This document shows, piece after piece, positions 1 through 64,000 of a DNA stretch of 64,000 nucleotides. Position numbers and translations under genes: made by a program. Each line of letters starts with the position of its first letter. Position 1 is the first letter of the stretch. A model generated the notes under the pieces. It was not told the origin of the DNA. It saw only the letters and a list, made by a program, of their open reading frames with translations, and made no database searches. The DNA comes from Gammaproteobacteria bacterium. Its GTDB lineage: Bacteria > Pseudomonadota > Gammaproteobacteria > SZUA-229. The DNA is taken from contig JAJDNP010000153.1 of the NCBI GenBank assembly GCA_022340645.1, positions 6,422-70,421 of the forward strand, in the 5' to 3' direction.

Positions 1-616
1 GCGCCTGCCGCATCATGGTGGCAACGACTCTATCGCCGATGACGAAACAGCGAATATCAGCGCCGCCGGCTTCTTTTATATATTCCTGCACCATGATGTG
101 GGCTTTTAGTCCCATAAAGGCCTCGATAACACTTTCCGCGGCTTTTTTAGTTTCAGCCAGGACTACGCCGATACCCTGGGTGCCTTCAAGTAATTTGATG
201 ACCAGCGGCGCGCCGCCGACCATCTTAATCAAGTCCTGAATATCATCAGGGTCATGCGCGAAACCCGTGCTGGGCAGGCCGACGCCTTTTCTGGAGAGCA
301 GCTGTAAAGAACGGAGTTTGTCACGCGAGCGCGTTATGGCAACCGACTCGTTCAGCGGGAAGGCTCCCATCATTTCAAACTGTCTCAGCACCGCCGTGCC
401 ATAGAAAGTTACCGACGCGCCAATGCGGGGGATAACCGCATCGAATGAAGTAAGTGCTTCGCCTTTAAAATGCACCTCGGGTTTGCTGGGCACCACTTCC
501 ATGTAGCAGCGCAGCACATCAAGCACCATGGGTTCGTGGCCACGTTGTCCACAAGCTTCTATCAGGCGTCGTGTTGAATAGAGGTTTTTATTACGCGATA
601 AAATTGCGATCTTCAT
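1..616 (-). CDS. rimK: Ribosomal protein S6--L-glutamate ligase RimK (ATP-grasp), 3' part runs off window start
   Basis: Reverse-strand translation from ATG (complement of 614-616) gives [35 protein letters not shown]...[33 protein letters not shown], typical RimK N-terminal/ATP-grasp sequence; GAGGA Shine-Dalgarno upstream; no stop before position 1 so gene is truncated by the window. Confidence 0.85.
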
Positions 617-638
617 TTTATACAGTCCTCTTATTTAT

Positions 639-1085
639 TTAGGTTTTATTATCTAAACCACCGGACAAAAATGACTTGGCGGGATCGACGATTATTTTGT
701 TTTCCATCGCGGTGCGTCCTAACAGCATGCGAAACAGCATGGTATCCCTGTTGGTCAGCGTGATTTCGATCGGCCAGCGTTGACCTGCTATTACCAGGTC
801 AGTGGTGATTACATAACGTTCTTCTGTGTGGCCGCCGGAATCCGTTACCGGGCGTTTATCGAGAACTTCAGCTTCACAGTACACTTCTGTTGCATTATCA
901 TCCTGGTGTGGATGAATGCCAAAACGCACCCATTCTTTGTCGTGTTTTTCAAATTTCTCAACTGAAAAGGCATGCAGGCAGGATGTTCTGGCGCCGGTAT
1001 CTATTTTTGCCTTGATTGCGGGCAAGCCTAACTCGGGCAATAAAACCCACTCTCGCCAGCCGACGGTTATTGATGCTGTTGCCAT
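639..1085 (-). CDS. RimB-like retropepsin-fold 'ATP-dependent zinc protease' family protein (DUF785) commonly paired with RimK
   Basis: 148-aa ORF immediately upstream of rimK on same strand; sequence (IDTGARTSCLH ... ) matches the RimK-associated aspartyl/zinc protease family; gene pair arrangement conserved (established knowledge). Confidence 0.7.
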   Translation of the reverse strand: MATASITVGWREWVLLPELGLPAIKAKIDTGARTSCLHAFSVEKFEKHDKEWVRFGIHPHQDDNATEVYCEAEVLDKRPVTDSGGHTEERYVITTDLVIAGQRWPIEITLTNRDTMLFRMLLGRTAMENKIIVDPAKSFLSGGLDNKT

Positions 1086-1215
1086 AAAAACTGTTGTTAT
1101 TCAGAAAAGTAACAGACTAACTGTTCTAACACACATGATTCATTATATCTAAAATAAACAGCGTCAGCTATTGCCAGCATCAGGATCTTGCGATATGGCT
1201 CGATGACTGGTGTGG

Positions 1216-2598
1216 TCAGAGCAGGAACAGCGTGGCCAGTCCAAGAAAGCTGAGAAAGCCAATAATGTCGGTAACAGTGGTGAGGATAACTGCACCGGAG
1301 AGCGCCGGGTCGATGCCCCAGCGGTGTAATAACAGCGGTATCGCGACACCCGAAAGCGCAGCGGCCAGCAGGTTCAGTATCATGGCGACACCGAGAATCA
1401 TGGCAATGCCCGGATCACCAAACCATAGATAGGCCACCGCGGCGACGATGATCGACCAGACAACGCCATTGGTGGCGCCGACGAGAAATTCTTTTGTTGT
1501 TAACCAGCGTATGTTAGCTGCTGCAATCTGGTCAAGCGCCAGGCCGCGGATAGTCAGGGTCAGTGTCTGGCTGCCGGCGATGCCGCCCATGCTGGCAACA
1601 ACAGGCATAAGCACGGCCAGCGCCACTATCTTGTCCAGCGCTTCTTCGAAGCGTCCGATTACCCAGGCAGCGGCGAACACGGTGATCAGGTTGATGCCGA
1701 GCCAGATACCACGGCGCATGGCGCTGGGCAGCACCGGCGCAAACATGTCTTCATCCTCTGACAGACCGGCGCTGTGTAACAGGGCGCGTTCAGATTCTTC
1801 ACGGATGACATCGACCACATCGTCAATGGTGATGCGGCCGAGCAACAGCCCGTCATCATTTACCACCGCAACCGAGATGAGGTCCCGGTCCTCAAAGATG
1901 GCCGCAACGTCGTGTTCACTCATGGTGGCATTAATTGAAGTGGTGTCCGGGTGCATTAATGTTGCCACCAGTTCATCAGGGTCGCCGGTCAATATGTCGG
2001 AGATTTCGATCTTGCCAATATAATGGTCCGTTTCATCGATGACCATCAGGCTGTCAGTATACGGCGGCAATTTTTTGTGCAGGCGCAGCCAGCGCAGCAC
2101 CACCGCGAGAGAGACGTCCGGCCTGACACTGATAACATCCCTGCTCATCAATCGGCCGGCACTGTCCTCCTCAAAGTTGAGGACGAACTCTAGCCGGCTG
2201 CGGTAATCATTATCCAGGGCTTCAAGTAATGCCTCAATTCGCTTCTGCGGCAGGTCGTCGATAATCTCCGCCAGGTCTTCCGGATCCATCGCTTCGGCGG
2301 CAGCAAGCAGCTCGCCTTCTTCCATGCCGCCAATGACACTGTCACGTGCGTCATCGTGCATGTGAGTGAGAATCTCTGCCTCCTGGTCTTCGGGAACAGC
2401 TTCCCACACAACAGCACGATGTTCCTGTGGCAATGACTCAATCAGGTTGGCGACAACAGCAGGGTGGGCTTCTTCCAGGGTGCTCGCTATGGTTTCATGA
2501 TTACCGGCATCTATGTCAGCTACAATCTGGTTCAACAGATCAATACTGTCTGTCTCTTCCTGAATTTCTGTATTTTGTGACTCTGTCGGAATATTCAT
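1216..2598 (-). CDS. mgtE: Magnesium transporter MgtE (N-terminal MgtE-N, CBS pair, C-terminal 5-TM channel)
   Basis: 460-aa ORF, ATG start; acidic N-domain, CBS-like middle (RLMSRDVISVRPD..., ISVAVVNDDGLLLGRITIDDVVDVIREE) and hydrophobic C-terminus with GIAGSQ / TDIIGF motifs characteristic of MgtE. Confidence 0.9.
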   Translation of the reverse strand: MNIPTESQNTEIQEETDSIDLLNQIVADIDAGNHETIASTLEEAHPAVVANLIESLPQEHRAVVWEAVPEDQEAEILTHMHDDARDSVIGGMEEGELLAAAEAMDPEDLAEIIDDLPQKRIEALLEALDNDYRSRLEFVLNFEEDSAGRLMSRDVISVRPDVSLAVVLRWLRLHKKLPPYTDSLMVIDETDHYIGKIEISDILTGDPDELVATLMHPDTTSINATMSEHDVAAIFEDRDLISVAVVNDDGLLLGRITIDDVVDVIREESERALLHSAGLSEDEDMFAPVLPSAMRRGIWLGINLITVFAAAWVIGRFEEALDKIVALAVLMPVVASMGGIAGSQTLTLTIRGLALDQIAAANIRWLTTKEFLVGATNGVVWSIIVAAVAYLWFGDPGIAMILGVAMILNLLAAALSGVAIPLLLHRWGIDPALSGAVILTTVTDIIGFLSFLGLATLFLL

Positions 2599-2776
2599 TT
2601 CTGAGGTCTTTCGGATTAATCAGTCCTGTCAGCGTTTGTATCGCTATTGGCGGATACAAGTTTATCTGTATTAACCTGCCAGTCATCCGCGTATCACCAT
2701 CCGGTTTACCCGTTGCAGGTTTATCGTGTTACTATGGCTGCCGGCGTAAGATCGAGTATAACAGCACTAACAACGC

Positions 2777-3049
2777 TTACTCGTTATTTTGTTCATTCTC
2801 GCTGTTTTTATTGCCGTCACCGCTGCGCATGGCGCTAATGCCTTTCATGCGCTGCTTGTGTACGATGTCAAGTTCCTTCTGCAGCCGGTCGCGTTTGCGT
2901 TCATCGCCGGTGGTTTCGAGTTTTTGCTGCAATGCCTTCTCCCTGGATTTCAGTTCCTTGAGAATAGACTTGAGCTGTTTGCGGTGTTTCTTGCGTTTTT
3001 CGACAGCCGGATCAAGCAGGTCGCCAAGTTTATCAAGCAGTTTTTTCAT
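2777..3049 (-). CDS. Small lysine/arginine-rich coiled-coil hypothetical protein (~90 aa)
   Basis: ORF track gives 2777..3184 but that start overlaps the upstream Na/Pi gene by 150 nt; internal ATG at 3047-3049 (MKKLLDKLGDLL...) has GAGGA 11-15 nt upstream; product is highly charged (KKHRKQLKSILKELKSREKALQQKLETTGDERKRDRLQKEL). No family recognised. Confidence 0.4.
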   Translation of the reverse strand: MKKLLDKLGDLLDPAVEKRKKHRKQLKSILKELKSREKALQQKLETTGDERKRDRLQKELDIVHKQRMKGISAMRSGDGNKNSENEQNNE

Positions 3050-4901
3050 GCCCATCGGTTTCATCCTCGGATTGCAGTATAGTGTTTGTGCCGGTTGACA
3101 GGTTGCTGACATTATCCAGCTCATGTTCAGGATGTTCCTGGAGCGCATCATGTATCGCATGGGTAAGGTCGCTCTCTCTTTCAACGAACAGCGTCTGCGC
3201 GGCCGCTATCAGGTTCATTGATATATCGAAGGCGTAGCTGCTGTCGTTCATCAGCGACGAACCCATCTCTGGTGTGATCGAGCGTTTGCCCATCAGTGCT
3301 GACATCGCGCTGTTCAGTTTTTCCTGGTCTTCATTGACGACCAGCTTGAGCGCATCGAGCGAGGTCAGGTCGATAAAGCCGACTTCATCTGACTGGCGCA
3401 TTTCCTCCAGTTCGCGAATGATATAGGCGATCTGTGCGCGCACCATGTTATAGATACCGCGCATGTTCCTGTTGTCCGAATTGAGATAATGCAGCAGGTT
3501 CTTTTGCAGGTGCTTGGTGTCCTTTACCGCTTCGACAATGTTCTTGTTGGCATCGCGCAGCCAGTAGATTTTTGCCGTCCGTTCCTCCTCCCTGGAAAAA
3601 CTGGTCGTGCTGATAAAGGCGATGATTGCGCTGTAAATACCCTTGATGTGGCGCTCATAAACAGCATCAATATCGAGCCTGTGGATACGTCCCTGGGCGG
3701 AAGCGGCCTGCATTAGATCACTTTCCGAATATACCTCCGCCTTTTTGAAGCCGAGGGCGTCAATAATGATGCGTAACGCGGCATCGTATACACGCATTGT
3801 CTCCAGGCGCAGGGCCTCGATCGCGGTGTCGGGAAACTCGGATGAAGACGCGTTGAGGTATTTGGGCTGGTCAACCTCGGGTTTCTTTTCCGGAATGAGC
3901 CTTTCCAGCGAGGTCACCATCAGGCCGATAAAAGGCAGCATGACGGTGATGCCGAGCAGGTTGAAGATACTATGAAATACCGCAAGCTTCAGGGTATAGT
4001 CATCAGCCGCGATGCCGATATCAGCGGCGATCCAGTTGATGAGTTCGATGAGTTGATAAATCAGTATTATTGCGATTAAGCCGGTGACGGCGTTGAACAG
4101 AAGATGTGCAGCGGCGAGGCGTTTACCCGCTTCATTCGCGCTCATCGAGCCGAGAATCGCGGTAATGGTGGTGCCGACATTGGCGCCGATGGCAAGTGCC
4201 AGCGCATTCTCGTAGGTAATCTGGCCAGCCGCCAGCGCGGTAATGATCAGTACCAGCGTGGCATGGCTGGACTGCATAACCACGGTTGCAAACACACCGA
4301 CCGCGGTGAACAGGAAAAGGCCCGGGTATCCGCCAACGGCGAATTTCGACAGATCAATGGTGGCCTTGAACGACTCGAAACCTTCCTTCATGAAGTGGAT
4401 ACCGAGAAACAGAAAGCCCAGGCCGGCAAGGATATAACCAAATCCCTTTAGTGCTTTGGAAGACTGAAAAATCAGGATAACACCGAATGCCAGCATTGGC
4501 ATCGCATAAGCGGCGATATCGACCTTCAGACCGAAGCCGGCGATCAGCCATGCACCGGTGGTGGTGCCAAGGTTGGCGCCGAAGATGATGCCGATGCCGG
4601 CGCTGAGAGTGATCAGTCCCGCACTGAGGAACGAGATAGTAATAACGGAAACCAGCGAGCTCGATTGCATCGCAGTGGTGGACACGATGCCGAATAGCAG
4701 GCTTTTCCATGTGCTTGAGGTCGTGCGCCGCAACAGACGCTCAAGTGTGCCGCCGGTGAAAGACCGGAAACCTTCCTCCAGTGAAAGCATGCCAAACAGA
4801 AATATGGCAACGCCGGCGGAAATTGCCTTGAAGTCAGGGCTGATCCAGAAGCCCCAGGCAAGGATCAGCAGCATGGTTGGCAAAAGTATATTTTTTAACA
4901 T
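3033..4901 (-). CDS. Na+/phosphate cotransporter II-related family protein (YjbB/NptA-like) with C-terminal PhoU-like domain
   Basis: 622-aa ORF, ATG start; N-terminal half polytopic membrane with duplicated GANLGTT / GANVGTT motifs typical of Na/Pi-cotransporter family, C-terminal soluble alpha-helical half as in YjbB. Confidence 0.8.
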   Translation of the reverse strand: MLKNILLPTMLLILAWGFWISPDFKAISAGVAIFLFGMLSLEEGFRSFTGGTLERLLRRTTSSTWKSLLFGIVSTTAMQSSSLVSVITISFLSAGLITLSAGIGIIFGANLGTTTGAWLIAGFGLKVDIAAYAMPMLAFGVILIFQSSKALKGFGYILAGLGFLFLGIHFMKEGFESFKATIDLSKFAVGGYPGLFLFTAVGVFATVVMQSSHATLVLIITALAAGQITYENALALAIGANVGTTITAILGSMSANEAGKRLAAAHLLFNAVTGLIAIILIYQLIELINWIAADIGIAADDYTLKLAVFHSIFNLLGITVMLPFIGLMVTSLERLIPEKKPEVDQPKYLNASSSEFPDTAIEALRLETMRVYDAALRIIIDALGFKKAEVYSESDLMQAASAQGRIHRLDIDAVYERHIKGIYSAIIAFISTTSFSREEERTAKIYWLRDANKNIVEAVKDTKHLQKNLLHYLNSDNRNMRGIYNMVRAQIAYIIRELEEMRQSDEVGFIDLTSLDALKLVVNEDQEKLNSAMSALMGKRSITPEMGSSLMNDSSYAFDISMNLIAAAQTLFVERESDLTHAIHDALQEHPEHELDNVSNLSTGTNTILQSEDETDGHEKTA

Positions 4902-5065
4902 GACTAATTATATATTGAAAATGAGACGATATTTGCGTCTGTCTTTACCGCGTGAGTTCGGTAAGGTCACAGGCTGTCGGCAGCGAGATGTTTCACTGTT
5001 TCATCACCGCTGCTGAATTTGACTGTGATAAGAGCCTGGTACTAGCAGCTATTGATCCCTCAAAG

Positions 5066-6382
5066 CTAAGCCTCTCCTGTAGCAAGTCCTTCTTCGAGGC
5101 GGATAAAGTTTTCCAGTTTCACATGAGTAAGGTCAACACGTGTGAAAAATGCATTGCAGGCAAGCACCGAAGCCAGGGTGCGCAAATCGCTTGCCCAGTG
5201 TGGTATATAGTGCGCGCCAACAAGAAAACCGGTTTCAAAATAACTCGCCAGCTCGACGACATCGCCAAGACTCATTCTTCCCGCGAATAAAGCATTTACC
5301 AGTTCAGGGCGGTTGTCATGGATTGCGACAGCGAGAAAAGCATGAACTTCCATCAATCCTTTCAGGTAGACTGTGTCCTTGGTAAAAACACTTCCGCCTT
5401 TGACATCGCCTCCGCGAAAACAGCGCACGGTTGACTGGTAACTTTCTTCTTCAGTTTGTCCTGCCTCTAAAAAGCTTTTGAATATATCGATAAAATCAGC
5501 ACCGTCGAGCGCCATGGCGATTGCCTTAACGCGTAAAGCAATGCGGCGTAAGCGTACAATATCAAGTGCAAGTGTCAGCAGCTCTGCCATAACAGCAATG
5601 CCTTCCTGGGCGCGGGTTGTGCGTGGTGCGCCTAAAGAGAGGATTTGCAAATTGCGCTGTCGTTTACCGTTATGCATGGTAGCTGCATGGATATGCGCTT
5701 CGTGCTCTAACAGCTGGTTCAGGTCCAGTTCTGAAAACATGGCGCCAGCTCGTAAGCGCACACGGCTTGATCCGGCAATTGCCCTGGCTGAAAGGCCTGC
5801 ATCGATAATAACTGAAACCTTGTCGTCTACGAAAAAATCATCTATCGACTTTTGCAGCCTTTCCGCAAACACCTCAACCGGAATGTCAGCCACGGTGGGT
5901 GGCACCACGTAACCGCCTAACAGCTCATCTGTTTTACGCAGGAAAAAATCTGCGGCGTCCAGCGCGGTCCAGTCCTGTGTTTTATATACATCATTTGGTT
6001 TACCGTAGAGCTCGATGGAATATCTGGTAAAGTCAGGTGTGCCGATTGCGCCAAGCATGCGCGCAGCAGACGAGTAACTGCGGGCAGTCTTGTAAATCAG
6101 GTTATCCAGGGGATGTGAGCGGTCACAGTGAGTCTGTATATAATTTAATACTTCAACTTGTTTACTGTAATCCTGCTGCTCAAGGTGTACCACGGGCAGT
6201 TCAGGTTTGCCGGCGCGCCATGATTCAAGAAATTTAGTTTCCACTCCCGCTGGCCACGAAAGTGCACCGAGTATTTTAATTGGCTGAACAGTTTGAACCA
6301 GCAGGGCATCCTGTTCGGTGACCTTGCTAAGACGTGAAGTATTCACTATAGGCTGACCATTGTTAATGCAAAATGTCATCAT
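5066..6382 (-). CDS. DUF1704 'flavohemoglobin expression-modulating QEGLA motif' family protein
   Basis: ~438-aa product containing the RAQEGIAV segment (QEG(L/I)A signature) and overall length/fold of TIGR02421-type proteins; ORF track start at 6388 is a GTG, first in-frame ATGs at 6382/6379. Confidence 0.65.
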   Translation of the reverse strand: MMTFCINNGQPIVNTSRLSKVTEQDALLVQTVQPIKILGALSWPAGVETKFLESWRAGKPELPVVHLEQQDYSKQVEVLNYIQTHCDRSHPLDNLIYKTARSYSSAARMLGAIGTPDFTRYSIELYGKPNDVYKTQDWTALDAADFFLRKTDELLGGYVVPPTVADIPVEVFAERLQKSIDDFFVDDKVSVIIDAGLSARAIAGSSRVRLRAGAMFSELDLNQLLEHEAHIHAATMHNGKRQRNLQILSLGAPRTTRAQEGIAVMAELLTLALDIVRLRRIALRVKAIAMALDGADFIDIFKSFLEAGQTEEESYQSTVRCFRGGDVKGGSVFTKDTVYLKGLMEVHAFLAVAIHDNRPELVNALFAGRMSLGDVVELASYFETGFLVGAHYIPHWASDLRTLASVLACNAFFTRVDLTHVKLENFIRLEEGLATGEA

Positions 6383-6523
6383 ATACACTTTTATTGAGTA
6401 GTGTCACTAAATCAATGCCAGCATTACAATCAAATAATTTGATTGTTTTAATCATTTTATATTGTTTGACAGTAAAAAAAGCTTTTACTAGCATTTGCGA
6501 AATTCGACTCTGAACAGAAAATA

Positions 6524-7015
6524 ATGCTAGTAGAACGCTCGGCAAAATTAACGGATCTTGGCTTTATCAACAGCTGTATTCTGTATGGCGCAAGAAAAGG
6601 CCATTACTCATTCAATGCTGAAAATCCGGAGATGGTTAAGGCCATGAAAAGTGAAACCCGGTCTGTCATAAGTGATGGCCTGCTGTCTGATAAAAGGCGC
6701 GCCAGCGCTTCGGTTTTTACACTGCAGCATGACCGTGTCGGCATGTTGATTATGTGCGAGGCGATGCCAGACTCCAGGGCTTACGAAATATATGCACTGT
6801 CTGTCGCAAAAAATCATCAGCATAAAGGTTTCGGTCGCCAGATACTTGACCGTCTTTTGGAGCACTTTATATATCATGATGTTCATGCGCGGTGCATGCC
6901 GGTATCTGAAACGATGAAGAAGTTGCTTCAATGCCGCGGCTTTGTGTTTTATAGTGAAGATGGCGGCTTCGAGACTTATGTTAAGCCAGGTTTTGACACT
7001 TGCAATGTCGCTTAA
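6524..7015 (+). CDS. GNAT-family N-acetyltransferase
   Basis: 163-aa ORF with acetyl-CoA-binding motif-A-like segment (NHQHKGFGRQILDRLLE) in the expected position of a GNAT fold. Confidence 0.55.
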   Translation: MLVERSAKLTDLGFINSCILYGARKGHYSFNAENPEMVKAMKSETRSVISDGLLSDKRRASASVFTLQHDRVGMLIMCEAMPDSRAYEIYALSVAKNHQHKGFGRQILDRLLEHFIYHDVHARCMPVSETMKKLLQCRGFVFYSEDGGFETYVKPGFDTCNVA

Positions 7016-7274
7016 CCGGTGATATTAAGCTATTGACACTATAGTAAAAAAATATTAAATAATTATCTAGTAATGTCCCTTTAAGAGGACAAATTGATAC
7101 CCCCGGTTAATCAGGCCGGGGCTTGTAAATTTTGATGCAGGCAATGGAGCTTTTGCTGAAGACATTTTCCCGAAGTGGACTATTATACAGGATGCAAGCG
7201 GGACAGAAATGTCCCACCCTGGCTGAATGCCGCCAGGGGATTAGTAACCAGATAATACAGCGAGTGGTTTCATT

Positions 7275-7538
7275 ATGACCAAGAAAAATTCAACCGATAA
7301 TGATGATGATTTTGAAGACATCGACAACGATGATTTTTATGATGAATTTGACGAACTGGATTTCAAAAAATCATCTCCTAAATCATCAAATGCACGCCGT
7401 CGTCATGAGCAGTTAAAAGAAGATAGACGGCTGGAACGAATGATTAACGGTGACATGGATGAGTATGATGACTTCGAGGATGACGCTTTTATCAATGATT
7501 ATGAAGATTTAAATGATTTTGATGATTTATATGAATAA
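7275..7538 (+). CDS. Small extremely acidic protein (87 aa; about 40 of 87 residues are Asp/Glu by eye) with aromatic-acidic repeats flanking a basic helix
   Basis: ATG start; sequence MTKKNSTDNDDDFEDIDNDDFYDEFDELDF-KKSSPKSSNARRRHEQLKEDRRLER-MINGDMDEYDDFEDDAFINDYEDLNDFDDLYE; consensus-like promoter (TTGACA-N17-TAAATA) ~240 bp upstream at 7034-7063. Confidence 0.5.
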   Translation: MTKKNSTDNDDDFEDIDNDDFYDEFDELDFKKSSPKSSNARRRHEQLKEDRRLERMINGDMDEYDDFEDDAFINDYEDLNDFDDLYE

Positions 7539-7942
7539 TATTCATCTCGAAGCATCTAACCGGCCTGTCATTGTCTCACGTTAGTTACTCACCGCATAGT
7601 ATATTGGCGCCGCTGGCCTGTTGCGCGAGTAGGGCACTACTTTCTCATTCGAATTTCGCTAGCAGAATGGATTCCCGGTAAAAAGATATTCATATTGTGT
7701 ACTGGTAAACGATAACGATAAACAGCGCATAAATAACACCGGTAGCAAACATTCCTTTCGGCTAGCGGCCAGCTAATATCAGCACAGGTTATACCGGCTT
7801 TATTTTCCCTGTTTATTGCCGGCCGGGAATGGCTATTCCCCGCGTGGGCGCGGGTCCTGCAGGAACGAGATGAAATATACTGTAGGAACAGCCCTCGGCC
7901 GGGAATGCCTGCTCCAAACATCCTGAATAGCGAGGGTTTACG

Positions 7943-9235
7943 ATGACAGATAATGCAGTTTTGATGGTCGATGGTCAGACAATTGAATTACCGATCGTCG
8001 AGGGCGCCGAGGGCGAAAGATCAATCGATATAACCGCACTGCGCGCGCAAACCGGGCTGACCAGTTATGATCCCGGCCTGGTAAATACCTCGATATGCAA
8101 AAGTGCCATAACTTATATTGATGGTGATAAAGGCGTTCTTCGATACCGCGGCATACCTGTCGAGCAGTTTACCGTTCAGCCGCAACCCAACTTCGTTGAA
8201 GTTGTCTGGCTGCTGATATTCGGCAACTTGCCGAGCCGGGAGGAACTGAAAATATTTCGTGATATGTTAACGTCCCATGAACTGCTTCATGAAGATGTCA
8301 AGGACCAGTTCCAGCATATCCCGGCAGATGCGCCGCCGATGGCGATATTATCAGCAACGCTTAACCACCTGGCCTGTGTGTATCGAAAATACCTGGTGGT
8401 GGATGATCCTGAGCGGCTGCTCGAGGTTATAGCAAGCCTGATCAGCCAGGTACGCACCATTGCCGCATTTTCATACCGGCGGTCAAAAGGGCTGCCGTTC
8501 ATTTATCCCAATCCGAATCTGCGTTACTGTGCAAACTTCCTGCACATGATGTTTTCATCGCCCTACCAGCAATACATTATTTCCCCGGAGGTAGAGGATG
8601 CCCTGAATCTGATATTTATCCTGCATGCCGATCACGAGCAGAACTGCAGTACCACCACGGTGCGCGCCGTCGGCTCCGCCAGGGCAAACCTGTTTGCTTC
8701 CTGTGCAGCCGGGGTGTCGGCTTTATGGGGGCCATTGCATGGCGGCGCAAACGTGGAAGTCGTGGAGATGCTGGAGCGCATACACAAAGGCGGGCTGTCG
8801 CCTGCGCAATGTATCCGTGATGCCAGGGACAAAAATAATCCGTTCCGCCTTTCCGGTTTTGGTCACCGTATCTACCGCAACTTTGATCCGCGCGCGAAAA
8901 TACTGAAACAGGCCTGCGACAGGGTGCTGCAAATCACCGGGCAGCGAGATCCGCTGCTGGATATCGCCTTTGAACTGGAAGAACTGGCGCTGAATGATGA
9001 CTATTTTATCGAACGCAAGTTATATCCGAACGTGGATTTCTATAGCGGTATCCTGCTGCGTACCATAGGTATACCGACCAACATGTTCACGGTATGTTTT
9101 GCCATCGGTCGGCTGCCTGGCTGGATAGCACACTGGAAGGAACAGAATGAAGAACAGGGCGGGCGAATTATCCGCCCCCGCCAGGTGTATGTGGGGAACA
9201 ATCTAAGCAGCTATGTACCGATGGAAGACAGATAA
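7943..9235 (+). CDS. gltA: Citrate synthase (type II, hexameric Gram-negative type)
   Basis: 430-aa ORF, GAGGG SD; contains catalytic signature GFGHRIYRNFDPRA and conserved HADHEQN / His-His-Asp triad context; N-terminus typical of gltA. Confidence 0.95.
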   Translation: MTDNAVLMVDGQTIELPIVEGAEGERSIDITALRAQTGLTSYDPGLVNTSICKSAITYIDGDKGVLRYRGIPVEQFTVQPQPNFVEVVWLLIFGNLPSREELKIFRDMLTSHELLHEDVKDQFQHIPADAPPMAILSATLNHLACVYRKYLVVDDPERLLEVIASLISQVRTIAAFSYRRSKGLPFIYPNPNLRYCANFLHMMFSSPYQQYIISPEVEDALNLIFILHADHEQNCSTTTVRAVGSARANLFASCAAGVSALWGPLHGGANVEVVEMLERIHKGGLSPAQCIRDARDKNNPFRLSGFGHRIYRNFDPRAKILKQACDRVLQITGQRDPLLDIAFELEELALNDDYFIERKLYPNVDFYSGILLRTIGIPTNMFTVCFAIGRLPGWIAHWKEQNEEQGGRIIRPRQVYVGNNLSSYVPMEDR

Positions 9236-9270
9236 CAGCCTGATCTGTTGCAGTTGTTTTTTCAAAGAAC

Positions 9271-9430
9271 AAACTTTTTATCCGCAAATGAACGCAAATA
9301 AACGCGAATAAAAACTATAGATTGTTAGTAATAGCTAAATCTTTGAGAATTCTCGGTATAACCAGTATTTTGATAAGTTTTAAAATTTTAAGGTTTCTCA
9401 TTAGCGTTTATTTGCGTTCATTTGCCGACC
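9271..9430. mobile_element. Miniature inverted-repeat element copy A (~158 bp, 24-bp terminal inverted repeats CCGCAAATGAACGCAAATAAACGC)
   Basis: Left end 9272-9300 tccgcaaatgaacgcaaataaacgcgaataaaaactatag; right end 9403-9428 gcgtttatttgcgttcatttgccg is its reverse complement; a second copy with the same termini at 24005-24163. Confidence 0.7.
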
Positions 9431-9519
9431 AATAAAGCTTTTCTGTTCGTTTTCCTGCGAATTCCTAACAGGGCGCTTGTTGATGTCTTTGTTTTAACTC
9501 TGGTCCCAAACAAAAAACT

Positions 9520-10443
9520 TCAAAGAAGTTTCACGCAGCTAAGGTTACATTCATTAACTGCGCTGGTGATGATATCAATCACTTTCGGCCGGGTGAAAGA
9601 TACCCGCCACGCCAGGGCCACGGTGCGGCTGGGTATGGGGTTACTGAAGCGGCGAATAGCCAGCAAGCGTTGCGTATAAGAATGCGCCCCCGCGGCAGTG
9701 CAGGGCAGGACTGTTATGCCCAGTCCCGACACCACCATATGCCTTATTGTTTCCAGCGAACTGCCCTCCACGGTATGCGGCAGGTCGCCCTTTAACCCCG
9801 GCTTGGGTACGCAGGCCGGGCAGGCTTCAAGTACATGGTCACGGAAGCAGTGGCCCTTGCCCAGTAACAGCACGTTTTCATTTTCCAGCATACTGGAATT
9901 GATTGTTTTACATACGCAGAGCGGGTGTGATGCCGGCAGCAGAACAACAAATGGCTCCTTGTATAACGGCCTGCAGACGATGCCGTGCTCATCATAAGGC
10001 AGGGCGATGAAGATCAGGTCAAGCTTGCCGCTCTTCAGTTTTTCCGTTAGCACCGAGGTATAGTTTTCTTCAACGATCAGCGGCATTTCCGGAGCGGCGG
10101 AACGTATCAATGGTATGAGTTCCGGATAGAGATAAGGACCGATGGTATGGATCGCTCCAATCTTTAACGGGCCGGACAGCTGGTTTTTCCCCTGCTGTGC
10201 AATCTGCCTGACGCCTTCCGCTGCTTCCAGCGTCTGTTGCGCCTGCTCGACAATGCGCTCACCGATGGGTGACAGGCGTATCTCGTTACTGCCGCGTTCG
10301 AAGATGGCAACACCGAGTTCGTCTTCCAGCTTTTTAATTGCGACGCTTAGCGTCGGCTGGCTGACATTGCAGGCCTGAGCCGCCCTGCCGAAATGGTGCT
10401 CGCGCGCCACGGCGATAATGTAACGTAGTTCAGTCAGGGTCAT
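9520..10443 (-). CDS. oxyR: LysR-family hydrogen peroxide-sensing transcriptional regulator OxyR
   Basis: 307-aa ORF; N-terminal HTH (VSQPTLSVAIKKLEDELGV) and the redox Cys pair in the OxyR-specific context GHCFRDHVLEAC (Cys i / i+9 as C199/C208 of E. coli OxyR) followed by SLETIRHMVVSGLGITVLP. Confidence 0.85.
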   Translation of the reverse strand: MTLTELRYIIAVAREHHFGRAAQACNVSQPTLSVAIKKLEDELGVAIFERGSNEIRLSPIGERIVEQAQQTLEAAEGVRQIAQQGKNQLSGPLKIGAIHTIGPYLYPELIPLIRSAAPEMPLIVEENYTSVLTEKLKSGKLDLIFIALPYDEHGIVCRPLYKEPFVVLLPASHPLCVCKTINSSMLENENVLLLGKGHCFRDHVLEACPACVPKPGLKGDLPHTVEGSSLETIRHMVVSGLGITVLPCTAAGAHSYTQRLLAIRRFSNPIPSRTVALAWRVSFTRPKVIDIITSAVNECNLSCVKLL

Positions 10444-10913
10444 GCGGCAATTCTATTCGATAGATGAATATTATCAAAGGATAATAATCGCTTTCTCATT
10501 GCCACTGGCTGCAAGTCTCGCTGTCAGTGCGAATGAGTTTACCGCTGCCGATGAGCAGCGCCGGATGGATGAGTACATGGCGGGTGCTGAGCCACCATGG
10601 ATGGTTTTACGGCGTGTCACTGGAAGATGTATTCGCACAGTTCTTTGTCAGTTAACGTTATGCTGAGTAAATTTTTTTATAAGCGGTTGAACTTTTATTA
10701 AACATTCCTATCTCTAGTTCCATCTTTCGATAAACACTTTGTTCAGGAATTCCCCGCTAATTTTGGAGATCAAACAGTGGTTTTTACGTTCAGGTGGCAT
10801 CAACATTTTTCGAGACCTCCTCCAGCTTAGCTGCTGTTTTTCGCAACAGGTTAATCAGGGCATCTGCCCTGTTTGCTGAAATCAATTAATACTCTTTTAA
10901 ACGGGAGGCATTC

Positions 10914-11891
10914 ATGCTGGAGGTTAGCCAGATAACAAGAAGCTATGGCAATTTTAAAGCCGTGGATAATGTCAGTTTTTCAATCGGCAAAGGTGAAATC
11001 GTCGGCCTGCTTGGCCACAACGGGGCAGGCAAGACCACGATTCTGAAAATGATCAGCGGTTACCTGGAGCCGGACAATGGTTCAATTCATATTGACGGTA
11101 TCAGCCTGGCGGATGAGCTGAAGCAGGTGCAAACCGGGCTTGGCTACCTGCCCGAAAATCTTCCGGTCTATGCGGAAATGACTGTTGCTGATTACCTTGA
11201 TTATGCCGCAGACCTTAAGGGGCTGCTGGATAAAAATAAAAATGACGAGATTAAACGTGTCATTGCAGCCACCGAACTTTCCGGCAGGCTGCTGGCGCCG
11301 ATAGCAACCCTGTCCCGCGGATACAGGCAGCGTGTCGGTGTTGCACAGGCGATTCTCGGCAAACCCAAACTATTAATACTGGACGAGCCGACCAATGGCC
11401 TCGATCCGGAACAGACGCAGCACATGCGCGATCTTATCCGCGGCATTGCCAGTGATGCGACGGTGATTTTATCCACCCATATTATGCAGGAGGTCGATGC
11501 GCTGTGCTCCCGTGTATTGATGCTGAGTGCTGGCTCACTGGCTGTTGACGCCCGGCTGGAAGCGCTGAGGCACAGCAACCATTTACTGCTGGAAACCTCG
11601 ATGCCGGAAGCAGCGGCCCAGGCTTTAAAAACCATCGAAGCGATAGAAGACATTACCCTGGTTGAAACCATCGCAGGGGATAATGTCTCGTTTAGCTACC
11701 GTATCGAGACGCAATCGCCAGAAGCGCAGAGAAATGCCAGTGCCGAACTGGCGGCGAAAATCATCCAGTCGGGTGAGAAACTCTATCGCCTGTTGCCGGA
11801 GAGAAGAGACCTGGAAACCCTGTTCAGGGAGGTCAATGAACAGCGTTATCGGCAGGATTCTTTGCAGGAGGGCCTGAGCCATGCCGCATGA
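10914..11891 (+). CDS. ABC transporter ATP-binding protein (GldA-like, ABC-2 exporter type)
   Basis: Walker A GHNGAGKTT, signature LSRGYRQRV, Walker B LLILDEPTNGLD; 325 aa with C-terminal extension; 11-nt overlap with downstream permease. Confidence 0.9.
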   Translation: MLEVSQITRSYGNFKAVDNVSFSIGKGEIVGLLGHNGAGKTTILKMISGYLEPDNGSIHIDGISLADELKQVQTGLGYLPENLPVYAEMTVADYLDYAADLKGLLDKNKNDEIKRVIAATELSGRLLAPIATLSRGYRQRVGVAQAILGKPKLLILDEPTNGLDPEQTQHMRDLIRGIASDATVILSTHIMQEVDALCSRVLMLSAGSLAVDARLEALRHSNHLLLETSMPEAAAQALKTIEAIEDITLVETIAGDNVSFSYRIETQSPEAQRNASAELAAKIIQSGEKLYRLLPERRDLETLFREVNEQRYRQDSLQEGLSHAA

Positions 11892-14826
11892 TATTCAGCC
11901 GAAATTAACCATACGACGCATTGCCCTGAAAGAGATAACACTGTTTTTTGCGTCCCCCATTGCCTACCTGTTCCTGGGGACATTTGCAGCGATTACCCTG
12001 TTTGTCTTTTTCTGGGGAGAGTCCTTTTTTGCACGCAACATCGCCGATGTGCGGCCGCTGTTTGAGTGGATGCCGGTGCTGCTGATTTTTCTTAGCGCCA
12101 CCCTGACCATGCGCCTGTGGAGTGAAGAACGCCGCAGCGGCACGCTGGAATACGTGCTCACCCAGGCAGCGCCATTGTGGCATTTTGTTGCAGGTAAATT
12201 CATTGCCTGTCTTTTTCTGCTGGTTGTGGCGCTGATAGTGACGCTGCCATTGCCGGTTACCGTCGCCATTATCGGCAAGCTCGACTGGGGGCCGGTGCTG
12301 GCGGGTTATCTCGCCACGCTGTTGATGGGTGCGGCCTACCTGAGTATCGGTTTATTCGTCTCGGCGCGCAGTGATAACCAGATTATCAGCCTGATTGTCG
12401 CCAGCCTGGTCAGCGGCATGTTTTACCTTGTGGGTACGCCGACCATTACCGACTTCTTTGGCAACCAGGCAGGTGAGTGGCTGCGGCTGCTCGGCATGGG
12501 TTCGCGTTTTGAAGCCATTACCCGCGGTGTGCTGGACCTCAGGGATCTCTATTATTACATCAGCATCGTGCTGGTGTTTCTCTCGTTAAACACGCTGGTG
12601 CTGGAAAAAGAGCGCTGGACAACACATGGCCAGCGTGCGCATCACAAGCAGTGGCAGCTGGTGACCCTGCTGGTTGTGCTGAATGCACTGGTGGCGAATC
12701 TCTGGCTTGGCCAGATGAATAAATTACGGATCGATGTCACCGAGGGTGACCAGTATTCGATTTCGGATGCGACCCGGAGTTACCTGAGCCAGCTGCAGGA
12801 GCCATTATTAATCAGGGGTTATTTCAGCAGCAAGACGCACCCGCTGCTGGCGCCCCTGGTGCCGCAGATGCGCGATCTCATTCGTGAATATGAAATTGCG
12901 GGACAGGGCAGGCTGCGCGTGGAATTTGTCGATCCGACGACCGACCCGGAGGCGGAGAAAGAGGCCAATGAAAAATACGCCATCCAGCCGGTGCCTTTCC
13001 AGGTGGCCGACCGTTACCAGGCGTCCATCGTCAGCTCCTACTTTAATGTGCTGGTGCAGTACGGCGATGAATACCAGGTGCTGGGCTTTCGCGACCTGAT
13101 TGAAATCAAGGCGCGCAGTGAAACCGATATCGATGTGCAGTTGCGTAACCCTGAATATGACCTGACGCGCGCCATTAAAAAGGTGATCAACAGTTACCAG
13201 GCGGGCGGCAACCTGTTTGATACCGTGAAGGGGAAACTGGCATTCAACGGCTACTTCTCGGCGAATGACCGCTTGCCGGAAAAGCTGGCGGATTTTAAAC
13301 AGGACGTGCAGGGTGTGTTGAATGAATTCAAGACGCAGGCGGCGGGCCGGCTGTCGGTCAATATTGTTGATCCCGACGCGGACAACGGCAAGGTGGCACA
13401 GCAGATCAACGAGGATTACGGCTTCAAGCCCATGACCACCAACCTTCTAAGCGATGAAAAGTTTTACTTTTACATGACGCTGAGCAATGGCGATAATATC
13501 GTGCAGATCCCGTTTGGTGATATTTCAAAGGAGGAGTTCAGGCGAAATCTTGAAGCGGGCATCAAGCGCTTTGCCAGCGGTTTTACCAAAACGGTGGCGC
13601 TGGTAACGCCGAAAATCGATTATTCTGCCGGTAGGTACGGCCAAAGCGGCCCACGCTTTTCACAGCTGGAAACTTTTCTGGGCACCGACCTCAATGTCAA
13701 CCGGGAAGACTTGAGCGATGGTTCTGTCGCCGGTGATGCCGATGTACTGCTGCTGGCGGCGCCGAAAGACCTGGATGAAAAACAGCTGTTCGCGGTGGAC
13801 CAGTTTCTGATGCAGGGTGGCACGGTGATTGTTGCCAGCTCGCCCTACAGCGCCAGCCTGACCAACAGCAGTTTAACGGTACAGAAAAACCACAGCGGAC
13901 TGGAAAGCTGGCTGCAGCATAATGGCCTGGCTATCGAGGACAAACTGGTGCTTGATCCGCAGAACGCATCCTACCCGGTGCCGGTGGCACGTAATATCGG
14001 CGGCTTCCAGTTCCAGGAACTGCGCATGCTGGACTACCCTTATTTTGTTGATGTCCGGGACGATGGCTTGAATCAGGACAGCCTGATCACCTCTGAACTG
14101 CCGCAGGTGACCCTGGCCTGGGCATCACCCATCGATATCGATAAGGGAAAACAGGGCCAGCGCACCATCACCAGGCTGTTGAGCAGCAGTGACAAGGCCT
14201 GGCTGTCTTCCTCGCTGGATGTCATGCCAAAAGTGACCCGCCAGGGAATCAGCGCCTTTGTGCCGCAGGGCAGGCAGGCGGCACGCCTGCTAGGCGTTGT
14301 CAGCCAGGGCCGCTTCGATTCGTATTTCGCGGGCAAGGCCTCGCCGCTGATTGAAGAGGACAGGCCGGGCACAGCGAAAGACGATACAGAAAAAGACAGC
14401 ACAGGGAAAGACGATAGCGGGCAGAAAAAATCTGCACAGAAAACGACCGACAGTGCGTCGCTGCAGCTCGGCCGTGTTATCGCACGCTCCCCGGAGTCGT
14501 CCCGCATTATTCTGTTCAGCTCGAATGATTTTCTGCGCGACCAGGTTATCCAGCTCGCGGGCAGCGCCCAGCAGACGAAATACCTGAACACCCTGCAGCT
14601 GCTGGCCAACACGGTGGACTGGTCGCTGGAAGATGCCGGACTGCTGAGTATTCGTTCGCGGGGGCACTTCAACCGTACGCTGCCGCCAATGGAGCAGAGC
14701 ACCCGGATGTTCTGGGAGTATCTCAATTACGGCCTGGCGGCTTTCGCCCTGCTAATCATCGCGCTGCTGGAGCGCCGCATCCGACGTATGCGTCAACAGC
14801 GCTATGTTGAACTTCTGGCCAGCTAA
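11881..14826 (+). CDS. Fused ABC-2 type permease (GldF-like, N-terminal 6 TM) and GldG-like ABC-transport auxiliary domain
   Basis: 981-aa ORF: N-terminal ~240 aa polytopic ABC-2 permease, then large periplasmic GldG-like region, C-terminal TM anchor (LNYGLAAFALLIIALL); genomic linkage with ABC ATPase and DUF4340. Confidence 0.75.
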   Translation: MPHDIQPKLTIRRIALKEITLFFASPIAYLFLGTFAAITLFVFFWGESFFARNIADVRPLFEWMPVLLIFLSATLTMRLWSEERRSGTLEYVLTQAAPLWHFVAGKFIACLFLLVVALIVTLPLPVTVAIIGKLDWGPVLAGYLATLLMGAAYLSIGLFVSARSDNQIISLIVASLVSGMFYLVGTPTITDFFGNQAGEWLRLLGMGSRFEAITRGVLDLRDLYYYISIVLVFLSLNTLVLEKERWTTHGQRAHHKQWQLVTLLVVLNALVANLWLGQMNKLRIDVTEGDQYSISDATRSYLSQLQEPLLIRGYFSSKTHPLLAPLVPQMRDLIREYEIAGQGRLRVEFVDPTTDPEAEKEANEKYAIQPVPFQVADRYQASIVSSYFNVLVQYGDEYQVLGFRDLIEIKARSETDIDVQLRNPEYDLTRAIKKVINSYQAGGNLFDTVKGKLAFNGYFSANDRLPEKLADFKQDVQGVLNEFKTQAAGRLSVNIVDPDADNGKVAQQINEDYGFKPMTTNLLSDEKFYFYMTLSNGDNIVQIPFGDISKEEFRRNLEAGIKRFASGFTKTVALVTPKIDYSAGRYGQSGPRFSQLETFLGTDLNVNREDLSDGSVAGDADVLLLAAPKDLDEKQLFAVDQFLMQGGTVIVASSPYSASLTNSSLTVQKNHSGLESWLQHNGLAIEDKLVLDPQNASYPVPVARNIGGFQFQELRMLDYPYFVDVRDDGLNQDSLITSELPQVTLAWASPIDIDKGKQGQRTITRLLSSSDKAWLSSSLDVMPKVTRQGISAFVPQGRQAARLLGVVSQGRFDSYFAGKASPLIEEDRPGTAKDDTEKDSTGKDDSGQKKSAQKTTDSASLQLGRVIARSPESSRIILFSSNDFLRDQVIQLAGSAQQTKYLNTLQLLANTVDWSLEDAGLLSIRSRGHFNRTLPPMEQSTRMFWEYLNYGLAAFALLIIALLERRIRRMRQQRYVELLAS

Positions 14827-14837
14827 GGAGGTAAACA

Positions 14838-15806
14838 ATGAGCAAATCACGACTCTGGTTAAGCGGCCTGCTGCTACTGCAAATACTGCTGGCCACGGGC
14901 ATATTCATTTCCACCCGTTCTGCGCAGAGCGGTTATGAAGCCAGGCCGCTATTAGCCTTTGATCCGGCGGCAGTTAATAAAATCACCGTGAGCTCGAGTG
15001 ATGATGAAGTCACTTTACTAAAGAACCATGGCGGCTGGTCACTGCCTGGCCTGAAAGGTCTGCCCGCTAATGCGGGCAAGCTGCAGGCCGCGCTTGAGAA
15101 GCTTGCAGGCCTGCAGTCGACCTGGCCGGTGACGACCACGGCAGGCAGCCACGAGCGGTTTGAGGTGGCGGCGGACAAGTTCCAGCGCAGGCTAAGGCTT
15201 TATCAGCATGACAAACTTGCCGGTGAACTCTTCCTCGGCACATCACCAGGATTCAGAAAAGTGCATGTACGGCCGTCTGGCGACAACAACGTCTATGCCG
15301 TGGCGATTAACACCTATGACTTCCCGGCCAGGGAGCAGGACTGGCTGGATAAAGAGCTGCTTGCAGTGAAAGATGTTGCGGCAATCAGCGGTCCTGACTA
15401 TGCGCTGATAAAAAAGGACAGGCAATGGCAGTTTGAAGATACCCAAAAACCTGACGAAAACTCCGAGCTTGATGCCGGCAAGGCTGGGCAGCTTGGCGAG
15501 GCGCTGGCTTCCCTGCGTGTCACCGGTGTGGCCGATAAAGCGCCCGAGTTTACCGCGGAAAACACGGTCACGCTTGATGTCACAGGCCAGGCAGCAGGTA
15601 AGGAAAAATGGCAGTTTCAGCTGCTGAAGAAAGATAACCAGTATTATGTAAAACGCAATGACAGGGAACAGGTTTTCACCCTGAGCCAGTATGATTACGA
15701 TCATTTGGCCGGAGTAAAGATGGCGGACCTCAAGGTGGCGAAGAAGCAACATTTGCAGGAAGATGCTGTCAAACCAGTTGTTAGCAATGCTGTAGAGGGA
15801 GGGTAA
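14838..15806 (+). CDS. DUF4340 domain protein (periplasmic partner of GldG-type ABC systems)
   Basis: 322-aa ORF with strong SD (AAGGAGG), N-terminal signal/anchor; position immediately downstream of GldG-like gene matches conserved arrangement. Confidence 0.6.
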   Translation: MSKSRLWLSGLLLLQILLATGIFISTRSAQSGYEARPLLAFDPAAVNKITVSSSDDEVTLLKNHGGWSLPGLKGLPANAGKLQAALEKLAGLQSTWPVTTTAGSHERFEVAADKFQRRLRLYQHDKLAGELFLGTSPGFRKVHVRPSGDNNVYAVAINTYDFPAREQDWLDKELLAVKDVAAISGPDYALIKKDRQWQFEDTQKPDENSELDAGKAGQLGEALASLRVTGVADKAPEFTAENTVTLDVTGQAAGKEKWQFQLLKKDNQYYVKRNDREQVFTLSQYDYDHLAGVKMADLKVAKKQHLQEDAVKPVVSNAVEGG

Positions 15807-15949
15807 TGGGCTTTATGCAGTGTTGTCAGTGCTTCACCTTTGGTGCTTGCCCATGATTGCCGCCATACACCGGTGGCTGCTGCACGACTGCCAATTCAGA
15901 ATTTTTACGAATTATTTTATAATATTTTACTCAGTACGAGGTGTATGAG

Positions 15950-17314
15950 ATGACTAAAAAACTGGTCTCGTTTCTATTTATCCTGCTCTATAGCCTGTGG
16001 ATGCAATCAGCAATTGCGGCAATACCAATGGTCGATGCAGAGGGCAAACCCTTCCCGTCTTTGGCGCCGATGCTTAAAAATGTTATTCCGGCAGTGGTGA
16101 ATATTTCGACAACATCTAAACAGCAAAACAAAACCAATCCCCTGTTAAACGATCCTTTTTTCAGGCGTTTCTTTAATATTCCTGAGCACCAGTACCGGGG
16201 AGAGTCGCCGCAGATGCAGCGCAGTGCAGGCTCGGGTGCCATTGTTAATGCGGCCGACGGTATTGTCATGACCAACTATCACGTGGTCGACGGTGCAGAC
16301 GAAGTCCAGGTATCGTTGATTGACGGCAGGAGTTTTAAGGCGGAAGTCATCGGCACCGATCCGGAAGTGGATATCGCGGTAGTGAAAATTGATGCAGGTG
16401 ATTTAAAGCAGGTAAGCATCGCTGATTCCAGTTCGCTGGAGGTGGGTGATTTTGTGGTAGCCATCGGTAACCCGTTTGGACTGGGGCAGACCGTGACAAC
16501 CGGTATTGTCAGCGCACTCGGCCGCAGCGGCCTGGGCATAGAAAGCTATGAAAACTTCATCCAGACAGATGCCTCGATCAATCCCGGAAACTCGGGTGGT
16601 GCGCTGGTTAATTTAAAGGGCGAGCTTGTCGGTCTCAATACCGCGATTATCGCATCCGGCGGCGGCAATGTCGGTATCGGCTTTGCAATACCGGTCAATA
16701 TGGCGAGAGCGAGTATGGACCAGATCATTCGGCATGGCGAAGTTAAACGCGGCCAGATCGGTATTGGCATACAGGATATCACGCCTGATTTAAGGCAGGC
16801 TTTTAACCTGGAGAACGGCCTGGCAGGCGTGCTGGTCACCCGGGTCATTGAAGATTCACCTGCAGAAGGCGCCGGACTGAAGTCCGGTGATATTGTACTC
16901 GAAGTCGACGGCAGTGCTGTGCGTTCGGCCAGTGAGCTGCGAAACCGTGTTGGCATGAAAGCCATCGGTGAAAAAGTTCAGCTGAAGTTTTTACGCAATG
17001 GCGATGAAAAAACTGTTGATGTAAAAGTCGGCGAACCTGTCGCCCTGAATGCCACCGATGCAACGCTTCACCCGCTGCTCGCCGGGGTCACGTTCGAGAA
17101 CGATCCTGATGGCAAAGGCGTTCGCGTGGCCGGTATACAGGCAGACTCGCCTGCCATGTACAGCGGACTGCAGACGGGTGATGTTATCGTGTCCGCCAAC
17201 AGACAACCGGTTACAGACCTGCTTTCGTTAAAGCAGGCACTGGAGCGCAGCAAAAACTCGTTGCTGCTGCACATTAACCGTAAGGGCGGCTCATTATTTA
17301 TAGTTATTCGTTAG
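15950..17314 (+). CDS. degQ: Periplasmic serine endoprotease DegQ/DegP (HtrA family, trypsin domain + 2 PDZ)
   Basis: Catalytic triad context (TNYHVVDGA, DIAVVKID, GNSGGALVN) plus two PDZ segments; ORF track start 15941 is GTG, first ATG at 15950 has GAGGTG 6 nt upstream. Confidence 0.9.
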   Translation: MTKKLVSFLFILLYSLWMQSAIAAIPMVDAEGKPFPSLAPMLKNVIPAVVNISTTSKQQNKTNPLLNDPFFRRFFNIPEHQYRGESPQMQRSAGSGAIVNAADGIVMTNYHVVDGADEVQVSLIDGRSFKAEVIGTDPEVDIAVVKIDAGDLKQVSIADSSSLEVGDFVVAIGNPFGLGQTVTTGIVSALGRSGLGIESYENFIQTDASINPGNSGGALVNLKGELVGLNTAIIASGGGNVGIGFAIPVNMARASMDQIIRHGEVKRGQIGIGIQDITPDLRQAFNLENGLAGVLVTRVIEDSPAEGAGLKSGDIVLEVDGSAVRSASELRNRVGMKAIGEKVQLKFLRNGDEKTVDVKVGEPVALNATDATLHPLLAGVTFENDPDGKGVRVAGIQADSPAMYSGLQTGDVIVSANRQPVTDLLSLKQALERSKNSLLLHINRKGGSLFIVIR

Positions 17315-17388
17315 TGTTTAAGATATTAACTAATAGTAACTCGAATATAGTCTGCAATTTACAAGCTAAAAACTTTTTAACAGCTGAG

Positions 17389-17447
17389 GCGCGGAGACGC
17401 AGAGTTATTTATAAATATAGAGCTGATGTTTGCTCTGCGTCTGCGCA
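17389..17447. repeat. Long inverted repeat / stem-loop (14-bp arms GCGCGGAGACGCAGAG ... CTCTGCGTCTGCGC, ~30-nt AT-rich loop)
   Basis: Read directly in the degQ 3' intergenic region. Confidence 0.5.
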
Positions 17448-17504
17448 CGAAACTGTTTCGTTAAAGCTCATGCGGTAAAACATCGAACATAAAACAACAG
17501 GCAG

Positions 17505-17531
17505 AAAAACCGGGTGCTTTACCGGTTTTGT
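17505..17531. terminator. Bidirectional rho-independent terminator between convergent degQ and TPR genes
   Basis: aaaaCCGGgtgctttaCCGGtttt: 8-bp perfect stem-loop with A-run upstream and T-run downstream, serving both strands. Confidence 0.65.
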
Positions 17532-17553
17532 TTCCTTCGGCACACATGGCGCG

Positions 17554-18861
17554 TTATTTTTTACCGGTCTGGCGCGCACGTTCGAGCCGGTTTCTGAAAC
17601 CGGCGGGTATATGCATGCCAAGTTTCTCTGCTTCAGCCAGCTGCTGGAATGCCTGGTCGAACTGTTTGAGGTCGGCATATACCCTTATCAGATCGATTCG
17701 CATTTCAGCGGAGCTGCTGTTTATTTTTACCGCCTGCTGTAACAGGTCCCGGCCACGGGATAAATTACCTTCGCCTGCTGCTATTATGCCGAGGCCATGC
17801 AGTGCCCGGCTTTTGAGGTTGTCCTTGCCGGCATGGTCCAGTACCCACTGGTAATTTGCACCGGCATCCGGTTTGCGGGTGATGAACTGCAGATTTGCAA
17901 GCCCGAGCCGGTATACTGTGATGTCCGGATATTCCTGGATCAGTTCATTAAATATTTTTTCGGCTTCATCATAGCGACGTAAAATGGTTAGAACCATGGC
18001 GTAATTCGACTTGCCTTCGACTGTCAGATTATAGTGCTGTTTCAGCAGGCTGTATAAGTGCTCGGCTTTACGCCATTTGTGATTGCGCATGTACATGCGA
18101 GCGATTTCATGCATGTTGGCGGGCAACCGGCTTCTGCTTAGCGTTTCCGCCTTTATACTGCTCGGATAAACAATGTCGCCTTCATCTGTTGCCTGGCTGG
18201 CTGACGGGATGAGACTTTGATCGATATCGGTATATTTTGCTATCTGTAATAACCTGGCCCTGATCCGTGAGGAAGTCGGGGCAAGCTGTGCTGCTTTGAG
18301 CATATATTTTTTGCTGGCTGCATACTGCCTGTCAGTCATCAGCAGCTGAGCGTAATAATAATTCGTATATAGATTATCCGGCGCGAGCTCATAGGCTTTT
18401 TGTATCGCGCTGATCGCCCTGTCCAGTTCCCCAACCGAGGCATAGGTTTCGGCCAGCAGGTAACAGACGTCAAGCGAAGACGGTTTCAGCTTATAAGCCG
18501 CTTCGATATATGCGATGGTTTTATCACTTGAGTCCAGTAAGGTTATATAAGCCAGCAGGTATGGCCATACATGGTTTTCAGGATCCAGCGAGCGGGCGTT
18601 CTGCAATGCGGGGATTGCTTCGGAGCGCAGGCGGTTAGCATACAATATCTTGCCGTATTCTCCCCAGTCATCCGCTGACTGTTTTCCGGAAACGAGATTT
18701 TCGTATGCTTTCTCTATGGTTTGTTTTACCAGTGGCGGCGTGTTGTCGAGCGCCGGTAAATGTGCTTCGTGCAGTTGTTCACCGCTGGCGGCAAAAATAC
18801 ATAAGGAAAGCAATAATCCTGCTAACAGCAGTACTTTCGGTAGATATCTGTGTGATAGCAT
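17554..18861 (-). CDS. Secreted tetratricopeptide-repeat (TPR) protein
   Basis: 435-aa ORF with N-terminal signal peptide (MLSHRYLPKVLLLAGLLLSLCIFAAS) and repeated 34-residue A/Y/L-rich TPR-like units throughout. Confidence 0.7.
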   Translation of the reverse strand: MLSHRYLPKVLLLAGLLLSLCIFAASGEQLHEAHLPALDNTPPLVKQTIEKAYENLVSGKQSADDWGEYGKILYANRLRSEAIPALQNARSLDPENHVWPYLLAYITLLDSSDKTIAYIEAAYKLKPSSLDVCYLLAETYASVGELDRAISAIQKAYELAPDNLYTNYYYAQLLMTDRQYAASKKYMLKAAQLAPTSSRIRARLLQIAKYTDIDQSLIPSASQATDEGDIVYPSSIKAETLSRSRLPANMHEIARMYMRNHKWRKAEHLYSLLKQHYNLTVEGKSNYAMVLTILRRYDEAEKIFNELIQEYPDITVYRLGLANLQFITRKPDAGANYQWVLDHAGKDNLKSRALHGLGIIAAGEGNLSRGRDLLQQAVKINSSSAEMRIDLIRVYADLKQFDQAFQQLAEAEKLGMHIPAGFRNRLERARQTGKK

Positions 18862-19092
18862 CGTAATTTCAGAGACATTAACAGTTCCTTCGGTCTGACA
18901 GGGGGCGTATATATTGTCGCCGGGATAATACTAGGCCAGTTTTATGTATTAGTAAATTGGCAGGCGCCGCTGGCGCTATGGCTTTGAAATATGAAAAAAG
19001 CCCGGCATGCCTGCACCGTTTGTTAAAAATTATGATCCGTGTAAATATTTTTTTATGATAATTAATCAAAGTTACCTTAAAATAATCAGGCT

Positions 19093-21849
19093 ATGAACTC
19101 TTTGCATCAAGGAGTCAATGACTCACTATCGAGACTTGTATTCTACCTGATCGTCGTGTTCGGGATCATACTGCTTGCAAATGGCGCTTATCTTGCTCTC
19201 ATCGATGCGATAGAACGGTTTTCCGGTACCGTTATTCAAAACAGCAGTTATCAGTACATGTTCGCTTTCCACCTGCTGCTGGGTATCATAGCCATGCTGT
19301 TAACGGTTATTTACGTATATCGTCATAGCCGACGTGCAGCCAAAAGCAGGAATTCTGCAGCCGCTAAACAGGGGCTGCGCCTGGTAGTCATCCTGGCGGT
19401 GATTTATGTCACGGGTATACTGCTTACCCGCGGTTTTATCGACCTGGACAACTACGTGCCGTATATCCGGCTGCTGTTTTACTGTTTTCATGTCGCTTTG
19501 CCGCTGCTTGCAATATTCATTTATCTTAAGCACCGTCGCCTGGGCGACAACAGGAAACAGTTTCTGCAAAGGCTGCTGGTACCGCTGCTGCTGGTTTTCG
19601 GCGCCGGGCCATTGCTGGCGCACATTCCCGGCGGCAAATCCAGTGATGTTTCAGAAACCATGACGCCATCAACCCGGGCGTCATCCTTTTTACCGTCACT
19701 GATCAAAACATCTAACGGCCGCTCAATTGCTGAAGGCGAGTTGATGCGTACGGATTACTGCCTGCAGTGCCATGAAGACAGCCACGAACGCTGGAGCCAT
19801 AGTGCTCACCGCTACTCGTCGTTCAATAATCCGTTTTATCGCTTTTCGATAGACAACCTCCGGGAAAAGTTGAAACAGCGCGATGGCAATGTTGAAGCGT
19901 CGAGATTATGTGCCGGTTGCCATGACCCGATCCCGTTACTGTCGGGTGAATTCGACCGGGAAGATTTTTCTGCCGATAATCACGCATCGGCGTCTGCCGG
20001 ACTTACATGTAGCGTGTGCCATTCGATTACCAGTATCGATTCCGTTCGCGGCAATAACGATTTTACTGTCACCGTCCCTGAGCATTACCCGTTTGCTTTT
20101 AGCGACTCGGCTGTACTGCACTGGTTCAGTAATTTACTGATCAAGTCCAATCCCGATTTTCACCGCAGAATGTTTTTGAAGCCATTGCACAAAACAGCAG
20201 AATTTTGCAGCACCTGTCACAAGGTCCACATACCGCCGGAAATCAACCGCTATGTATGGTTGCGGGGGCAGGACCATTATGATTCGTTCCTGCTGAGCGG
20301 TGTTTCCGGCCACAGCGTCAGCAGTTTCTATTACCCGGAGATGGCTTTTGATCGTTGCGCCAGTTGCCACATGCCGCCGCTCAGGTCAGATGAATTCGGC
20401 GCCAGCCATGATAAGGATAATTTACTCGGCAATGAGCGTTTTCTTCACGATCACCTGTTCGCCGCGGCAAATACGGCGCTCACGCATGAACTGGAGAATG
20501 ACAACCAGGACATCCTTAATCTGAGGCAGTCGTTCCTGGCAAAGGCCGCGACGGTCGATATCATCGGTATCAGGCAGCAGGGCAGGATCGACGGTAAACT
20601 GGTCAGTCCGCTGGAAGGGGCCGACCTCAGGCTGCAGCCGGGTGAGACGTATTTACTCGAGGTCGTGGTCAGGACGACTGGCATGGGGCACGCGTTTACC
20701 CAGGGTACGTCTGATTCAAACCAGCTATGGCTGGAGCTGCAGCTGGTGAATAATGGCCGTATCTTCGCGCAAAACGGCGTCCTGGATGCAGGCTCCGCCA
20801 GGCTGAGCGCTAATAGCCACATGATCAACAGCTACCTGATTGATAAAGCGGGAAACCGGATCAGTCGAAGAAACGCCGAGGACATTCACACGGTGTTATA
20901 TGACCACCAGATTCCCCCGGGCGCCGCTGATGCGATTCACTACCGTTTTACCATTCCACGGGAGATGGCAGGCAGTATTGATATTGCCGCGGCGCTGAAA
21001 TACAGGAAGTTCGATACCGATTATTACCTGCTGTCTACCGGCAGTGACGGTGATGTTAATCCATTGCCGGTGACCACAATTTCCCGGGACCGGGCCGCGT
21101 TAAAACTGACTGGTGCGGAAGAAGATATGCTCGAAAACGAAAAAGTGCCGAAAAAAGCCTTATGGGAAAGGCTGAATGATTATGGCATCGGGCTGTTCAG
21201 GAAGCCGGACAAATCCCAGTTCCGCCAGGCCGAAGCGGTTTTTAAAAGGGTTGAGGCACTCGGCAGGCAGGAGGGGACCCTGAATCTCGCCCGCCTGTAT
21301 TACAGTGACGGCCGGCTGGAACAGGCTTCTGCCGCGCTGGACAGACTGGATTATGCCGCCATCGACAATCCATGGACAGTGACCTGGCTCGCTGCCCTGA
21401 TCGACAGGGACAACGGATATCTCGATGAAGCCATCACCCTGTTCGAAAAGCTGATCAATACACAATGGTCTTCAGCGGCGGCCAGGGGTTTTGATTTTTC
21501 GAAAGATTACCGCCTGTTGAATACCTGCGCGTCGACGCTGTTAACTCGCGCCAGAATGGAAAAGCCAGGGTCGACCAGCCGTCAGGCGTTTATCGACCGC
21601 GCCAGCGCCATGTATGAACGCGCACTGTCTCTCGACCCCGAAAACGTGGCCGCGCATTATGGCATGATGCAGGTCTACAGGCTCGAAGGAAAACCGGAGC
21701 AGGCGAAAATACAACAGCAGTTACACAAGCTGTATAAACCTGATGATTCGTCCAGGGACACCGCCATTGGTCTCGCCAGGGAGAAGGACCCTTATGCAGA
21801 TCTTACCGCGAATCCTGTTGTTATCTATGATCTGGTCAAAGTCAATTAA
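19093..21849 (+). CDS. Membrane-anchored multihaem c-type cytochrome (5 CXXCH) with C-terminal TPR domain
   Basis: 918 aa: N-terminal ~190 aa with ~5 predicted TM helices; five haem-binding motifs CLQCH, CAGCH, CSVCH, CSTCH, CASCH between residues ~220-430; beta-rich middle; C-terminal ~200 aa TPR-like (LNLARLYYSDGRLEQA..., AAHYGMMQVYRLEGKPEQA). Confidence 0.75.
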   Translation: MNSLHQGVNDSLSRLVFYLIVVFGIILLANGAYLALIDAIERFSGTVIQNSSYQYMFAFHLLLGIIAMLLTVIYVYRHSRRAAKSRNSAAAKQGLRLVVILAVIYVTGILLTRGFIDLDNYVPYIRLLFYCFHVALPLLAIFIYLKHRRLGDNRKQFLQRLLVPLLLVFGAGPLLAHIPGGKSSDVSETMTPSTRASSFLPSLIKTSNGRSIAEGELMRTDYCLQCHEDSHERWSHSAHRYSSFNNPFYRFSIDNLREKLKQRDGNVEASRLCAGCHDPIPLLSGEFDREDFSADNHASASAGLTCSVCHSITSIDSVRGNNDFTVTVPEHYPFAFSDSAVLHWFSNLLIKSNPDFHRRMFLKPLHKTAEFCSTCHKVHIPPEINRYVWLRGQDHYDSFLLSGVSGHSVSSFYYPEMAFDRCASCHMPPLRSDEFGASHDKDNLLGNERFLHDHLFAAANTALTHELENDNQDILNLRQSFLAKAATVDIIGIRQQGRIDGKLVSPLEGADLRLQPGETYLLEVVVRTTGMGHAFTQGTSDSNQLWLELQLVNNGRIFAQNGVLDAGSARLSANSHMINSYLIDKAGNRISRRNAEDIHTVLYDHQIPPGAADAIHYRFTIPREMAGSIDIAAALKYRKFDTDYYLLSTGSDGDVNPLPVTTISRDRAALKLTGAEEDMLENEKVPKKALWERLNDYGIGLFRKPDKSQFRQAEAVFKRVEALGRQEGTLNLARLYYSDGRLEQASAALDRLDYAAIDNPWTVTWLAALIDRDNGYLDEAITLFEKLINTQWSSAAARGFDFSKDYRLLNTCASTLLTRARMEKPGSTSRQAFIDRASAMYERALSLDPENVAAHYGMMQVYRLEGKPEQAKIQQQLHKLYKPDDSSRDTAIGLAREKDPYADLTANPVVIYDLVKVN

Positions 21850-21872
21850 TTGCTTTATGTGTAAATGAAAAC

Positions 21873-23645
21873 ATGAAAAAAATATCTGTTATAAGCATCA
21901 GCCTGGTGGTCTTCGCCTGTATTGCCTGTGATAAAACCCAGCAGGCTACGCAGGACAAACCCGTTTCAACAAAGCCGTTGCAGGCGGCTGAGCAGGCTAT
22001 GCCCGAGATCCGGTTTGAAGAGATATCCGCCAAAGCAGGCATTGATTTTATCTATGAAGACGGTGCGCAGGGTGACAAGTGGGCGCCCGAGACCATGATC
22101 GGCGGCGTGGCGTTTGTCGATTACGATAACGATGGTGACCCGGACCTGCTGGCGGTGTCAGGCACCAGCTGGCAGCATTATGAAGATAACAGCGGTCCGG
22201 TGACGGTGGCGCTTTTTCGAAACGATGGCGGCGGTGGATTTACCAATGTTAGCACTGAAGTGGGACTGGACTTTAACGGTTATGGTTTCGGTTTTGCCAT
22301 CGGTGATATTGACGATGATGGCTGGCAGGATATCTATATAACCGCGCTGGGAGAGAACCGGCTCTACAGGAATAATAAAGGTATTTCATTCACGGATGTT
22401 ACCCGTGAATATCATGTTGCCGGTGAAAAGCAGGGCTATAGCACCAGCGCGGCATTTTTTGATGCTGATAATGACGGTGACCTTGATCTGTATGTTGCCA
22501 ACTATGTCCGCTGGAACAAAGAAATCGATTCCCGGACAAATGATAATGTTATCGGCCTGGCGAAAGCTTACAGCGGACCAAAGGTATTCGAGGGAGTGCA
22601 GCCCTATTTTTTCAGGAACGATGGCGCATCAGGTTTCAGGGAGGAAGCAAAGGCATCGGGCCTGAATGTCAACACCCATGGTGCAAAATCGCTGGGCAGG
22701 GCGCTGGGCAAAACGCTGGGTATATTACCGATCGATCTAAACAGTGATGGCTATATCGATCTGATCGCGGCAAATGACATGGTGCGGAACATTGCATTCA
22801 TTAATGACGGTAAGGGCGGGTTTGTCGAGCAGGGAGAAGAGATCGGACTTGCCTATAATAATTTCGGCACGGCGACTGCGGCGATGGGTATCGATGCTGC
22901 CTGGCTGACGGATGATCTAACGCTGACCATCGCCATGGGAAATTATGCCTCTGAAATGACGTCTATCTATCGCCTCGATGCACAGCATTTCGTGTTCTCG
23001 GATGACGCCCCGCTAACCGGTATCGGGCCGAAATCCCGTAATGCACTGACTTTCGGTGTTCTGTTTATTGATCTTGACCTGGATGGACGCATGGACATGG
23101 TGCAGGCCAATGGTCATGTCGAGCCGGATATAGCGCTGGAGCAGGAATCACAGTCATACAGACAGCCGGCACAGATATTCTGGAATTGTGGACCAGGATG
23201 CGCCAGGCCGTTCGTACTTATGCCTTTGCCATTAATCGGCGACCTGGCTCAACCAATGGTTGGACGGGGCCTTGCGGCAGCGGATATAGATAATGATGGT
23301 GATATCGACCTTGCAATCTCTGAAATCGCTGGCAGGCTCCGCCTGTTTGAAAATAAACAGCAGGCAGCAAATAACTGGCTCAAACTCAGACTTGCGCAAG
23401 CGGATAAAAACAAATTTGCTATCGGCGCCATGGTCGAAATCCATTATGATGACCATGTTCAAAAACAGCAGCTCATGCCCGCAAGAAGTTATGTTTCCCA
23501 GGTGGAAAACATACTTACCTTCGGTCTGGGAAAATCGAACCGTGTTGATACGATTAAAATTACCTGGCCGGACGGACAGCAGCAGATAATAAACGATGTC
23601 GCGGCTAACCAGCTGTTGAAGCAGGTCAAACAAAATAACAACTGA
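21873..23645 (+). CDS. CRTAC1-family lipoprotein (FG-GAP/VCBS repeats + ASPIC/UnbV C-terminal domain)
   Basis: 590 aa; lipoprotein signal MKKISVISISLVVFACIAC; repeated Ca-binding FG-GAP motifs DYDNDGDPDLL, IDDDGWQDIY, DADNDGDLDLY, DIDNDGDIDLA; C-terminal UnbV/ASPIC-like region; 23-nt gap to upstream cytochrome gene suggests co-transcription. Confidence 0.75.
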   Translation: MKKISVISISLVVFACIACDKTQQATQDKPVSTKPLQAAEQAMPEIRFEEISAKAGIDFIYEDGAQGDKWAPETMIGGVAFVDYDNDGDPDLLAVSGTSWQHYEDNSGPVTVALFRNDGGGGFTNVSTEVGLDFNGYGFGFAIGDIDDDGWQDIYITALGENRLYRNNKGISFTDVTREYHVAGEKQGYSTSAAFFDADNDGDLDLYVANYVRWNKEIDSRTNDNVIGLAKAYSGPKVFEGVQPYFFRNDGASGFREEAKASGLNVNTHGAKSLGRALGKTLGILPIDLNSDGYIDLIAANDMVRNIAFINDGKGGFVEQGEEIGLAYNNFGTATAAMGIDAAWLTDDLTLTIAMGNYASEMTSIYRLDAQHFVFSDDAPLTGIGPKSRNALTFGVLFIDLDLDGRMDMVQANGHVEPDIALEQESQSYRQPAQIFWNCGPGCARPFVLMPLPLIGDLAQPMVGRGLAAADIDNDGDIDLAISEIAGRLRLFENKQQAANNWLKLRLAQADKNKFAIGAMVEIHYDDHVQKQQLMPARSYVSQVENILTFGLGKSNRVDTIKITWPDGQQQIINDVAANQLLKQVKQNNN

Positions 23646-23866
23646 AGCGGGCGCCGAGGCTGCCGCATGCACGATTGTCCTGTTTTATGAATAACATCCA
23701 TGTTATTCCTCCTGCGGTGTATCTCATCATTGCAGAACCCGCACTTCGCGGGGAATGAGGCGCTCGCCCACGCTGAAAAACACGCGTGCTCAGACAGTTT
23801 TCACAGAAAGCCCATGATAACGGCACAGCCTCAATGGCTTGTTTAAGGTGGATGTAACGTCAAAAG

Positions 23867-23917
23867 CAAAAACAAAAACAAAAACAAAAACAAAAACAAA
23901 AACAAAAACAAAAACAA
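23867..23917. repeat. Hexanucleotide microsatellite (CAAAAA) x ~8.5
   Basis: Perfect tandem copies read directly in the intergenic region downstream of the CRTAC1 gene. Confidence 0.95.
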
Positions 23918-24004
23918 GCCTAAAACCTGTAAGCTCACCTTCATTAAGTTATGCTGTCAGAGAAAAATCGGCCATGTGCAGACTGCCATGAAAAACTATT
24001 TTTA

Positions 24005-24163
24005 CCGCAAATGAACGTAAATACACGCAAATAAAAAACTATTTAAGTCCATAGATAAAAACGTTCTCAGGCTTATAAATATCTGTATTCATCTGCGTTT
24101 ATCTGTGGATAATCTACTTTTTGCTTTTAAATATTTGTGTGTATTTGCGTTCATTTGCGGAAG
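24005..24163. mobile_element. Miniature inverted-repeat element copy B (~158 bp) related to copy at 9271-9430
   Basis: Left end accgcaaatgaacgtaaatacacgcaaataaaaaactatttaag; right end gtgtgtatttgcgttcatttgcggaag is the reverse complement (CCGCAAATGAACGCAAATACACAC); same termini and AAAAACTAT internal motif as copy A. Confidence 0.7.
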
Positions 24164-24471
24164 AATCTAAAAGTTTTTTCTTTTTCATCAACGGGCATTC
24201 AGGGTCGGTTCTTTACCTTCGGAAGTATTTTTCGTGAGTCCGTTAACAAAAACACACTGTATCCTGAATAGCGGGCTCCCATTTATTTACATCAACAGGG
24301 CATGTACGGCCAGGAAAGGACTGCCATACAAATAAAATCCCGCCACGCTGTCTGTCATGCTACCAGGCGGGTCCTGTCCCTGCGCTGCCGGCTGTATATA
24401 TGCCATCGATATGATGGCGTGAAAGAGCAAATGAACCACCGCTTCCGTCAGGCGGCGTTAGTGTCGGGCAA

Positions 24472-25473
24472 TTATCTGTCGATTGATTCGCGGTATTGTA
24501 CCGGCGATTTGCCAGTCCATTTCTTGAACGCCCTGGAAAACGCGCTCTGCTCGGAGAAACCGAGCAGAAAAGCGATTTCGGTCATGCTGGTGCCGGTGTC
24601 CCTGATGTATTGCATTGCCACCATTTTACGTACGCTTTCCAGCACCTGCCGGAACGAAGTGCCCTTGTCTCTAAGCTTGCGCTGCAGGGTGCGTTCACTG
24701 AGGTGGAGTTCCCGCGCTATCATCTGGTCGGTGACCTTGCCGGAAGGCAGTTGATCGATCATTAGCGACTGGATCTGTTGTACCAGGTCACCCTTCTTTA
24801 TCCTGACCAGGTACTTCATCAATATCTCGTCATGCATCAGCGCGAGTTCCTTGTTCGCGGTCGGTAATTTCCTGTCGATATCGCCAGTGGCAAATGTCAT
24901 GCTGTACTCGCTGGCTTCGTAGACCAGCGGTGACTGGAAGTAACTGGAGAACACCTCGTGGCAGTCGGGCATGGCGTGCTGAAAGGTGATCTCAACCGCC
25001 TTCAGTTCATCGCCAAAGTTTATCCGGCTGATACGCATCAGCACTGCCATCGTAACCTGATACTGTTGTGGGTATGACATTGCCTCATCGGGTATCTTCA
25101 CTGTTACTTTCAGTCCGCGGCCCGTATCTGACAGGCAAAGATCAAGACCTTCCGACACAACATGAACAAAACGCTCGGCCCTGCCGAACGCTGTTCTCAG
25201 GCTGGTGCTGACCAGCCAGGCATAGCCCAGTGCGCCCATGAAGGACGGATGCCAGTAATGCGCCATTTTTATACCAAAACACGGATCGCCAAGCGCTTCA
25301 ACAGCATGGCCCCACAGACTGGTAAGTGCATCAAGACTGATGCGTGCCCTGGGGTTGCCTCTTAATTCCGGTGATATGCCTGCTTTAATGAACAGCTGTG
25401 CCGGGTCACACCCGTTTTCCTCAAGATGTTCCCATAGCATGTTTGTTGCCGGTGCGAAATGTGTGAGTGCCAT
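24472..25473 (-). CDS. AraC-family transcriptional regulator (N-terminal AraC-type ligand-binding domain, C-terminal dual HTH)
   Basis: 333-aa ORF; C-terminal ...ARELHLSERTLQRKLRDKGTSFRQVLESVRKMVAMQYIRDTGTSMTEIAFLLGFSEQSAFSRAFKKWTGKSPVQYRE is a canonical AraC HTH pair. Confidence 0.85.
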   Translation of the reverse strand: MALTHFAPATNMLWEHLEENGCDPAQLFIKAGISPELRGNPRARISLDALTSLWGHAVEALGDPCFGIKMAHYWHPSFMGALGYAWLVSTSLRTAFGRAERFVHVVSEGLDLCLSDTGRGLKVTVKIPDEAMSYPQQYQVTMAVLMRISRINFGDELKAVEITFQHAMPDCHEVFSSYFQSPLVYEASEYSMTFATGDIDRKLPTANKELALMHDEILMKYLVRIKKGDLVQQIQSLMIDQLPSGKVTDQMIARELHLSERTLQRKLRDKGTSFRQVLESVRKMVAMQYIRDTGTSMTEIAFLLGFSEQSAFSRAFKKWTGKSPVQYRESIDR

Positions 25474-25603
25474 TCAGTTTATCCAGAGTTCAGCTTGTTA
25501 AACGTTAAATCATTGGCGTATTTTGTCAAGGCATACATCGCCAGGCTGGCTAAATTATCAACATGTACCGGTTGCTAAATAACATTGCTGAAACGTGAGC
25601 TGA

Positions 25604-25993
25604 ATGTCTCGCTGGTTTAAATCGCGTGAACGCCAGGACTTTGAAAGGGCACGGGACTTTCTCCATAGTTCGAGGATCGTAATGAACAGTGCGGTTGAGA
25701 CAATGCGCTGCATCAGGGAACCCAACATGTATTGCCATGATCAGCAGCGCGAACTTATCACGGCGGTTATTTTAAATGCACGTTTTCTAAATAAAAACCT
25801 GGGCGACGCAATTAACAGCTTCAGCGCCTGGGAGGAGGCATTAAGAACGGTCAACCCGGAACACATCAACAGGATTCGATGCATGTTAATAAATGTGAGA
25901 AAAAATTTTGATGTAGCACGCATGCATACCGAGGAAATCAATCAATGGCTGCAACAGGATATAGACCTGGTTTCATATTACTCGAAAACATGA
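25604..25993 (+). CDS. Hypothetical protein (129 aa), no recognisable family
   Basis: ATG-initiated ORF divergent from the AraC gene in a visibly AT-richer stretch; start could alternatively be the internal MNSAVETMRC Met. Confidence 0.35.
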   Translation: MSRWFKSRERQDFERARDFLHSSRIVMNSAVETMRCIREPNMYCHDQQRELITAVILNARFLNKNLGDAINSFSAWEEALRTVNPEHINRIRCMLINVRKNFDVARMHTEEINQWLQQDIDLVSYYSKT

Positions 25994-26041
25994 AAAACCA
26001 GGATGCGTGTTACTTGAACTTATTTGACGATAGTGGTGTAT

Positions 26042-26353
26042 ATGAGCGTACAGGAAACAGTAATACAGAGATTTTTCAATAACCCGGTTTACCACGGCTA
26101 CCTGAGGGCTGCAGCGGAAAGCAGGCTGCGAACCAGTACTCGCGATTTTACAGACTGGGTTCGTGAAGTTGTAACTATAAAAAGACCGCAAGCTATTGCG
26201 CGCAACCCGCAAAACAACATGGGCCCAGATGTCGCCAATAGAGAGGTCCACCTGGAAGGCTATAAAACTCATGAAGAAGTTGTGCGCGCCTATCTTGAGT
26301 TTGCTGGCATCGACCCCGACAGTAAGGAAGGCCGGTTTTATTTCGAGCTGTAA
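26042..26353 (+). CDS. Hypothetical protein (~103 aa), no recognisable family
   Basis: ORF-track start 26024 is TTG; first ATG at 26042 (MSVQETVIQRFFNNPVYHGY...); co-directional, 30-nt gap after previous ORF. Confidence 0.35.
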   Translation: MSVQETVIQRFFNNPVYHGYLRAAAESRLRTSTRDFTDWVREVVTIKRPQAIARNPQNNMGPDVANREVHLEGYKTHEEVVRAYLEFAGIDPDSKEGRFYFEL

Positions 26354-26617
26354 GCATAACAATAATGATTTAGTAGCATGAGTTAAGCGCCGTTCATTAC
26401 TGCCCTTTGTTTGTATTATTCTTTCGTTATCGGCCCATGCCTGTGGGCTGGCTAAAAAATTCGGGTAGTAGTGAGCGGTGACTTTTATAAATGAGTCTGC
26501 CTGCGAAAGACAATTATATGCACTGAAAATCCTCGATGTTTGCCAACTGCCTGGCGCGTTAAGTCAATTCCAATGGCAAGTGATCTGCCACAATAATAAT
26601 TAACAGGAGGACTAAAT

Positions 26618-26836
26618 ATGTTAATAGATAAAGCAACCATAAAGTACCTGGCTAACTATTACTGCGGGGAACTGCCTGCCGATGGCATCAGCTTCGCCAT
26701 GTCATTATTGCGTAAAGGCAGATTTAATGCCGAATACAAAGCAAGGTGTATCCTGAAGATACTTTACCTGGACAATTTATTAAATCGAGAGAATATAACC
26801 AGTGATGGCTGGAATGCAATCTATAGAGGTCTTTAG
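26618..26836 (+). CDS. Hypothetical small protein (72 aa)
   Basis: Excellent SD (AACAGGAGGactaaatATG), ~40% GC coding sequence, followed by an imperfect GC-rich hairpin at 26838-26878. Confidence 0.45.
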   Translation: MLIDKATIKYLANYYCGELPADGISFAMSLLRKGRFNAEYKARCILKILYLDNLLNRENITSDGWNAIYRGL

Positions 26837-27135
26837 CCAGTAGGTTGGGTTAGCGTAGCGTAACCCTACCTACCGCTTTGTTCAAGCTTCATGATAGATT
26901 CTTATTTATGAATATCCCCGGCTGAATTTGGGCAACGAAAAATGGCAAATAAATAAAGACAGCAATCGACCCACATTAGCCCTGGATATAACTTTAATGC
27001 TCATTATTCTGGGCGCTGGCTACCTGCTTGTGAAATTGAGTGTTTTATAGCCTGTAGTTTACACACCGGGTACTGGTTTTAACATGTATTCGATATCCAC
27101 TATTAATTTCATCTTGTTTAGCCATGTCGAACAGT

Positions 27136-27843
27136 TTACTTCAATACTGGCAGATCAAATAAAAGCACCTCAGACAACTTCTGACCGACAATCTCTACCT
27201 TTGGCTCATCAGCAATGCAGGCAGCATCACCCGAGTGTAATGAGTTACCATTAATATGAACACTGCCCTTCGCAACATGCAGGTAGCTAACCCGTCCGGC
27301 TTGAATTTCATGACTGACAGTTTGCCCGGCATCCAGCAATGTTGCATACATCATGGCATCTGTATTGGCGCTGACTGAACCTTCACGGCCATCCGCTGAT
27401 ACCAGCAGTTTCAGCTGTCCTTTTTTGTCTTCATCACTGAAGTGTTTTTGCGCGTAGCCGGGTGTTAAGCCGCGTTTGTCTGGCAGTAGCCATATTTGCA
27501 GAAAGCTGGTGGCATAGTTAGTGGACGGATTAAACTCGGAGTGAGTGATGCCAGTGCCGGCTGACATGCGCTGCACATCGCCGGGCCGAATCACGCTGCC
27601 ATTGCCCATGCTGTCTTTGTGTTCAAGTTCGCCTTCGAGCACATAGCTTATAATTTCCATGTCAGCATGGAAGTGTGTTGGAAAGCCCGCTCCGGGGATA
27701 ACGCGGTCATCATTAATAACGCGCAACACAGAAACACCCATGTGCTCCGGGTCGTAATACTCTCCGAAGGAGAAACTGTGGTAGCTATCCAGCCAGTGGC
27801 CAGTGAAATGGCCCCGTTCATTAGCCTGTCTTACTGATAACAT
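27136..27843 (-). CDS. Pirin-family protein (bicupin)
   Basis: 235-aa ORF with pirin N-terminal cupin metal site HxH...E (GFPTHFHADMEIISYVLEGELEHKDSMGNGSVIRPGDVQRMSAGTGITHSE). Confidence 0.85.
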   Translation of the reverse strand: MLSVRQANERGHFTGHWLDSYHSFSFGEYYDPEHMGVSVLRVINDDRVIPGAGFPTHFHADMEIISYVLEGELEHKDSMGNGSVIRPGDVQRMSAGTGITHSEFNPSTNYATSFLQIWLLPDKRGLTPGYAQKHFSDEDKKGQLKLLVSADGREGSVSANTDAMMYATLLDAGQTVSHEIQAGRVSYLHVAKGSVHINGNSLHSGDAACIADEPKVEIVGQKLSEVLLFDLPVLK

Positions 27844-28792
27844 TGTTGCTGTCTCCTGTTAATCTTTCTCTGTTGTGGGCTGCGGTAAAATCTAAAGCGG
27901 GTCCCAGAGGAATAATCCCCGTCGGGTTGATAAATTTATGGCTGGCATAATAATGGGTCTTGATGTGATTCATAAACACCGTCTCTGCGACACCAGGCTG
28001 CTGGTAAAGATCCCGCGTGTAAGCCCAGAGGTTGGGGTAATCGACCAGCCGGTTCCTGTTGCACTTGAAGTGGCCGACGTAAACGGCATCAAACCTGGCC
28101 AGTGTCGGGAACAGGCGCCAGTCAGCTTCCGTGATCTGGTCACCAACCAGGTAACGCTGTTGTGCCAGCCTGTACTCCAGTTCATCCAGCGCTGAGAACA
28201 GTGCCCGAAACGCTTTTTCATAGGCGGGCTGGGTAACGGCAAAGCCAACCTTGTAAACGCCATTATTAATATTTTCGTAGACAAAGGAATTTATCTCATC
28301 GATCTCGGCTCTCAGCGCCATGGGGTAATAGTCGATTAACGGGTTACCACACTGATCAAAAGCGCTATTTAACATGCGAATAATCTCGGATGACTCGTTG
28401 TTGACGATCACATCATGCTCCTTGTCATAAAGCACCGGGACTGTCACCACGCCGTCGTAACCTGGATTGACATGTTCATAAAGGTCGGCAAGCCTTGGGT
28501 AGCCGTGATTATGCTCCGGGGTGGAACCCGGGTAGTCACCAAATACCCAGCTTTCAGCCGGCATTACCGGGTGCACAACCGAGACCGATATATGATCTTC
28601 AAGCCCTTTGAGTTTTCGATAAATCAGGGTGCGGTGCGCCCAGGGACATGCATAAGAAACATACAGATGATAGCGGCCGGATGCTGCCGCGAAACCCCCG
28701 TCACCTGTTGGGCCCGGCTCTCCGCCAGGCGTCACCCAGCTTCTGAAGCTGGATTCCCAGCGGACAAATTCACCTTCTTGGTTATTTTTCAT
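27821..28792 (-). CDS. yqjG: Xi-class glutathione S-transferase / glutathionyl-hydroquinone reductase (YqjG/ECM4-like)
   Basis: 323-aa ORF with Xi-class active-site context (RYHLYVSYACPWAHRTLIYRKLKGLEDHISVSVVHP) and overall GS-HQR length; 23-nt overlap with downstream pirin gene. Confidence 0.8.
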   Translation of the reverse strand: MKNNQEGEFVRWESSFRSWVTPGGEPGPTGDGGFAAASGRYHLYVSYACPWAHRTLIYRKLKGLEDHISVSVVHPVMPAESWVFGDYPGSTPEHNHGYPRLADLYEHVNPGYDGVVTVPVLYDKEHDVIVNNESSEIIRMLNSAFDQCGNPLIDYYPMALRAEIDEINSFVYENINNGVYKVGFAVTQPAYEKAFRALFSALDELEYRLAQQRYLVGDQITEADWRLFPTLARFDAVYVGHFKCNRNRLVDYPNLWAYTRDLYQQPGVAETVFMNHIKTHYYASHKFINPTGIIPLGPALDFTAAHNRERLTGDSNNVISKTG

Positions 28793-28907
28793 TGTGATGC
28801 TCCGTAAGTAATTCAGTTAAGCTGCTGAAGGCCGGCCATTCAAAGTCGTTTACTGTTTCAATCAGCCGGTATTTAAATGCGGCCAGGTGCTGCCCCGGCC
28901 AGCTGTT

Positions 28908-29288
28908 TCAGGCGCGATTATCCAGGCTCCATGCACCCGCACCGTTCGCCGCCAGTGCCAGCAAACCGCCGGCAATCGCGAGGTTCTTCATGAACATAAT
29001 GCTCTGTATCTGGTCAGCGAAATTAAAATGAAAGATCAGTGCGGAAACAATACAGAATATAGCCAGCGCAGGTGCCGACCAGCGCACCTTGTAGCCAATA
29101 ATCAGTGAAATAGCGCCGAGAATTTCGAGCAGAATCACCAGGGGTAATAAAATGCCCGGAACACCGGCAGATGCCATGTAAGCTTCGGTTCCCGCGTACC
29201 CGGTTATTTTCGAAACACCGGCCATGAGAAAGATGAAGGCTAAAAGAAAGCGCGAAACCGGCATCAGGCTGTTGAGTAAATTGTTCAT
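28908..29288 (-). CDS. DoxX-family membrane protein
   Basis: 126 aa, four hydrophobic segments, FLLAFIFLMAGVSKI N-terminal signature of DoxX/YqjF family; sits upstream of yqjG as in E. coli yqjF-yqjG. Confidence 0.75.
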   Translation of the reverse strand: MNNLLNSLMPVSRFLLAFIFLMAGVSKITGYAGTEAYMASAGVPGILLPLVILLEILGAISLIIGYKVRWSAPALAIFCIVSALIFHFNFADQIQSIMFMKNLAIAGGLLALAANGAGAWSLDNRA

Positions 29289-29398
29289 GGTCTATCTCCT
29301 GTAGTTTATTGTTTGGCAAGTATTACCTTGTGTAAGCAAGCGTATATGTTTAGTATTCTGTAATAAAGATGGATTTATGAAAAATATAATTACGTAAT

Positions 29399-30301
29399 AT
29401 GAAACAATATAATCTTGCAGATCTGCTGGCATTTACAAAAGTCGTTGAGTCCGGGGGATTTAGAAACGCGGCTGAACTGCTGGATACCAGCTCCGCATCG
29501 ATAAGTCGGCGAGTGTCATCGCTTGAAGATGCCCTGGGCGTCAAGTTGCTTAACCGAACCACACGCCGGTTGCATCTCACGGATGCCGGGGAAGAATATT
29601 ACGCCGAGGTGCAACGTATCCTGGCCGCGCTAGATGAAGCAGAGTCAAAAGTGCTGCAAAATAAACAGCAGGTCTCCGGGAATTTACGGCTGGCAGCGCC
29701 GCTGAGTTACGGCATCACGAGAATTGCTCCCTTGCTGCCTGCTTTCCTCAAGCAGCACCCAAAGCTGAACATTCATCTTCAACTGGAAGACAGGGAGACG
29801 GACCTGTTTGCTGAAGGCATCGACGTTGCCATCCGTATCGGCAAACTCAGGGACTCCTCGCTGATTGCGACACGTATCGGTGAAATTTCCAGGGTTTTCT
29901 GTGCCTCTCCCGATTACCTTTCAAAGTATGGCGAGCCCAAACACCCGAATGAGCTGCAAAATCACCGGGTATTGAGATACAACCTGGTGAGCGCAAGGGA
30001 GGAGTGGGGGCTTGGTAGTCAGCCAGACAGCCTTGCGTTATCGATGCAGGGACAGTTATCGGCAAATAATGGTGAAGCCCTGCGGGAGGCCGCCATACAG
30101 GGTCTGGGTATCACGTCACTGCCCACGTTTATCGTGGAAGATGCTTTGCATAAAAGACAGCTTGTAAAAGTAATGTGCGAGCATGCAACGCAAGCGATTG
30201 GCCTTTATGCCATACGATTGTCACGGCAATTTATTCCAATGAAAATAAATTTGTTGATCGAGTTTCTTAAACAGCAGCTGAGTGAAACTCCTCGTGATTA
30301 A
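29399..30301 (+). CDS. LysR-family transcriptional regulator (divergent from doxX-yqjG-pirin operon)
   Basis: 300 aa; N-terminal HTH (FRNAAELLDTSSASISRRVSSLEDALGVKLLNRTTRRLHLTDAGEEYY), LysR substrate-binding domain. Confidence 0.85.
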   Translation: MKQYNLADLLAFTKVVESGGFRNAAELLDTSSASISRRVSSLEDALGVKLLNRTTRRLHLTDAGEEYYAEVQRILAALDEAESKVLQNKQQVSGNLRLAAPLSYGITRIAPLLPAFLKQHPKLNIHLQLEDRETDLFAEGIDVAIRIGKLRDSSLIATRIGEISRVFCASPDYLSKYGEPKHPNELQNHRVLRYNLVSAREEWGLGSQPDSLALSMQGQLSANNGEALREAAIQGLGITSLPTFIVEDALHKRQLVKVMCEHATQAIGLYAIRLSRQFIPMKINLLIEFLKQQLSETPRD

Positions 30302-30447
30302 ATTTCTATGACTGTCAAAACGAGTTCGATGCCTGTTTCAGGGCGATATATTTATAATAGTTAACGAATGCTTCAAACTAGCAGGGGGAATATTAATAAC
30401 AGGGTATGTGACCGTAAGTGTTCGCAAGACATTCCATTATCTATACG

Positions 30448-31509
30448 ATGACCAGAGTAAAGCAGGGCGGCCTGAAGCTACGCTATAGTTTGTTATTGAT
30501 TTATTTTCTTGTCGAGATAATTCAAAACCCGGCTTATGCCGGCGCAGAAAAGTACAACACCGGCTGGCAGCTAAACATCGATAACAATATTTTTCAGCGC
30601 TACATGAAAGACAGGGACTATACCGCTGGCGTGGCCTTTACCGCGTTCGGCAGCCGCGCGCAATCAGGCTGGCTGAATATCGACCCTGTTCGTGCATGGA
30701 TTTTTAATTTTTTACCCATCAACGATATAAACCGTGCGCAGATAACAAAACACAGCGTGCAATATGGTCTGGCGTTATTTACGCCGGACAATATTACTGC
30801 GACGCAGCCCATTATTGATGACAGGCCCTTCGCCAGCCTGTTCTATATCAGTAATACCGAGTTAACCGTGCAGCCTTCAACAAACAGGGCTTACCGATCG
30901 AGCCTGTCGTTCGGACTGCTCGGTCTAGAAGTGGCTGGTGATATACAACGTGTTCTGCATCAAATGACCGGTTCGGAAGAAGCGAATGGCTGGAATAACC
31001 AGGTCTCTGCAGGAGGCGAACCCACGGCAATGCTCACCCTGTCGGTACAGCAAAAACAGTCTGCATCGGACAACTACCAGCTTAGTTCTCACCTCGAGGC
31101 AAACGCGGGTTATTCAACCGATGTAAATGCCGGCCTGAACTGGCGCTGGGGAAGATTGAATACGCCGTGGTGGAGTTTCGACCCGTCACATTACGAATAT
31201 ATCGCTTCTGCCGCTGTCAGCGAGCGTGGTATAGCCGGCAGTAAACCCGAGTTTTATATCTTCGCCGGGGCCAATATCAAGTACCGGTTTTACAGTTCAT
31301 TACTGCAGGGCCAGTTCCGCGACAGTGCGCATACCCTGGGGCATGACCAGCTTGAACAGGCAATCGCAAGTCTCACGGCAGGCGCCACGCGTGAATTCGG
31401 TGACAACCTTCGGGTCAGTTTATTCGTTCGTGGTACCTCGCCCGAAATCACCGGGGGGGATGCGCGCAATCTGTGGTGGGCCAGCCTGGCGATCAACCGT
31501 GCATGGTAA
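30448..31509 (+). CDS. LpxR-family (lipid A 3-O-deacylase, DUF2219) outer-membrane protein, putative
   Basis: ORF-track start 30418 is GTG; first ATG 30448 gives signal peptide MTRVKQGGLKLRYSLLLIYFLV...AYAG; mature N-terminus LNIDNNIFQRYMKDRDYTAGVAF resembles LpxR N-terminal ENDxF...DRxYTNG motif; ~330 aa beta-rich, ends in aromatic residue. Confidence 0.5.
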   Translation: MTRVKQGGLKLRYSLLLIYFLVEIIQNPAYAGAEKYNTGWQLNIDNNIFQRYMKDRDYTAGVAFTAFGSRAQSGWLNIDPVRAWIFNFLPINDINRAQITKHSVQYGLALFTPDNITATQPIIDDRPFASLFYISNTELTVQPSTNRAYRSSLSFGLLGLEVAGDIQRVLHQMTGSEEANGWNNQVSAGGEPTAMLTLSVQQKQSASDNYQLSSHLEANAGYSTDVNAGLNWRWGRLNTPWWSFDPSHYEYIASAAVSERGIAGSKPEFYIFAGANIKYRFYSSLLQGQFRDSAHTLGHDQLEQAIASLTAGATREFGDNLRVSLFVRGTSPEITGGDARNLWWASLAINRAW

Positions 31510-31561
31510 GGCCGGCTTTCGGTATTAGCATCGGAGTCTGAGCGGCTGTTTATTGGGCGTG

Positions 31562-31927
31562 TTATTTAATGCCATCAATGCGGCAGTTGTAAGCCTGGCC
31601 CAGCAGCGTAACAGACGTTGTAAAATCAATATTGCTGTTTATGTACACAATATTGGCGCCGATTTTATTGGCCTTGTTATACATATCGTTGATTGCGCCT
31701 GCCGTCAGGTCTGTATTGGATATAAATAAATAACTGTACCAGTGGCCTTCAGAACTAACCAGCGGGCCTAAATATTTACACTCGCGCGTTTTATCTATAA
31801 CCAGGTTTATTTCATTATAAAATATCAGCCGCACCGGCTTATTCTCCGGCAATGGCTGGATTACACTGCAGGATGTAAGCAATGTACCCGTTAAAATAAT
31901 GAAAAGTGTTTTTGATAAAGTATTCAT
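31562..31927 (-). CDS. Small lipoprotein, hypothetical
   Basis: ORF-track start 31945 is TTG; ATG at 31927 gives MNTLSKTLFIILTGTLLTSCSV with lipobox LLTSC; 121 aa. Confidence 0.5.
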   Translation of the reverse strand: MNTLSKTLFIILTGTLLTSCSVIQPLPENKPVRLIFYNEINLVIDKTRECKYLGPLVSSEGHWYSYLFISNTDLTAGAINDMYNKANKIGANIVYINSNIDFTTSVTLLGQAYNCRIDGIK

Positions 31928-31988
31928 GGGCTCAATATTAGTCAATAAGAATCAGATAAATACGGTGTTATATCCATCTGGCTGATAA

Positions 31989-33413
31989 CTACCAGTGGTA
32001 CTGCAGGTAAAGAGACTCGTAATTACTGCCGCCTTTAATTCGCCCAAATGCTGATGATGACTCAAAGATGGAAGAACGGTGATGGACGCCGATGCCGAAA
32101 AATAAATCATTCATTGCATCAACTCCAAAAATTCCACCGATGCTGATATCAGCGGTGAAATCCAGGTAGTTCATCAGGTTGCTCGAGCGATAACCCTTTT
32201 GATCCATTTCTCTTTGTTCAAGGTTGCTAACCGTCTCTATGTAGGATATACCTTCGGCAAATCCCAGTCGCCAGTGTACCGGCGCGTTAAAGTTGTAATA
32301 GGCCTTGATGCCGAGCACATATTCGTTGGTCGGCTGTCTGTCATAGGTGATGGTGCAGTCTGTCGTTCCATTACAGGTATTGTTGCCCAGTCCGGCAAGC
32401 TCGGGGGTATTTATTCCCTGGCCGGGATATAGTGTCTGGCTGTAGGGATCGGAAGCAGGGTGATATACGTAGCCGGCGGTTAAATAAAGATCAATTGCTT
32501 CAATACCGAATAAACTGTCAGCAATCGGGTGGCCGTAAAAAATGGAGGTTATCTGGTTGTTTTGTTCATCGTCCATTGAATTCAGTGTGAGGATTTCATT
32601 GATACTTGATGGTGACCCCCAGCCGTGAGCAATACGAATATAAGGTTTTGCTTTTAGTGCTGAAGACTTCTTCCTGGTCTTATCATTGAAGAAAGCAATG
32701 CCCAGGTAAATTTCACCTTGCGTTCTGCTATCGATAGTGAACGAGTCACTGGTTTTACTGTCCAGAGCGGTTAACTGGGCGCGGCCAATAAGATATAAAT
32801 TACTGACTACGTGATAACGTACTTCACTGCCGACGGTGAGGTCAAAAGCACTGCCTATTTTATTGCTGATTGTATTTGACGGGTTGGCGGGATCGGTGAA
32901 ACCGTCAAGTCCATAATAATGATCGTTAAAGTCAGCGCTTTTATAGCGCAAGGTTGCGTATGGGAAAAGTTCCCAGGAACCGGATTCCAAGTGGTATGTT
33001 GTGTTTAGCGATGAGTAGTATCGACTTTCTTCATCGGTCATCAGTTCAAGATTTGTTTCAAGATTTTTATTATTGCGATATTTTATCTGGCCGCCAACAT
33101 CAAGTGCATTGCCGCGTACCAGGTTCTGGTATTCAGCAGGTATGTCAAAGTAACGATAGCGGCCCAGCAGGCTGAATTGCCAGGCATCTTTATTGTATAG
33201 CTTTATACCTGCATTTAAACCACGAATAAAAAAGATGTCGCCATCATAAAACATCAGCGGAATGACATCCTGGACACGATCCTCATCCGTTTTGTAAGGG
33301 ATCTTTGCGCTTCTGATGCCTATGGCAATACCCCAGTCCTTTTCCGGCACATCATAGGCAAATAGCGGCAAAGCAAAAACGAAAAGAAATATTGTTGTAA
33401 AAAACTTTTTCAT
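31989..33413 (-). CDS. MipA/OmpV-family outer membrane protein (extended, ~474 aa)
   Basis: Start chosen at MKKFFTTIFLFVFALPLFAYD signal peptide (ATG complement 33411-33413); N-terminal region DWGIAIGIRSAKIPYKTDEDRVQDVIPLMFYDGDIFFIRGLNAGIKLY is the MipA signature; C-terminus ...YLQYHW typical beta-barrel end. Confidence 0.65.
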   Translation of the reverse strand: MKKFFTTIFLFVFALPLFAYDVPEKDWGIAIGIRSAKIPYKTDEDRVQDVIPLMFYDGDIFFIRGLNAGIKLYNKDAWQFSLLGRYRYFDIPAEYQNLVRGNALDVGGQIKYRNNKNLETNLELMTDEESRYYSSLNTTYHLESGSWELFPYATLRYKSADFNDHYYGLDGFTDPANPSNTISNKIGSAFDLTVGSEVRYHVVSNLYLIGRAQLTALDSKTSDSFTIDSRTQGEIYLGIAFFNDKTRKKSSALKAKPYIRIAHGWGSPSSINEILTLNSMDDEQNNQITSIFYGHPIADSLFGIEAIDLYLTAGYVYHPASDPYSQTLYPGQGINTPELAGLGNNTCNGTTDCTITYDRQPTNEYVLGIKAYYNFNAPVHWRLGFAEGISYIETVSNLEQREMDQKGYRSSNLMNYLDFTADISIGGIFGVDAMNDLFFGIGVHHRSSIFESSSAFGRIKGGSNYESLYLQYHW

Positions 33414-33949
33414 AATAATGTCTGCTGGTCCGACCATCGCATGACATACCATTTTTTTGGCCAGTTTATATATAATTTTTTTAAAATTTTACCTTAAAAT
33501 CATTCATCAGGTCGATGTTAACTAAATCAATGCATCAATCAAGCGGTTCATGACCTCGGTAAATGGCAGTTCAAAAAAGAACCGGCGGTGCGAACGGGAT
33601 GCCAAGAAACACGGCTTCAATGATATATTCCCTTATATTAATCCTGCCTGTCTTATTCAATATCAAAATGAAACGGTGGTGTCATGGTTAGCGAGGTAAC
33701 CAGCGATTTCATACAGCTTTCCCTGCTTAGTGCCCGCAGTAATGTATGCCTGATAGCAGGCAGGAATGTCATTTTTTTGATGGCAGTTACCTTATGTAAG
33801 CTACCGTATGCAATCACAATTCACCTGCTACTATCCTGCCTGTTGTATTTAGCGCGTATTGAACAAAAGGTCGTGTTGAAAGCCGGAAACAATACCTGTA
33901 TCTTTGGTACTCATTAAAATCATTCTGTACAACATATTCGTGACATCAG

Positions 33950-36376
33950 GTGACGGTTTTATCCGGGCAGATAACTGTGAAACATAATTATTTACTTTTT
34001 CCTGTTACCATCCTGTTTACAAGTTTGCTCATTGTTGCCTGTTCTTCAAAAGAAGCGTCGCTAACCGCGGACCAGGCGGTCATAGAATACGACCTGCTTT
34101 ATACCCTGCCCAAACAGCCGGTCGATTATGATGCCGAGGTCAGGCCCGTGCTGGAAAACCGCTGCGTGGTTTGCCATGGCTGTTACGACGCACCGTGCCA
34201 GTTGAAGCTTTCCTCGCCGGAAGGTATTCATCGCGGCGCCAGTAAGGTAAAGGTCTACAACGCCGCGCGCATCACTGCCGATGAGCCCACGCGCCTGTTT
34301 ATTGATGCCATGACCACGGAGGAATGGCGGCAGAAAGGTTTTGCGCCGGTACTCAACGAGGGTGAGGCGGGTCCGCGTGCCAACCTGGAAGACTCGGTGA
34401 TGTACCGCATGCTGCGGCAAAAACAGCTGTATCCGCAGGCGCGCACCGGTATGCTGAGTGATGATTTTGACCTTGGCCTCGACCGTGTACAGTCATGCCC
34501 GAAGCTGGACGAGTTCGATAAATATGCAGCCGAGCATCCCAAAGGCGGTATGCCCTATGCCATGCCCAACTTGAGCCACAAAGACTACAGCACGCTGGTG
34601 CACTGGCTGGCACAGGGTGCGCCCATGCCGCAGGACAGCCAGCCTTCAAAAGTCGCGGCCAGCCAGATAAAGCAATGGGAGGCTTTCCTTAACGGCGATG
34701 ATAACAGGCACAAACTGGTCAGCCGTTACCTCTATGAGCACCTGTTCCAGGCGCACCTGCATTTTGCAGGCACGGATGATCGCGAATTCTATCGCCTGGT
34801 ACGGTCGGCGACACCGCCAGGTGAAGACGTCGTTATTATTCCCACGCGGCGGCCTTATGGTGAGCCACCGGGGCCGACAGTTTATTACCGTATCGTGCGC
34901 CACCAGGGCAGCATCGTCGCCAAGACACACATGGTATACGAGCTGTCTGACAAACGCATGCAGCGTTACCGGGAGCTGTTCTTCAAGCCTGACTACGACG
35001 TAGCCGAGTTGCCCTCCTATGAAGCAACGGTTGCATCCAATCCGATCAAGACTTTCGCCGCGATACCGGTTAAATCACGCTACCGCTTCCTGCTGGACGA
35101 GGCACGCTTTTTTGTCGAAGGCTTTATCAAGGGGCCTGTTTGCCGCGGCCAGATCGCGCTGAATGTTATCGAAGACCAGTTCTGGGTGGTGTTCTTTGAT
35201 CCGGACGCAAAAATAATGTCGCTGAACGACAAGTTTCTGAATGACGTGGCTGACTACCTGGCATCGCCCGCCGAACTTGAAGACAATTTCAAACTGATCG
35301 GCGGCAAGTCATACTATGAAAAACTGTTCCAGAAATACGCGCGCACCAAGGATAGCCTTAGCGCAGACTTCAAGCCGGTAAAACTCGATGAGGCGATGGA
35401 TTATATCTGGGATGGCGACGGCAAAAATCCGAACGCCGCGCTTACCATTTTCAGGCACACTGACAGCGCTTCGGTTAACTTCGGTTTTATCGGTGATTAT
35501 CCGGAGACCGCCTGGGTGATTGATTTCTCGGTACTGGAGCGTATCCACTACCTGCTGGTGGCGGGTTACGACGTGTACGGCAACCTGGGTCACCAGCTGA
35601 ATACCCGGCTATACATGGATTTCCTGCGCACCGAAGGCGAGGACTATTTCCTGGTATTTCTGCCGGCGGACAGGCGGCAGGCAATACGTAATTCCTGGTA
35701 CCAGGGTATCCGCCAGAGCGACAAGGATGCTGAAGGCACGACCAGCTGGCTGAACAGGGAGTATGTTGTCGGCTATAAAACGGATGATGTGCAGCGCGAA
35801 CTTTTCCAGCAGATCGAGCACCGTCTGGACAAGCTGGCCGGCGGTGGTGATTACATCAATCGTTGTCTTGACGATAGCTGCATACCCAAACTGGGCCAGA
35901 ATGTTCAGCGTATTACCAAAGCCATGCGGAAGGCGGCAAAAATGGATGGCGGCATTGTGCAGTTTTTACCGGACCTGGCATTTATCCGCGTAAGAATGGG
36001 CGGCCGGCCGGAGGATGACCTTGCTTATACCATGATCAGCAACAAGGCATATAAAAGCGTCAGTTCAATGTTCGAGGGTGAACAAATCGGCGAACGCCGT
36101 GATTATGCATACGACACGCAAACCATTGTCAGCTGGCTGGAAGGGGCATACCCGAATTTCTTTTACGTGGTAGAGCTGGATGACATTGAAGCATTTGTCG
36201 AGCAGTACAACAACATAAAAAACCGCGATGATTACGAAGCATTTGTCTACCGCTTTGGCCTGCGCCGCACCAATGAGGATTTCTGGCTGAATGCTGACTG
36301 GTTTAACAGCAAGTACCGGCAGGAACAGCCAAGGCTTTCGGGTATCTATGACCTGAACCGTTACCAGAATCGATAG
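33950..36376 (+). CDS. cti: Fatty acid cis/trans isomerase (Cti), periplasmic haem c enzyme
   Basis: ~800-aa product with single N-terminal haem-binding CVVCHGCYDAPCQ motif and overall length/composition of Pseudomonas/Vibrio Cti; ORF starts with GTG (33950) or GTG at 33977 giving lipoprotein-like MKHNYLLFPVTILFTSLLIVAC signal. Confidence 0.8.
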   Translation: MTVLSGQITVKHNYLLFPVTILFTSLLIVACSSKEASLTADQAVIEYDLLYTLPKQPVDYDAEVRPVLENRCVVCHGCYDAPCQLKLSSPEGIHRGASKVKVYNAARITADEPTRLFIDAMTTEEWRQKGFAPVLNEGEAGPRANLEDSVMYRMLRQKQLYPQARTGMLSDDFDLGLDRVQSCPKLDEFDKYAAEHPKGGMPYAMPNLSHKDYSTLVHWLAQGAPMPQDSQPSKVAASQIKQWEAFLNGDDNRHKLVSRYLYEHLFQAHLHFAGTDDREFYRLVRSATPPGEDVVIIPTRRPYGEPPGPTVYYRIVRHQGSIVAKTHMVYELSDKRMQRYRELFFKPDYDVAELPSYEATVASNPIKTFAAIPVKSRYRFLLDEARFFVEGFIKGPVCRGQIALNVIEDQFWVVFFDPDAKIMSLNDKFLNDVADYLASPAELEDNFKLIGGKSYYEKLFQKYARTKDSLSADFKPVKLDEAMDYIWDGDGKNPNAALTIFRHTDSASVNFGFIGDYPETAWVIDFSVLERIHYLLVAGYDVYGNLGHQLNTRLYMDFLRTEGEDYFLVFLPADRRQAIRNSWYQGIRQSDKDAEGTTSWLNREYVVGYKTDDVQRELFQQIEHRLDKLAGGGDYINRCLDDSCIPKLGQNVQRITKAMRKAAKMDGGIVQFLPDLAFIRVRMGGRPEDDLAYTMISNKAYKSVSSMFEGEQIGERRDYAYDTQTIVSWLEGAYPNFFYVVELDDIEAFVEQYNNIKNRDDYEAFVYRFGLRRTNEDFWLNADWFNSKYRQEQPRLSGIYDLNRYQNR

Positions 36377-36391
36377 GCAAAGTTCACCGCA

Positions 36392-37579
36392 GTGCGTAAA
36401 TTTGCTATTGGTTTAATGATTTTTCTGGCTGGCTGGACGCTCTCCCGGATAGTGTATCAATACCTGGATAGCCATCAGACGGCTCACTTGCAGACTGTTA
36501 ATTCTACTCCGGTAAGGACAGCTAAATCGGATCACCCGACAGCGGTGAAACCGCCGGTATCCGGTGCGGTTGATGACATTGCTGATTTATTGCGGCGTAA
36601 TGAATTCGAGGCTGTCGTGCAACGCTATGAATCAGCGCAGGATAATGCGGGCGGGGCGGTTGCAGCCAACACCCGCTTGCAAATTCTGGCTTATGCTCGT
36701 GAGCTTATTGCGGCGCAGCATTTTCGTTCAGTAGAGCTACTATTACAGCGTTTTCTCGTGGCCAGCTACCGGGATGTCGATGCAAGTATACTGTTAGCTG
36801 AAGTTTATCTTGGCGAGGATAATTTTTCTGCAGCAATTGATAAGATATATGAAGCCAGGGGCGATGCTATTGATCCGGTAAACCTGCTGAGAATTAACAG
36901 CCGGATTCGCTCCATGGTGACGGAAATCTCGCAATCACTGGAAGCCACCGGCAAGCATAACGCCCTGCTTACGCTTTACCAGCAGCTCACCCAGCTGGAA
37001 CCCGATTATGCGCCCTGGTTTATCGGGCTGGCAAGTGCACAGCTGGCGCTGGCTGACAACGAGGCTGCCCGTCGTTCGCTACTGCTGGTAGCGCAGGATA
37101 TGAATGTCGGTGCACAGGCGCGTGCGATGCTTGCCGAACTTACCGTGGCGTTATCCGATGCGGCAGGTGCAGGAAGCCAGGATGCTGTGTCCGAGGTTGC
37201 CGGCATTCCGTTACAACGTCATGGTAATCATTTTATTGTTGATGCCAGGCAGAAAGGTGGCGGCAACATTCGCCTGCTGATTGATACCGGCGCCTCCATG
37301 ACGATACTCACGCCCGGAGCGTTAGAACAGGCCGGACTGCACTATCAAAATACCGGCAGGAGCGCGGTCTTTAATACCGCAAACGGCCCGGTACGGGCGC
37401 CGGTTTACACACTCGATTCGCTTGCTGTGGGTGACTGGCAGGTTAATCAGCTCAAAATAGGTGTGCTGGACCTGGCTGGCGGCTCAAACATCGATGGCCT
37501 GCTGGGGATGAATTTTCTGCGGCATTTTCAGTTTTTCATCGACCAGAACGAAGCCTTGCTGCGCCTTTCTGTTAATTAG
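36392..37579 (+). CDS. Retropepsin-like (clan AA, TIGR02281-type) aspartic protease with N-terminal TM anchor and TPR-like region
   Basis: C-terminal ~120 aa HFIVDARQKGGGNIRLLIDTGASMTILTP...IDGLLGMNFLRHFQFFIDQNEALLRLS contains DTGA active-site motif; GTG start 15 nt after cti stop. Confidence 0.7.
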   Translation: MRKFAIGLMIFLAGWTLSRIVYQYLDSHQTAHLQTVNSTPVRTAKSDHPTAVKPPVSGAVDDIADLLRRNEFEAVVQRYESAQDNAGGAVAANTRLQILAYARELIAAQHFRSVELLLQRFLVASYRDVDASILLAEVYLGEDNFSAAIDKIYEARGDAIDPVNLLRINSRIRSMVTEISQSLEATGKHNALLTLYQQLTQLEPDYAPWFIGLASAQLALADNEAARRSLLLVAQDMNVGAQARAMLAELTVALSDAAGAGSQDAVSEVAGIPLQRHGNHFIVDARQKGGGNIRLLIDTGASMTILTPGALEQAGLHYQNTGRSAVFNTANGPVRAPVYTLDSLAVGDWQVNQLKIGVLDLAGGSNIDGLLGMNFLRHFQFFIDQNEALLRLSVN

Positions 37580-37818
37580 CATAAAAGCATTTCCAGATAA
37601 GAGTATTGTAAAGTAAGTAACCTGGTGCTTTTGTAGGTATCAGAGAATGGCAGTTTTAAATCTGCTCAAATTTCGTCACGAGGGTAGATATCTATAAACA
37701 GTGGCTTAAAGATGCCACTGCTACATGAGAAAGTGAAATAAGGTCCAGGTTATCACGCCAGCAGGATTTTTTTTCTGCTACCTGTTTAATGAGTAATGCT
37801 GAAATCCAGGTAATCAGC

Positions 37819-38040
37819 TTAGCTGTCTTTTGGCTCTTCGTGTTTCAGCTTGTGCGGAAAGTGGCCACGCAACAACCAGCCTACGGCAATGCCGATCAGT
37901 ACAAGCAATACAAACATCAGTGCTCGCGACATGCCCATTTTCCAGAACAGAAAACGCACCTCGACAACCTCTACGTTTTGCACGATAAAAATAGTCGCGA
38001 GTGCGATCAATGCAAGTGTGGTGAATAATTTCAGGTTCAT
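37819..38040 (-). CDS. lapA: LapA-family (DUF1049) lipopolysaccharide assembly protein A
   Basis: 73-aa two-TM protein MNLKLFTTLALIALATIFIVQNVEVVEVRFLFW...; strong AGGAGG SD. Confidence 0.7.
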   Translation of the reverse strand: MNLKLFTTLALIALATIFIVQNVEVVEVRFLFWKMGMSRALMFVLLVLIGIAVGWLLRGHFPHKLKHEEPKDS

Positions 38041-38228
38041 TGCGGCCTCCTGGTTTGAGTCATTATATTTCTGGCGATGATTACAGCGATTTCAATTGTA
38101 TCTTTAAATGCTTTTTGTATGCATGGTTATAAAATATTATTGATAACTCAGATAGCAAAGCTGCATCGGCCATAGCGGTTGAAATTAAATACTGCTGCTG
38201 ATGGCATGCATGGTTGTTTCTACTCTTT

Positions 38229-39122
38229 TCAATGCATCTGATCGACGTCAACCAGGACCATAAAGCCGGAAACGACTTCCAGCAACTCGGAGGTAATCGT
38301 CTCCTGTCGTTGCTGACTGAAGTTGCGGGAGAGTTCAAGCAGGCGCTCGCTGATATTGCGCTCTGCCGCCTGCATTGAAGCCAGGCGGCCGGCGTTCTCG
38401 CTGGCAAGAGAAAACGCACAGGCCCGAAACACCCAGATAAATAAATACTGTCGTACGAGAGAGGCAAACAGGTCGGCACGTTCCATGGTGTAGGTGGGTA
38501 TCGAGCGGGAAGGCCAGGCGGGTGCATTGCTACCCTGAAATTGGGTGAACTCAAGCGGCAGCAATTGAGAAAGCTCGGCACGGCGTCCCTTGCCGCTGAG
38601 CTGGCGATTATAAAATAACAGGACTTTTGCTACCGTATGTTGTTTCTGCCAGCTTTCAATTTGCTGCAGGATAGCCTGTACAGTGGCGGTGATGCCGGCA
38701 ACGGAGCCCGGCACAAAAAATGATTCATGCACCGACTGGCCGGCTTCACGCAGACGTGCTTCCACTCGTGCCCCCACGGCAAGAACATGACGCCTGTCTA
38801 TCGCGATTTTTTTATTTTCCAGGGTTGCCAGGGTGAATTCCGTAATGTCCTCATTGAAGCGGCCGCACAGGCCGCGATCAGAACCGAATACCACAATGCC
38901 GACATCGGCCTGTTGCCGATTACGCGCCTCGGCCATGGGTACACGATCGGCAAACAGTACCTGCAGGCCAAGTTCGATAGTACGGCTGTAGTTGTGCATC
39001 GATTCGATAGCACGCTCATAAGGATAGATGCTGACCGCCGCCAGCGCCTTCATGGTACGCACGATAGACTGGATGTCCTGTACTGTTTCTATGCTGCGTT
39101 TCAGTGTGTCGAGGTTGGGCAT
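38229..39122 (-). CDS. atpG: N-type ATPase gamma subunit
   Basis: 297 aa; gamma-subunit N- and C-terminal helices (RSIETVQDIQSIVRTMKALAAVS...; SENAGRLASMQAAERNISERL); last gene of atpDCQRBEFAG operon. Confidence 0.85.
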   Translation of the reverse strand: MPNLDTLKRSIETVQDIQSIVRTMKALAAVSIYPYERAIESMHNYSRTIELGLQVLFADRVPMAEARNRQQADVGIVVFGSDRGLCGRFNEDITEFTLATLENKKIAIDRRHVLAVGARVEARLREAGQSVHESFFVPGSVAGITATVQAILQQIESWQKQHTVAKVLLFYNRQLSGKGRRAELSQLLPLEFTQFQGSNAPAWPSRSIPTYTMERADLFASLVRQYLFIWVFRACAFSLASENAGRLASMQAAERNISERLLELSRNFSQQRQETITSELLEVVSGFMVLVDVDQMH

Positions 39123-39134
39123 CGGCGCTTCCTG

Positions 39135-40634
39135 TCAGGTGGGCAGTGCCATGCCGGCGAGTTCGAGCAGTTGCTCACGATCCTTTTCGGCAAGTTTTCC
39201 CCCCGCCTGGATGCGCGCACAGGCCTCGCCGGCCTGCGACAGAACGATGTTGCGAATCGCCAGTTCAAAATGCGCTGCCTGTGTCAGCGGTATATCGTCA
39301 AACAAACCGGCCGTTACTGCCAGCAGTACTGCCACCTGTTCGCAGGCAGTCAGCGTTTCGGCTTCACTTTGTTTCAGAACCTCACGTACCCGTCGGCCGC
39401 GCTCAATGGCATGACGGGTGGCATCGTCCAGGCGGGTGCCAAATCGGGCAAAGGTTTCCAGCTCCTCGAACTGGGTGTAGCTGAGGCGCAAATCACCCGT
39501 TATGGCGCGAAACGCTGCGAGTTGTGCCTTGCCGCCGACGCGTGAGACGGATTTGCCGACATCGACCGCTGGCAAGTTGCCAAGCCGGAATAAATCAGGC
39601 GATAAATAGATCTGACCATCGGTGATGGAGACCAGGTTGGTCGGGATGTAAGCGGCGATATTTTGAGCCTCGGTTTCGATTATCGGCAGCGCAGTGAGCG
39701 AGCCGCCACCGCGCTTGCTATGCAGTTGGCTGGATCGCTCCAGTAGGCGCGAATGGATATAAAAGATATCGCCAGGAAATGCCTCACGACCCGGAGGCCG
39801 CCGCAATAACAGGGAAAGCTGTCGGTAGGCGTCAGCATGGCGGCTCAGGTCATCATAAATAATGAGCACATCCTGTCCCTGCTCCATAAAGTATTCCGCA
39901 ATGCTGGTGGCCGCATACGGCGTGATGTATTGCAGGCCTGGTGCGTCCTCAGCGCTGGCCACAACCATAATGGCGTGCGCCAGCGCGTTATGCGCACGCA
40001 GGGTAGAGAGCACACGCGCCACCGCGGAACTGCGCTGACCAATGGCGCAGTAAACACAGACCATGTCCTTGTCGCGCTGGTTGATCAAGGTGTTAATGGC
40101 GATTGCCGACTTGCCTGTTTGCCGGTCACCCAGGATCAGCTGGCGTTGTCCCCGGCCAATGGGAATGAGGGCATCGATGGCCTTGATCCCGCTTTCCAGG
40201 GGACGAACCACCGGCGCCCGGTCGAGGATCGCCGGGGCTTCGCGTTCAATCGGCCAGCGTGTTATGGCTTGCACTTCGCCCAGGTCATCAAGCGGTTGTC
40301 CCAGGCCGTTCACCACCCTGCCCAACAGACCGGGACCGACAGGCACATCGATGACCCTTGCGGTGCGTTTGACTTCCATGCCTACGCGCAGAGTTTCACT
40401 GTTACTGAGTAGAATCAGGCCCACCTCATCCGGATCAAGATTGAAGGCAATGGCATGGCTACCGTCAGCACACCGCACCAGTTCGTGTGCGAGCACACCC
40501 GGTAATCCGGAGGCCAGTGCAACGCCCTGTCCCACGCGGGTAATCGTTCCGGTTTCCACGATGTGTAAGGTGGGCGATTGGCTGAGCACCTGTTGTAGTG
40601 AGTTGACGGTGTCTTCGAGGGTTTCGATCAACAT
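39135..40634 (-). CDS. atpA: N-type ATPase alpha subunit
   Basis: 499 aa with P-loop GDRQTGKS and full F1-alpha similarity. Confidence 0.9.
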
Positions 40635-40654
40635 GGTTGCGATAGTGTGTAAAT

Positions 40655-41419
40655 TTATTTACTGGACGTTGTTATAGCCAGCTGGCTAGAAAGCTGTTCA
40701 TCGATATGAGTGAGGTAACTTTCAATGTTCCATTCCAGCTTGAATCCCGGTCCTTTCAGGGTGATGCCGCAGAGCAACTCCGGCGCCTGTTCGAAATGTA
40801 CAGCCAGTGCAGCATCGATTTGTTCATGAATAATCGCCGTAATCTTTTCACGCATCGCAGCAGAGAGCGTAAACCGGCTTTCTACCATGAGTCCTTTATC
40901 CGTTGCAGTTTGCACCAGCTTCGCCTTGTCTTGTGCAGAGACCTCGGCCAGTTTACGGAGAAAAACGCTTAGCATCTGATTTTCCAGTTCACTATCCGCC
41001 AGCTGGCCAAGGGCCTGACGCGCCACCAGACAAACCTGTTCACCCACGATCTTGCGCGCCTGGTCAAGAAAAGCCTGTTGTTCGCGTTTCACTTCTTCAT
41101 GCCAGCGGCTGCGAATGGTGGCGATCTCGCTGCGCAACTCATCCATGAGTTGTGAGCGCTGTGCTTCAGCTTCACGTTTCGCCTGTTCGATAAGCTGATT
41201 ACGCTGCTGTTCGAAGGTGTGGGTTTTTTCGCGGTATTCGTCGCTTTGTTGCCGGGCAAGGGCCGATTGCTGTGCTGCCTCTTCCAGGCGCAGGGCGACG
41301 CGTTCCTCGCGGCGATTCATGGCGGCGATAATGGGCCGGTAGAGGAACCGTTTTAAGAGATATACCAGCACCAGAAAGTTGATGATCTGGGCAAAGGTCG
41401 TTATCCAGTCGACCTGCAT
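40655..41419 (-). CDS. atpF: N-type ATPase subunit b (extended, b/delta-like C-terminus; no separate delta gene)
   Basis: 254 aa: N-terminal TM helix then long charged coiled coil, C-terminal region delta/OSCP-like; absence of atpH in operon is diagnostic of N-ATPase (established knowledge). Confidence 0.8.
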
Positions 41420-41421
41420 GG

Positions 41422-41700
41422 TCAGCCTCCGGTCTTACTCACGACATGATCCCAGAACGGGTTGGCGAAGATGAGAATCATGGTGACTACAAAACAGTAA
41501 ATCGCGGTAGATTCGACCATGGCGAGGCCAACGAACAGTGTACGTGTGATGGTGTCCGCTTCATCAGGCTGCTGGGCAATGGCACTGAGCGCCTGCGCCA
41601 GGGCACGCGCTTCACCAAATGCCGGCCCGATGGAACCGATGGCGATGGTCAGGCCTGCCGTGATAATGGAAACCATACCTATCAAACTTATATCCTGCAT
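41422..41700 (-). CDS. atpE: N-type ATPase c subunit (rotor) with two-carboxylate ESTxxY ion-binding signature
   Basis: 92-aa hairpin; helix-2 motif MVESTAIY (Glu, Ser, Thr, Tyr at positions equivalent to E65/S66/T67/Y70 of Na+-binding c rings) and Glu (AFGEAR) at the helix-1 position equivalent to Q32. Confidence 0.85.
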   Translation of the reverse strand: MQDISLIGMVSIITAGLTIAIGSIGPAFGEARALAQALSAIAQQPDEADTITRTLFVGLAMVESTAIYCFVVTMILIFANPFWDHVVSKTGG

Positions 41701-41702
41701 AA

Positions 41703-42434
41703 CTATTGACCTCCTGCGGGAGCTGTACCGCCCGGTTCCGGACGATTTTGGGTTGATGTGTTATTTTTTTTGCGTGCTACCAGTGCTGAGGAAATGTAGA
41801 CCATCGCCAGTATGGCGAAGATATAAGCCTGAATCATTCCTGTTAGCAGGCCGAGTAACTGCAACACAATTGGAAACAAAAAGGGGGTAATACTGATGAG
41901 CACTGCCACCACCACGGTACCACTCATCATGTTGCCAAACAGACGCACAGCCAGGGCGATGGTGCGTGAGACTTCACCGATGATATTGAAGGGCAGCATG
42001 AACAGGCTGGGACGGGTATATTGCCTGAGATAATTTAACAGGCCCTGACGCTGGATACCATACAGCGGAACGGCCAGGAATACACAAATCGCCAGCGCGG
42101 CGGTAGTCGACAATGAGCCTGTCGGTGGTCGATAGCCGGGTATGATGGTCAGCAGATTGGCGAAGGCGATGAAGAGGAAAATGGTTCCGACAAAGGACAG
42201 ATATGGATCCGGGTCCTCCCGCCCGACATCCCGTATTTGATCACGGATAAGGCTCACCAACATTTCCATAAAGGTTTGCCAGCGGGAAGGGTGTACATCA
42301 TCAGACAGGCGGCGTGTTGCCAGCCAGGTGAGGCACAGGATTAAGGCCATGACCAGCCAGGTAAACACCAGCGTGGCATTAATTTTCAGCATCTCCCATT
42401 GCCAGATGATGACGTTATCCGGATTGAAGGTCAT
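41703..42434 (-). CDS. atpB: N-type ATPase a subunit
   Basis: 243 aa polytopic; conserved stator arginine context LAVRLFGNMMSG. Confidence 0.85.
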   Translation of the reverse strand: MTFNPDNVIIWQWEMLKINATLVFTWLVMALILCLTWLATRRLSDDVHPSRWQTFMEMLVSLIRDQIRDVGREDPDPYLSFVGTIFLFIAFANLLTIIPGYRPPTGSLSTTAALAICVFLAVPLYGIQRQGLLNYLRQYTRPSLFMLPFNIIGEVSRTIALAVRLFGNMMSGTVVVAVLISITPFLFPIVLQLLGLLTGMIQAYIFAILAMVYISSALVARKKNNTSTQNRPEPGGTAPAGGQ

Positions 42435-42745
42435 GGTACCTGTCCTGTATGTGCATTAGCATGACGGGAGCCGGGCTTGATGTGCTGTACAAGCAAGGCG
42501 CGGGAGACGAGCATACCTAGCAGGGCGATTAAAAGTTGTTGCCACGCATCGGCAAACAACAGGTACAGTACGAACACCACGGTGATCGTGCGTAGCAGCA
42601 GGCTGAGTCCAAACCAGGCAGCGGTGTAGCTGCGATGCGTCAGCCGGCGCAGGCTTAACCATAAAACGCCGTAGTAGAAGAACCCCAGGACCACGCCCAC
42701 AAGCGCCGGATAGACATACGTGAACAATACTTGCATCAAGGTCAT
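42431..42745 (-). CDS. atpR: N-ATPase-specific small membrane subunit AtpR
   Basis: 104 aa, 3 TM, 4-nt ATGA overlaps with both neighbours; position between atpQ and atpB as in described N-ATPase operons. Confidence 0.7.
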   Translation of the reverse strand: MTLMQVLFTYVYPALVGVVLGFFYYGVLWLSLRRLTHRSYTAAWFGLSLLLRTITVVFVLYLLFADAWQQLLIALLGMLVSRALLVQHIKPGSRHANAHTGQVP

Positions 42746-43103
42746 TATTTCTTTGTCTCGTCTATTATGCTCTCCGCGCGGAAGTCTGGCCGGGACTCAA
42801 ATTTGCGTTCCCGACTCACCCAGCGCCAGGCATTGATACAGCCCAGCAGGATGCCAACAAACAACAGGCTAAGTGTCCAGGAGATTCGCTCTGCTGGCCA
42901 ATGACGATCCAGCCATATCCCCAGTACGGCGCCCAGCACCGTTGGAATCGCTACCGACCAGCCAATCAGGCCGAACATACCAAAGCCAAACCAGACGGTA
43001 CGCTTTTTCTGTGCCGCGGCCCAGCGCCGGCGCGCGGCCTTTTTCTGCACCTGTTCCTCCAGTCCCCCTGGCGTGCCTTGAGGGGGATTAGATTTTCGCT
43101 CAA

Positions 43104-43107
<4 letters not shown>
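42745..43107 (-). CDS. atpQ: N-ATPase AtpQ (AtpZ/AtpI-like) membrane protein
   Basis: ORF-track start (43290) overlaps atpC; the internal ATG at 43105-43107 (MIERKSNPP...) forms an ATGA overlap with the atpC stop; two TM helices (FGFGMFGLIGWSVAIPTVLGAVLGIWL; LSLLFVGILLGCINAW). Confidence 0.7.
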
Positions 43108-44920
<1,813 letters not shown>

Positions 44921-45078
44921 CTACTATACAGTATCATAAGCCGGATATTAACCATCAAGGTTGCCGAAGCAACTGATGCAGAAACATGGCGCAGCAAGGA
45001 CTATCGGCTAAACAGTCCGCCAGGCTATGACAGTAATGTACATAACAGCATCACACACGAATAAGTTTTGAATAAAAC

Positions 45079-45498
45079 ATGAACCAATCCGTGACAGCAA
45101 CAAATTACTGGAGTGCGCAGCTCGATGAATTATTTTTGACCTCGGGCGGCAGTTGCGATGGACTGGCGACAGTGACTGCAACAGGGCACTTACTGCGACA
45201 TGGACGCAATACCCTGCTTGCAGATGATCGGCGAAGCAAAGCCTTGCGCCTGTTCATGGATCGATTTCGTAGTTTGCCGGTATTAATTCTGGTCATCGCT
45301 CTCATCCTGCGCGCCTGGCTGGATGCCCTGATCGTACCGGCTGTTGTATTCATCACCGCGGTGCTCAGTTTTATTCAGGCATTTCACGCCATCCACGCGG
45401 CAGCAATGTTACGCCAACAGGTTTCGGCCAAAGCCACGGTGCCGGGCGGCGGCCACAACCTGTTAATCCCGTACAAATATCATATGCCCGCGATGTAA
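45079..45498 (+). pseudogene. Remnant of a P-type cation-transporting ATPase (N-terminal Cation_ATPase_N + TM1-TM2 only, 139 codons)
   Basis: Product LTSGGSCDGLATVTATGHLLRHGRNTLLADDRRSKALRLFMDRFRSLPVLILVIALILRAWLD...AVLSFIQAFHAIHAAAMLRQQVSAKATV matches the first ~130 residues of P2/P3-type ATPases, then terminates; no actuator, phosphorylation (DKTGT) or nucleotide domains follow (trkH starts 38 nt later). Confidence 0.55.
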
Positions 45499-45535
45499 AA
45501 TAGTAATTACTAAACCCATAGGTGTATATCCAGCG

Positions 45536-47008
45536 ATGCACGAAGAAACCATCAATGTCCTGATGTATGCAGTTCGACCACGAGTCGTATTAAAATACTG
45601 TGGCCAGCTGTCCCTGATGCTGGCGCTTTTAACACTGGCGCCGCTATTATTTTCCCTGGCTGAGACAGACTGGCAACTGGTCACCTGTTACACAATCATA
45701 TGCAGCGGTTTGCTTCTCATTGGTGGTCTGCTGGCGCGCTTACCGGCACCGGTGCGCATCCAGAGCAATGAGGCGCTGACGGTGACAGCGATCATGTTCC
45801 TGTTGGCGCCCTTGCTCATGTCATGGCCGCTGATGATTGCGGATGTAGCGTACATCGATGCCCTGTTCGAGGCGATCTCCGGTATTACCACGACCGGTCT
45901 TTCGACATTAGGGAGCATTGCAGGCCGGGCAGATACATTATTGTTTGCCCGTGCCTGGCTGCAGTGGTATGGCGGCCTGGGAATCGTTGTCCTGTCGGTA
46001 GCGATCCTCATGGGCCATCAGGCCGCTGCGCGCCGACTGACGGACCCGATAGAAAGCGGCGATATGTTAGTCATGACAGCACGCACGCATGCCCAACGAA
46101 CGTTATTTATATATATACTTTTGACCCTGGTCGGGATGACACTGGTGTGGCCACTTAGTGGCAATGGCTTCACCGCGCTGCTGCATGTCCTGTCGGCGGT
46201 ATCTACCGGAGGTTTTTCCAATAACGATGCCAGCCTCGCGGGACTGGGGTCGCGTCCTGTGGCAATGGCATTGATGCTGATATCATTTCTGGGGGCGGTC
46301 TCGCTACCACTGTACTGGCGAGTGGCGCATGCCGGGTGGCGAGGAGGCTTGCATGCCTTGTTCACGGATGTCGAGCTGCGTGCACTATTCCTGGCCTGCC
46401 TGCTGGTCGGAGCGATCTTGAGCGGGTTGAACTGGCTCAATGGTACAACTGCGCCGTGGTACCATGGGTTCATGTTAGGCATTTCGGCACAGACCACGAC
46501 AGGTTTTGCTACACAAGCGGTAGCCAGTGCGGACCCTGCCTCAAAACTGGTAATGATCATTTCCATGTTAATAGGCGGTAGTGTCGGTTCATCGGCAGGG
46601 GGCATAAAGTTATTGCGCCTGCTCATTTTTTTCAGACTCCTGCAATTAATCTTGCATCGAACAGGCTTAACGCCCCATGCCGTTTTTGTAGCAAAACTGG
46701 CGGGGCATCGGCTTGAAAATGATGATATCATCAGGGCGCTGCAACTCATCCTGCTGTTTATTATTATTATGCTGTTGTCCTGGTTACCCTTTTTGGTCAT
46801 GGGTTATGAACCCCTGAGCGCCCTGTTTGAAGTAGTCTCCGCCTGTGGCACAGTGGGGCTGAGCAGCGGTATCGCACGCCCGGAACTTGAACCTGTGCTC
46901 AAAGCCGTGCTGTGTTTTGACATGCTGGCGGGGCGTCTGGAAATTATTGCCTTGCTGGTAGTGCTGTATCCACGTAACTGGTTTGGCCGGAGGGAGGAAA
47001 TAAAATGA
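45536..47008 (+). CDS. TrkH/KtrB-family K+ transporter membrane subunit
   Basis: 490 aa polytopic protein with repeated selectivity-filter-like glycine motifs (SGITTTGLST, STGGFSN, TTTGFAT, GTVGLSSG). Confidence 0.85.
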   Translation: MHEETINVLMYAVRPRVVLKYCGQLSLMLALLTLAPLLFSLAETDWQLVTCYTIICSGLLLIGGLLARLPAPVRIQSNEALTVTAIMFLLAPLLMSWPLMIADVAYIDALFEAISGITTTGLSTLGSIAGRADTLLFARAWLQWYGGLGIVVLSVAILMGHQAAARRLTDPIESGDMLVMTARTHAQRTLFIYILLTLVGMTLVWPLSGNGFTALLHVLSAVSTGGFSNNDASLAGLGSRPVAMALMLISFLGAVSLPLYWRVAHAGWRGGLHALFTDVELRALFLACLLVGAILSGLNWLNGTTAPWYHGFMLGISAQTTTGFATQAVASADPASKLVMIISMLIGGSVGSSAGGIKLLRLLIFFRLLQLILHRTGLTPHAVFVAKLAGHRLENDDIIRALQLILLFIIIMLLSWLPFLVMGYEPLSALFEVVSACGTVGLSSGIARPELEPVLKAVLCFDMLAGRLEIIALLVVLYPRNWFGRREEIK

Positions 47009-47673
47009 GGACAGTTTTTATCGGCGCTGGCCCTGTCACCACGATGACAGCCCAGCAATTGCTCGCTAATGATTATGAGGTCGTCATTATCGAGAAGGAC
47101 AAGGCGCTCATCGACGAACTGAGTGCAGATCTTGGCGCCGGCTTCATTCATGGTGACGGCAGCAAGCCGGCAATCCTGCGTGAGGCAGACCCGGCGGCGA
47201 CAGATTTTCTGTTCTCGCTTACCGGCAATGACCAGAATAACATCCTCGCCAGCCTGGTGGGCCGCTCACTGGGGTTTAAACGTGTCGTCACGCGGATTGA
47301 AGACCCCGCCTATGAACACATCTGTATTGAACTGGGGCTGGAAGATATCATTATCCCGGACTATACCATCGCCCGTTACCTGGCGGACATGTGTGCGGGG
47401 CAGAACCCATTACAATTGTCAGCGGTCATTAAAGGCAAAGCGCGTGTTTTCTCCTTTGTCGCACGCGAACAGGACGAGGGAACAGTAAAAGACCTGAAGC
47501 TGCCTGATGACTGCCGGGTTATGTTTTTGTACCGCAACGACAATTTCATTTTTGCTGATGAGGATACATCACTGTTGAAAAATGATGAAGTCGTTATTAT
47601 TTCTCGTCTCAAAGCCTTGCCGGAGCTGGAGGCGCGCTGGAACCTCAAAGGTAAAGGAAATCAGCAGGCATGA
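47005..47673 (+). CDS. TrkA/KtrA-family K+ uptake regulatory subunit (RCK N + C domains)
   Basis: 222 aa; Rossmann GxGxxG (VFIGAGPVTTMTAQQL) and TrkA-C; ATGA start/stop overlap with trkH-like gene. Confidence 0.85.
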   Translation: MRTVFIGAGPVTTMTAQQLLANDYEVVIIEKDKALIDELSADLGAGFIHGDGSKPAILREADPAATDFLFSLTGNDQNNILASLVGRSLGFKRVVTRIEDPAYEHICIELGLEDIIIPDYTIARYLADMCAGQNPLQLSAVIKGKARVFSFVAREQDEGTVKDLKLPDDCRVMFLYRNDNFIFADEDTSLLKNDEVVIISRLKALPELEARWNLKGKGNQQA

Positions 47674-48051
47674 CTGCACAGTTTTTTCGGCAAAAGGGAA
47701 GTTTCTCATGCTCGCCTGTCCAGGCTATGTAAAGATATTTACCGGTCTTATCGCCATTGTTTAATCCTCTCGCTGAGATTTTTCCAAAAACTGTATAGAG
47801 ATGCCCGGTACATAGTGTGTTTTGCTAATATACTAATATTTATTAATGGAATCATAATGTTAAGTTATATTTTCAGCGTTCCAATGAAATATCCGGGCTA
47901 GAGTGCAAACGTATAATAAATATTGTCGTGAACGCTGTAGGGTTTAATCAACTGGCAATACTCTTTATTGGTGAATCAATACGAATTACTATCGAAGTTA
48001 CCGGGTCTGTCTCTACGCTTGCGAGCCTGGCATATCCAGGCAGGACGCCAT

Positions 48052-49353
48052 TCACATAACAGGCGTGTTTTCACTTTTTTCAAAACTTAGTGCCGGTTTG
48101 CGACGACACACAGGCTTGGTCAATAACAACTGTATCGTTCCGATAGAATGTTCCCTGAATCCGCCTTCGCAGTAACACAGGTAAAAATTCCACATGCGTA
48201 CAAACGTTTCTGGATATCCCAGCTTTTGTATGTTTTCAAGATTTTTAAAAAATCGTTGGCGCCATCTTGCCAGCGTGATGGCATAGTGTTGACCGATGTC
48301 TTCTAATTGATAGAAACGCATATCTGTGTGTTTTGCAACGCTCTCGGCAAGCACACTGACTGAAGGCAGGCTGCCGCCAGGGAAGATATATCGCTGGATG
48401 AAGTCGACCTCGTTTTTTGCAGCCTGGAAACGTTGATCAGCGATTGTTATTGACTGTAATAACATCATGCCATCCGGCTTCAATAATTTGCTGCAATGTT
48501 CGAAGTAAGTGCTGTAGTATTCGTGTCCAACGGCTTCAATCATCTCGATTGAAACCAGCTTGTCAAACTGCCCGCCAAGGTTGCGGTAATCTTCACACAG
48601 CAGGGTGACCCTGTCCTGCAGGCCGAGCTGATTTATTCTTTGTTTGGCATAGTTGTACTGTTGCTGTGAAATAGTAGTGGTTGTTACATGGCAGCCATAA
48701 TGCTTTGCCGCATAGATGGCGAAACCTCCCCAGCCAGTACCAATTTCAACAACATGATCGTTTTCATTGAGCTGTAATTTTTGACAGATCCTGTCCAGCT
48801 TGGCTATGCTGGCCTGTTCCATGGACATATCTTCACGTTCGAAGATACCGCTGGAATACATCATGGTTGGATCAAGAAATAGCTGGAACATCTCGTTACC
48901 AAGATCGTAATGCGCTTCTATGTTTTTTCTGCTTCCGGAAAGGGAGTTACGATGCAGCAAGTGAAAGACCTTGTGTAATGGCAGCATGAGTTTTCCGAAA
49001 CCGCCATCGATAGCATTGAGCACATGTTCGTTGTTGAGGATGATACGAACCAGGTCAGTCAGTTCATGACAGTCCCAGCTTCTCGCCATATAGGCTTCGC
49101 CGGAACCAACAGTGCCGCCGAAAACCACGTCACTATAAAAACCGGGATCATGCACAATAACCGTTGCCTGTAGCGGAAGGTCAGCGTTATCTTTACCAAA
49201 TGTGTACTCGTGATGACCTTCTTTGAGCGTGATTTTGCCATGGATGATTAGGCGGAACTTCATTAAAAATATCTTTTTAGCAATCTGATCTATCCAGCGA
49301 TAAGATGATTTTTGCCTGAATGGCCTGGTAAGGGCGATGGTGTTCGATTTCAT
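48052..49353 (-). CDS. cfa: Cyclopropane-fatty-acyl-phospholipid synthase family SAM-dependent methyltransferase
   Basis: Cfa hallmarks GEAYMARSWDC, SAM motif VVEIGTGWGGFAIYAA, C-terminal YCEGGF; start set at the ATG (49351-49353) forming an ATGA overlap with the DUF1365 gene stop. Confidence 0.85.
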   Translation of the reverse strand: MKSNTIALTRPFRQKSSYRWIDQIAKKIFLMKFRLIIHGKITLKEGHHEYTFGKDNADLPLQATVIVHDPGFYSDVVFGGTVGSGEAYMARSWDCHELTDLVRIILNNEHVLNAIDGGFGKLMLPLHKVFHLLHRNSLSGSRKNIEAHYDLGNEMFQLFLDPTMMYSSGIFEREDMSMEQASIAKLDRICQKLQLNENDHVVEIGTGWGGFAIYAAKHYGCHVTTTTISQQQYNYAKQRINQLGLQDRVTLLCEDYRNLGGQFDKLVSIEMIEAVGHEYYSTYFEHCSKLLKPDGMMLLQSITIADQRFQAAKNEVDFIQRYIFPGGSLPSVSVLAESVAKHTDMRFYQLEDIGQHYAITLARWRQRFFKNLENIQKLGYPETFVRMWNFYLCYCEGGFREHSIGTIQLLLTKPVCRRKPALSFEKSENTPVM

Positions 49354-50159
49354 GCTGATTTCACCGATTTCGGTGCCTCTTTTCCGGGGTGATTTACAAA
49401 TGGTATTTTTTTTATCCATAAAAGCAGCGCCTGGTAATATATAGCGGTGACCACTTTCAGGGTAACCATGGGGAACTGTATTAGCGTCAATGCCAGGTTT
49501 GCACCTGTTATCTCACGCTTTTCAAGTTTCAGTGTGGCATCAAACACTTTTTTATCCTGCTGGTAATTTTCCATGTGCACTGATAATGCATTGTTCGGTA
49601 CGGAGAATCGCCAGTCGTACTGCATGTCCATCGTCATGAATGGAGAGACATGAAAACGTTTGTTTTCAAAATAACGATGCAGCCTGGCATCAGGCGCACT
49701 ATTGCCAGTGTGATAATCGGCAGCCCGATTATTCCTGGAATCAAGTACGTAACAGTATTGCTCACCCCAGGGCGTGTTGTTAACTTCGGCTACGATGAAA
49801 TCAAGTTGCTTGCCCGCTTTGTCGTAGCAATAGTAAAAACTGACCGGGTTGAAACTGAAACCAAAATAACGCAGGTGTGTCAGTAAACGGATCGGTCCCT
49901 CTGGCCGCCGGCCGGTTTCAGCTTCGATATGATTCCGCACGCTGGTATCAAGCGGCAGAATTTTATCACCGAGATGGTCTCTGCGGCGGAACGAAGCAAT
50001 GTTTGTTTTCTCGATAGACCACAACCAGAAACGGTCAAACACCGATGGCAGTTCAGACAGGTCCAGGTACATCAGGAACAGTTTGTAACTGAAATGGTGT
50101 GGTCTCGGGGTAAAGCGGCGATGCCTAACTTGCCCAACGTAAAGACAGCTTTTCTTCAT
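49350..50159 (-). CDS. DUF1365 family protein (Cfa-associated)
   Basis: N-terminus MKKSCLYVGQVRHRRFTPRPHHFSYKLFLMYLDLSEL matches DUF1365 consensus; conserved position between FAD oxidoreductase and cfa. Confidence 0.7.
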   Translation of the reverse strand: MKKSCLYVGQVRHRRFTPRPHHFSYKLFLMYLDLSELPSVFDRFWLWSIEKTNIASFRRRDHLGDKILPLDTSVRNHIEAETGRRPEGPIRLLTHLRYFGFSFNPVSFYYCYDKAGKQLDFIVAEVNNTPWGEQYCYVLDSRNNRAADYHTGNSAPDARLHRYFENKRFHVSPFMTMDMQYDWRFSVPNNALSVHMENYQQDKKVFDATLKLEKREITGANLALTLIQFPMVTLKVVTAIYYQALLLWIKKIPFVNHPGKEAPKSVKSA

Positions 50160-51405
50160 TACTGATGTCCTGTTTAAAGTGTGACAAAGCATTCAGCGCA
50201 CTCACCACGCCATCTTCATGAAAACCATTGCGCCAGTAAGCGCCGCAGTAGTATGTTCTGCCGGTGCCGTTAATCAGCCTGTGGTTCTGCTGTGCGATGA
50301 TGCTCTCGGGGGTAAATACCGGGTGATGATATTCGATAGTCCTGATGATGTTCTGCTGTGCAATCTGGTCCGTGTAGTTCAGGGTCACGCAATAGGTCTT
50401 GTTTGATCGCAGGCCCTGCAGGATATTCATATTGTATGTCAGCGCTACATTGGCTCTTGGCTGTTGTGGTATATGGTAATTCCATGATGCCCAGGCTTTT
50501 TTCCTGATCGGCAGCAGTGATTCATCGGTATGCAGTACAGCTTCATTTTTCTGGTACTGAATGGCAGATAATGTTGCGCGCTCCAGGGCTGATGGCTGCT
50601 GCAGCATATTCAGCGCCTGGTCGCTGTGTGCAGCGATAAAGACATAATCAAATCTTTCGATATCATGGCTTCGAGTATGTACTTCTACATGGTCATCAAA
50701 GCGAACAATTTTATCTACCGTGCTACCAATGCGTATGCTGTCTTCAAAACCACTGATCAGTTTCTTCACATAAGTATGTGAGCCGCCCTTGATGACATAC
50801 CATTGCGGCCTGTCGTTAATACTCAGCAGGCCATGGTTTAAGAAGAACCTGAAGAAGAAGCTGGCGGGGAAGCTGAACATGTCCTGAGGCCTGGTCGACC
50901 AGATAGCAGCACCCATCGGTACGATGTATTTATTGATGAAGATGTCACTGTAGTTGCCGGCCTGCAGGAAATCACCAAGACTTAAATCGGTATTGTTAAC
51001 TTCGATGGAAGCAGACGCCTCACGGTTGAAGCGCAAGATGTCAGCAATCATCTGGTAGAAAGCGGGCTTTAATATATTGCTGCGCTGTGCAAACAGTGTG
51101 TTGAGATTGTTGCCGTTATATTCGAGAGCGGTTTGTTCACATTTGACACTGAAGCTCATCTCCGTTTTCTGGATATCAACATCAAGCTCGTTGAGCAGCC
51201 TCATGAAATTGGGATACGTCCTGTCGTTCAACACGATGAATCCGGTATCAATATTTAATTCTTTACCGGCATCAAAGATACTATGGGTATGCGTATGCCC
51301 GCCGACATGGGTGTTCTGTTCGAACAGGGTGATGTCGTGTTCTTTGTTGAGATGATAGGCGGTGACATTGCCGGCAATGCCGCTGCCAATGATTGCTATC
51401 TTCAT
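50125..51405 (-). CDS. NAD(P)/FAD-dependent oxidoreductase (amine-oxidase-like, COG2907 type)
   Basis: N-terminal dinucleotide-binding MKIAIIGSGIAGNVTAYHL...LFEQNTHVGGH; 426 aa. Confidence 0.8.
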   Translation of the reverse strand: MKIAIIGSGIAGNVTAYHLNKEHDITLFEQNTHVGGHTHTHSIFDAGKELNIDTGFIVLNDRTYPNFMRLLNELDVDIQKTEMSFSVKCEQTALEYNGNNLNTLFAQRSNILKPAFYQMIADILRFNREASASIEVNNTDLSLGDFLQAGNYSDIFINKYIVPMGAAIWSTRPQDMFSFPASFFFRFFLNHGLLSINDRPQWYVIKGGSHTYVKKLISGFEDSIRIGSTVDKIVRFDDHVEVHTRSHDIERFDYVFIAAHSDQALNMLQQPSALERATLSAIQYQKNEAVLHTDESLLPIRKKAWASWNYHIPQQPRANVALTYNMNILQGLRSNKTYCVTLNYTDQIAQQNIIRTIEYHHPVFTPESIIAQQNHRLINGTGRTYYCGAYWRNGFHEDGVVSALNALSHFKQDISNEEKLSLRWAS

Positions 51406-51974
51406 TGCAGCACGTCCTCTTTATGTTTGCTGTTGCTATCTGCTGTTTGCGGCCAGACCTGGGGGACTTTCTGTACTTTACTTATGTCGTAACCCTGTGA
51501 TTCCATGAATGCCAGTAACTCTGTATAACTGCTATCGTCGATGCTGGATTGTCTCGACATCAGCCAGACATAGTCGCGCTTGCTGCGACCGATGATGGTA
51601 GTCTGGTAAGCGTCATCGAGATAGATGACACGGTACTCGGCCTTGAATGGCCAGATGAACTGCATGCCCCATAATGCATTCGACTGTTTGTCGACGATAA
51701 ACCCGGTCGGGTTGTATTGCTTGCGTTCGCCGTCGGCTGAGCCTTGCGAGAAGGTGAAGGTGGTGGCGATGGTGCCGTCAGCGTTCCTCGCGTATGATTC
51801 GATCGCGTTATAAGCATCCTTTTCAATAAATGTCGGTATGTTCGCGATCACATACCAGTTACCAATAAATCGATCCAGGTCAACATAATCTACCGTGTGT
51901 ATCGGTTTCGCTGGCTGGTTACTGCAAGAGGCCAGTAAGGTAAATAATGCGGGCAGTGTTAATGTTTTTTTCAT
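51402..51974 (-). CDS. blc: Bacterial lipocalin (Blc-like) lipoprotein
   Basis: Lipoprotein signal MKKTLTLPALFTLLASC and lipocalin SCR1 motif DLDRFIGNWYVIANIP. Confidence 0.8.
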   Translation of the reverse strand: MKKTLTLPALFTLLASCSNQPAKPIHTVDYVDLDRFIGNWYVIANIPTFIEKDAYNAIESYARNADGTIATTFTFSQGSADGERKQYNPTGFIVDKQSNALWGMQFIWPFKAEYRVIYLDDAYQTTIIGRSKRDYVWLMSRQSSIDDSSYTELLAFMESQGYDISKVQKVPQVWPQTADSNSKHKEDVLQ

Positions 51975-52000
51975 GTTACTTCATCTCTTTATGGCAGCGG

Positions 52001-52693
52001 TTAGGGCATGGCATATCGAATGATATGGTTGTTTTCTGTCAGCGATTCGAGTGCCAGCCAGTGATTGTCATCTGAATACCAGAGGTCGATCTGCAGCCTG
52101 TCGCCAGTTAATCGATAACGTTTGGCGCTGACGGGTTCACCCTTATGCGTTATGGTTTCATTGCCGATAAAGCTGCTTTCTACTTCGACCATTTCGCCCG
52201 TCTGTGCGTTGAGCAAAGATCTCTCGTGGAGAAATCCGGGGTCCCAGTAGGCGAAAGTTTTTATACAGCCCGGATAACTGTCCTGTGATTGCGTTTTGTT
52301 AACAGTGAAGGCGCCGTTATCCTGGGTGCCTGAAATAATGTACTTATCGCCATTATCATTGGTGACAGAGTTAATACTTTTCAGGCACCCGCCTTTCCAT
52401 TGTTCGACGTTATCGTGTTCATAACTGTAAGCATTGATGAAGAAAAATTTGACGTTGAATCGAGCGCTGCTGTAAATCTCTTTGTGCACGTCGGTGTTAA
52501 TCATGGAAAAGTTGTGGTAACCGATTGCGTCATCATCAAGGAATACTTTAAAACGCCAGTTTTTGTCGCTTGCGGTGCTTGCCAGGACCGGATTGCAGCA
52601 GGCAATAATCGTTAACAAAGATAACGTCAAGAAGGCGTGTCTGTAAGTGTTATAAGCTGTTACAGGATTTGCTGACATGATATTCATAATCAT
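52001..52693 (-). CDS. Secreted/periplasmic hypothetical protein conserved in cfa-type clusters
   Basis: ORF-track start (53044) overlaps upstream gene by 350 nt; start at the MIMNIMSANP... ATG (52691-52693, TGATG stop/start junction) gives a signal peptide (FLTLSLLTIIACCNPVLAS). Confidence 0.5.
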   Translation of the reverse strand: MIMNIMSANPVTAYNTYRHAFLTLSLLTIIACCNPVLASTASDKNWRFKVFLDDDAIGYHNFSMINTDVHKEIYSSARFNVKFFFINAYSYEHDNVEQWKGGCLKSINSVTNDNGDKYIISGTQDNGAFTVNKTQSQDSYPGCIKTFAYWDPGFLHERSLLNAQTGEMVEVESSFIGNETITHKGEPVSAKRYRLTGDRLQIDLWYSDDNHWLALESLTENNHIIRYAMP

Positions 52694-53478
52694 CACGACC
52701 TCATTGCTTTCTTTGGGAACCAGGGAAAAAAGGCACTGGTTGATCTGCGGTAACCGGCATACCCCGGGCGGCGCTCGCTTATGGTACTTTCCAGCAGGCT
52801 TACCCCGGAGACCTTTAATAGTAGAATTGACATCAGTACTGGCGAGATAATGCTCCACCAGTAACCTGATGACAGCGCGAACAGGAAAAATGCCCACCAG
52901 ACACAGAACTCGCCAAAATAATTCGGGTGCCTGGTATAACGCCAAAGGCCGGTGTCCAGTACTTTCCCCCTGTTCTCTTCCCGTGATTTGAAACGGGCAA
53001 GCTGCAGGTCGCCGACGGTCTCGAAATACAGTCCGGTAAACCACAGAGTGAAAGCGAAATAATCGAGCAGGCTTATTTCTGTTTCAGCTGCAAAAGTACT
53101 CATCAGCGGCAGTGACACGACTAACGCCAGAAAGGCCTGCAACAGGAAAACGATATACAGGCTTTTAAATGCAAAGTTAGGTTGATTGTTTTCTCTTATT
53201 TGCTGGTAACGAGCGTCCTCTGGCTGGCCCCGGTTTCGCCAGCTGATATATGCTGACAGCCGAATGGCCCATACACACAATAATAAAAGCACCAGCAGGT
53301 TTCGCTCTGTAATAACGCTATTCATAAAGAAAAAACATAATCCGGCAGCGAGTATCATCAGCGACCAGAAGCTGTCCACGATAGCAACGTCATTTTTTAC
53401 CAGGCTAACAATCCATAATAAGATCGCAATGACAAGTAATACCACTGATGCGATAGCAAAGGCGTGCAGCTCAAACAT
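52693..53478 (-). CDS. DUF1295 (steroid 5-alpha-reductase / ICMT-like) integral membrane protein
   Basis: 261 aa polytopic with C-terminal RHPNYFGEFCVWWAFF motif typical of DUF1295/ICMT-like methyltransferase-fold membrane proteins. Confidence 0.75.
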   Translation of the reverse strand: MFELHAFAIASVVLLVIAILLWIVSLVKNDVAIVDSFWSLMILAAGLCFFFMNSVITERNLLVLLLLCVWAIRLSAYISWRNRGQPEDARYQQIRENNQPNFAFKSLYIVFLLQAFLALVVSLPLMSTFAAETEISLLDYFAFTLWFTGLYFETVGDLQLARFKSREENRGKVLDTGLWRYTRHPNYFGEFCVWWAFFLFALSSGYWWSIISPVLMSILLLKVSGVSLLESTISERRPGYAGYRRSTSAFFPWFPKKAMRS

Positions 53479-53479
53479 G

Positions 53480-54037
53480 TTATGCGGCCTCCGTAGTGAG
53501 GGTTTTTACCGGCGAGGCAGGATAGCCATTGAACTTTAATGACAGTTTCACCATTGCCGGAAGCAGTATCGCCCATCCTGCTGCAATCAGGCCAAGCGAT
53601 ATCACCGGGTTATCATATTCCACGGCACCGAGCCTGTTGCCGGCGAAATAAGCCATAGGCGCAAAGATGGCGCCGGCCAATGCCGTCAGTAACAGGTTGA
53701 GGCTTTTTAGCCAGTGCATCGACAGGTTGAGGGTGGTGGCAAACAATGGCCACATCAGAATCATCCAGTAAGGCGCGATATCATTGATTAACTGGCCATG
53801 CTGGTATTGCGCCAGGCCCTGCGATGTGACAATAGATTCGAAAACGAATCCGATGACAAATGCCAGCAGCAGCAAACGCAGTTCATTTGTCGCATCGGCT
53901 GCGCGATAACAATGAAAAGCAATAACCATGATTGCTATCAGGCTGCCCGGCAGCGCGTAGTCGTAAGCGCCGCCGAGCACGCAGGCAAACCAGCCGGCCT
54001 GAAAAAGTAAAAAATTTAATGCCATAGATTTAGACAT
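53480..54037 (-). CDS. DUF2878 family membrane protein
   Basis: Start trimmed to MSKSMALNFLLFQAGWFACVLG... to avoid 70-nt overlap with upstream gene; hydrophobic 4-5 TM protein, conserved partner in this cluster type. Confidence 0.55.
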   Translation of the reverse strand: MSKSMALNFLLFQAGWFACVLGGAYDYALPGSLIAIMVIAFHCYRAADATNELRLLLLAFVIGFVFESIVTSQGLAQYQHGQLINDIAPYWMILMWPLFATTLNLSMHWLKSLNLLLTALAGAIFAPMAYFAGNRLGAVEYDNPVISLGLIAAGWAILLPAMVKLSLKFNGYPASPVKTLTTEAA

Positions 54038-55085
54038 GAGCGTTTTTTTTGCTGAAGAGATAGTGTGATACATACCATTGCTGTCCGTTATCGAAGGCAA
54101 ACAGTTCGGCGCAGGCCATGAAAAACATGCGCCATCTCATCCACCATATCTGTGCCTGGCTGGCGCCATAAACCTGTTCCAGCAACGGCCACACATAATC
54201 TTTGTTGATATCCATGTTGTGCAACCAGGCATTTGATGTCTTTTCATAATGTTTACCGTCCCAGCGCCACTGCCTGACCAGGTTCAGCTGCTGCTGAAAG
54301 TGCAGCGGTAAATCATCGCCTGGCATCATGCCGCCGCTGAAAAAATTCCGGCTCATCCAGTCGTCTTCATCCTTGTCCAGAAACAGGTAGGGCGCACTGC
54401 GGTTGACGAATATGTGCTTGAAGAACAGGCCGTCATCTTTTAACCAGCGATTGATGTTGTCGTAGAGACGCGGCCAGTTTCGCATGTGCTCGAACATTTC
54501 TACCGATACCACGCGGTCATAGCGTGCCGTGGTATCAAAATCATTCATATCGCAGGTAATCACATTGATATTGCTTAACCCACGGCTGGTAGCAATTGAT
54601 TCGATATACTCGCGCTGTGAGTGTGAGTTCGACACCGCGTCTATCTGGCTATCAGGGTAATGTGCGGCCATCCATAAGCTTAGTGAGCCCCAGCCACATC
54701 CCAGCTCAAGTATCCTCTGGTTATCGTCCAGCTGTGCATGTGCACAGGTTTCTGCAAGAGCCTGCTCTTCAGCATCATCAAGTGAGTGGGTGACTTGCGA
54801 CCAGTAACAGCAGCTGTATTTTTTTAGTCTGCCGAGTACCAGCTCAAAAAATTCCGCCGGCACTTCATAGTGCTGTTCATTGGCTTTCTCGGGCACCACT
54901 GCAATCGGCGACTTATACATATCCTGTATGAAGTGATGCTGGCATTCAGCCGTCTTTTCATTATCGCCGTGATTGATTTCGTCAAGGCGCTGCGCCAGCA
55001 AGCGTCTTATACCGTGCCGTATAACCTTATCCGGAACATATCCCTGTTCGCTCCAGCGCAGTGCGGTATTTGCAGTGATTGTCAT
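54030..55085 (-). CDS. Cfa-like class I SAM-dependent methyltransferase (second paralogue, first gene of cluster)
   Basis: SAM-binding ILELGCGWGSLSLWMAAHYP, SVEMFEHM, Cfa-family C-terminus; 351 aa. Confidence 0.8.
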   Translation of the reverse strand: MTITANTALRWSEQGYVPDKVIRHGIRRLLAQRLDEINHGDNEKTAECQHHFIQDMYKSPIAVVPEKANEQHYEVPAEFFELVLGRLKKYSCCYWSQVTHSLDDAEEQALAETCAHAQLDDNQRILELGCGWGSLSLWMAAHYPDSQIDAVSNSHSQREYIESIATSRGLSNINVITCDMNDFDTTARYDRVVSVEMFEHMRNWPRLYDNINRWLKDDGLFFKHIFVNRSAPYLFLDKDEDDWMSRNFFSGGMMPGDDLPLHFQQQLNLVRQWRWDGKHYEKTSNAWLHNMDINKDYVWPLLEQVYGASQAQIWWMRWRMFFMACAELFAFDNGQQWYVSHYLFSKKNAHV

Positions 55086-55119
55086 AACGACTCCGGTTGA
55101 TGATTGATAGATTGAGTAA

Positions 55120-55163
55120 AATTATACATAAATTATACAAAAGTTATACAATAGTTTTACAAT
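55120..55163. repeat. Four tandem 11-bp repeats A(A/G)TT(A/T)TACA(A/T)(A/T) (helical-turn phased)
   Basis: AATTATACATA AATTATACAAA AGTTATACAAT AGTTTTACAAT read directly; 35 bp upstream of the cfa-cluster first gene start and ~150 bp upstream of the divergent HNH gene. Confidence 0.8.
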
Positions 55164-55309
55164 TTATTGTACTTGTGTCAAGATGGATTTGTGTCTAACA
55201 GGGTGAAAATTTGTTAAGTTCTTTAAAAACAAATAGATAATGTTGATTTTCGGCTGTTGCCGGTTTTCTGCAGCCACATTACCTGTACAAGTATGTATAA
55301 GGCGGCGAT

Positions 55310-55648
55310 ATGAAATTATTTGAAGAGGTTTTCATCGATCAACAAACAGGAGGGCATTGCGTGAATAAGACAGCAATATCAGAGATGACTCTAAAACAGA
55401 AGAAGCTGTTCGAGATGACGCAGTATTCAGATGGCAGTGGCTGCTGGGTCTGGCAGGGACAGATATCAAACAGCGGCTACGGCCGAACGATGCTCAGGCG
55501 GCCGGATGGCAGGGTGCAGATGGTGAGTGCACAGGCGGCCAGTTACGAGGAGTTTATAGCGGTGGTACCACAGGGGTGCCTTGTTAAACAGAGCTGCGGC
55601 AATCGCCTGTGTATTAACCCGCAGCATCTTGAATTAATCGAAGTTTAA
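55310..55648 (+). CDS. Stand-alone HNH endonuclease (phage HNH_3-like)
   Basis: 112 aa; SGCWVWQGQISNSGYGRTMLRRPDGRVQMVSAQAASYEEF...CGNRLCINPQHLELIE matches GYG...H...CxNxxCxNPxHL HNH core. Confidence 0.65.
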   Translation: MKLFEEVFIDQQTGGHCVNKTAISEMTLKQKKLFEMTQYSDGSGCWVWQGQISNSGYGRTMLRRPDGRVQMVSAQAASYEEFIAVVPQGCLVKQSCGNRLCINPQHLELIEV

Positions 55649-55774
55649 ATGAAAAAGACCGTGTTAAATGCTAATAAAAGCAAACCGATTCGTCTGCCGT
55701 GCAGGGGTTGTACGCGAAACTGTAAAGATTATTATCGTTGCAATGGTAAAACATGGCGGCTTAATGATAAATAG
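55649..55774 (+). CDS. Cysteine-rich micro-ORF (41 aa; PCRGCTRNC-x6-C), putative
   Basis: ATG overlaps/abuts HNH stop (TAAATG); four Cys in a zinc-ribbon-like spacing; not in ORF track (<60 aa). Confidence 0.2.
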   Translation: MKKTVLNANKSKPIRLPCRGCTRNCKDYYRCNGKTWRLNDK

Positions 55775-55800
55775 CAGATACATTGAAATGTAAACAGATT

Positions 55801-56940
55801 ATGAAGCGGCCTGGCGTAAACATTAGAAAATTAAGCAGTTTAAATTTCGGATTAGTAACCGCATTGTTGTTACTCTTTTGCCCATACATAAAGGCTGCTG
55901 AAATTGCCGTGCGCATAGATAACCCGCCTGAATCAGGCAGGGTTGCTTTGGTATTGTTTGATTCAGCTAATACCTTTGGTGATTTGCGTGATCCCTACAT
56001 GGTTGTTAAGTACCCGCTTGATGGTCGTGAGGAGTACCTGATCGAAGATGTCGAAGCGGGTGAATATGCCCTGCTGGTGTATTTTGACGAGAATGGTAAT
56101 GATGCTATTGATAAAAACTTTATTGGCATACCAAAAGAGCCACTTGGCTTCTCAAACCGGTATCGCCCCAAGGGGCCGCCAGTCTATCAACGCGCGGCTT
56201 TCCAGTTACAGCGAGTAGAATCACGTTCATTTGATGTCGAACTTTACCGGCCGCTGGGTGATTTTGGCCGCATCGGTGCCGGTGTCGGCATAATCGCCAG
56301 GAGCAGTCCCTACCGCGATTATAACGGGACGGTGTCTCAGCTTATACCTGCAATTACTTATAACGGCGAGAGGCTGCAGATTTATGGTCCGAATGTCCAG
56401 CTGGGCCTGGTTGGCAGCAGCAAACTCAGGCTTGCCGCAACGGGCCGTTACCGGATCGGTGTTTACAATGAAGAAGACAGTGCATACCTCGAAGGCATGG
56501 GTGATCGCAGTGATACTTTCATGGCTGGACTGGCCGTACGGGCAGAGTTGCCGGGCGGCCTCGATGCATCTGCAAGATATGAGGTTGATGTGCTCGACCG
56601 GATCGGCGGTGAAGAGGCGCGCATCGAATTTCGTAAACCGCTGCAGCTGGACATACTGAGGTTTGTTCCGACGGTTGCTGTAAACTGGAGCAGTTCAGCA
56701 ATGAGTAATCATGATTATGGCGTACCGCAGAGCAATGCAACAGCACAGCGGCCGGCATATCATCTGGGTGATGTTTATAGTGTCGAAGCTGGTCTTGGTC
56801 TGTTTATCGAGGTTACCACGGACTGGCTGGTAATCATCAACATTGCCGCCGAATCGTTAAGTAATGATGTTACCGCCAGCCCGATAGTCAGTGAAGATCA
56901 TGTTATCAAGGGTTTCGCCGCTGTTAATTATGTTTTTTAA
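55801..56940 (+). CDS. DUF2141 - MipA/OmpV fusion outer-membrane protein
   Basis: ORF-track start 55783 is TTG; ATG at 55801 gives signal peptide MKRPGVNIRKLSSLNFGLVTALLLLFCPYIKAAE; N-terminal DUF2141 signature (GRVALVLFDSANTFGD...YALLVYFDENGNDAIDKNFIGIPKEPLGFSN) then MipA-like barrel (FGRIGAGVGIIARSSPYRDYNG...). Confidence 0.65.
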   Translation: MKRPGVNIRKLSSLNFGLVTALLLLFCPYIKAAEIAVRIDNPPESGRVALVLFDSANTFGDLRDPYMVVKYPLDGREEYLIEDVEAGEYALLVYFDENGNDAIDKNFIGIPKEPLGFSNRYRPKGPPVYQRAAFQLQRVESRSFDVELYRPLGDFGRIGAGVGIIARSSPYRDYNGTVSQLIPAITYNGERLQIYGPNVQLGLVGSSKLRLAATGRYRIGVYNEEDSAYLEGMGDRSDTFMAGLAVRAELPGGLDASARYEVDVLDRIGGEEARIEFRKPLQLDILRFVPTVAVNWSSSAMSNHDYGVPQSNATAQRPAYHLGDVYSVEAGLGLFIEVTTDWLVIINIAAESLSNDVTASPIVSEDHVIKGFAAVNYVF

Positions 56941-57219
56941 AGACATTAAATGAGGCTGCTGTCGCAGAAAAATTTTCGACTATCGGGATGAGGCATGTTG
57001 GTCCGTATAAGCACTATTATCATCCTCAGGCACAAATTTTATATTTCACTCCATTGCTGAAAATCATATAGCCAGCCCCCTGTAGTACACCCTACAGGAG
57101 TGCTAACCTGGCTGTGGCGTTAATTTTTGAGTAGTTTGTAAAACCATTGTTCTGCCTGGATGAGCCTGTATTTATACGATCTTGGACATGAACTGGAAGC
57201 CGTTACCTGGGACACGCTG

Positions 57220-57266
57220 TAAATATGTCGCTCTAAATATGTCTATGTCCAGCTCTTAATATGTCC
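57220..57266. promoter_or_regulatory. Three direct repeats of TAAATATGTC / TAATATGTCC in the intergenic region upstream of the rhodanese-PDO operon
   Basis: Copies at 57220-57229, 57235-57244, 57257-57266 read directly; ~165 bp upstream of the 57430 start. Confidence 0.45.
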
Positions 57267-57429
57267 ATGGGCTCGAAGCTTACGGTTTTCAGATTAATTA
57301 CAAAATTAAAATCGATAATACATCGAAAATAACGATGTAACATTAATATTATTTCGTATTTTTATTATTTCTGTTCTGCTCTATATTATTATCAGTGTTC
57401 AATAAATGTGCCCCCTGGAGGAGGTAACC

Positions 57430-58002
57430 ATGAGTAAAAGAGTCACCACAATTTCGCCGCAACGGCTGCACGTAATCTGGAATGAGGGTAAAAAAATCAA
57501 CCTCGTCGACGTGCGTACGGCGGCTGAATACCGCGCTGGTCATGTCGCTGGCGCCAGGCTGATTCCGCTTGATGAGCTGAATTCAGAAACTCTTGAGGCA
57601 AATGAGCTGCACTCCGGGGCAGGGCATGAGGAAACATTGTACCTGACCTGTGAGTCCGGAGTGCGCGCACAGCTGGCTGCTGAGAGGCTGATCGACGCCG
57701 GTTACCACAACCTGGCCCTGATCGAAGGCGGTACACAGGCGTGGAAAAATGCCGGTTTACCGATGCGGCGTTGCGGCAATGCGATCTCACTGGAACGACA
57801 GGTTCAGATCGCTGTTGGCGTGTTACTGGTACTCAAAGTGCTGTTCGGCTTCACCATCCATGAACTGTTTTTCGCTGCGATACCTTTAATAGGTGCCGGT
57901 CTGATTGTTGCAGGTATTACAAACTGGTGCGGCATGGCGCGTCTGATTGCGCGGCTGCCCTGGAACCAGGGCCGTGACTGTTCTCAACAGGCGACCGCTT
58001 AG
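57430..58002 (+). CDS. Rhodanese-domain sulfurtransferase with C-terminal DUF2892 membrane anchor (YgaP-like)
   Basis: Start at ATG with GGAGGAGG SD; rhodanese fold with active-site Cys loop (YLTCESGVRAQ), two C-terminal TM helices (IAVGVLLVLKVLFGF..IPLIGAGLIVAGITNWCGMA). Confidence 0.8.
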   Translation: MSKRVTTISPQRLHVIWNEGKKINLVDVRTAAEYRAGHVAGARLIPLDELNSETLEANELHSGAGHEETLYLTCESGVRAQLAAERLIDAGYHNLALIEGGTQAWKNAGLPMRRCGNAISLERQVQIAVGVLLVLKVLFGFTIHELFFAAIPLIGAGLIVAGITNWCGMARLIARLPWNQGRDCSQQATA

Positions 58003-58031
58003 TCATTCGTTATAACAGAGGAGAATTAATT

Positions 58032-58724
58032 ATGATCTTTCGTCAACTATTTGATCGTAAATCGTCCACCTTTACTTACCTGCTGGCTGAGCGCAGTGGC
58101 GGTGAGGCGTTGCTCATCGATCCTGTGCAGGAGAATACTGAGCAGTATGTCCGCCTGATTGAGCAGCTTGACCTCAAACTGGTGCTCGCCGTGGACAGCC
58201 ACATCCATGCGGACCATGTCACCGCCCTGGGCGCTTTGCGGGAACGTACCGATTGCGCCAGTGCGATGGGCGCGATGACCAAGGCCGAGTGCGTTTCAGT
58301 GTGGTTCAACGAAGGTGATAAATTGTGTGTGGATAAGCTGCAGCTGGATGTTCTCTATACCCCGGGTCATACCAGTGACTCCTATAGTTTCAGACTTGCG
58401 GATCGTGTGTTCACCGGCGACACCCTGCTAATTCGTGGCACCGGCCGTACAGATTTTCAGAACGGGGATGCGGCTGCGCAGTATGACAGCCTGTTTGGCA
58501 AATTGCTGAAATTGCCCGATGCGACCCTGGTCTATCCGGCGCATGATTATAACGGCATGTCGGTCAGCACCATCGGCGAAGAAAAACGCCACAATCCCCG
58601 TTTGCAGATCGCAGACAAACAGGCCTATATCGAGCTGATGAATGGCCTGGTGCTGGAAGACCCGCAGCTGATGGATGTGGCGGTTCCCGGTAACAGGCGA
58701 TGCGGACTCAAAGCAGCTGCCTGA
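58032..58724 (+). CDS. Persulfide dioxygenase (ETHE1/Blh-type MBL-fold sulfur dioxygenase)
   Basis: N-terminus MIFRQLFDRKSSTFTYLLAE... mirrors ETHE1 N-terminus; MBL metal motif HIHADHV and downstream His/Asp ligands; SD AGAGGAG. Confidence 0.8.
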   Translation: MIFRQLFDRKSSTFTYLLAERSGGEALLIDPVQENTEQYVRLIEQLDLKLVLAVDSHIHADHVTALGALRERTDCASAMGAMTKAECVSVWFNEGDKLCVDKLQLDVLYTPGHTSDSYSFRLADRVFTGDTLLIRGTGRTDFQNGDAAAQYDSLFGKLLKLPDATLVYPAHDYNGMSVSTIGEEKRHNPRLQIADKQAYIELMNGLVLEDPQLMDVAVPGNRRCGLKAAA

Positions 58725-58766
58725 ACGGCGCTGTAAATTATTTTTTTCCTTGAGGAGGAAATTATC

Positions 58767-58943
58767 ATGACAATAAGCACACTTGCTCTGTTTGCAGTAA
58801 CAGGCTTTCTGATTCTACTTAAGCTGGCAATAATGGTGGTAGCAGTAGCGCTATTGGCGAAAACAATGTTTGCTTTCACTCAAAAGTTACGTCCACACGA
58901 AGTCACGGCGAACTTGTTCAAGTTAACTAAAGCGAATCATTGA
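58767..58943 (+). CDS. Small hydrophobic protein (58 aa), hypothetical
   Basis: GAGGAGG SD 7 nt upstream of ATG; MTISTLALFAVTGFLILLKLAIMVVAVALLAKTMFAF... single/double TM; below ORF-track size cutoff. Confidence 0.35.
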   Translation: MTISTLALFAVTGFLILLKLAIMVVAVALLAKTMFAFTQKLRPHEVTANLFKLTKANH

Positions 58944-59126
58944 TTCGGTATATGCAATAATAATTAGCAGTTCATTTGCGGTCATTGGTGGTGAAAATCA
59001 ATGGCCGTATGCTATGTTGGTGAGCGGGTTGCCTGTGATAATCTCTGCAAAAAGACGCTTTACCAATTTATGTTCACGGATCTGTTTTTTTGATTCGTGC
59101 TGATTAATCTGTTATGAACTGCTTTC

Positions 59127-60029
59127 ATGAAAAACATCAATTTGAAGCATCTGCGCTATTTCTGGACTGTTGCCGCTAATGGCTCCATCGCCAGTGCATC
59201 TGAAATATTGCATCTTACGCCACAGACGATAAGCGGGCAGCTCAGTGAGCTTGAGTATCAGATTGGAACCAAATTGTTCCAGAAGGCTGGCCGAAATCTG
59301 GCGCTGACCGAGGCCGGGCGAATGGTATTTAACTATGCTGATGAAATTTTTCGCCTCAGCACTGAGCTCCAGAACGTACTGGACGGGCGCGACCCCGCTG
59401 CCCAGTCAACACTCAATGTGGGTGTCGCCATGGTGGTGCCAAAACTGCTCGCTTATCGGGTATTAGCACCAGTGTTAAATCTTGATCAGCCAGTTCGCCT
59501 GGTCTGTAATGAGGCGCCTTTTGTCGATCTGCTAGCTGACCTGTCGGTGCACAAGCTTGACCTTATTCTGGCCGACAGTCCCTTCAGCCCGGGTTTGAAC
59601 ATCCGCGCTTATAATCATCTGCTGGGTGAGTCCGGCATTACTTTTTTCGCCAGGGAGCCCGATGACAGATTATATCGTAATGATTTTCCTAACAGTCTGG
59701 ACGGTGCGCCGATGCTGATGCCGACCACAAACTGTGCTTTAAGAAGATCGCTCGAACTCTGGTTTGAGCGTATCGATGTTCGGCCGACCGTGGTTGCGGA
59801 ATTTGAAGACCGCGCATTGATGAAAGCTTTTGGTGAGGCTGCCACGGGCATCTTTACCTCACCCACAGCGGTAGAGGATGATGTACTGAATAAGTACGCG
59901 GTGACAGTTATCGGCCGTAGCGATGAGGTCAAGGAACGATTTTATGCGATCTCCGCAGAGCGCAAGATCAAACACCCCGCCATTTCAGCTATCACCGAAG
60001 CAGCGCGCCTTGATCTGTTTTCTATTTAA
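59127..60029 (+). CDS. nhaR: LysR-family regulator, NhaR-like
   Basis: N-terminus MKNINLKHLRYFWTVAANGSIASASEILHLTPQTISGQLSELE... closely parallels E. coli NhaR (NYNHLYYFWHV...LYLTPQTITGQI..LE); 300 aa. Confidence 0.6.
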   Translation: MKNINLKHLRYFWTVAANGSIASASEILHLTPQTISGQLSELEYQIGTKLFQKAGRNLALTEAGRMVFNYADEIFRLSTELQNVLDGRDPAAQSTLNVGVAMVVPKLLAYRVLAPVLNLDQPVRLVCNEAPFVDLLADLSVHKLDLILADSPFSPGLNIRAYNHLLGESGITFFAREPDDRLYRNDFPNSLDGAPMLMPTTNCALRRSLELWFERIDVRPTVVAEFEDRALMKAFGEAATGIFTSPTAVEDDVLNKYAVTVIGRSDEVKERFYAISAERKIKHPAISAITEAARLDLFSI

Positions 60030-60064
60030 TAGACTGGTTTCACCAATAATTGAATAATCCGTCA

Positions 60065-60994
60065 TCATTGCACCGGCGAGATGAAACCTGACGGTTTAAC
60101 GGTTAATGCTGCTGCCCTGGTTTTCCTCAGAACTTCTTCGGCTGTGTTGCCAATAAACAGACCTGGGATACCGACTCTGCCAAGCGTACCCATAACGATC
60201 AGGTCAATATTCTGGTGAGTGACTGCATCAGAAATAACCTCTGTAGCCCGGCCTTTTATCAGATGAACATTATCTGCCTGACTGGACATGTTAAAGGAGG
60301 ATAACAGCTCATCCAGAGCCTTGCGGTGATGTTGCTCTTTTCTCTCAAGGATTAAATCAAGCTCGTGACGCGGTATCCGTCCACGACCGCTGGCGAGCAA
60401 AGATTCACCAGGCAGGTCCCAGGCATGCACCACTTCAAGTGATACCTGTTCCTGGGCAGCAATCGAGGTAGCCAGATCCATAATCAGATGTTGTAAATCA
60501 AGCGATTTATCGTCTAGCGGATCAACGGCCGCAAGTATTCGATGATAAACCGGCTCGTTTTGTAAATGGTCAATCCATACCGGGCAAGGACACTTGCGCA
60601 GTAGATGCATATCGGTGCTGCCAAAAAGTGAGGTTGCCAGTGTGGTATCATGTTGCGCCACTTTCACTACCAGGTCGTGGTTTTCCTGCTGCACGCTACG
60701 GATGACTTCAATAAAGGGGATGCCGGTGACTACCCTGGTAGCAACAGGCACACCAATATTTAAATGCGATGCCGTGAGCTGTTCTAGCGACTGCGATCGC
60801 TGCTCTCTTAGCTGGGCGTTAAGATTAATGTCGTATGTCTGGTTGAAATAATCTGCCAGCCCGGAGTCGGGGGTCACATCCATGATGGTGAGGCGTGCGT
60901 TGTTGGCTTTTGACAATGCAATAACTCTACTGAGAGTAGAGGTGAGACCGTCGTGACGGTCGGCAAAAAACAGGATGTTTTTAAAGCGTTTCAT
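60065..60994 (-). CDS. Tandem-domain universal stress protein (UspE-like, 2x UspA)
   Basis: 309 aa with two Usp-type domains each ending in G-x2-G-x9-G-S-like motifs (MGTLGRVGIPGLFIGNTAEEVL); ATGA overlap with upstream antiporter-like gene. Confidence 0.75.
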   Translation of the reverse strand: MKRFKNILFFADRHDGLTSTLSRVIALSKANNARLTIMDVTPDSGLADYFNQTYDINLNAQLREQRSQSLEQLTASHLNIGVPVATRVVTGIPFIEVIRSVQQENHDLVVKVAQHDTTLATSLFGSTDMHLLRKCPCPVWIDHLQNEPVYHRILAAVDPLDDKSLDLQHLIMDLATSIAAQEQVSLEVVHAWDLPGESLLASGRGRIPRHELDLILERKEQHHRKALDELLSSFNMSSQADNVHLIKGRATEVISDAVTHQNIDLIVMGTLGRVGIPGLFIGNTAEEVLRKTRAAALTVKPSGFISPVQ

Positions 60995-62583
60995 GATTTT
61001 CCTCCGGTCAGACTTAAAGCAAAGCGAATCAGGTTTCTGAAATTATTATTCAGTTGGCAAATCAATGTCTTAATTTTGCTGTTTACCCTGCATGTGAAGG
61101 CACGTATATACAGCCGGGCTGACGCGCCCAGTGTCATCATTGGAAACAGCAGGTCTCCTGCAGGTATCAAACCTGGCAGCGAGTACATCCATGGCGGACG
61201 AATATATAAAAGCAGAAGCGAACCAGTAATCACAGCTGCCAGTGGCCAGCTGTCAATCACCGGTGAAAAAGAATGGTCGAGAAGGAAAGGCACAAAGATG
61301 AGCAAAGCGACCAGGCAAACCCAGGGTAAAGCGATGCTGAATGATTTTTTTGGACGCAATGACAGCTCAACTGACATTATTACCAGGAAGCGCACCATAA
61401 GCATTGCAGTGGCGAAGCTGGAAGTCAGTAATAATATCGGCAGGACGTGAATCCACTCTCCCTGCCAGTTATCAATAACCGGCCTGATTACTGTTTTCAT
61501 CATTGAACCGGCAGTAAAGGGCGCTGCTGCCAGCACCAGCGCTGGAAGCAGCAATAACATAAAAGTCAGTTTTGAATTGATTGCTTTGACTATACCAATG
61601 CCAAGAAACAGGGCGCTTTTGGCGAGACCATGATAGGCCGCGAGAAAGACCACGGCCATTACGATGTACTCAGACTGTTCCGGCGCCAGCATGGCAAGTC
61701 CGATCAAGCTGGTCATAAAGCCCATTTTGCTGATGCTCGAATAGGCCAGCACCGTTTTAGCTTTGCTCTGCACGAGACCAGCAACAGCACCGAAAACTAT
61801 GCTTGCTGTGCCAGCGATCACCAGCAGGCTGCCCCATTCAGGCAGTGTTTCCTGTCCAACAGGCAGGTAACGTATCCAGCCGAGCAAGGCGACGTTTATC
61901 ATGGCGCCGCTTAACACGGCGCTGGCCGGGATCGGCGCTGCCGTATACGTCAATGGCAGCCAGACATGTAAAAAGACCAATCCGGCTTTGATGCCCAGAC
62001 CGAGGATTAAGAAGCCGATTGCCCAGTTGCTGATGCCTGCTAATTGCCCTGCAGCGGGAGCCAGTGAACCGGTATGACTGTAGATGAACAGGAAGCCGGC
62101 AAGCAGCGCGGATTCAGCAAGTAATGTCATGATCAGATAAACACGACCGGCAAATAAAGACTTGCTGGTCGCCGAATGGATCACCAGGGCATAGGCGGAC
62201 AGACCCATAAGGCTGAAGCCCAGGTAGAAATTAACCATATCCTGGCTGAGAATGAGCCAGAAGTTACCACTCATCGCCAGCAGGAAAAAGAAGCGAAAGC
62301 GCGCCCACAGCGGTGCATTGCGCATGGTTAACTCGGCCTGCAAACCGGCGACAAACCATATTACGGCGCTAAACATAAGGAAGATGCTGGCGTTGTGATC
62401 AAGGCCAAAGTGTGAGCCGAGAAATAGCCAGGGAATTTGCACAACCGTGCCTGCTGGCACGAAAAAGGCGGTTATCAAAGCTGGAACGGCAGCCAGTGAA
62501 GCCGGCCAGTGGCGATTAAATAACGCCAGCGGTGCTACCAGTAAAGGCAGCAGCCAGCTTAATATCAGTAACTGTTCGTTCAT
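60991..62583 (-). CDS. Complex I subunit L/M/N-family / MrpD-like proton-translocating antiporter-type membrane subunit
   Basis: Start set at MNEQLLILSWLLPLL (ATGA overlap with upstream stop); ~14 TM with conserved antiporter-module residues (LHVWLP, SSISKMGF, AYHGLAKSALFLGIG). Confidence 0.75.
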   Translation of the reverse strand: MNEQLLILSWLLPLLVAPLALFNRHWPASLAAVPALITAFFVPAGTVVQIPWLFLGSHFGLDHNASIFLMFSAVIWFVAGLQAELTMRNAPLWARFRFFFLLAMSGNFWLILSQDMVNFYLGFSLMGLSAYALVIHSATSKSLFAGRVYLIMTLLAESALLAGFLFIYSHTGSLAPAAGQLAGISNWAIGFLILGLGIKAGLVFLHVWLPLTYTAAPIPASAVLSGAMINVALLGWIRYLPVGQETLPEWGSLLVIAGTASIVFGAVAGLVQSKAKTVLAYSSISKMGFMTSLIGLAMLAPEQSEYIVMAVVFLAAYHGLAKSALFLGIGIVKAINSKLTFMLLLLPALVLAAAPFTAGSMMKTVIRPVIDNWQGEWIHVLPILLLTSSFATAMLMVRFLVIMSVELSLRPKKSFSIALPWVCLVALLIFVPFLLDHSFSPVIDSWPLAAVITGSLLLLYIRPPWMYSLPGLIPAGDLLFPMMTLGASARLYIRAFTCRVNSKIKTLICQLNNNFRNLIRFALSLTGGKS

Positions 62584-63980
62584 AACCCATATTCCCGTCT
62601 GGTAATAAGGCTGGCCCACTCCAGTGGGCTGTATGGCGAGGCAGCAAACATGCCAGCGGCAATAGCAAGCACTGCGGTTATCAGCGGTGGCCAGAGTAAG
62701 GCGGCCTGAGTTTCAAAGCGGGCTGGCAGTATTTTCTCACTGGGCCATTTTGTGGCTGGCTGTTTAAACCAGGCCCGATAGAGTATTGGCAGAAAATAAG
62801 CCGCATTGAGCAGGCTGCTGGTAACCAGAACCGGCATCACCCACCATGCCATACCTGCCTCCAGGGAACCCAGCGCCAGATACCATTTGCTGACATAACC
62901 AGCTACCGGTGGTATGCCGATCATACCGAGGGCACCGATACTGAAGGCCAGGGTGGTCGCCGGCATCCGCTGACCGACACCGTCCATTTCACTTACCTTG
63001 TGAATACCCAGGGTTTCGGCGTAGTTGCCGGCAGTAAAGAACAACGTAATCTTCATGACGCCCTGGTGAACCAGGTGCACGATACCGCCGATGGTGCCGA
63101 TCGGGCCGAGGATGGTGATACCGAGAGCAATGTAGGAAACCTGGCTCACGGTAGAGTAGGCCAGGCGTTTTTTCAGATTATCCTGTGATAACGCCTTTAC
63201 CGAGCCGTAAATAATCGTTATCGCTGCGATGATTCCCAGGCCGGTCAAAAGCCCCAGTTCATGAGTAAACTCGACCCCATACACATCATAGACCACGCGA
63301 ATAATGCCGAAAGCACCGGCTTTGACTACTGCCACCGCATGCAGTAAGGCGCTCACCGGCGCGGGCGCTACCATCGCCTGCGGTAGCCAGCCATGTAAAG
63401 GCACCAGCGCTGCTTTTACACCCAGACCTGTTATCATTAACAGGAAAATAACCTTGAGCTGAGGATGATAATCAGCATGTAACTGATTTAATGTACCACC
63501 CTCCACGAAAGCAATCGATCCGGCAATGCTATGTAACCACACCGTGCCGGTGAATAGCAGGACACCGCCGGTCAGGGTGTAAGCAAGATAGATGCGTGCG
63601 CCACGTAATGCTTCCGGGGTGCCACGGTGAGCAACCAGCGGATAGGTCGCCAGTGTTAACAGCTCGTAAAACAGCACGAAAGTGAGCAGGTTGCCAGCCA
63701 GTGCCAGTCCCACCGTTGCAGAAACGCAGACACTGAAAAAACCGAAAAAGCGGCTGCGATGCGGTGATTTTTCAAGGTAACCAATTGCGTACACTGTTGT
63801 TACCAGCCACAACACGGTGGACAGGATGACAAACAATACCGACAACGTATCGGCATGCAGCACCAGCTCCAGGCCAGGCGCCAGAGTCCAGCGCGTCTCG
63901 TAGATATGTTGGTGAAATACACCCCAGGTGATGACGCCAACCAGTAGCAGCTTGAGTAAGGCTCCACTCATATTGAGCAC
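62580..63980 (-). CDS. Complex I subunit L/M/N-family / MrpD-like antiporter-type membrane subunit (may extend beyond window)
   Basis: 466 aa with LHGWLP, AYSTVSQVSYI, HLVHQGVMKITLFF motifs of the NuoM/MrpD family; reading frame stays open to window end so the true start may lie upstream of 63980. Confidence 0.7.
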   Translation of the reverse strand: MLNMSGALLKLLLVGVITWGVFHQHIYETRWTLAPGLELVLHADTLSVLFVILSTVLWLVTTVYAIGYLEKSPHRSRFFGFFSVCVSATVGLALAGNLLTFVLFYELLTLATYPLVAHRGTPEALRGARIYLAYTLTGGVLLFTGTVWLHSIAGSIAFVEGGTLNQLHADYHPQLKVIFLLMITGLGVKAALVPLHGWLPQAMVAPAPVSALLHAVAVVKAGAFGIIRVVYDVYGVEFTHELGLLTGLGIIAAITIIYGSVKALSQDNLKKRLAYSTVSQVSYIALGITILGPIGTIGGIVHLVHQGVMKITLFFTAGNYAETLGIHKVSEMDGVGQRMPATTLAFSIGALGMIGIPPVAGYVSKWYLALGSLEAGMAWWVMPVLVTSSLLNAAYFLPILYRAWFKQPATKWPSEKILPARFETQAALLWPPLITAVLAIAAGMFAASPYSPLEWASLITRREYGL

Positions 63981-64000
63981 GGTACGCAGGCGGTGGCTGC

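Follow-up and report, generated by a model that had tools for sequence, protein, structure and literature searches.

Two short palindromic elements in the window, by which we mean the whole 64-kb stretch of DNA analyzed here, have the same ends as compact units that carry a gene for a GxxExxY nuclease. We consider it fairly probable (about 0.6) that these two elements, copy A and copy B, are gene-less and presumably non-autonomous members of a palindromic family that crosses phyla, and that the full form of this family carries the GxxExxY nuclease. Across its own family, the GxxExxY gene is systematically bracketed by such inverted arrays. Gene-less elements outnumber the gene-carrying ones by far; they lack target-site duplications (TSDs), prefer the 3′ sides of genes and have been inserted independently in related operons.

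The initial annotation had reported two inverted-repeat elements of about 150 bp in the window, and both were located, copy A at 9282-9427 (146 bp) and copy B at 24005-24160 (156 bp), neither of them with an open reading frame. Each arm is a stretch of 28 nt built of three tandem 10-nt units, (CGCAAATnAA)x3, and all four arms in the window agree with the 28-nt family consensus, CCGCAAATGAACGCAAATAAACGCAAAT, at 26-27 of the 28 positions. The three-unit tandem build of the arms was absent from the initial annotation. The inverted repeat of copy A extends to 34 nt with 88% complementarity (9281-9314 and 9395-9428), and that of copy B is likewise of 34 nt with 88% complementarity (24000-24033 and 24132-24165). 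The features of both copies and their neighbor genes are as follows.

7943-9235, plus strand: citrate synthase gene (gltA), left neighbor of copy A
9264-9281: outer left flank of copy A, AAAGAACAAACTTTTTAT, weakly complementary to 9428-9449; part of the extended stem (outer inverted repeat)
9282-9309, plus strand: left arm of copy A, CCGCAAATGAACGCAAATAAACGCGAAT, with the units CCGCAAATGA, ACGCAAATAA and ACGCGAAT; 27 of 28 positions as in the consensus
9310-9399: interior of copy A, 90 nt, GC 0.24, no open reading frame; starts with AAAAACTAT
9400-9427, minus strand: right arm of copy A, reverse complement CGGCAAATGAACGCAAATAAACGCTAAT; 26 of 28 positions as in the consensus
9428-9449: outer right flank of copy A, ACCAATAAAGCTTTTCTGTTCG, with the GCTTTT/AAAAGC motif common outside the arms
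9520-10443, minus strand: gene for an OxyR-like LysR regulator, right neighbor of copy A
21873-23645, plus strand: gene for an FG-GAP/ASPIC (CRTAC1-like) protein, left neighbor of copy B
23990-24004: outer left flank of copy B, GAAAAACTATTTTTA, pairing with 24161-24180
24005-24032, plus strand: left arm of copy B, CCGCAAATGAACGTAAATACACGCAAAT, period 10 by Tandem Repeats Finder
24033-24132: interior of copy B, occupied by a nested element with CAGAT-type units
24033-24048: outer flank of the nested element, AAAAAACTATTTAAGT
24049-24063: decayed left arm of the nested element, CCATAGATAAAAACG
24081-24108: right arm of the nested element, reverse complement CCACAGATAAACGCAGATGAATACAGAT
24109-24132: flank beyond the right arm of the nested element
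24133-24160, minus strand: right arm of copy B, reverse complement CCGCAAATGAACGCAAATACACACAAAT
24161-24208: outer right flank of copy B, of which 24161-24180 is AAGAATCTAAAAGTTTTTTC and pairs with the left flank
24472-25473, minus strand: gene for an AraC-family regulator, right neighbor of copy B

The interiors of the two copies had been described as different and AT-rich, and both statements held: the score of the A-to-B alignment stays inside the shuffled range, and the GC content is 0.24 for copy A (90 nt) and 0.27 for copy B (100 nt) against 0.50 for the window. The flanks of copies A and B are likewise unrelated to each other. The internal motif AAAAACTAT, also noted before, is present in both copies (9310-9318 in A, 24034-24042 in B), and it occurs a third time in the left flank of copy B (23992-24000). 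Elsewhere this sequence is the outer-flank motif of a nested element, and it was seen as outer flank in copy B and at the loci L010, L094, L045 and L115 (loci of the family are given by L numbers). The nested element inside copy B is homologous to positions 6829-6930 of L044, where its left arm, CCGCAGATGAACACAGAT, is intact. This composite nature of copy B, with an element of variant units in its loop, had not been described. The right flank of copy B is shared up to about 24208 with L044, a non-homologous locus, and for this reason the true right boundary of copy B may reach about 24208. Nesting of elements within elements was observed in copy B, L010 and L044.

Single-strand RNA folding gave a long hairpin for each copy, with -51 kcal/mol (z = -4.9) for copy A and -66.7 kcal/mol (z = -9.3) for copy B; the stems are of about 30-45 bp and AT-rich, and the loops are of 80-100 nt. 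In the fold of copy A, 9267-9277 is paired with 9437-9447. The A/G-rich outer flanks are inverted in both copies (9264-9281 and 9428-9449 for A, 23990-24004 and 24161-24180 for B). Family-wide, A is enriched in the outer flank, which includes a tract of the GAAA(A)G type, and its inverted signal is weak but detectable.

Both copies lie in convergent 3′ intergenic gaps, in agreement with the initial annotation. By a 100% match of its citrate synthase, the window belongs to the MAG (metagenome-assembled genome) of an uncultured gammaproteobacterium. The gltA-LysR synteny around copy A is kept in a relative with an 88%-identical gltA, where the intervening gap is 225 bp, and is not kept in more distant relatives. 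By a crude gene call over the loci of the family, the elements occupy 47 co-directional, 19 convergent and 3 divergent gaps, and the element-free gaps of the same loci are 325 co-directional, 78 convergent and 102 divergent. Elements are thus rarer in divergent gaps (3/69 versus 102/505), indicating that they avoid promoter-side gaps and favor the 3′ sides of genes. In the nuo operons, an element follows nuoF in both L011 and L029, the nuoE-nuoF gap is only 6 nt in L011 and is occupied by an element in L029, and in L055 an element lies directly after nuoCD. That orthologous operons differ in occupancy speaks for elements having been inserted independently in the course of evolution.

A species-representative genome collection was scanned with GCAAATGAACGYAAATA, and at least 116 arm-bearing loci were found in many taxa, so that the two copies in the window do belong to a multi-copy family, whose short, non-coding palindromes are dispersed over 3′ intergenic gaps. 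Most of the loci listed are from Gammaproteobacteria (Chromatiaceae, Sedimenticola, Thiodiazotropha and many MAGs), and the other labels are Alpha- and Betaproteobacteria, Methylomirabilota, Planctomycetota, Armatimonadota, Actinomycetota, Thermodesulfobacteriota and Verrucomicrobiota, these labels coming mostly from MAGs, which can be mis-binned. The GC content of the locus ranges from 0.36 to 0.70 among the matches listed, with near-identical 28-mers throughout, and the usual layout among these loci is an inverted arm pair around 20-450 nt of unrelated sequence. Comparison of 225 arms showed conservation over positions 0-27; at positions 18-27 it amounts to 62-78% even though these lie outside the search anchor, and beyond the arm nothing is left but a weak preference for A with an AAAAGC/GAAAG tract. 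The complete plasmid pTs485 of Thiodictyon syntrophicum contains 30 arm places, and the five full elements mapped on it are all intergenic, in short gaps between co-directional photosynthesis or H4MPT genes. Among plasmids, the family is carried only by pTs485. The arm was detected in only 5 of 2.9 million viral contigs, with no convincing phage match. The long pairs in L071 (3.4 kb) and L077 (3.9 kb) were considered as cargo carriers and rejected; their interiors hold ordinary housekeeping genes, and each pair is therefore taken as two separate arms and not as one element. In L090, a toxin-antitoxin pair (TacA/TacT) is located between the arms.

The GxxExxY PD-(D/E)XK nuclease between identical arms at other loci was absent from the initial annotation. 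Identical arms bracket a gene of about 125 codons for this nuclease (TIGR04256/PF13366) in L062, L046 and L134. The protein of L062 (194-654) consists of 127 aa and matches TIGR04256 ('GxxExxY protein', E = 6e-41) and PF13366 (PDDEXK_3, E = 4e-40). Its start ATG is inside an arm unit (CCGCAG ATG AAC GCG AAT, giving MNAN), and a second tandem copy is present directly upstream, ending in the same right arm plus flank. The gene of L046, 54% identical, lies between CAAAT arms and adjoins a gene-less hairpin, and L134 has exactly the arm type of the window, TGTCCGCAAATGAACGCAAATGAACGCAAAT before the gene and ATTTGCGTTCATTTGCGTTCATTTGCGGACA after it. L130 carries units of the CAGAT/CGGAT type with the inverted outer flank GGAAGAAAG, and shows the full anatomy for this other unit type, GGAAGAAAGGTTT-GACGCAGATGAACACCGATGGACGCAGATGAACACGGAT-gene-CCATCCGTGTTCATCTGCGTCCATCCGTGTTCATCTGCGT-TAAGTCTTTCTTCC. 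The unit type C-N-S-N-R-A-T-N-N-N, in at least two tandem copies and inverted, is that of copies A and B in the window, and the same unit type flanks the GxxExxY genes in L134, L136, L138, L046 and L062.

The bracketing was examined on a larger scale in a metagenome collection, which was scanned with the GxxExxY alignment to yield 80 loci, 73 of them with enough flanking sequence for the test. As the score we used the best local alignment of the upstream flank with the reverse complement of the downstream flank, with a threshold of 30. A score of 30 or more was obtained for 55 of the 73 loci (median 42) and for none of 365 shuffles (maximum 26), and the remaining 18 loci are without a clear inverted repeat. 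The aligned arms are again tandem 10-nt units, with the cores CGCAGAT (54), CACAGAT (25), CGCCGAT (21), CACGGAT (14), CGCGGAT (11) and CGCAAAT (8). Two or more units were found in sense orientation upstream at 38 loci and in antisense orientation downstream at 39, against 7 and 7 in the wrong orientation. The gene-carrying unit has a median length of 482 bp, the arms lying about 15 nt before and about 8 nt after the gene.

In one clade the start codon lies within the arm unit (MNAN..., MNTD...): the best 120 homologues of the L062 protein begin with MNAN, MNTD, MNTN, MDAN or MNAD, and over-long gene calls among the homologues read FNANKRKWPKMNAN, that is, the upstream arm units in frame. Many of the diverse cluster representatives at 50% identity have arm-encoded leaders, for instance MNADERR, MNTDEHG and MNANEA. 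Proteins of loci sharing the arm-unit core are more alike, by a small but significant margin (59.8% versus 56.0% identity; permutation p < 0.001, 42 loci). Most homologues are on contigs of 1-3 kb.

The alignment of GxxExxY proteins indicates a conserved catalytic set of E36, D71, E81 and K83, corresponding to the glutamate of the helix and the D...E-x-K motif. AlphaFold gave a confident model (pLDDT 88.3, pTM 0.83), whose PD-(D/E)XK fold is closest to Cas4, lambda exonuclease and the Hjc resolvase, nucleases of the PD-(D/E)XK class without exception; a search by sequence gave no solved structure for a GxxExxY protein. The family comprises 25,781 cluster representatives (50% identity, E <= 1e-3), and is absent from PADLOC and barely represented in PHROGs. 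In the 2012 survey of the PD-(D/E)XK superfamily, PDDEXK_3 was listed with function 'unknown' and with multiple transfers between divisions (PMC3424549), and the searchable literature on GxxExxY/PF13366 gave only these two statements, 'unknown function' and 'multiple transfers'.

No GxxExxY homologue was detected by tblastn in the 64-kb window, nor in the 140 kb of pTs485 examined, and copies A and B are therefore classed as gene-less derivatives and not as autonomous units. Among the loci listed, only 2 of about 100 CAAAT-type elements carry the gene, and a gene-less element together with a GxxExxY gene in the same genome is seen only for L046. No gene remnant was recognized in the interiors of the gene-less copies, which argues against simple deletion derivatives.

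In the preferred reading, an element ends in inverted arrays of 10-nt units in tandem, with an A/G-rich flank of lower conservation outside them, and the full-length form is a compact unit of about 480 bp, with arms around a single gene for the GxxExxY nuclease of about 125 aa. As a proposed mechanism, the nuclease may recognize or cut the arm arrays, or else the cruciform or hairpin formed by the arms. Spread would then take place by break-induced, recombination-dependent copying (homing-like) and not by cut-and-paste of the DDE type, and break-induced copying would explain the absence of TSDs. Gene-less copies with intact arms could be propagated or maintained in trans by the nuclease, and may hold other cargo or other members of the family in the loop. 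Since the copies are located just downstream of genes, their long hairpins are probably formed at the 3′ ends of mRNAs, where an effect on the host may be expected. The relation of the nuclease to the arms as enzyme to substrate is an associative one, and a role of the nuclease in mobilization is presumed. With the TacA/TacT pair also lying between arms in L090, it is conceivable that the nuclease is no more than a frequent passenger.

A different reading, unlikely though with a real share of the probability, takes the arms as functional sites selected by the host, either phased protein-binding sites or an RNA hairpin that terminates or stabilizes transcripts or controls the nuclease gene by 5′-3′ pairing; the nuclease would be a frequent resident, and spread would be by ordinary recombination or horizontal transfer. 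The mode of conservation is in keeping with it: at the variable positions (8, 14, 18-20 and 24), arms from the same element resemble each other no more than arms from different elements, as for binding sites with 10-bp phasing (one helical turn), and together with the lack of a G:U excess this indicates that conservation acts on the sequence of each arm and not on pairing. The location downstream of genes, the strongly stable folds (z = -4.9 and -9.3) and the 5′ arm of gene-carrying units, which includes the start codon and would be able to pair with its 3′ counterpart, are also as this reading expects. It does not, however, account for the patchy distribution across phyla, with near-identical 28-mers at GC contents of 0.36-0.70, nor for positions that differ among orthologous operons, nor for nested copies and composites at non-homologous loci. 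The stem mismatches also speak against it, as G:U-compatible and A:C types are symmetric on the transcribed strand with no RNA-type bias; selection at the RNA level was rejected for this reason. With Rfam, neither the window nor any of 8 related loci had a match at the gathering score (by E value, nothing came up but long-hairpin miRNA precursors at far sub-threshold scores), and a simple terminator scan gave no terminator-like site in either gap. An intrinsic terminator has a short G+C-rich stem, a small loop and a 3′ U-run, and the long AT-rich stems and wide loops of copies A and B are not of this form; a role as terminator, as suggested in the initial annotation, is conceivable for them.

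The initial annotation had favored elements of the MITE type, and in the classical sense this was not supported: the copies have terminal inverted repeats (TIRs) and are short and non-coding, but no TSD and no recurrent transposase accompany them. As a classical MITE, each copy would be a deletion derivative of an insertion sequence (IS), moved in trans by a DDE transposase (such as an IS630/Tc1-like enzyme) recognizing the TIRs, a reading that we regard as improbable. Terminal repeats, small size, lack of coding capacity and many copies per genome are all in its favor, and so is position -1, which is symmetric by subfamily (T/T 45, G/G 16, A/A 13) as expected if both ends fit one enzyme. TSDs, however, were not enriched at symmetric offsets of 0-35 nt and lengths of 2-9 nt among 81 arm pairs, and none was seen by eye around the 55 gene-carrying units or around copies A and B. 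After all-against-all clustering of the open reading frames from the listed 8-kb loci, no DDE, IS630 or IS200/IS605 enzyme was found to recur beside or between the arms at the at least 116 loci, the only recurrent neighbors among them being histidine kinases, GGDEF/EAL proteins and ABC ATPases. Within the 140 kb of pTs485 examined, no transposase gene adjoins the arms or lies between them, and those annotated as IS110 and IS91 have no arms around them. The interiors are unrelated even within one genome, and the sole gene repeatedly found between the arms is that of the PD-(D/E)XK nuclease. The classical MITE reading is thus disfavored on two grounds, the lack of a target-site duplication and, at the loci listed, of a transposase recurring beside the arms. 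A palindromic target was considered from the complementarity of the flanks and rejected: beyond CCGC the excess covers only positions -1 to -4 (at position -1, 0.83-0.85 versus 0.39-0.44), and is explained by subfamily-specific termini.

The annotation had offered REP/BIME-like units as the other choice, and this part was not upheld, the arms being tandem direct repeats instead of small palindromes with a GTAG/CGTC tag, in a family that crosses phyla. The corresponding explanation, REP/BIMEs or REPINs kept by a single-copy RAYT (an IS200/IS605-like HUH tyrosine transposase) acting on single-stranded hairpins, has a poor chance of being right. The elements do share the REP-like trait of extragenic inverted doublets able to form a hairpin, and with long hairpins, a location mostly after genes, high copy number and no TSD their architecture is like that of the REPINs described (PMC3116915, PMC3337134). 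The arm, (CGCAAATnAA)x3, is nevertheless without self-complementarity, internal dyad symmetry or a GTAG/CGTC tag (cf. PMC3733652), and the arms within an element show no covariation with each other. REPIN-RAYT systems have been described as vertically inherited and lineage-specific (10.1101/2024.10.14.618302), and here the same 28-mer is found across phyla and GC contents. No Y1-transposase-like gene (RAYT) recurs near the arms among the listed loci. Integron attC sites were also considered and rejected, the arms lacking the R''/R' core (GTTRRRY); the elements of pTs485 are in photosynthesis and H4MPT operons and not in the cassette region beside the annotated integron integrase.

Local duplication or chance similarity confined to the window, which the annotation had associated with just two copies and no pairing of the TIRs, is negligible: only copies A and B were found in the 64 kb, but the 19-mer terminus, when up to 3 mismatches are allowed, was counted there 5 times where shuffles predict 0.01, A and B have unrelated interiors and flanks, and hundreds of arms are present in unrelated genomes.

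Returning to gene-less members of a nuclease-carrying family as the preferred reading, full-text literature searches, with subscription journals mostly outside their scope, gave no description of the repeats or of their link to GxxExxY, and the arm sequences and their variants matched only unrelated primers in the searchable literature. With substantial probability, the gene-carrying unit represents a new class of mobile element. The wider proposal, that GxxExxY (PDDEXK_3) proteins are the enzymes of previously unrecognized minimal mobile elements shared across phyla, each made of a nuclease gene plus inverted 10-nt arrays, inserting without target duplication and leaving abundant gene-less hairpin offspring at the 3′ ends of genes, is put forward tentatively, as a conjecture with the odds somewhat against it. 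If the link is true, it would give a function and a testable substrate to GxxExxY/PDDEXK_3, a very large family listed as of unknown function, extend the few known kinds of bacterial non-autonomous repeat (MITE/DDE, REPIN/RAYT) by one that is based on a nuclease, and explain recurrent 'hypothetical proteins' as well as assembly breaks caused by repeats. For the window alone the meaning is modest: two selfish hairpin repeats that may influence transcription termination or mRNA stability of gltA, oxyR and the neighboring genes.

Among known systems, homing-endonuclease genes of the PD-(D/E)XK type (e.g. I-Ssp6803I) and other free-standing selfish nuclease genes have a small nuclease gene as their only coding content; their spread is expected to proceed via host repair of the nuclease-made break, and no TSD is formed. 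The present units differ in lying outside introns and inteins and in being flanked by long inverted arrays, and their family includes a large excess of gene-less copies at many loci. The intervening sequences of rRNA genes carry a small open reading frame (S23p/four-helix-bundle, TIGR02436) between inverted repeats that form a long stem in the transcript. They resemble our units in the combination of compact inverted repeats and one small open reading frame, but the protein fold and the repeats are others, and the elements described here lie between protein genes, none having been seen in rRNA.

In Thiomargarita, a MITE has been proposed to be linked to a 'transposase' of the PD-(D/E)XK_2 type (YhgA/Rpn-like) (PMC4853749), which likewise suggests a connection of PD-(D/E)XK proteins with palindromic repeats in sulfur-oxidizing Gammaproteobacteria. 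The protein families are different (PF12784/PF04754 versus PF13366), the Thiomargarita MITE ends in direct repeats of 10 bp, and the CGCAAAT motif was not found in the supplementary sequences of the paper (PMC4853749). Bacterial MITEs such as Correia, Nezha and MITEAba12 (PMC3184786, PMC6382973) are similar in their TIRs, their length of about 100-200 bp and their dispersed, intergenic and non-coding character; in contrast to them, the present elements have no TSD, no parental DDE insertion sequence at the loci examined and no interior conserved between copies, and conservation at the end is highest in the internal repeated units instead of at the tip. The REPIN or REP-BIME elements with their RAYT (PMC3116915, PMC3337134, PMC3733652) are likewise short extragenic inverted doublets with long hairpins and no TSD, present in tens to hundreds of copies mostly after genes; a single dedicated protein is thought to mobilize them in trans. 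They consist, however, of small palindromes with a GTAG/CGTC tag, whereas tandem direct 10-nt units are used here, and their HUH tyrosine transposase is flanked by REPs, whereas the PD-(D/E)XK nuclease is encoded inside the element; the present family, unlike theirs, is common to several phyla. As a non-autonomous palindromic repeat with a dedicated protein, it resembles both REPIN/RAYT and MITEs in architecture, and differs from them in the enzyme and in the type of repeat.

The loop of copy B, the palindromic element at window 24005-24160 (arms 24005-24032 and 24133-24160), was found to hold a nested second member of the family, and elements of the family also nest in one another at two loci in other genomes, L044 and L010:

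Window 24033-24132, nested second family member of the CAGAT unit type, in the loop of copy B
L044 6829-7010, nested elements
L010 610-753, nested elements

L044 agrees with copy B at 78% identity over a block that combines the inner element with the outer right arm and roughly 48 nt past this arm, and the genes around the L044 block are unrelated to those around copy B. The occurrence of one common block at loci with unrelated genes indicates that nested composites of the palindromic family move as units. Since the shared block runs past the outer right arm, the right boundary of copy B may lie near window 24208. A perfect-looking hexamer array, (CAAAAA)x9.5 with 98% matches (window 23861-23917), precedes copy B by about 90 nt, both within the 826-nt convergent gap 23646-24471.

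A second conserved module, approximately GCATTCGCACATCCATGTGCATC and itself a small hairpin, abuts the arms in several genomes, and the arms adjoining such modules start with ACGC, not CCGC:

L005 1383-1412, GCATTCGCACATCCATGTGCATC-like module
L010 754-778, the same
L031 3604-3628, the same
L041 ~1255-1280, the same
L100 4745-4769, the same
L101 90-114, the same

Its role may be that of an alternative terminal module, or it may represent a different repeat for which the arms are the target.

The loop can carry cargo other than the GxxExxY nuclease gene, because at L090 (3555-4675) two CAAAT-type arms, with 9 further complementary nucleotides outside them, enclose a TacA (PF08681)/GNAT-toxin (TacT-like) pair. 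With respect to the GxxExxY units themselves, carB (MPKRTDI...) lies directly downstream of a unit with CAAAT arms at both L046 (1051-1477) and L134 (640-1154), in organisms that differ in GC content; the shared position reflects either an ancient insertion that was inherited or a preference for the site. At L046, the heptamer array (TTATTGG)n (875-925) forms the interior of a gene-less hairpin adjoining the GxxExxY gene. Several cluster representatives of 250-290 aa (P0241, P0245, P0257, P0267 and others) carry two tandem GxxExxY domains, consistent with gene callers reading through tandem units, as at L062 1-654.

On the Thiodictyon plasmid pTs485, an annotated integron integrase is followed by small DUF433 and PIN-like (DUF5615) cassettes (L129 37466-40680, corresponding to 87.5-90.7 kb), and the palindromic elements lie outside this cassette array. 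Within the window, 10914-14826 encodes a GldA-like ABC ATPase and then a 981-aa fusion protein whose parts resemble the GldF permease and GldG, assignments that score below the NCBIfam cut-offs; such a pair is unusual for a gammaproteobacterial MAG.

Follow-up and report, generated by a model that had tools for sequence, protein, structure and literature searches.

What does a 918-residue cytochrome with a membrane domain, five c-type haem motifs and a TPR domain do in the cell envelope, and with which neighbouring gene products does it act? The question is raised by a 64,000-nt stretch of gammaproteobacterial DNA (hereafter, the window), in which an initial annotation had proposed a redox-active membrane scaffold that recruits a periplasmic beta-propeller protein through its TPRs, as a novel electron-transfer or assembly module. 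Our analysis supports this interpretation in part. The window holds a real three-gene cassette, composed of the membrane cytochrome-TPR protein, a calcium-binding CRTAC1-like propeller and a secreted TPR protein, and we propose with moderate confidence that it would form an inner-membrane, quinone-linked electron conduit on which the calcium propeller subunit docks.

The three-gene cassette and its conservation

The cytochrome gene (19093..21849, + strand) encodes a five-helix membrane domain, a pentahaem c domain, an Ig-like domain and a TPR domain, and its product is deposited at NCBI as 'hypothetical protein' (MCG6939281.1, from a Gammaproteobacteria MAG). Divergently upstream, as first described, the ORF list contains the gene for a secreted all-TPR protein of 435 aa (17554..18861, - strand), which has a signal-like N-terminal hydrophobic segment (residues 5-30) and matches multiple TPR families in Pfam, including TPR_2 (1.7e-20). 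The AT-rich region of 231 nt between these two genes (18862..19092) is presumably the promoter region of both transcription units; it contains a single, weak sigma-70-like match (19055-19083, + strand), and the count of such matches is not above the shuffled expectation. Downstream of the cytochrome stop, a spacer of 23 nt (21850..21872, + strand), the same distance as originally given, was scanned and contains no terminator-like site. It is followed by the gene for a CRTAC1-family protein of 590 aa (21873..23645, + strand), identified by its ORF, its Pfam matches and its NCBI name, 'CRTAC1 family protein'.

The architecture of the cytochrome is no one-off and belongs to a large, multi-phylum, unannotated family. 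At E<=1e-30, its homologues form ~500 clusters (50% identity) from Gammaproteobacteria, Xanthomonadales, Verrucomicrobiota and Latescibacteria, all of which carry generic annotations only. Conservation of the five haem motifs and of the whole architecture in hundreds of homologues is far beyond chance. When gene neighbourhoods were compared, the pairing seen in the window was found to be conserved: in 62 of 69 non-redundant loci, the cytochrome gene is directly followed by a CRTAC1-like gene of the same strand, an adjacent partner being absent in the other 7. The stop of the cytochrome usually overlaps the start of the partner (33/47 pairs, 24 of these by 4 nt), and the pair is found in Pseudomarimonas arenosa, Latescibacteria, Verrucomicrobiota and several gammaproteobacterial lineages. 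The 435-aa TPR protein completes the cassette but is less constant than the other two, with TPR-only genes present in 24 of 84 related loci. Orthologues occupy the equivalent position in loci L002 and L009, the latter encoding a protein 30% identical over 417 aa (2e-64) beside a cytochrome that is 46% identical to the one in the window. Homology searches thus returned genes that do co-occur and no routine characterised family, and we found no curated family, solved structure or paper covering the three-gene cassette.

In the 590-aa partner, a signal or lipoprotein-type N terminus precedes an FG-GAP propeller (residues ~45-505) and the predicted UnbV_ASPIC domain (residues 516-582; Pfam, 9.1e-24). 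The four calcium-binding FG-GAP repeats of the initial annotation correspond to four FG-GAP_3 stretches in Pfam (7.9e-32), but the translation contains six calcium-type loops (D-x-D/N-x-D-G-x-x-D), not four. The N terminus is likewise of the lipoprotein type that had been claimed, but the lipobox is imperfect (VFAC or CIAC), so the protein is only probably a lipoprotein; it is certainly membrane-tethered or secreted. Partners are membrane-tethered, most of them by a TM anchor that comes after a charged tail, while a few, including that of the window, carry lipoprotein-type signals. Among 48 aligned partner proteins, the Asp residues of the calcium loops are invariant, nearly all invariant residues are D, N or G of these loops, and no Cys or His is invariant. 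The partner shows no redox cofactor site, which leaves its need for electrons unexplained and counts against the conduit model.

Human CRTAC1 (PDB 9etn) matches the partner at 1.5e-16, and both vertebrate CRTAC1 and UnbV share with it the FG-GAP calcium-loop propeller and the UnbV_ASPIC domain; the bacterial partner differs from them in having no further Pfam domain, in being membrane-tethered and in its translational coupling to a cytochrome. In vertebrates, CRTAC1 is a protein of the extracellular matrix and a ligand of the Nogo receptor, and the UnbV protein of enediyne cassettes is secreted and has no known role; neither is known to act with a cytochrome. A second, independent case of a CRTAC1-family FG-GAP gene between haem-c genes is found in the HZS-like clusters of Planctomycetota, Syntrophobacter and Paludibaculum, the function of which is also unknown (PMC12758564). 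Those clusters encode HZS-alpha-like and CCP/MauG-like beta-gamma subunits as their haem proteins, which have no relation to the TM-pentahaem-TPR protein.

Haem, Ig-like and TPR domains of the cytochrome

Exactly five CXXCH motifs, the number first reported, are present in the periplasmic pentahaem c domain (residues ~200-470; 19690..20502, + strand): C223LQCH, C273AGCH, C306SVCH, C372STCH and C422ASCH. All five are invariant in 43 full-length homologues (43-83% identity), among which at least six His residues of the domain beyond those in CXXCH are invariant as well. Pfam matches residues 223-311 to Cytochrome_C554 (7e-7), and a profile search against the PDB matched residues 222-319 to the low-potential cytochrome c552 of T. 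tepidum (5ze8, E 9.7e-6), the only cytochrome with a sequence-profile match below 1e-4. The same structure was the best Foldseek match of the periplasmic part (5ZE8, E 2e-8, TM-score of 0.64 by target). Because its 502 alignment columns, against a target of 385 residues, exceed what the haem domain could account for by itself, the match extends into an Ig-like beta-sandwich (residues ~486-672; 20548..21108, + strand), which was delimited by AlphaFold2 strands and invariant columns and sits between the haem and TPR domains. Conserved positions in this domain include the motif G532-H533-x-F-T-x-G-T-x-D-S-N-x-x-W546, together with H576, R593-N594, Q606-I-P-P-G610 and Y637-R-K-F640.

The pentahaem cap and Ig-like sandwich thus share their fold with T. 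tepidum c552 and the ExtKL/MccSep family. In c552, as here, five c haems are followed by an Ig-like beta-sandwich, but c552 is a soluble protein of ~400 aa with neither membrane domain nor TPR, is ~15% identical to the cytochrome, and is described as being of unknown function in papers that cite it. ExtKL/MccSep (PDB 9wt8), a polysulfide/selenite reductase that gives weak sequence matches around haem 1, and the 'PHC' family of cable bacteria and Geobacter have the same mushroom architecture, in which an Ig-like stem carries an alpha-helical cap with five haems, as described for MccSep (bioRxiv 10.1101/2025.11.18.688581). Unlike the cytochrome, MccSep is soluble and tetrameric and lacks TM and TPR domains. 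The Ig-like domain and this fold relationship had been missed in the earlier reading, as had the probable b-haem site described below.

Could the cytochrome itself be the enzyme? In that case, the membrane-bound cytochrome would reduce or oxidise a small periplasmic molecule in a quinol-dependent reaction, at an active site made of one c haem and conserved Ig-like loops, as in MccSep/ExtKL or NrfA-type enzymes, and the CRTAC1-like propeller and TPR proteins would have accessory roles in capturing substrate, in stability or in assembly. The PHC fold family does include a true enzyme in MccSep, in which the Ig-like domain extends the catalytic residue to haem 2, and the partner is without redox residues. 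Conservation of the Ig-like domain (H533, D541-S542-N543, W546, H576, R593-N594, QIPPG, YRKF) is unusually strong for a domain that only acts as a spacer and could mean that the cytochrome is an enzyme, a point that we count against the conduit model. Very weakly, formamidase-like CN_hydrolase genes in 12 loci and the CRTAC1/hydrazine-synthase-like linkage point to nitrogen-compound chemistry. MccSep catalysis, however, depends on a His/Cys-ligated haem 2 and a selenocysteine contributed by the Ig-like domain (bioRxiv 10.1101/2025.11.18.688581), and this site is missing from the cytochrome, since no Cys outside CXXCH is invariant among the 43 homologues and the ORF contains no in-frame UGA. 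The NCBIfam ExtKL model gives 16.5 bits, well short of its cut-off of 250, and neither CXXCK nor another open-site signature is present. Moreover, beyond the CXXCH motifs six His are invariant and three nearly so, which would suffice to give each of the five haems bis-His ligation, as is typical for proteins that only carry electrons. On balance, we consider a catalytic cytochrome unlikely.

No named respiratory cytochrome fits either, as had been recognised at the outset: all NCBIfam models stay below, and none comes near, its cut-off, and Pfam returns generic domains only, with no NapC/NrfH-type match. Members of the NapC/NirT/NrfH/CymA/TorC group are also membrane-anchored tetra- or pentahaem c cytochromes and link quinol to periplasmic reductases, but their membrane part is a single N-terminal helix, they lack b haem as well as Ig-like and TPR domains, and they are ~200-400 aa long.

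The C-terminal TPR array of the initial annotation is borne out by several Pfam TPR families across residues 700-875 (TPR_19 at 1.6e-10, and TPR_11) and by AlphaFold2 helices, which delimit a periplasmic solenoid (residues ~690-905; 21160..21807, + strand). It is the best-modelled part of the cytochrome (pLDDT 90-98), has fold matches to the TPRs of MamA, OGT and IFIT, and is kept in every long and short family variant examined.

The membrane domain and its invariant histidines

The N-terminal TM helices, initially put at about five, were recovered as five hydrophobic segments, all within residues 8-180, and as five long helices in the AlphaFold2 model (11-44, 51-82, 88-111, 123-150 and 157-177; pLDDT 84 and pTM 0.82 for the cytochrome). 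The domain so defined spans residues 11-177 (19123..19623, + strand). Loops 79-93 and 148-160 are positively charged, which by the positive-inside rule makes the N terminus cytoplasmic and puts the C terminus outside. Four His residues, H60 and H78 in TM2 and H133 and H147 in TM4, are paired at matching depths and are unchanged across phyla in the 43 full-length homologues. Within residues 1-200, four of the six His fall among 22 invariant columns (17-43 homologues, 23-46% identical in this region), an enrichment with a hypergeometric P of 0.0015. From the sequence, these four His suggest two b haems, and with them a cytochrome that would resemble the bc type.

A plain anchor without b haems is the other way to read this domain: a tethered pentahaem relay would then serve other redox proteins rather than quinones, and the TM His would have another role, for example in metal binding or helix packing. 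Simple anchoring is common among multihaem cytochromes, and the spacing of the His residues is unequal (18 residues in TM2, 14 in TM4). Neither Pfam, Foldseek nor hhalign gave a significant sequence or fold tie to known haem-b families: Foldseek of the TM model returned no significant match (E >= 0.27), its top ranks being mostly haem-b proteins (cytochrome b561, a bd-II oxidase subunit, STEAP and NOX); Pfam Ni_hydr_CYTB (PF01292) matched below threshold in six of 17 family members; and hhalign against E. coli FdnI was negative (probability 0.2%). However, one helix suffices for an anchor and five are conserved here, the four His do not vary across phyla even though identity in the TM sequence around them falls to 23-30%, and paired His at equal depths on two helices are the classical bis-His dihaem pattern, for which CbcL is a precedent. 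We judge a plain anchor to be distinctly unlikely.

The membrane domain of CbcL has reportedly been assigned to HydC/FdnI, by Zacharoff and colleagues in 2016. CbcL of Geobacter sulfurreducens is an inner-membrane bc-cytochrome and menaquinol oxidase that combines a dihaem-b membrane domain and a multihaem c domain in one polypeptide (PMC9129911), and the likeness lies in the design principle, in which electrons of the quinone pool pass through a bis-His c domain to periplasmic partners. CbcL has six helices, nine c haems and no CRTAC1 partner, whereas the cytochrome of the window has five helices, five haems, Ig-like and TPR domains and no detectable FdnI/PF01292 homology; the likeness is an analogy, not family membership.

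Recurrent neighbours and a proposed electron route

Besides the partner, recurrent neighbours of the cytochrome are limited to TPR proteins, TPR-CRTAC1 fusions and the CN_hydrolase of the 12 loci mentioned above, a cytoplasmic protein of amidase-like type. Membrane-bound multihaem quinol oxidases (CbcL, ImcH, CymA) feed porin-cytochrome-type conduits for extracellular electron transfer, and beta-propeller (NHL) proteins lie beside multihaem cytochromes in some of the corresponding clusters, but that the cassette is the inner-membrane end of such a conduit is very improbable. No outer-membrane beta-barrel or further multihaem cytochrome recurs near the cassette, no other multihaem ORF was found in the window, the hosts include the aerobic cultured Xanthomonadales species Pseudomarimonas arenosa, and in most members an inner-membrane tether holds the partner. 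It is scarcely credible that the cassette serves cytochrome c maturation or envelope assembly, with CcmH/CycH/NrfG-like TPR chaperones: the upstream TPR protein (43.0 bits, cut-off 42) and some relatives do match Pfam TPR_CcmH_CycH, but TPR families cross-match and generic TPR models give this protein higher scores, haem lyase and other Ccm/Nrf biogenesis genes do not recur in 84 loci, and a five-haem holo-cytochrome with conserved membrane His would be a client or carrier, not a chaperone.

In the quinone-linked conduit that we prefer, the 918-aa protein would be an inner-membrane bc-type cytochrome with its N terminus in the cytoplasm and its C terminus in the periplasm. Two b haems would most likely lie between TM2 and TM4, ligated by H60/H133 near the periplasmic face and by H78/H147 near the cytoplasmic face. 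The membrane domain would exchange electrons with the quinone pool, and these would travel along the five c haems, backed by the Ig-like domain and the rigidly attached TPR solenoid. The translationally coupled gene would supply a membrane-tethered, calcium-binding propeller without conserved redox residues, which, along with the soluble TPR protein, may dock on the TPR/Ig-like surface to build a complex where the inner membrane faces the periplasm. In it, the propeller would bind or position the substrate, and electrons would be supplied or removed by the cytochrome. That TPRs recruit the propeller, as originally envisaged, is what we infer from two things, the gene coupling and the TPR-CRTAC1 fusions in the same cassettes; the TPR domain of the cytochrome has no specific similarity to that of the fusions. 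The favoured direction would be from quinol through the haems to a periplasmic acceptor, since those relatives that have been characterised are low-potential or reductive. The cassette recurs across several bacterial phyla yet is uncharacterised, and it probably wires the membrane quinone pool to a periplasmic reaction.

Gene organization and conserved neighborhood of the cassette

An ORF check placed the three genes of the cassette at the coordinates, in the order and with the spacing proposed in the initial annotation: a 435-aa TPR protein on the minus strand (17554..18861; NCBI 'tetratricopeptide repeat protein'), with TPR throughout and a signal-like N-terminal segment; a divergent 918-aa cytochrome on the plus strand (19093..21849; NCBI 'hypothetical protein'); and a 590-aa CRTAC1-like protein, also on the plus strand (21873..23645; NCBI 'CRTAC1 family protein'), whose ORF begins 23 nt past the cytochrome stop. 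A motif scan and Pfam likewise agreed with the earlier description of the 918-aa protein as having five hydrophobic N-terminal segments, five CXXCH motifs and a C-terminal TPR region. There is no second multihaem ORF in the window besides the cytochrome, an Rfam scan of positions 17000-25600 gave no match, and neither promoter nor terminator scans gave matches above shuffled background.

Several other features of the window were recorded. The CRTAC1-like gene is followed on its 3' side by an unusually long spacer of ~825 nt (23646-24471) without a convincing ORF, across which an AraC-family regulator gene (24472..25473, minus strand) lies convergent with it; this spacer has no Rfam match, and near 23870-23920 it holds a short tandem repeat, one frame of which translates as (KT)n. 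Apart from two short stop-to-stop frames (116 and 128 aa), the only other CXXCH-containing ORF encodes 808 aa (33950-36376, plus strand) and is annotated by NCBI as a fatty acid cis/trans isomerase of 799 aa, starting nine codons later. Positions 10914-15806 (plus strand), 5' of a DegQ-like protease gene, encode an ABC ATPase, a 981-aa protein in which an ABC-2 permease is joined to a GldG-like ABC_transp_aux/DUF7088 domain, and a DUF4340 protein, a three-gene cluster that is not conserved beside the cassette in other genomes.

On four of six contigs encoding cytochrome homologues (P0004, P0055 of Pseudomarimonas arenosa, P0103 and P0007), a gene with FG-GAP_3 and UnbV_ASPIC domains lies directly 3' of the cytochrome gene. 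The Latescibacteria contigs (P0114) end just downstream, with a truncated FG-GAP_3 gene 3' of the cytochrome gene and several CRTAC1-like genes upstream, and the Tara contig L007 is the sole one of the six without a CRTAC1-like gene after the cytochrome. At this Tara Oceans locus, the cytochrome gene is followed by a gene for a 663-aa secreted protein with no Pfam match (L007:12937-14928), which may be a partner replacement. A metagenome scan with the cytochrome alignment added 80 loci, whose local ORF calls were searched with the window's CRTAC1-like protein. A CRTAC1-like gene comes next on the cytochrome's strand in 62 of the 69 non-redundant loci with enough downstream sequence, and among the seven exceptions one has a convergent CRTAC1-like gene and another has one 820 bp away. 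Partner starts overlap cytochrome stops in 33 of the 47 pairs with complete partners (24 of the 4-nt type; median distance -4 nt), and the cytochromes of paired loci are as little as 39% identical, implying that the coupling is ancient. The initial annotation had paired the two genes from the window; judged from gene order across these loci, the pair is conserved and translationally coupled.

Clustering of neighbors across 84 loci yielded just three other recurrent kinds: TPR-only proteins (~540 aa, 24 loci), TPR-FG-GAP-UnbV fusions (~1100 aa, directly 5' of the cytochrome gene in 9 of 48 loci) and a nitrilase-superfamily protein. No porin, further cytochrome or haem-lyase gene was recurrent in this set. 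The TPR regions of the cytochrome and the fusions share no specific homology (E 0.076), so that a 'Rosetta-stone' argument holds at the level of domain class only. Fusions of ~1070-1100 aa at four loci (L004:4693-8001, L080:4633-7944, L005:4700-7915 and L008:5663-8884) have an extra C-terminal ~420 aa without a Pfam match. The third kind, CN_hydrolase, is a cytoplasmic member of the nitrilase superfamily with distant similarity to formamidase or aliphatic amidase, scoring far below NCBIfam cut-offs; it was found at 12 loci, with its gene 5' of the TPR-CRTAC1 fusion gene (L004:3719-4693, L080:3668-4663 and ten other loci). The cytochromes of these 12 cassettes are 49-80% identical to each other, and CN_hydrolase may be functionally linked to the cassette. 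Orthologues of the window's own TPR protein are encoded at the same divergent position in L009 (30% identity over 417 residues, 2e-64) and in L002. In these two loci, the closest relatives of the cassette, small PEP-CTERM (exosortase-sorted) genes lie between the divergent TPR and cytochrome genes (L002:6846-7658 and 2899-4974; L009:8923-9720), where the window has just a 231-nt intergenic region.

Domain architecture and spread of the cytochrome

An AlphaFold2 model of the 918-aa cytochrome (mean pLDDT 84, pTM 0.82) was built from an alignment of 43 full-length homologues that are 43-83% identical. The model has four parts: a domain of five TM helices, a mostly helical haem domain (residues about 200-470) that holds the five CXXCH motifs, an Ig-like beta-sandwich whose strands follow directly (residues about 486-672), and a TPR solenoid (residues about 690-905), which is modeled with the highest confidence. 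Pfam matched Cytochrome_C554 (7e-7, residues 223-311) and several TPR families (residues 700-875). Among the 43 homologues, all five CXXCH motifs (C223, C273, C306, C372 and C422) are invariant, as are six more histidines of the haem domain (H239, H357, H366, H395, H407 and H454), with three others near-invariant; these conserved histidines suffice for bis-His ligation of all five c haems. No cysteine outside CXXCH is invariant in the same alignment. The beta-sandwich contains strikingly conserved motifs, namely GH533xFTxGTxDSNxxW, H576, R593-N594, QIPPG610 and Y637RKF.

The best structural match to the whole model is 5ZE8 (Foldseek E 2e-8; TM 0.64 on the target; 502 aligned columns), the penta-haem low-potential cytochrome c552 of Thermochromatium tepidum. 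When the PDB was searched with the family profile, 5ze8_A was matched over haems 1-3 (E 9.7e-6) and was the sole cytochrome below 1e-4, MccSep being next (3e-4); the single-sequence match to 5ze8 has an E of 0.0013. At the sequence level, homology to the pentahaem cytochrome (PHC) family is weak but significant. The PHC fold, a five-haem cap followed by an Ig-like stem, is common to ExtKL/MccSep of Geobacter, the cable-bacteria 'PHC' and PtdA. The five-CXXCH alpha-helical haem domain, the Ig-like sandwich that follows and the 5ZE8-type fold are common to this family and the cytochrome; whereas PHC proteins are soluble, periplasmic and equipped with a signal peptide, the cytochrome has a five-helix membrane domain and a C-terminal TPR region. 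The cytochrome is therefore a PHC-type domain inside a larger architecture (TM domain, PHC, TPR) unlike any described member. One alternative reading is that the cytochrome is itself the enzyme, with an active site formed from a haem and the Ig-like loops. The high conservation of these loops speaks for it, as does the precedent of MccSep, a polysulfide/selenite reductase that acts via a His/Cys-ligated haem 2 and a selenocysteine in the Ig-like domain (bioRxiv 10.1101/2025.11.18.688581); we nevertheless consider it unlikely.

In the model, the five TM helices span residues 11-44, 51-82, 88-111, 123-150 and 157-177. The loops that follow TM2 and TM4 are rich in Arg/Lys, so the N terminus should be cytoplasmic and the C terminus periplasmic, the orientation that haem c attachment requires. 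Within residues 1-200, identity falls to 23-46% among family members and only 22 columns are invariant, yet these include four of the six histidines of the region (hypergeometric P = 0.0015): H60 and H78 in TM2, and H133 and H147 in TM4. In the predicted topology, H60 and H133 lie ~ten residues from the periplasmic helix ends and H78 and H147 ~four from the cytoplasmic ends, a placement that would match the classical pattern of a transmembrane stack of two bis-His b haems. On conservation and topology, though not on family membership, this domain is likely to bind haem b: a PDB profile search with the domain gave no match, six of 17 members matched Pfam Ni_hydr_CYTB (PF01292) at sub-threshold levels only (best E 0.0022), and hhalign against E. 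coli FdnI was negative (probability 0.2%). When the domain was modeled separately (pLDDT 81.5), Foldseek gave no significant match either, and the top ranks (E >= 0.27) were mostly TM haem-b proteins (cytochrome b561, a bd-II oxidase subunit, STEAP and NOX5). A TM domain that is a mere anchor, devoid of b haem, would have to accommodate the four invariant histidines, and strikes us as improbable.

Several named systems were compared with the cytochrome. CbcL of Geobacter, which combines a dihaem-b membrane domain and nine bis-His c haems in one polypeptide, oxidizes menaquinol and reduces periplasmic carriers (PMC9129911). CbcL would be the closest functional analogue of the cytochrome, whose four invariant TM histidines, candidate b-haem ligands, lie at depths in TM2 that match those in TM4. 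Membership in the CbcL family was rejected, since no FdnI/PF01292 homology was found above threshold and five CXXCH motifs stand against nine c haems. NapC/NirT/NrfH/CymA proteins have a single N-terminal TM helix and a compact tetrahaem domain (pentahaem in TorC), as opposed to five TM helices here, and no such Pfam family was among matches at E <= 0.01, which bears out the earlier claim that the cytochrome is not NapC/NrfH-like. A selenoenzyme of the MccSep/ExtKL kind was also rejected (no invariant extra Cys, an ORF without UGA, and an NF040886 score of 16.5 bits against a cut-off of 250).

A word-indexed protein search with the cytochrome gave 4968 matches, including more than 100 full-length proteins (890-970 aa) at 43-47% identity, and the names on homologues are generic only ('tetratricopeptide repeat protein', 'multiheme c-type cytochrome', 'Cytochrome c554 and c-prime' and 'hypothetical'). 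An exhaustive HMMER search of 1.84 billion cluster representatives with residues 1-700 (TPR left out) recovered 2619 proteins at E <= 1e-3, 503 of them at E <= 1e-30. Among the named sources are Gammaproteobacteria MAGs, Pseudomarimonas arenosa (a cultured xanthomonad), Candidatus Latescibacteria and Verrucomicrobiota, and a scan of genome contigs with the single cytochrome sequence found one locus (Verrucomicrobiota). Unusually long family members contain only cytochrome and TPR domains, with no extra informative domain. This architecture is widespread, deeply conserved and uncharacterized, and is not peculiar to the window's genome, which qualifies the initial annotation's proposal of a novel module; its reading of the anatomy, the gene pair and the lack of a named respiratory family stands.

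The CRTAC1-like partner

Pfam found four FG-GAP_3 repeats (7.9e-32) and UnbV_ASPIC (9.1e-24) in the 590-aa partner, both above cut-offs and both as first described, and the partner matches human CRTAC1 (PDB 9etn) at 1.5e-16. Its calcium-type D-x-D-x-D-G loops number six rather than four, and the lipobox of the supposed lipoprotein is imperfect (VFAC or CIAC); if Cys19 were lipidated, the next residue would be Asp. In an alignment of 48 partner proteins, which have a median identity of 43% to that of the window, nearly all invariant positions are Asp/Asn/Gly residues in the calcium loops, alongside a few Glu, Lys, Arg, Trp and Tyr. No Cys or His is invariant among the 48, which leaves the propeller without an obvious redox centre. 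Vertebrate CRTAC1 has a C-terminal EGF-like domain, which the partner lacks: only three Pfam families match it, none of them EGF, and the protein ends 8 residues past UnbV_ASPIC.

In most partners, a charged (acidic) tail precedes a conserved I-G-x-A-F-R-W-S-L-like motif and a single hydrophobic helix, so that these proteins are likely to be N-terminally anchored in the inner membrane. The fuller motif, D-D-x-(V/I)-I-G-x-A-F-R-W-S-L, is found within the first ~60 residues of partners in L011, L014, L016, L020, L023, L040, L043 and other loci; it runs into the single TM helix at a cytoplasmic or membrane-interface position, and the lipoprotein-type version in the window does not have it. The window's partner and a few relatives (L002, L009 and L068) carry a short lipoprotein-type signal instead. 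In all versions, the propeller is predicted to be held at the membrane surface, facing the periplasm beside the cytochrome. CRTAC1-family genes have also been described between hydrazine-synthase-like haem-c genes in Planctomycetota, Syntrophobacter and Paludibaculum (PMC12758564), which suggests that in bacteria CRTAC1-like propellers repeatedly partner with c-type haem proteins.

Possible role of the cassette

No NCBIfam or Pfam family covers the cassette, the PDB holds no structure of it, and the searchable literature (CRTAC1, UnbV or FG-GAP paired with cytochrome, multiheme or TPR) does not describe it. Its parts are of known kinds (PHC domain, TPR, CRTAC1-type propeller and bc design), and the combination, the probable b2c5 set and the CRTAC1 pairing were unmatched in the sources checked. 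A cytochrome-biogenesis system is poorly supported: the upstream 435-aa TPR protein matches TPR_CcmH_CycH, which would point to CcmH/CycH/NrfG, at a borderline 43.0 bits (cut-off 42), lower than its own generic TPR scores, and Ccm/Nrf biogenesis (haem-lyase) genes are not among the recurrent neighbors at the 84 loci. A porin-cytochrome conduit is also poorly supported, with no beta-barrel or further multihaem genes in clusters shared by at least three of the 84 loci.

The evidence instead points to an inner-membrane bc-type cytochrome. In such a protein, a dihaem-b membrane module linked to the quinone pool would feed a five-haem periplasmic wire, and a membrane-tethered, stoichiometric calcium-propeller subunit and a TPR protein would dock on the rigid TPR/Ig-like platform. 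Electrons would flow from quinol outward, a direction for which we have a weak preference because the characterized PHC relatives are low-potential or reductive. Tentatively, and as a possibility that is still doubtful, the cassette may encode an unrecognized, widespread periplasmic redox complex in which the CRTAC1-like propeller is substrate-binding or catalytic and is wired to the quinone pool by the b2c5 cytochrome via the TPR dock. As Pseudomarimonas arenosa is cultured and carries the full cassette, this hypothesis is directly testable.

If correct, it would provide the first biochemical function for the bacterial CRTAC1/UnbV family, and would suggest why these propellers adjoin hydrazine-synthase-like haem proteins and sit in enediyne cassettes. 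The near-obligatory CRTAC1 pairing offers a first experimental route into a protein family whose conservation extends from bacteria to humans. The cytochrome family itself comprises about 500 clusters (at 50% identity) from at least four phyla and from marine, soil and freshwater metagenomes, all with only generic annotation. If the membrane domain binds b haems, these proteins would form a new family of single-polypeptide, quinone-linked bc-cytochromes, which would bear on how many environmental bacteria, aerobes included, move electrons into the periplasm.

Follow-up and report, generated by a model that had tools for sequence, protein, structure and literature searches.

A complete sodium-binding motif with a second glutamate in the N-ATPase c-subunit of an uncultured gammaproteobacterium

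The stretch of DNA analysed here, 64,000 nucleotides in length and hereafter called the window, contains a nine-gene operon for an N-ATPase whose c-subunit carries one glutamate in each of its two helices together with the complete ESTxxY signature of Na+-binding c-rings. From the residues lining the ion site, we consider it likely that the enzyme is an ATP-driven N-ATPase extruding Na+. The two-glutamate site is the usual and already published state of N-ATPases, and nothing about it is novel at this locus. The operon genes and the two site segments of the c-subunit, from the first gene to the last, are:

43493..44899, minus strand: atpD, N-ATPase beta subunit (TIGR03305, 775.8 bits against a cutoff of 752)
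43104..43496, minus strand: atpC, epsilon subunit (TIGR03166, 129.1 bits against a cutoff of 100.1)
42745..43107, minus strand: atpQ, small membrane subunit of 120 amino acids (TIGR02230, 124.5 bits)
42431..42745, minus strand: atpR, the hallmark membrane subunit of N-ATPases, 104 amino acids (TIGR03165, 53.1 bits, just below the cutoff of 55.5)
41703..42434, minus strand: atpB, a-subunit with the stator arginine R164 in AVRLFGN (TIGR03306, 349.9 bits against 302.1)
41422..41700, minus strand: atpE, N-ATPase c-subunit, a helical hairpin of 92 amino acids
41605..41622, minus strand: AFGEAR, helix-1 site segment of the c-subunit (residues A27-R32), with E30 as the second carboxylate
41497..41520, minus strand: MVESTAIY, helix-2 site segment of the c-subunit (residues 61-68), with the complete ESTxxY Na+ motif
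40655..41419, minus strand: atpF, long b-delta-like b-subunit of 254 amino acids (TIGR03321, 245 bits against 224.7)
39135..40634, minus strand: atpA, alpha subunit (TIGR03324, 766.2 bits against a cutoff of 750.5)
38229..39122, minus strand: atpG, gamma subunit (TIGR03323, 304.6 bits against a cutoff of 282.35)

The nine genes all lie on the minus strand, between 44899 and 38229, and follow the canonical N-ATPase order atpD-C-Q-R-B-E-F-A-G, with successive junctions of -4, -4, -1, -4, +2, +2, +20 and +12 nt from atpD to atpG. All seven core subunits scored above the cutoffs of the NCBIfam models for the 'alternate F1F0 ATPase', and the alternate model also outscored the general TIGR F-type model for beta, a, c, b, alpha and gamma, six of the seven. 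The RLFGN segment of the a-subunit aligned with RLFGN of the chloroplast a-subunit. A separate delta (atpH) ORF was absent from the operon, between 44899 and 38229, in both the ORF list and the profile search. AtpR proteins are described as having about 100 amino acids and three transmembrane segments, two of them with arginines; the window protein, with its profile score slightly short of the cutoff, was counted as a family member because it carries the transmembrane arginines R52 and R82 and because PF12966 (AtpR) is annotated on the identical gene of a metagenome contig. The mechanical ORF of atpQ is a longer one, of 181 amino acids with a GTG start (42745-43290, minus strand) and overlapping atpC, and only its residues 62-161 matched TIGR02230. 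On the same identical metagenome contig, atpQ is called as a gene of 120 amino acids with PF09527, and an ATG start at 43107 would overlap the atpC stop by 4 nt. The true start of atpQ is thus probably ATG 43107, giving 120 amino acids, and not the upstream GTG. Taken as a whole, the operon is a textbook N-ATPase by the definition that Dibrova, Galperin and Mulkidjanian gave (PMC2881411). A scan for promoters and terminators over 37500-45600 produced no more matches than expected from shuffled sequences; a site resembling -35/-10 elements lies at 44951-44923, upstream of atpD, in a scan whose matches overall were no better than shuffles. N-ATPases are normally a second enzyme beside an H+-translocating F-ATPase; within the 64-kb window there is no second atp operon.

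The identity of atpE is established by several lines of evidence. Its product scored 156 bits against TIGR03322, 'alternate F1F0 ATPase, F0 subunit C', with a cutoff of 130.85 in NCBIfam, and the first-pass annotation, which had assigned the gene to an N-ATPase, is borne out by this score and by the surrounding atpDCQRBEFAG operon with its AtpQ and AtpR. Read on the minus strand, the ORF at 41422..41700 gives the protein MQDISLIGMVSIITAGLTIAIGSIGPAFGEARALAQALSAIAQQPDEADTITRTLFVGLAMVESTAIYCFVVTMILIFANPFWDHVVSKTGG. A protein that is 100% identical is deposited at NCBI as 'MAG: F0F1 ATP synthase subunit C [Gammaproteobacteria bacterium]', and several metagenome contigs also encode the identical sequence. 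The AlphaFold model of the monomer has helices at residues 2-42, 50-78 and 81-89 with a pLDDT of 77.5, and Foldseek retrieved c-ring subunits as its top matches, 3ZK1 among them; the monomer model supports the hairpin fold of a c-subunit only, and we took the arrangement of the site from homology. Two plus-strand ORFs lying over atpE, at 41446-41709 and 41519-41890, were rejected as antisense artefacts, the gene itself being well supported.

Both strings cited in the first-pass annotation, AFGEAR and MVESTAIY, are present in the ORF at residues 27-32 and 61-68. Hand-checking on the window sequence placed the codon of E30 at 41611-41613 (ttc on the plus strand, gaa on the minus strand), that of E63 at 41512-41514, S64 at 41509-41511, T65 at 41506-41508 and Y68 at 41497-41499. 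The register of the ion site was derived from HMMER searches against PDB chains, two MAFFT alignments and BLASTP against 3ZK1, which were all concordant. In the numbering of Ilyobacter tartaricus 1YCE and Fusobacterium nucleatum 3ZK1, E30 corresponds to Q32/E32, M61 to V63, V62 to A64, E63 to E65, S64 to S66, T65 to T67 and Y68 to Y70, so that M61 and V62 occupy the two backbone-carbonyl positions. The complete Na+ motif, a helix-1 Gln or Glu together with ESTxxY at I. tartaricus positions 32, 65, 66, 67 and 70, is therefore in place, as had been proposed for both the Glu-Ser-Thr-x-x-Tyr string and the Glu in place of Gln32 of Ilyobacter. The c-subunit also has the two carboxylates, E30 aligning with E32 of 3ZK1 and the helix-2 Glu predicted by homology to face it. 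The mapping would fail with a register shift in helix 2, for which we looked in the alignments to solved c-rings and found none. Compared with the c11 Na+ rings there is a single one-residue indel, in helix 1 on the N-terminal side of the site; the spacing between E30 and E63 is 33 residues, equal to that between Q32 and E65; and the HMMER alignments to the Spirulina c15 and chloroplast c14 rings were ungapped.

The closest structural precedent for the site is the F. nucleatum c11 ring (3ZK1/3ZK2), which shares with our c-subunit the identical set of side-chain ligands E/E/S/T/Y and an equal loop length between the glutamates. The two proteins are only 36-40% identical; the F. nucleatum ring has a GxGxGxG packing motif in helix 1 in contrast to SxGxAxG in the window, and the C-terminal tail of our c-subunit, FANPFWDHVVSKTGG, is longer. 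The c11 ring of I. tartaricus (1YCE), 35-37% identical, aligns exactly over ESTxxY and the backbone positions, but it belongs to an F-type synthase and has Gln32 where the window c-subunit has Glu. In the F. nucleatum ring, the ligands of Na+ are E32, E65, S66, the carbonyl of V63 and a water molecule (Schulz et al. 2013; PMC3692424), the water being held by T67 and the A64 carbonyl (PMC3692424). Crystallography, free-energy calculations and transport assays showed that E32 is constitutively protonated, at pH 5.3 as well as at pH 8.7, that Na+ alone is transported, and that the extra Glu is energetically equivalent to Gln (PMC3692424).

By homology with this ring, one Na+ would be bound per site between adjacent hairpins of the c-ring, with the E63 and E30 carboxylates, the hydroxyl of S64, the M61 backbone carbonyl and one water molecule as its ligands. 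The water ligand would in turn be held by T65 and the V62 carbonyl, while Y68 and S64 would be hydrogen-bonded to E63, with Y68 stabilising it. We infer from the F. nucleatum precedent that E30 would remain protonated through the whole cycle and behave like the Gln of one-carboxylate Na+ rings; if E30 is always protonated, each c-subunit would therefore carry one Na+ and no H+. E63 would hand the ion over at R164 of the a-subunit, and ATP hydrolysis would expel Na+, a direction of pumping that we regard as the probable one.

To see how widely the signature is shared, we surveyed relatives of the c-subunit at increasing distance. Of the 120 nearest protein clusters, built at 90% identity and themselves 84-100% identical to the c-subunit, 118 have full-length sequences, and every one of these has a helix-1 Glu and reads M[IV]ESTAIY in helix 2; two are truncated at the N-terminus and keep the helix-2 motif. 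The best species-level matches were a Granulosicoccaceae MAG at 87% and Thiohalobacter thiocyanaticus at 82%. In a library clustered at 50%, E/M/E/S/T/Y was the commonest type (11 of 43), followed by the Burkholderia type E/M/E/T/M/Y (9 of 43), where the 43 are full-length single-hairpin relatives at least 50% identical to the query, with V/A-type multi-hairpin proteolipids and fragments excluded. Of 80 N-ATPase operons in other species, a sample taken as one genome per species with the pattern LFV[GS][LM]AM[IV]E and hence biased to relatives of the query, 53 have the exact signature of the window c-subunit; the remaining signatures were EMESIY (14), QMESTY (10), EMESVY (2) and EMESMY (1). The c gene was surrounded by the N-ATPase gene set at all 80 loci, which come from Gammaproteobacteria, Desulfobacterota, Nitrospirota, Planctomycetota, Bacillota, Cyanobacteria, Methanothrix and others. 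In the cyanobacterial and Atribacterota neighbourhood, seeded with the Picosynechococcus PCC 7002 c-subunit, E together with ESTxxY was present in 116 of 119 sequences. The motif is thus an inherited family trait and not a chance match.

These frequencies agree with the survey of Dibrova et al. (2010), in which most N-ATPase c-subunits have a Glu in the middle of both helices, the Na+-coordinating Gln is replaced by Glu in nearly all, and most have the full ESTxxY (PMC2881411). The earlier description of the combination as one found in a small set of Na+ or promiscuous rotors does not hold for N-ATPases, in which it is the majority state in our counts and has been published as such since 2010; among Pfam c-subunits as a whole, only about 1% have both features (PMC2881411). 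Genome papers routinely report the Na+ motif, for example for a haloalkalitolerant Nitrospira. N-type c genes were also found on 57 plasmid records, among them pAQ7 (PCC 7002) and pREB4 (Acaryochloris marina). These two share with the window the operon order atpDCQRBEFAG and the site E...MVESTAIY, their c-subunits are 69-75% identical to that of the window, and the helix-1 motif IGSIGPA.GE is common to all; in the MAFFT alignment the pAQ7 site matches residue for residue. Nothing substantive differs from the window, the host of which is an uncultured gammaproteobacterium and the location of which appears to be chromosomal.

Several published observations bear on what such a site transports. 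N-ATPases with the Glu pair and ESTxxY were predicted to be Na+ pumps (PMC2881411), and the survey rule of ProAD assigns Na+ to a complete motif and H+ whenever any ligand is missing (PMC11738941). By this rule, the pairing of an H+ F-ATPase with a Na+ N-ATPase is the commonest, in 164 genera (PMC11738941). The N-ATPase of A. halophytica has been reported to be Na+-coupled, as cited in PMC5376962; a protein search seeded with the PCC 7002 c-subunit returned no named Halothece or Aphanothece entry. Counting against Na+ coupling, the mRNA of the Synechococcus PCC 7002 N-ATPase, which has the site found in the window, did not rise at high salinity (PMC3468840). The first-pass annotation held that ion specificity could not be decided from the sequence. 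We agree that sequence alone is no proof, but a complete motif amounts to a plain Na+ prediction under the rule used in the field (PMC11738941). For the enzyme of the window, Na+ coupling is accordingly the reading we favour with reasonable though not strong confidence, and the rest of the probability is divided among promiscuity, H+ coupling and a role as a synthase.

One of these alternatives is a promiscuous rotor, which would carry both Na+ and H+ in a ratio set by external Na+ and pH, as has been reported for the A1Ao enzyme of Methanosarcina acetivorans. The promiscuous M. acetivorans ring has a two-carboxylate site too (PMC3692424), and Dibrova et al. considered H+ pumping by N-ATPases possible in low-sodium or acidic settings (PMC2881411). 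However, the promiscuous behaviour of that ring has been ascribed to its lack of the residues that hold the water ligand, whereas the window c-subunit has T65. Since T65 is present, the site is expected to favour Na+ as much as the F. nucleatum and I. tartaricus sites do, and we regard promiscuity as unlikely.

An H+-coupled N-ATPase, which would bind and pump protons physiologically for pH homeostasis in the manner of the Burkholderia pseudomallei c17 ring, is a further alternative. The B. pseudomallei N-ATPase ring, the sole N-type ring tested directly, is a c17 ring with the site E30/E61/T62/M63/Y66 and proved H+-specific, so the earlier sequence-based prediction of Na+ coupling failed (Schulz et al. 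2017; PMC5376962). In addition, all c-rings are intrinsically H+-selective, with Na+ coupling requiring a large excess of Na+ (PMC3692424), and ProAD predicts H+-type N-ATPases in 136 genera (PMC11738941). The B. pseudomallei enzyme shares with that of the window its class, its operon type, the helix-1 Glu (E30) and the helix-2 Tyr, and Burkholderia-type c sequences are about 54-57% identical to our c-subunit. The sites nevertheless differ: c17 has ETMxxY, with Thr for Ser and Met for Thr, where the window has ESTxxY. It also has AxGxAxA in helix 1 and lacks the C-terminal extension. In the MAFFT alignment, a Burkholderia-type plasmid sequence from B. pyrrocinia reads MIETMAIY against MVESTAIY, and the window c-subunit, with E-S-T, does not have the Burkholderia-type H+ site E/E-T-M-x-x-Y. 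From the published site residues and this alignment, the H+-coupled N-type ring therefore differs from that of the window exactly at the Ser and the water-holding Thr, both of which our c-subunit has; in its side-chain ligands our c-subunit matches the crystallographically proven Na+ site of F. nucleatum in full. B. pseudomallei, which had been suggested beside I. tartaricus and F. nucleatum as a structural comparator, thus differs from the window c-subunit at the decisive residues (PMC5376962; Burkholderia-type alignment). H+ coupling is in our view rather improbable. A Na+-driven ATP synthase, running on the sodium-motive force of other pumps, is very improbable: F-type enzymes are reversible and the SxGxAxG motif may suggest a large ring favouring synthesis at low driving force, but N-ATPases occur beside a normal ATP synthase, deletion of the M. 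acetivorans N-ATPase operon left growth and ATP synthesis unaffected (PMC2881411), and adjacent genes for Na+-pumping respiratory enzymes or decarboxylases were not found in the window.

Dibrova et al. proposed that the two arginines of AtpR pair with the two glutamates of the c-subunit (PMC2881411). Of 69 AtpR sequences taken from other operons, 57 have arginines at the positions of R52 and R82, and we detected no co-variation of these residues with the helix-1 Glu, the arginines being kept in all five readable Gln-type operons, a small sample. As judged from these comparisons, there is no support for the pairing of AtpR arginines with c-subunit glutamates.

The helix-1 packing motif S23xG25xA27xG29 (residues 23-29; 41614-41634 of the window, minus strand) is common to 57 of 80 related loci. 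It falls between the SxGxGxG of c14 and c15 rings and the Burkholderia c17 motif AxGxAxA, and differs from the GxGxGxG of all known c11 Na+ rings, which hints that the ring may be large. The clade might then have a large c-ring that bears a complete Na+ site, a tentative suggestion that we think somewhat doubtful. If true, this would be the first case of a Na+-coupled F/N-type rotor with a ring other than c11; about 4.7-5.7 Na+ would be moved per ATP, and the Na+ site in a large ring would be a property of many N-ATPases and not of the window locus alone.

Two neighbours on the opposite strand adjoin the operon:

45079-45498, plus strand: P-type ATPase fragment, an ORF of 139 amino acids (PF00690; TIGR01524 and TIGR01647 far below cutoff)
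45536-47673, plus strand: trkH and trkA (K+ uptake), divergent from atpD

The 139-amino-acid ORF matches just the N-terminal 100 residues or so of Mg2+/H+-type P-type ATPases and ends 38 nt before trkH; it looks like a leftover piece of a P-type ATPase gene, situated between trkHA and the N-ATPase operon. We considered whether trkHA and the P-type fragment form a conserved salt module with the N-ATPase and rejected this, because tblastn found no match to trkH, trkA or the P-type fragment in any of the flanks of the 80 other N-ATPase loci (about 2.5 kb beyond atpD). The adjacency of trkHA to the operon is probably coincidental.

Farther out, the operon is flanked by genes for membrane-lipid remodelling at 33950-36376 (plus strand) and 48052-55085 (minus strand). 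The former encodes a fatty-acid cis/trans isomerase, Cti (PF06934, 857 bits), and the latter a cyclopropane-fatty-acid synthase, a DUF1365 protein, an amine oxidase, a lipocalin, DUF6134 and DUF2878 proteins and a second CMAS-type methyltransferase. At 60065-63980 (minus strand), a universal stress protein with tandem domains adjoins two Proton_antipo_M membrane subunits (MrpD/Hyf-like), both below every NCBIfam cutoff, in a cluster that runs past the window end and may belong to a cation/proton module, Mrp-like or other. At 1216-4901 (minus strand), an MgtE Mg2+ transporter stands beside a 622-amino-acid protein of the Na+/Pi cotransporter family, and this cotransporter-family protein points to the use of a Na+ gradient by the organism. 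The window also encodes a 918-amino-acid protein with a cytochrome c554-like multihaem region and TPR repeats and no NCBIfam match, followed by an FG-GAP/ASPIC (UnbV) protein (19093-23645, plus strand), and a bacterial protein of 440 amino acids matching the Pfam family MATCAP, the microtubule-associated tyrosine carboxypeptidase (PF08014, 360 bits; 5066-6388, minus strand).

For this locus, annotation of the operon as an N-ATPase with a predicted Na+-binding c-ring is more informative than the generic 'F0F1 ATP synthase subunit C', since the uncultured gammaproteobacterium probably has in it a system for ATP-driven export of Na+.
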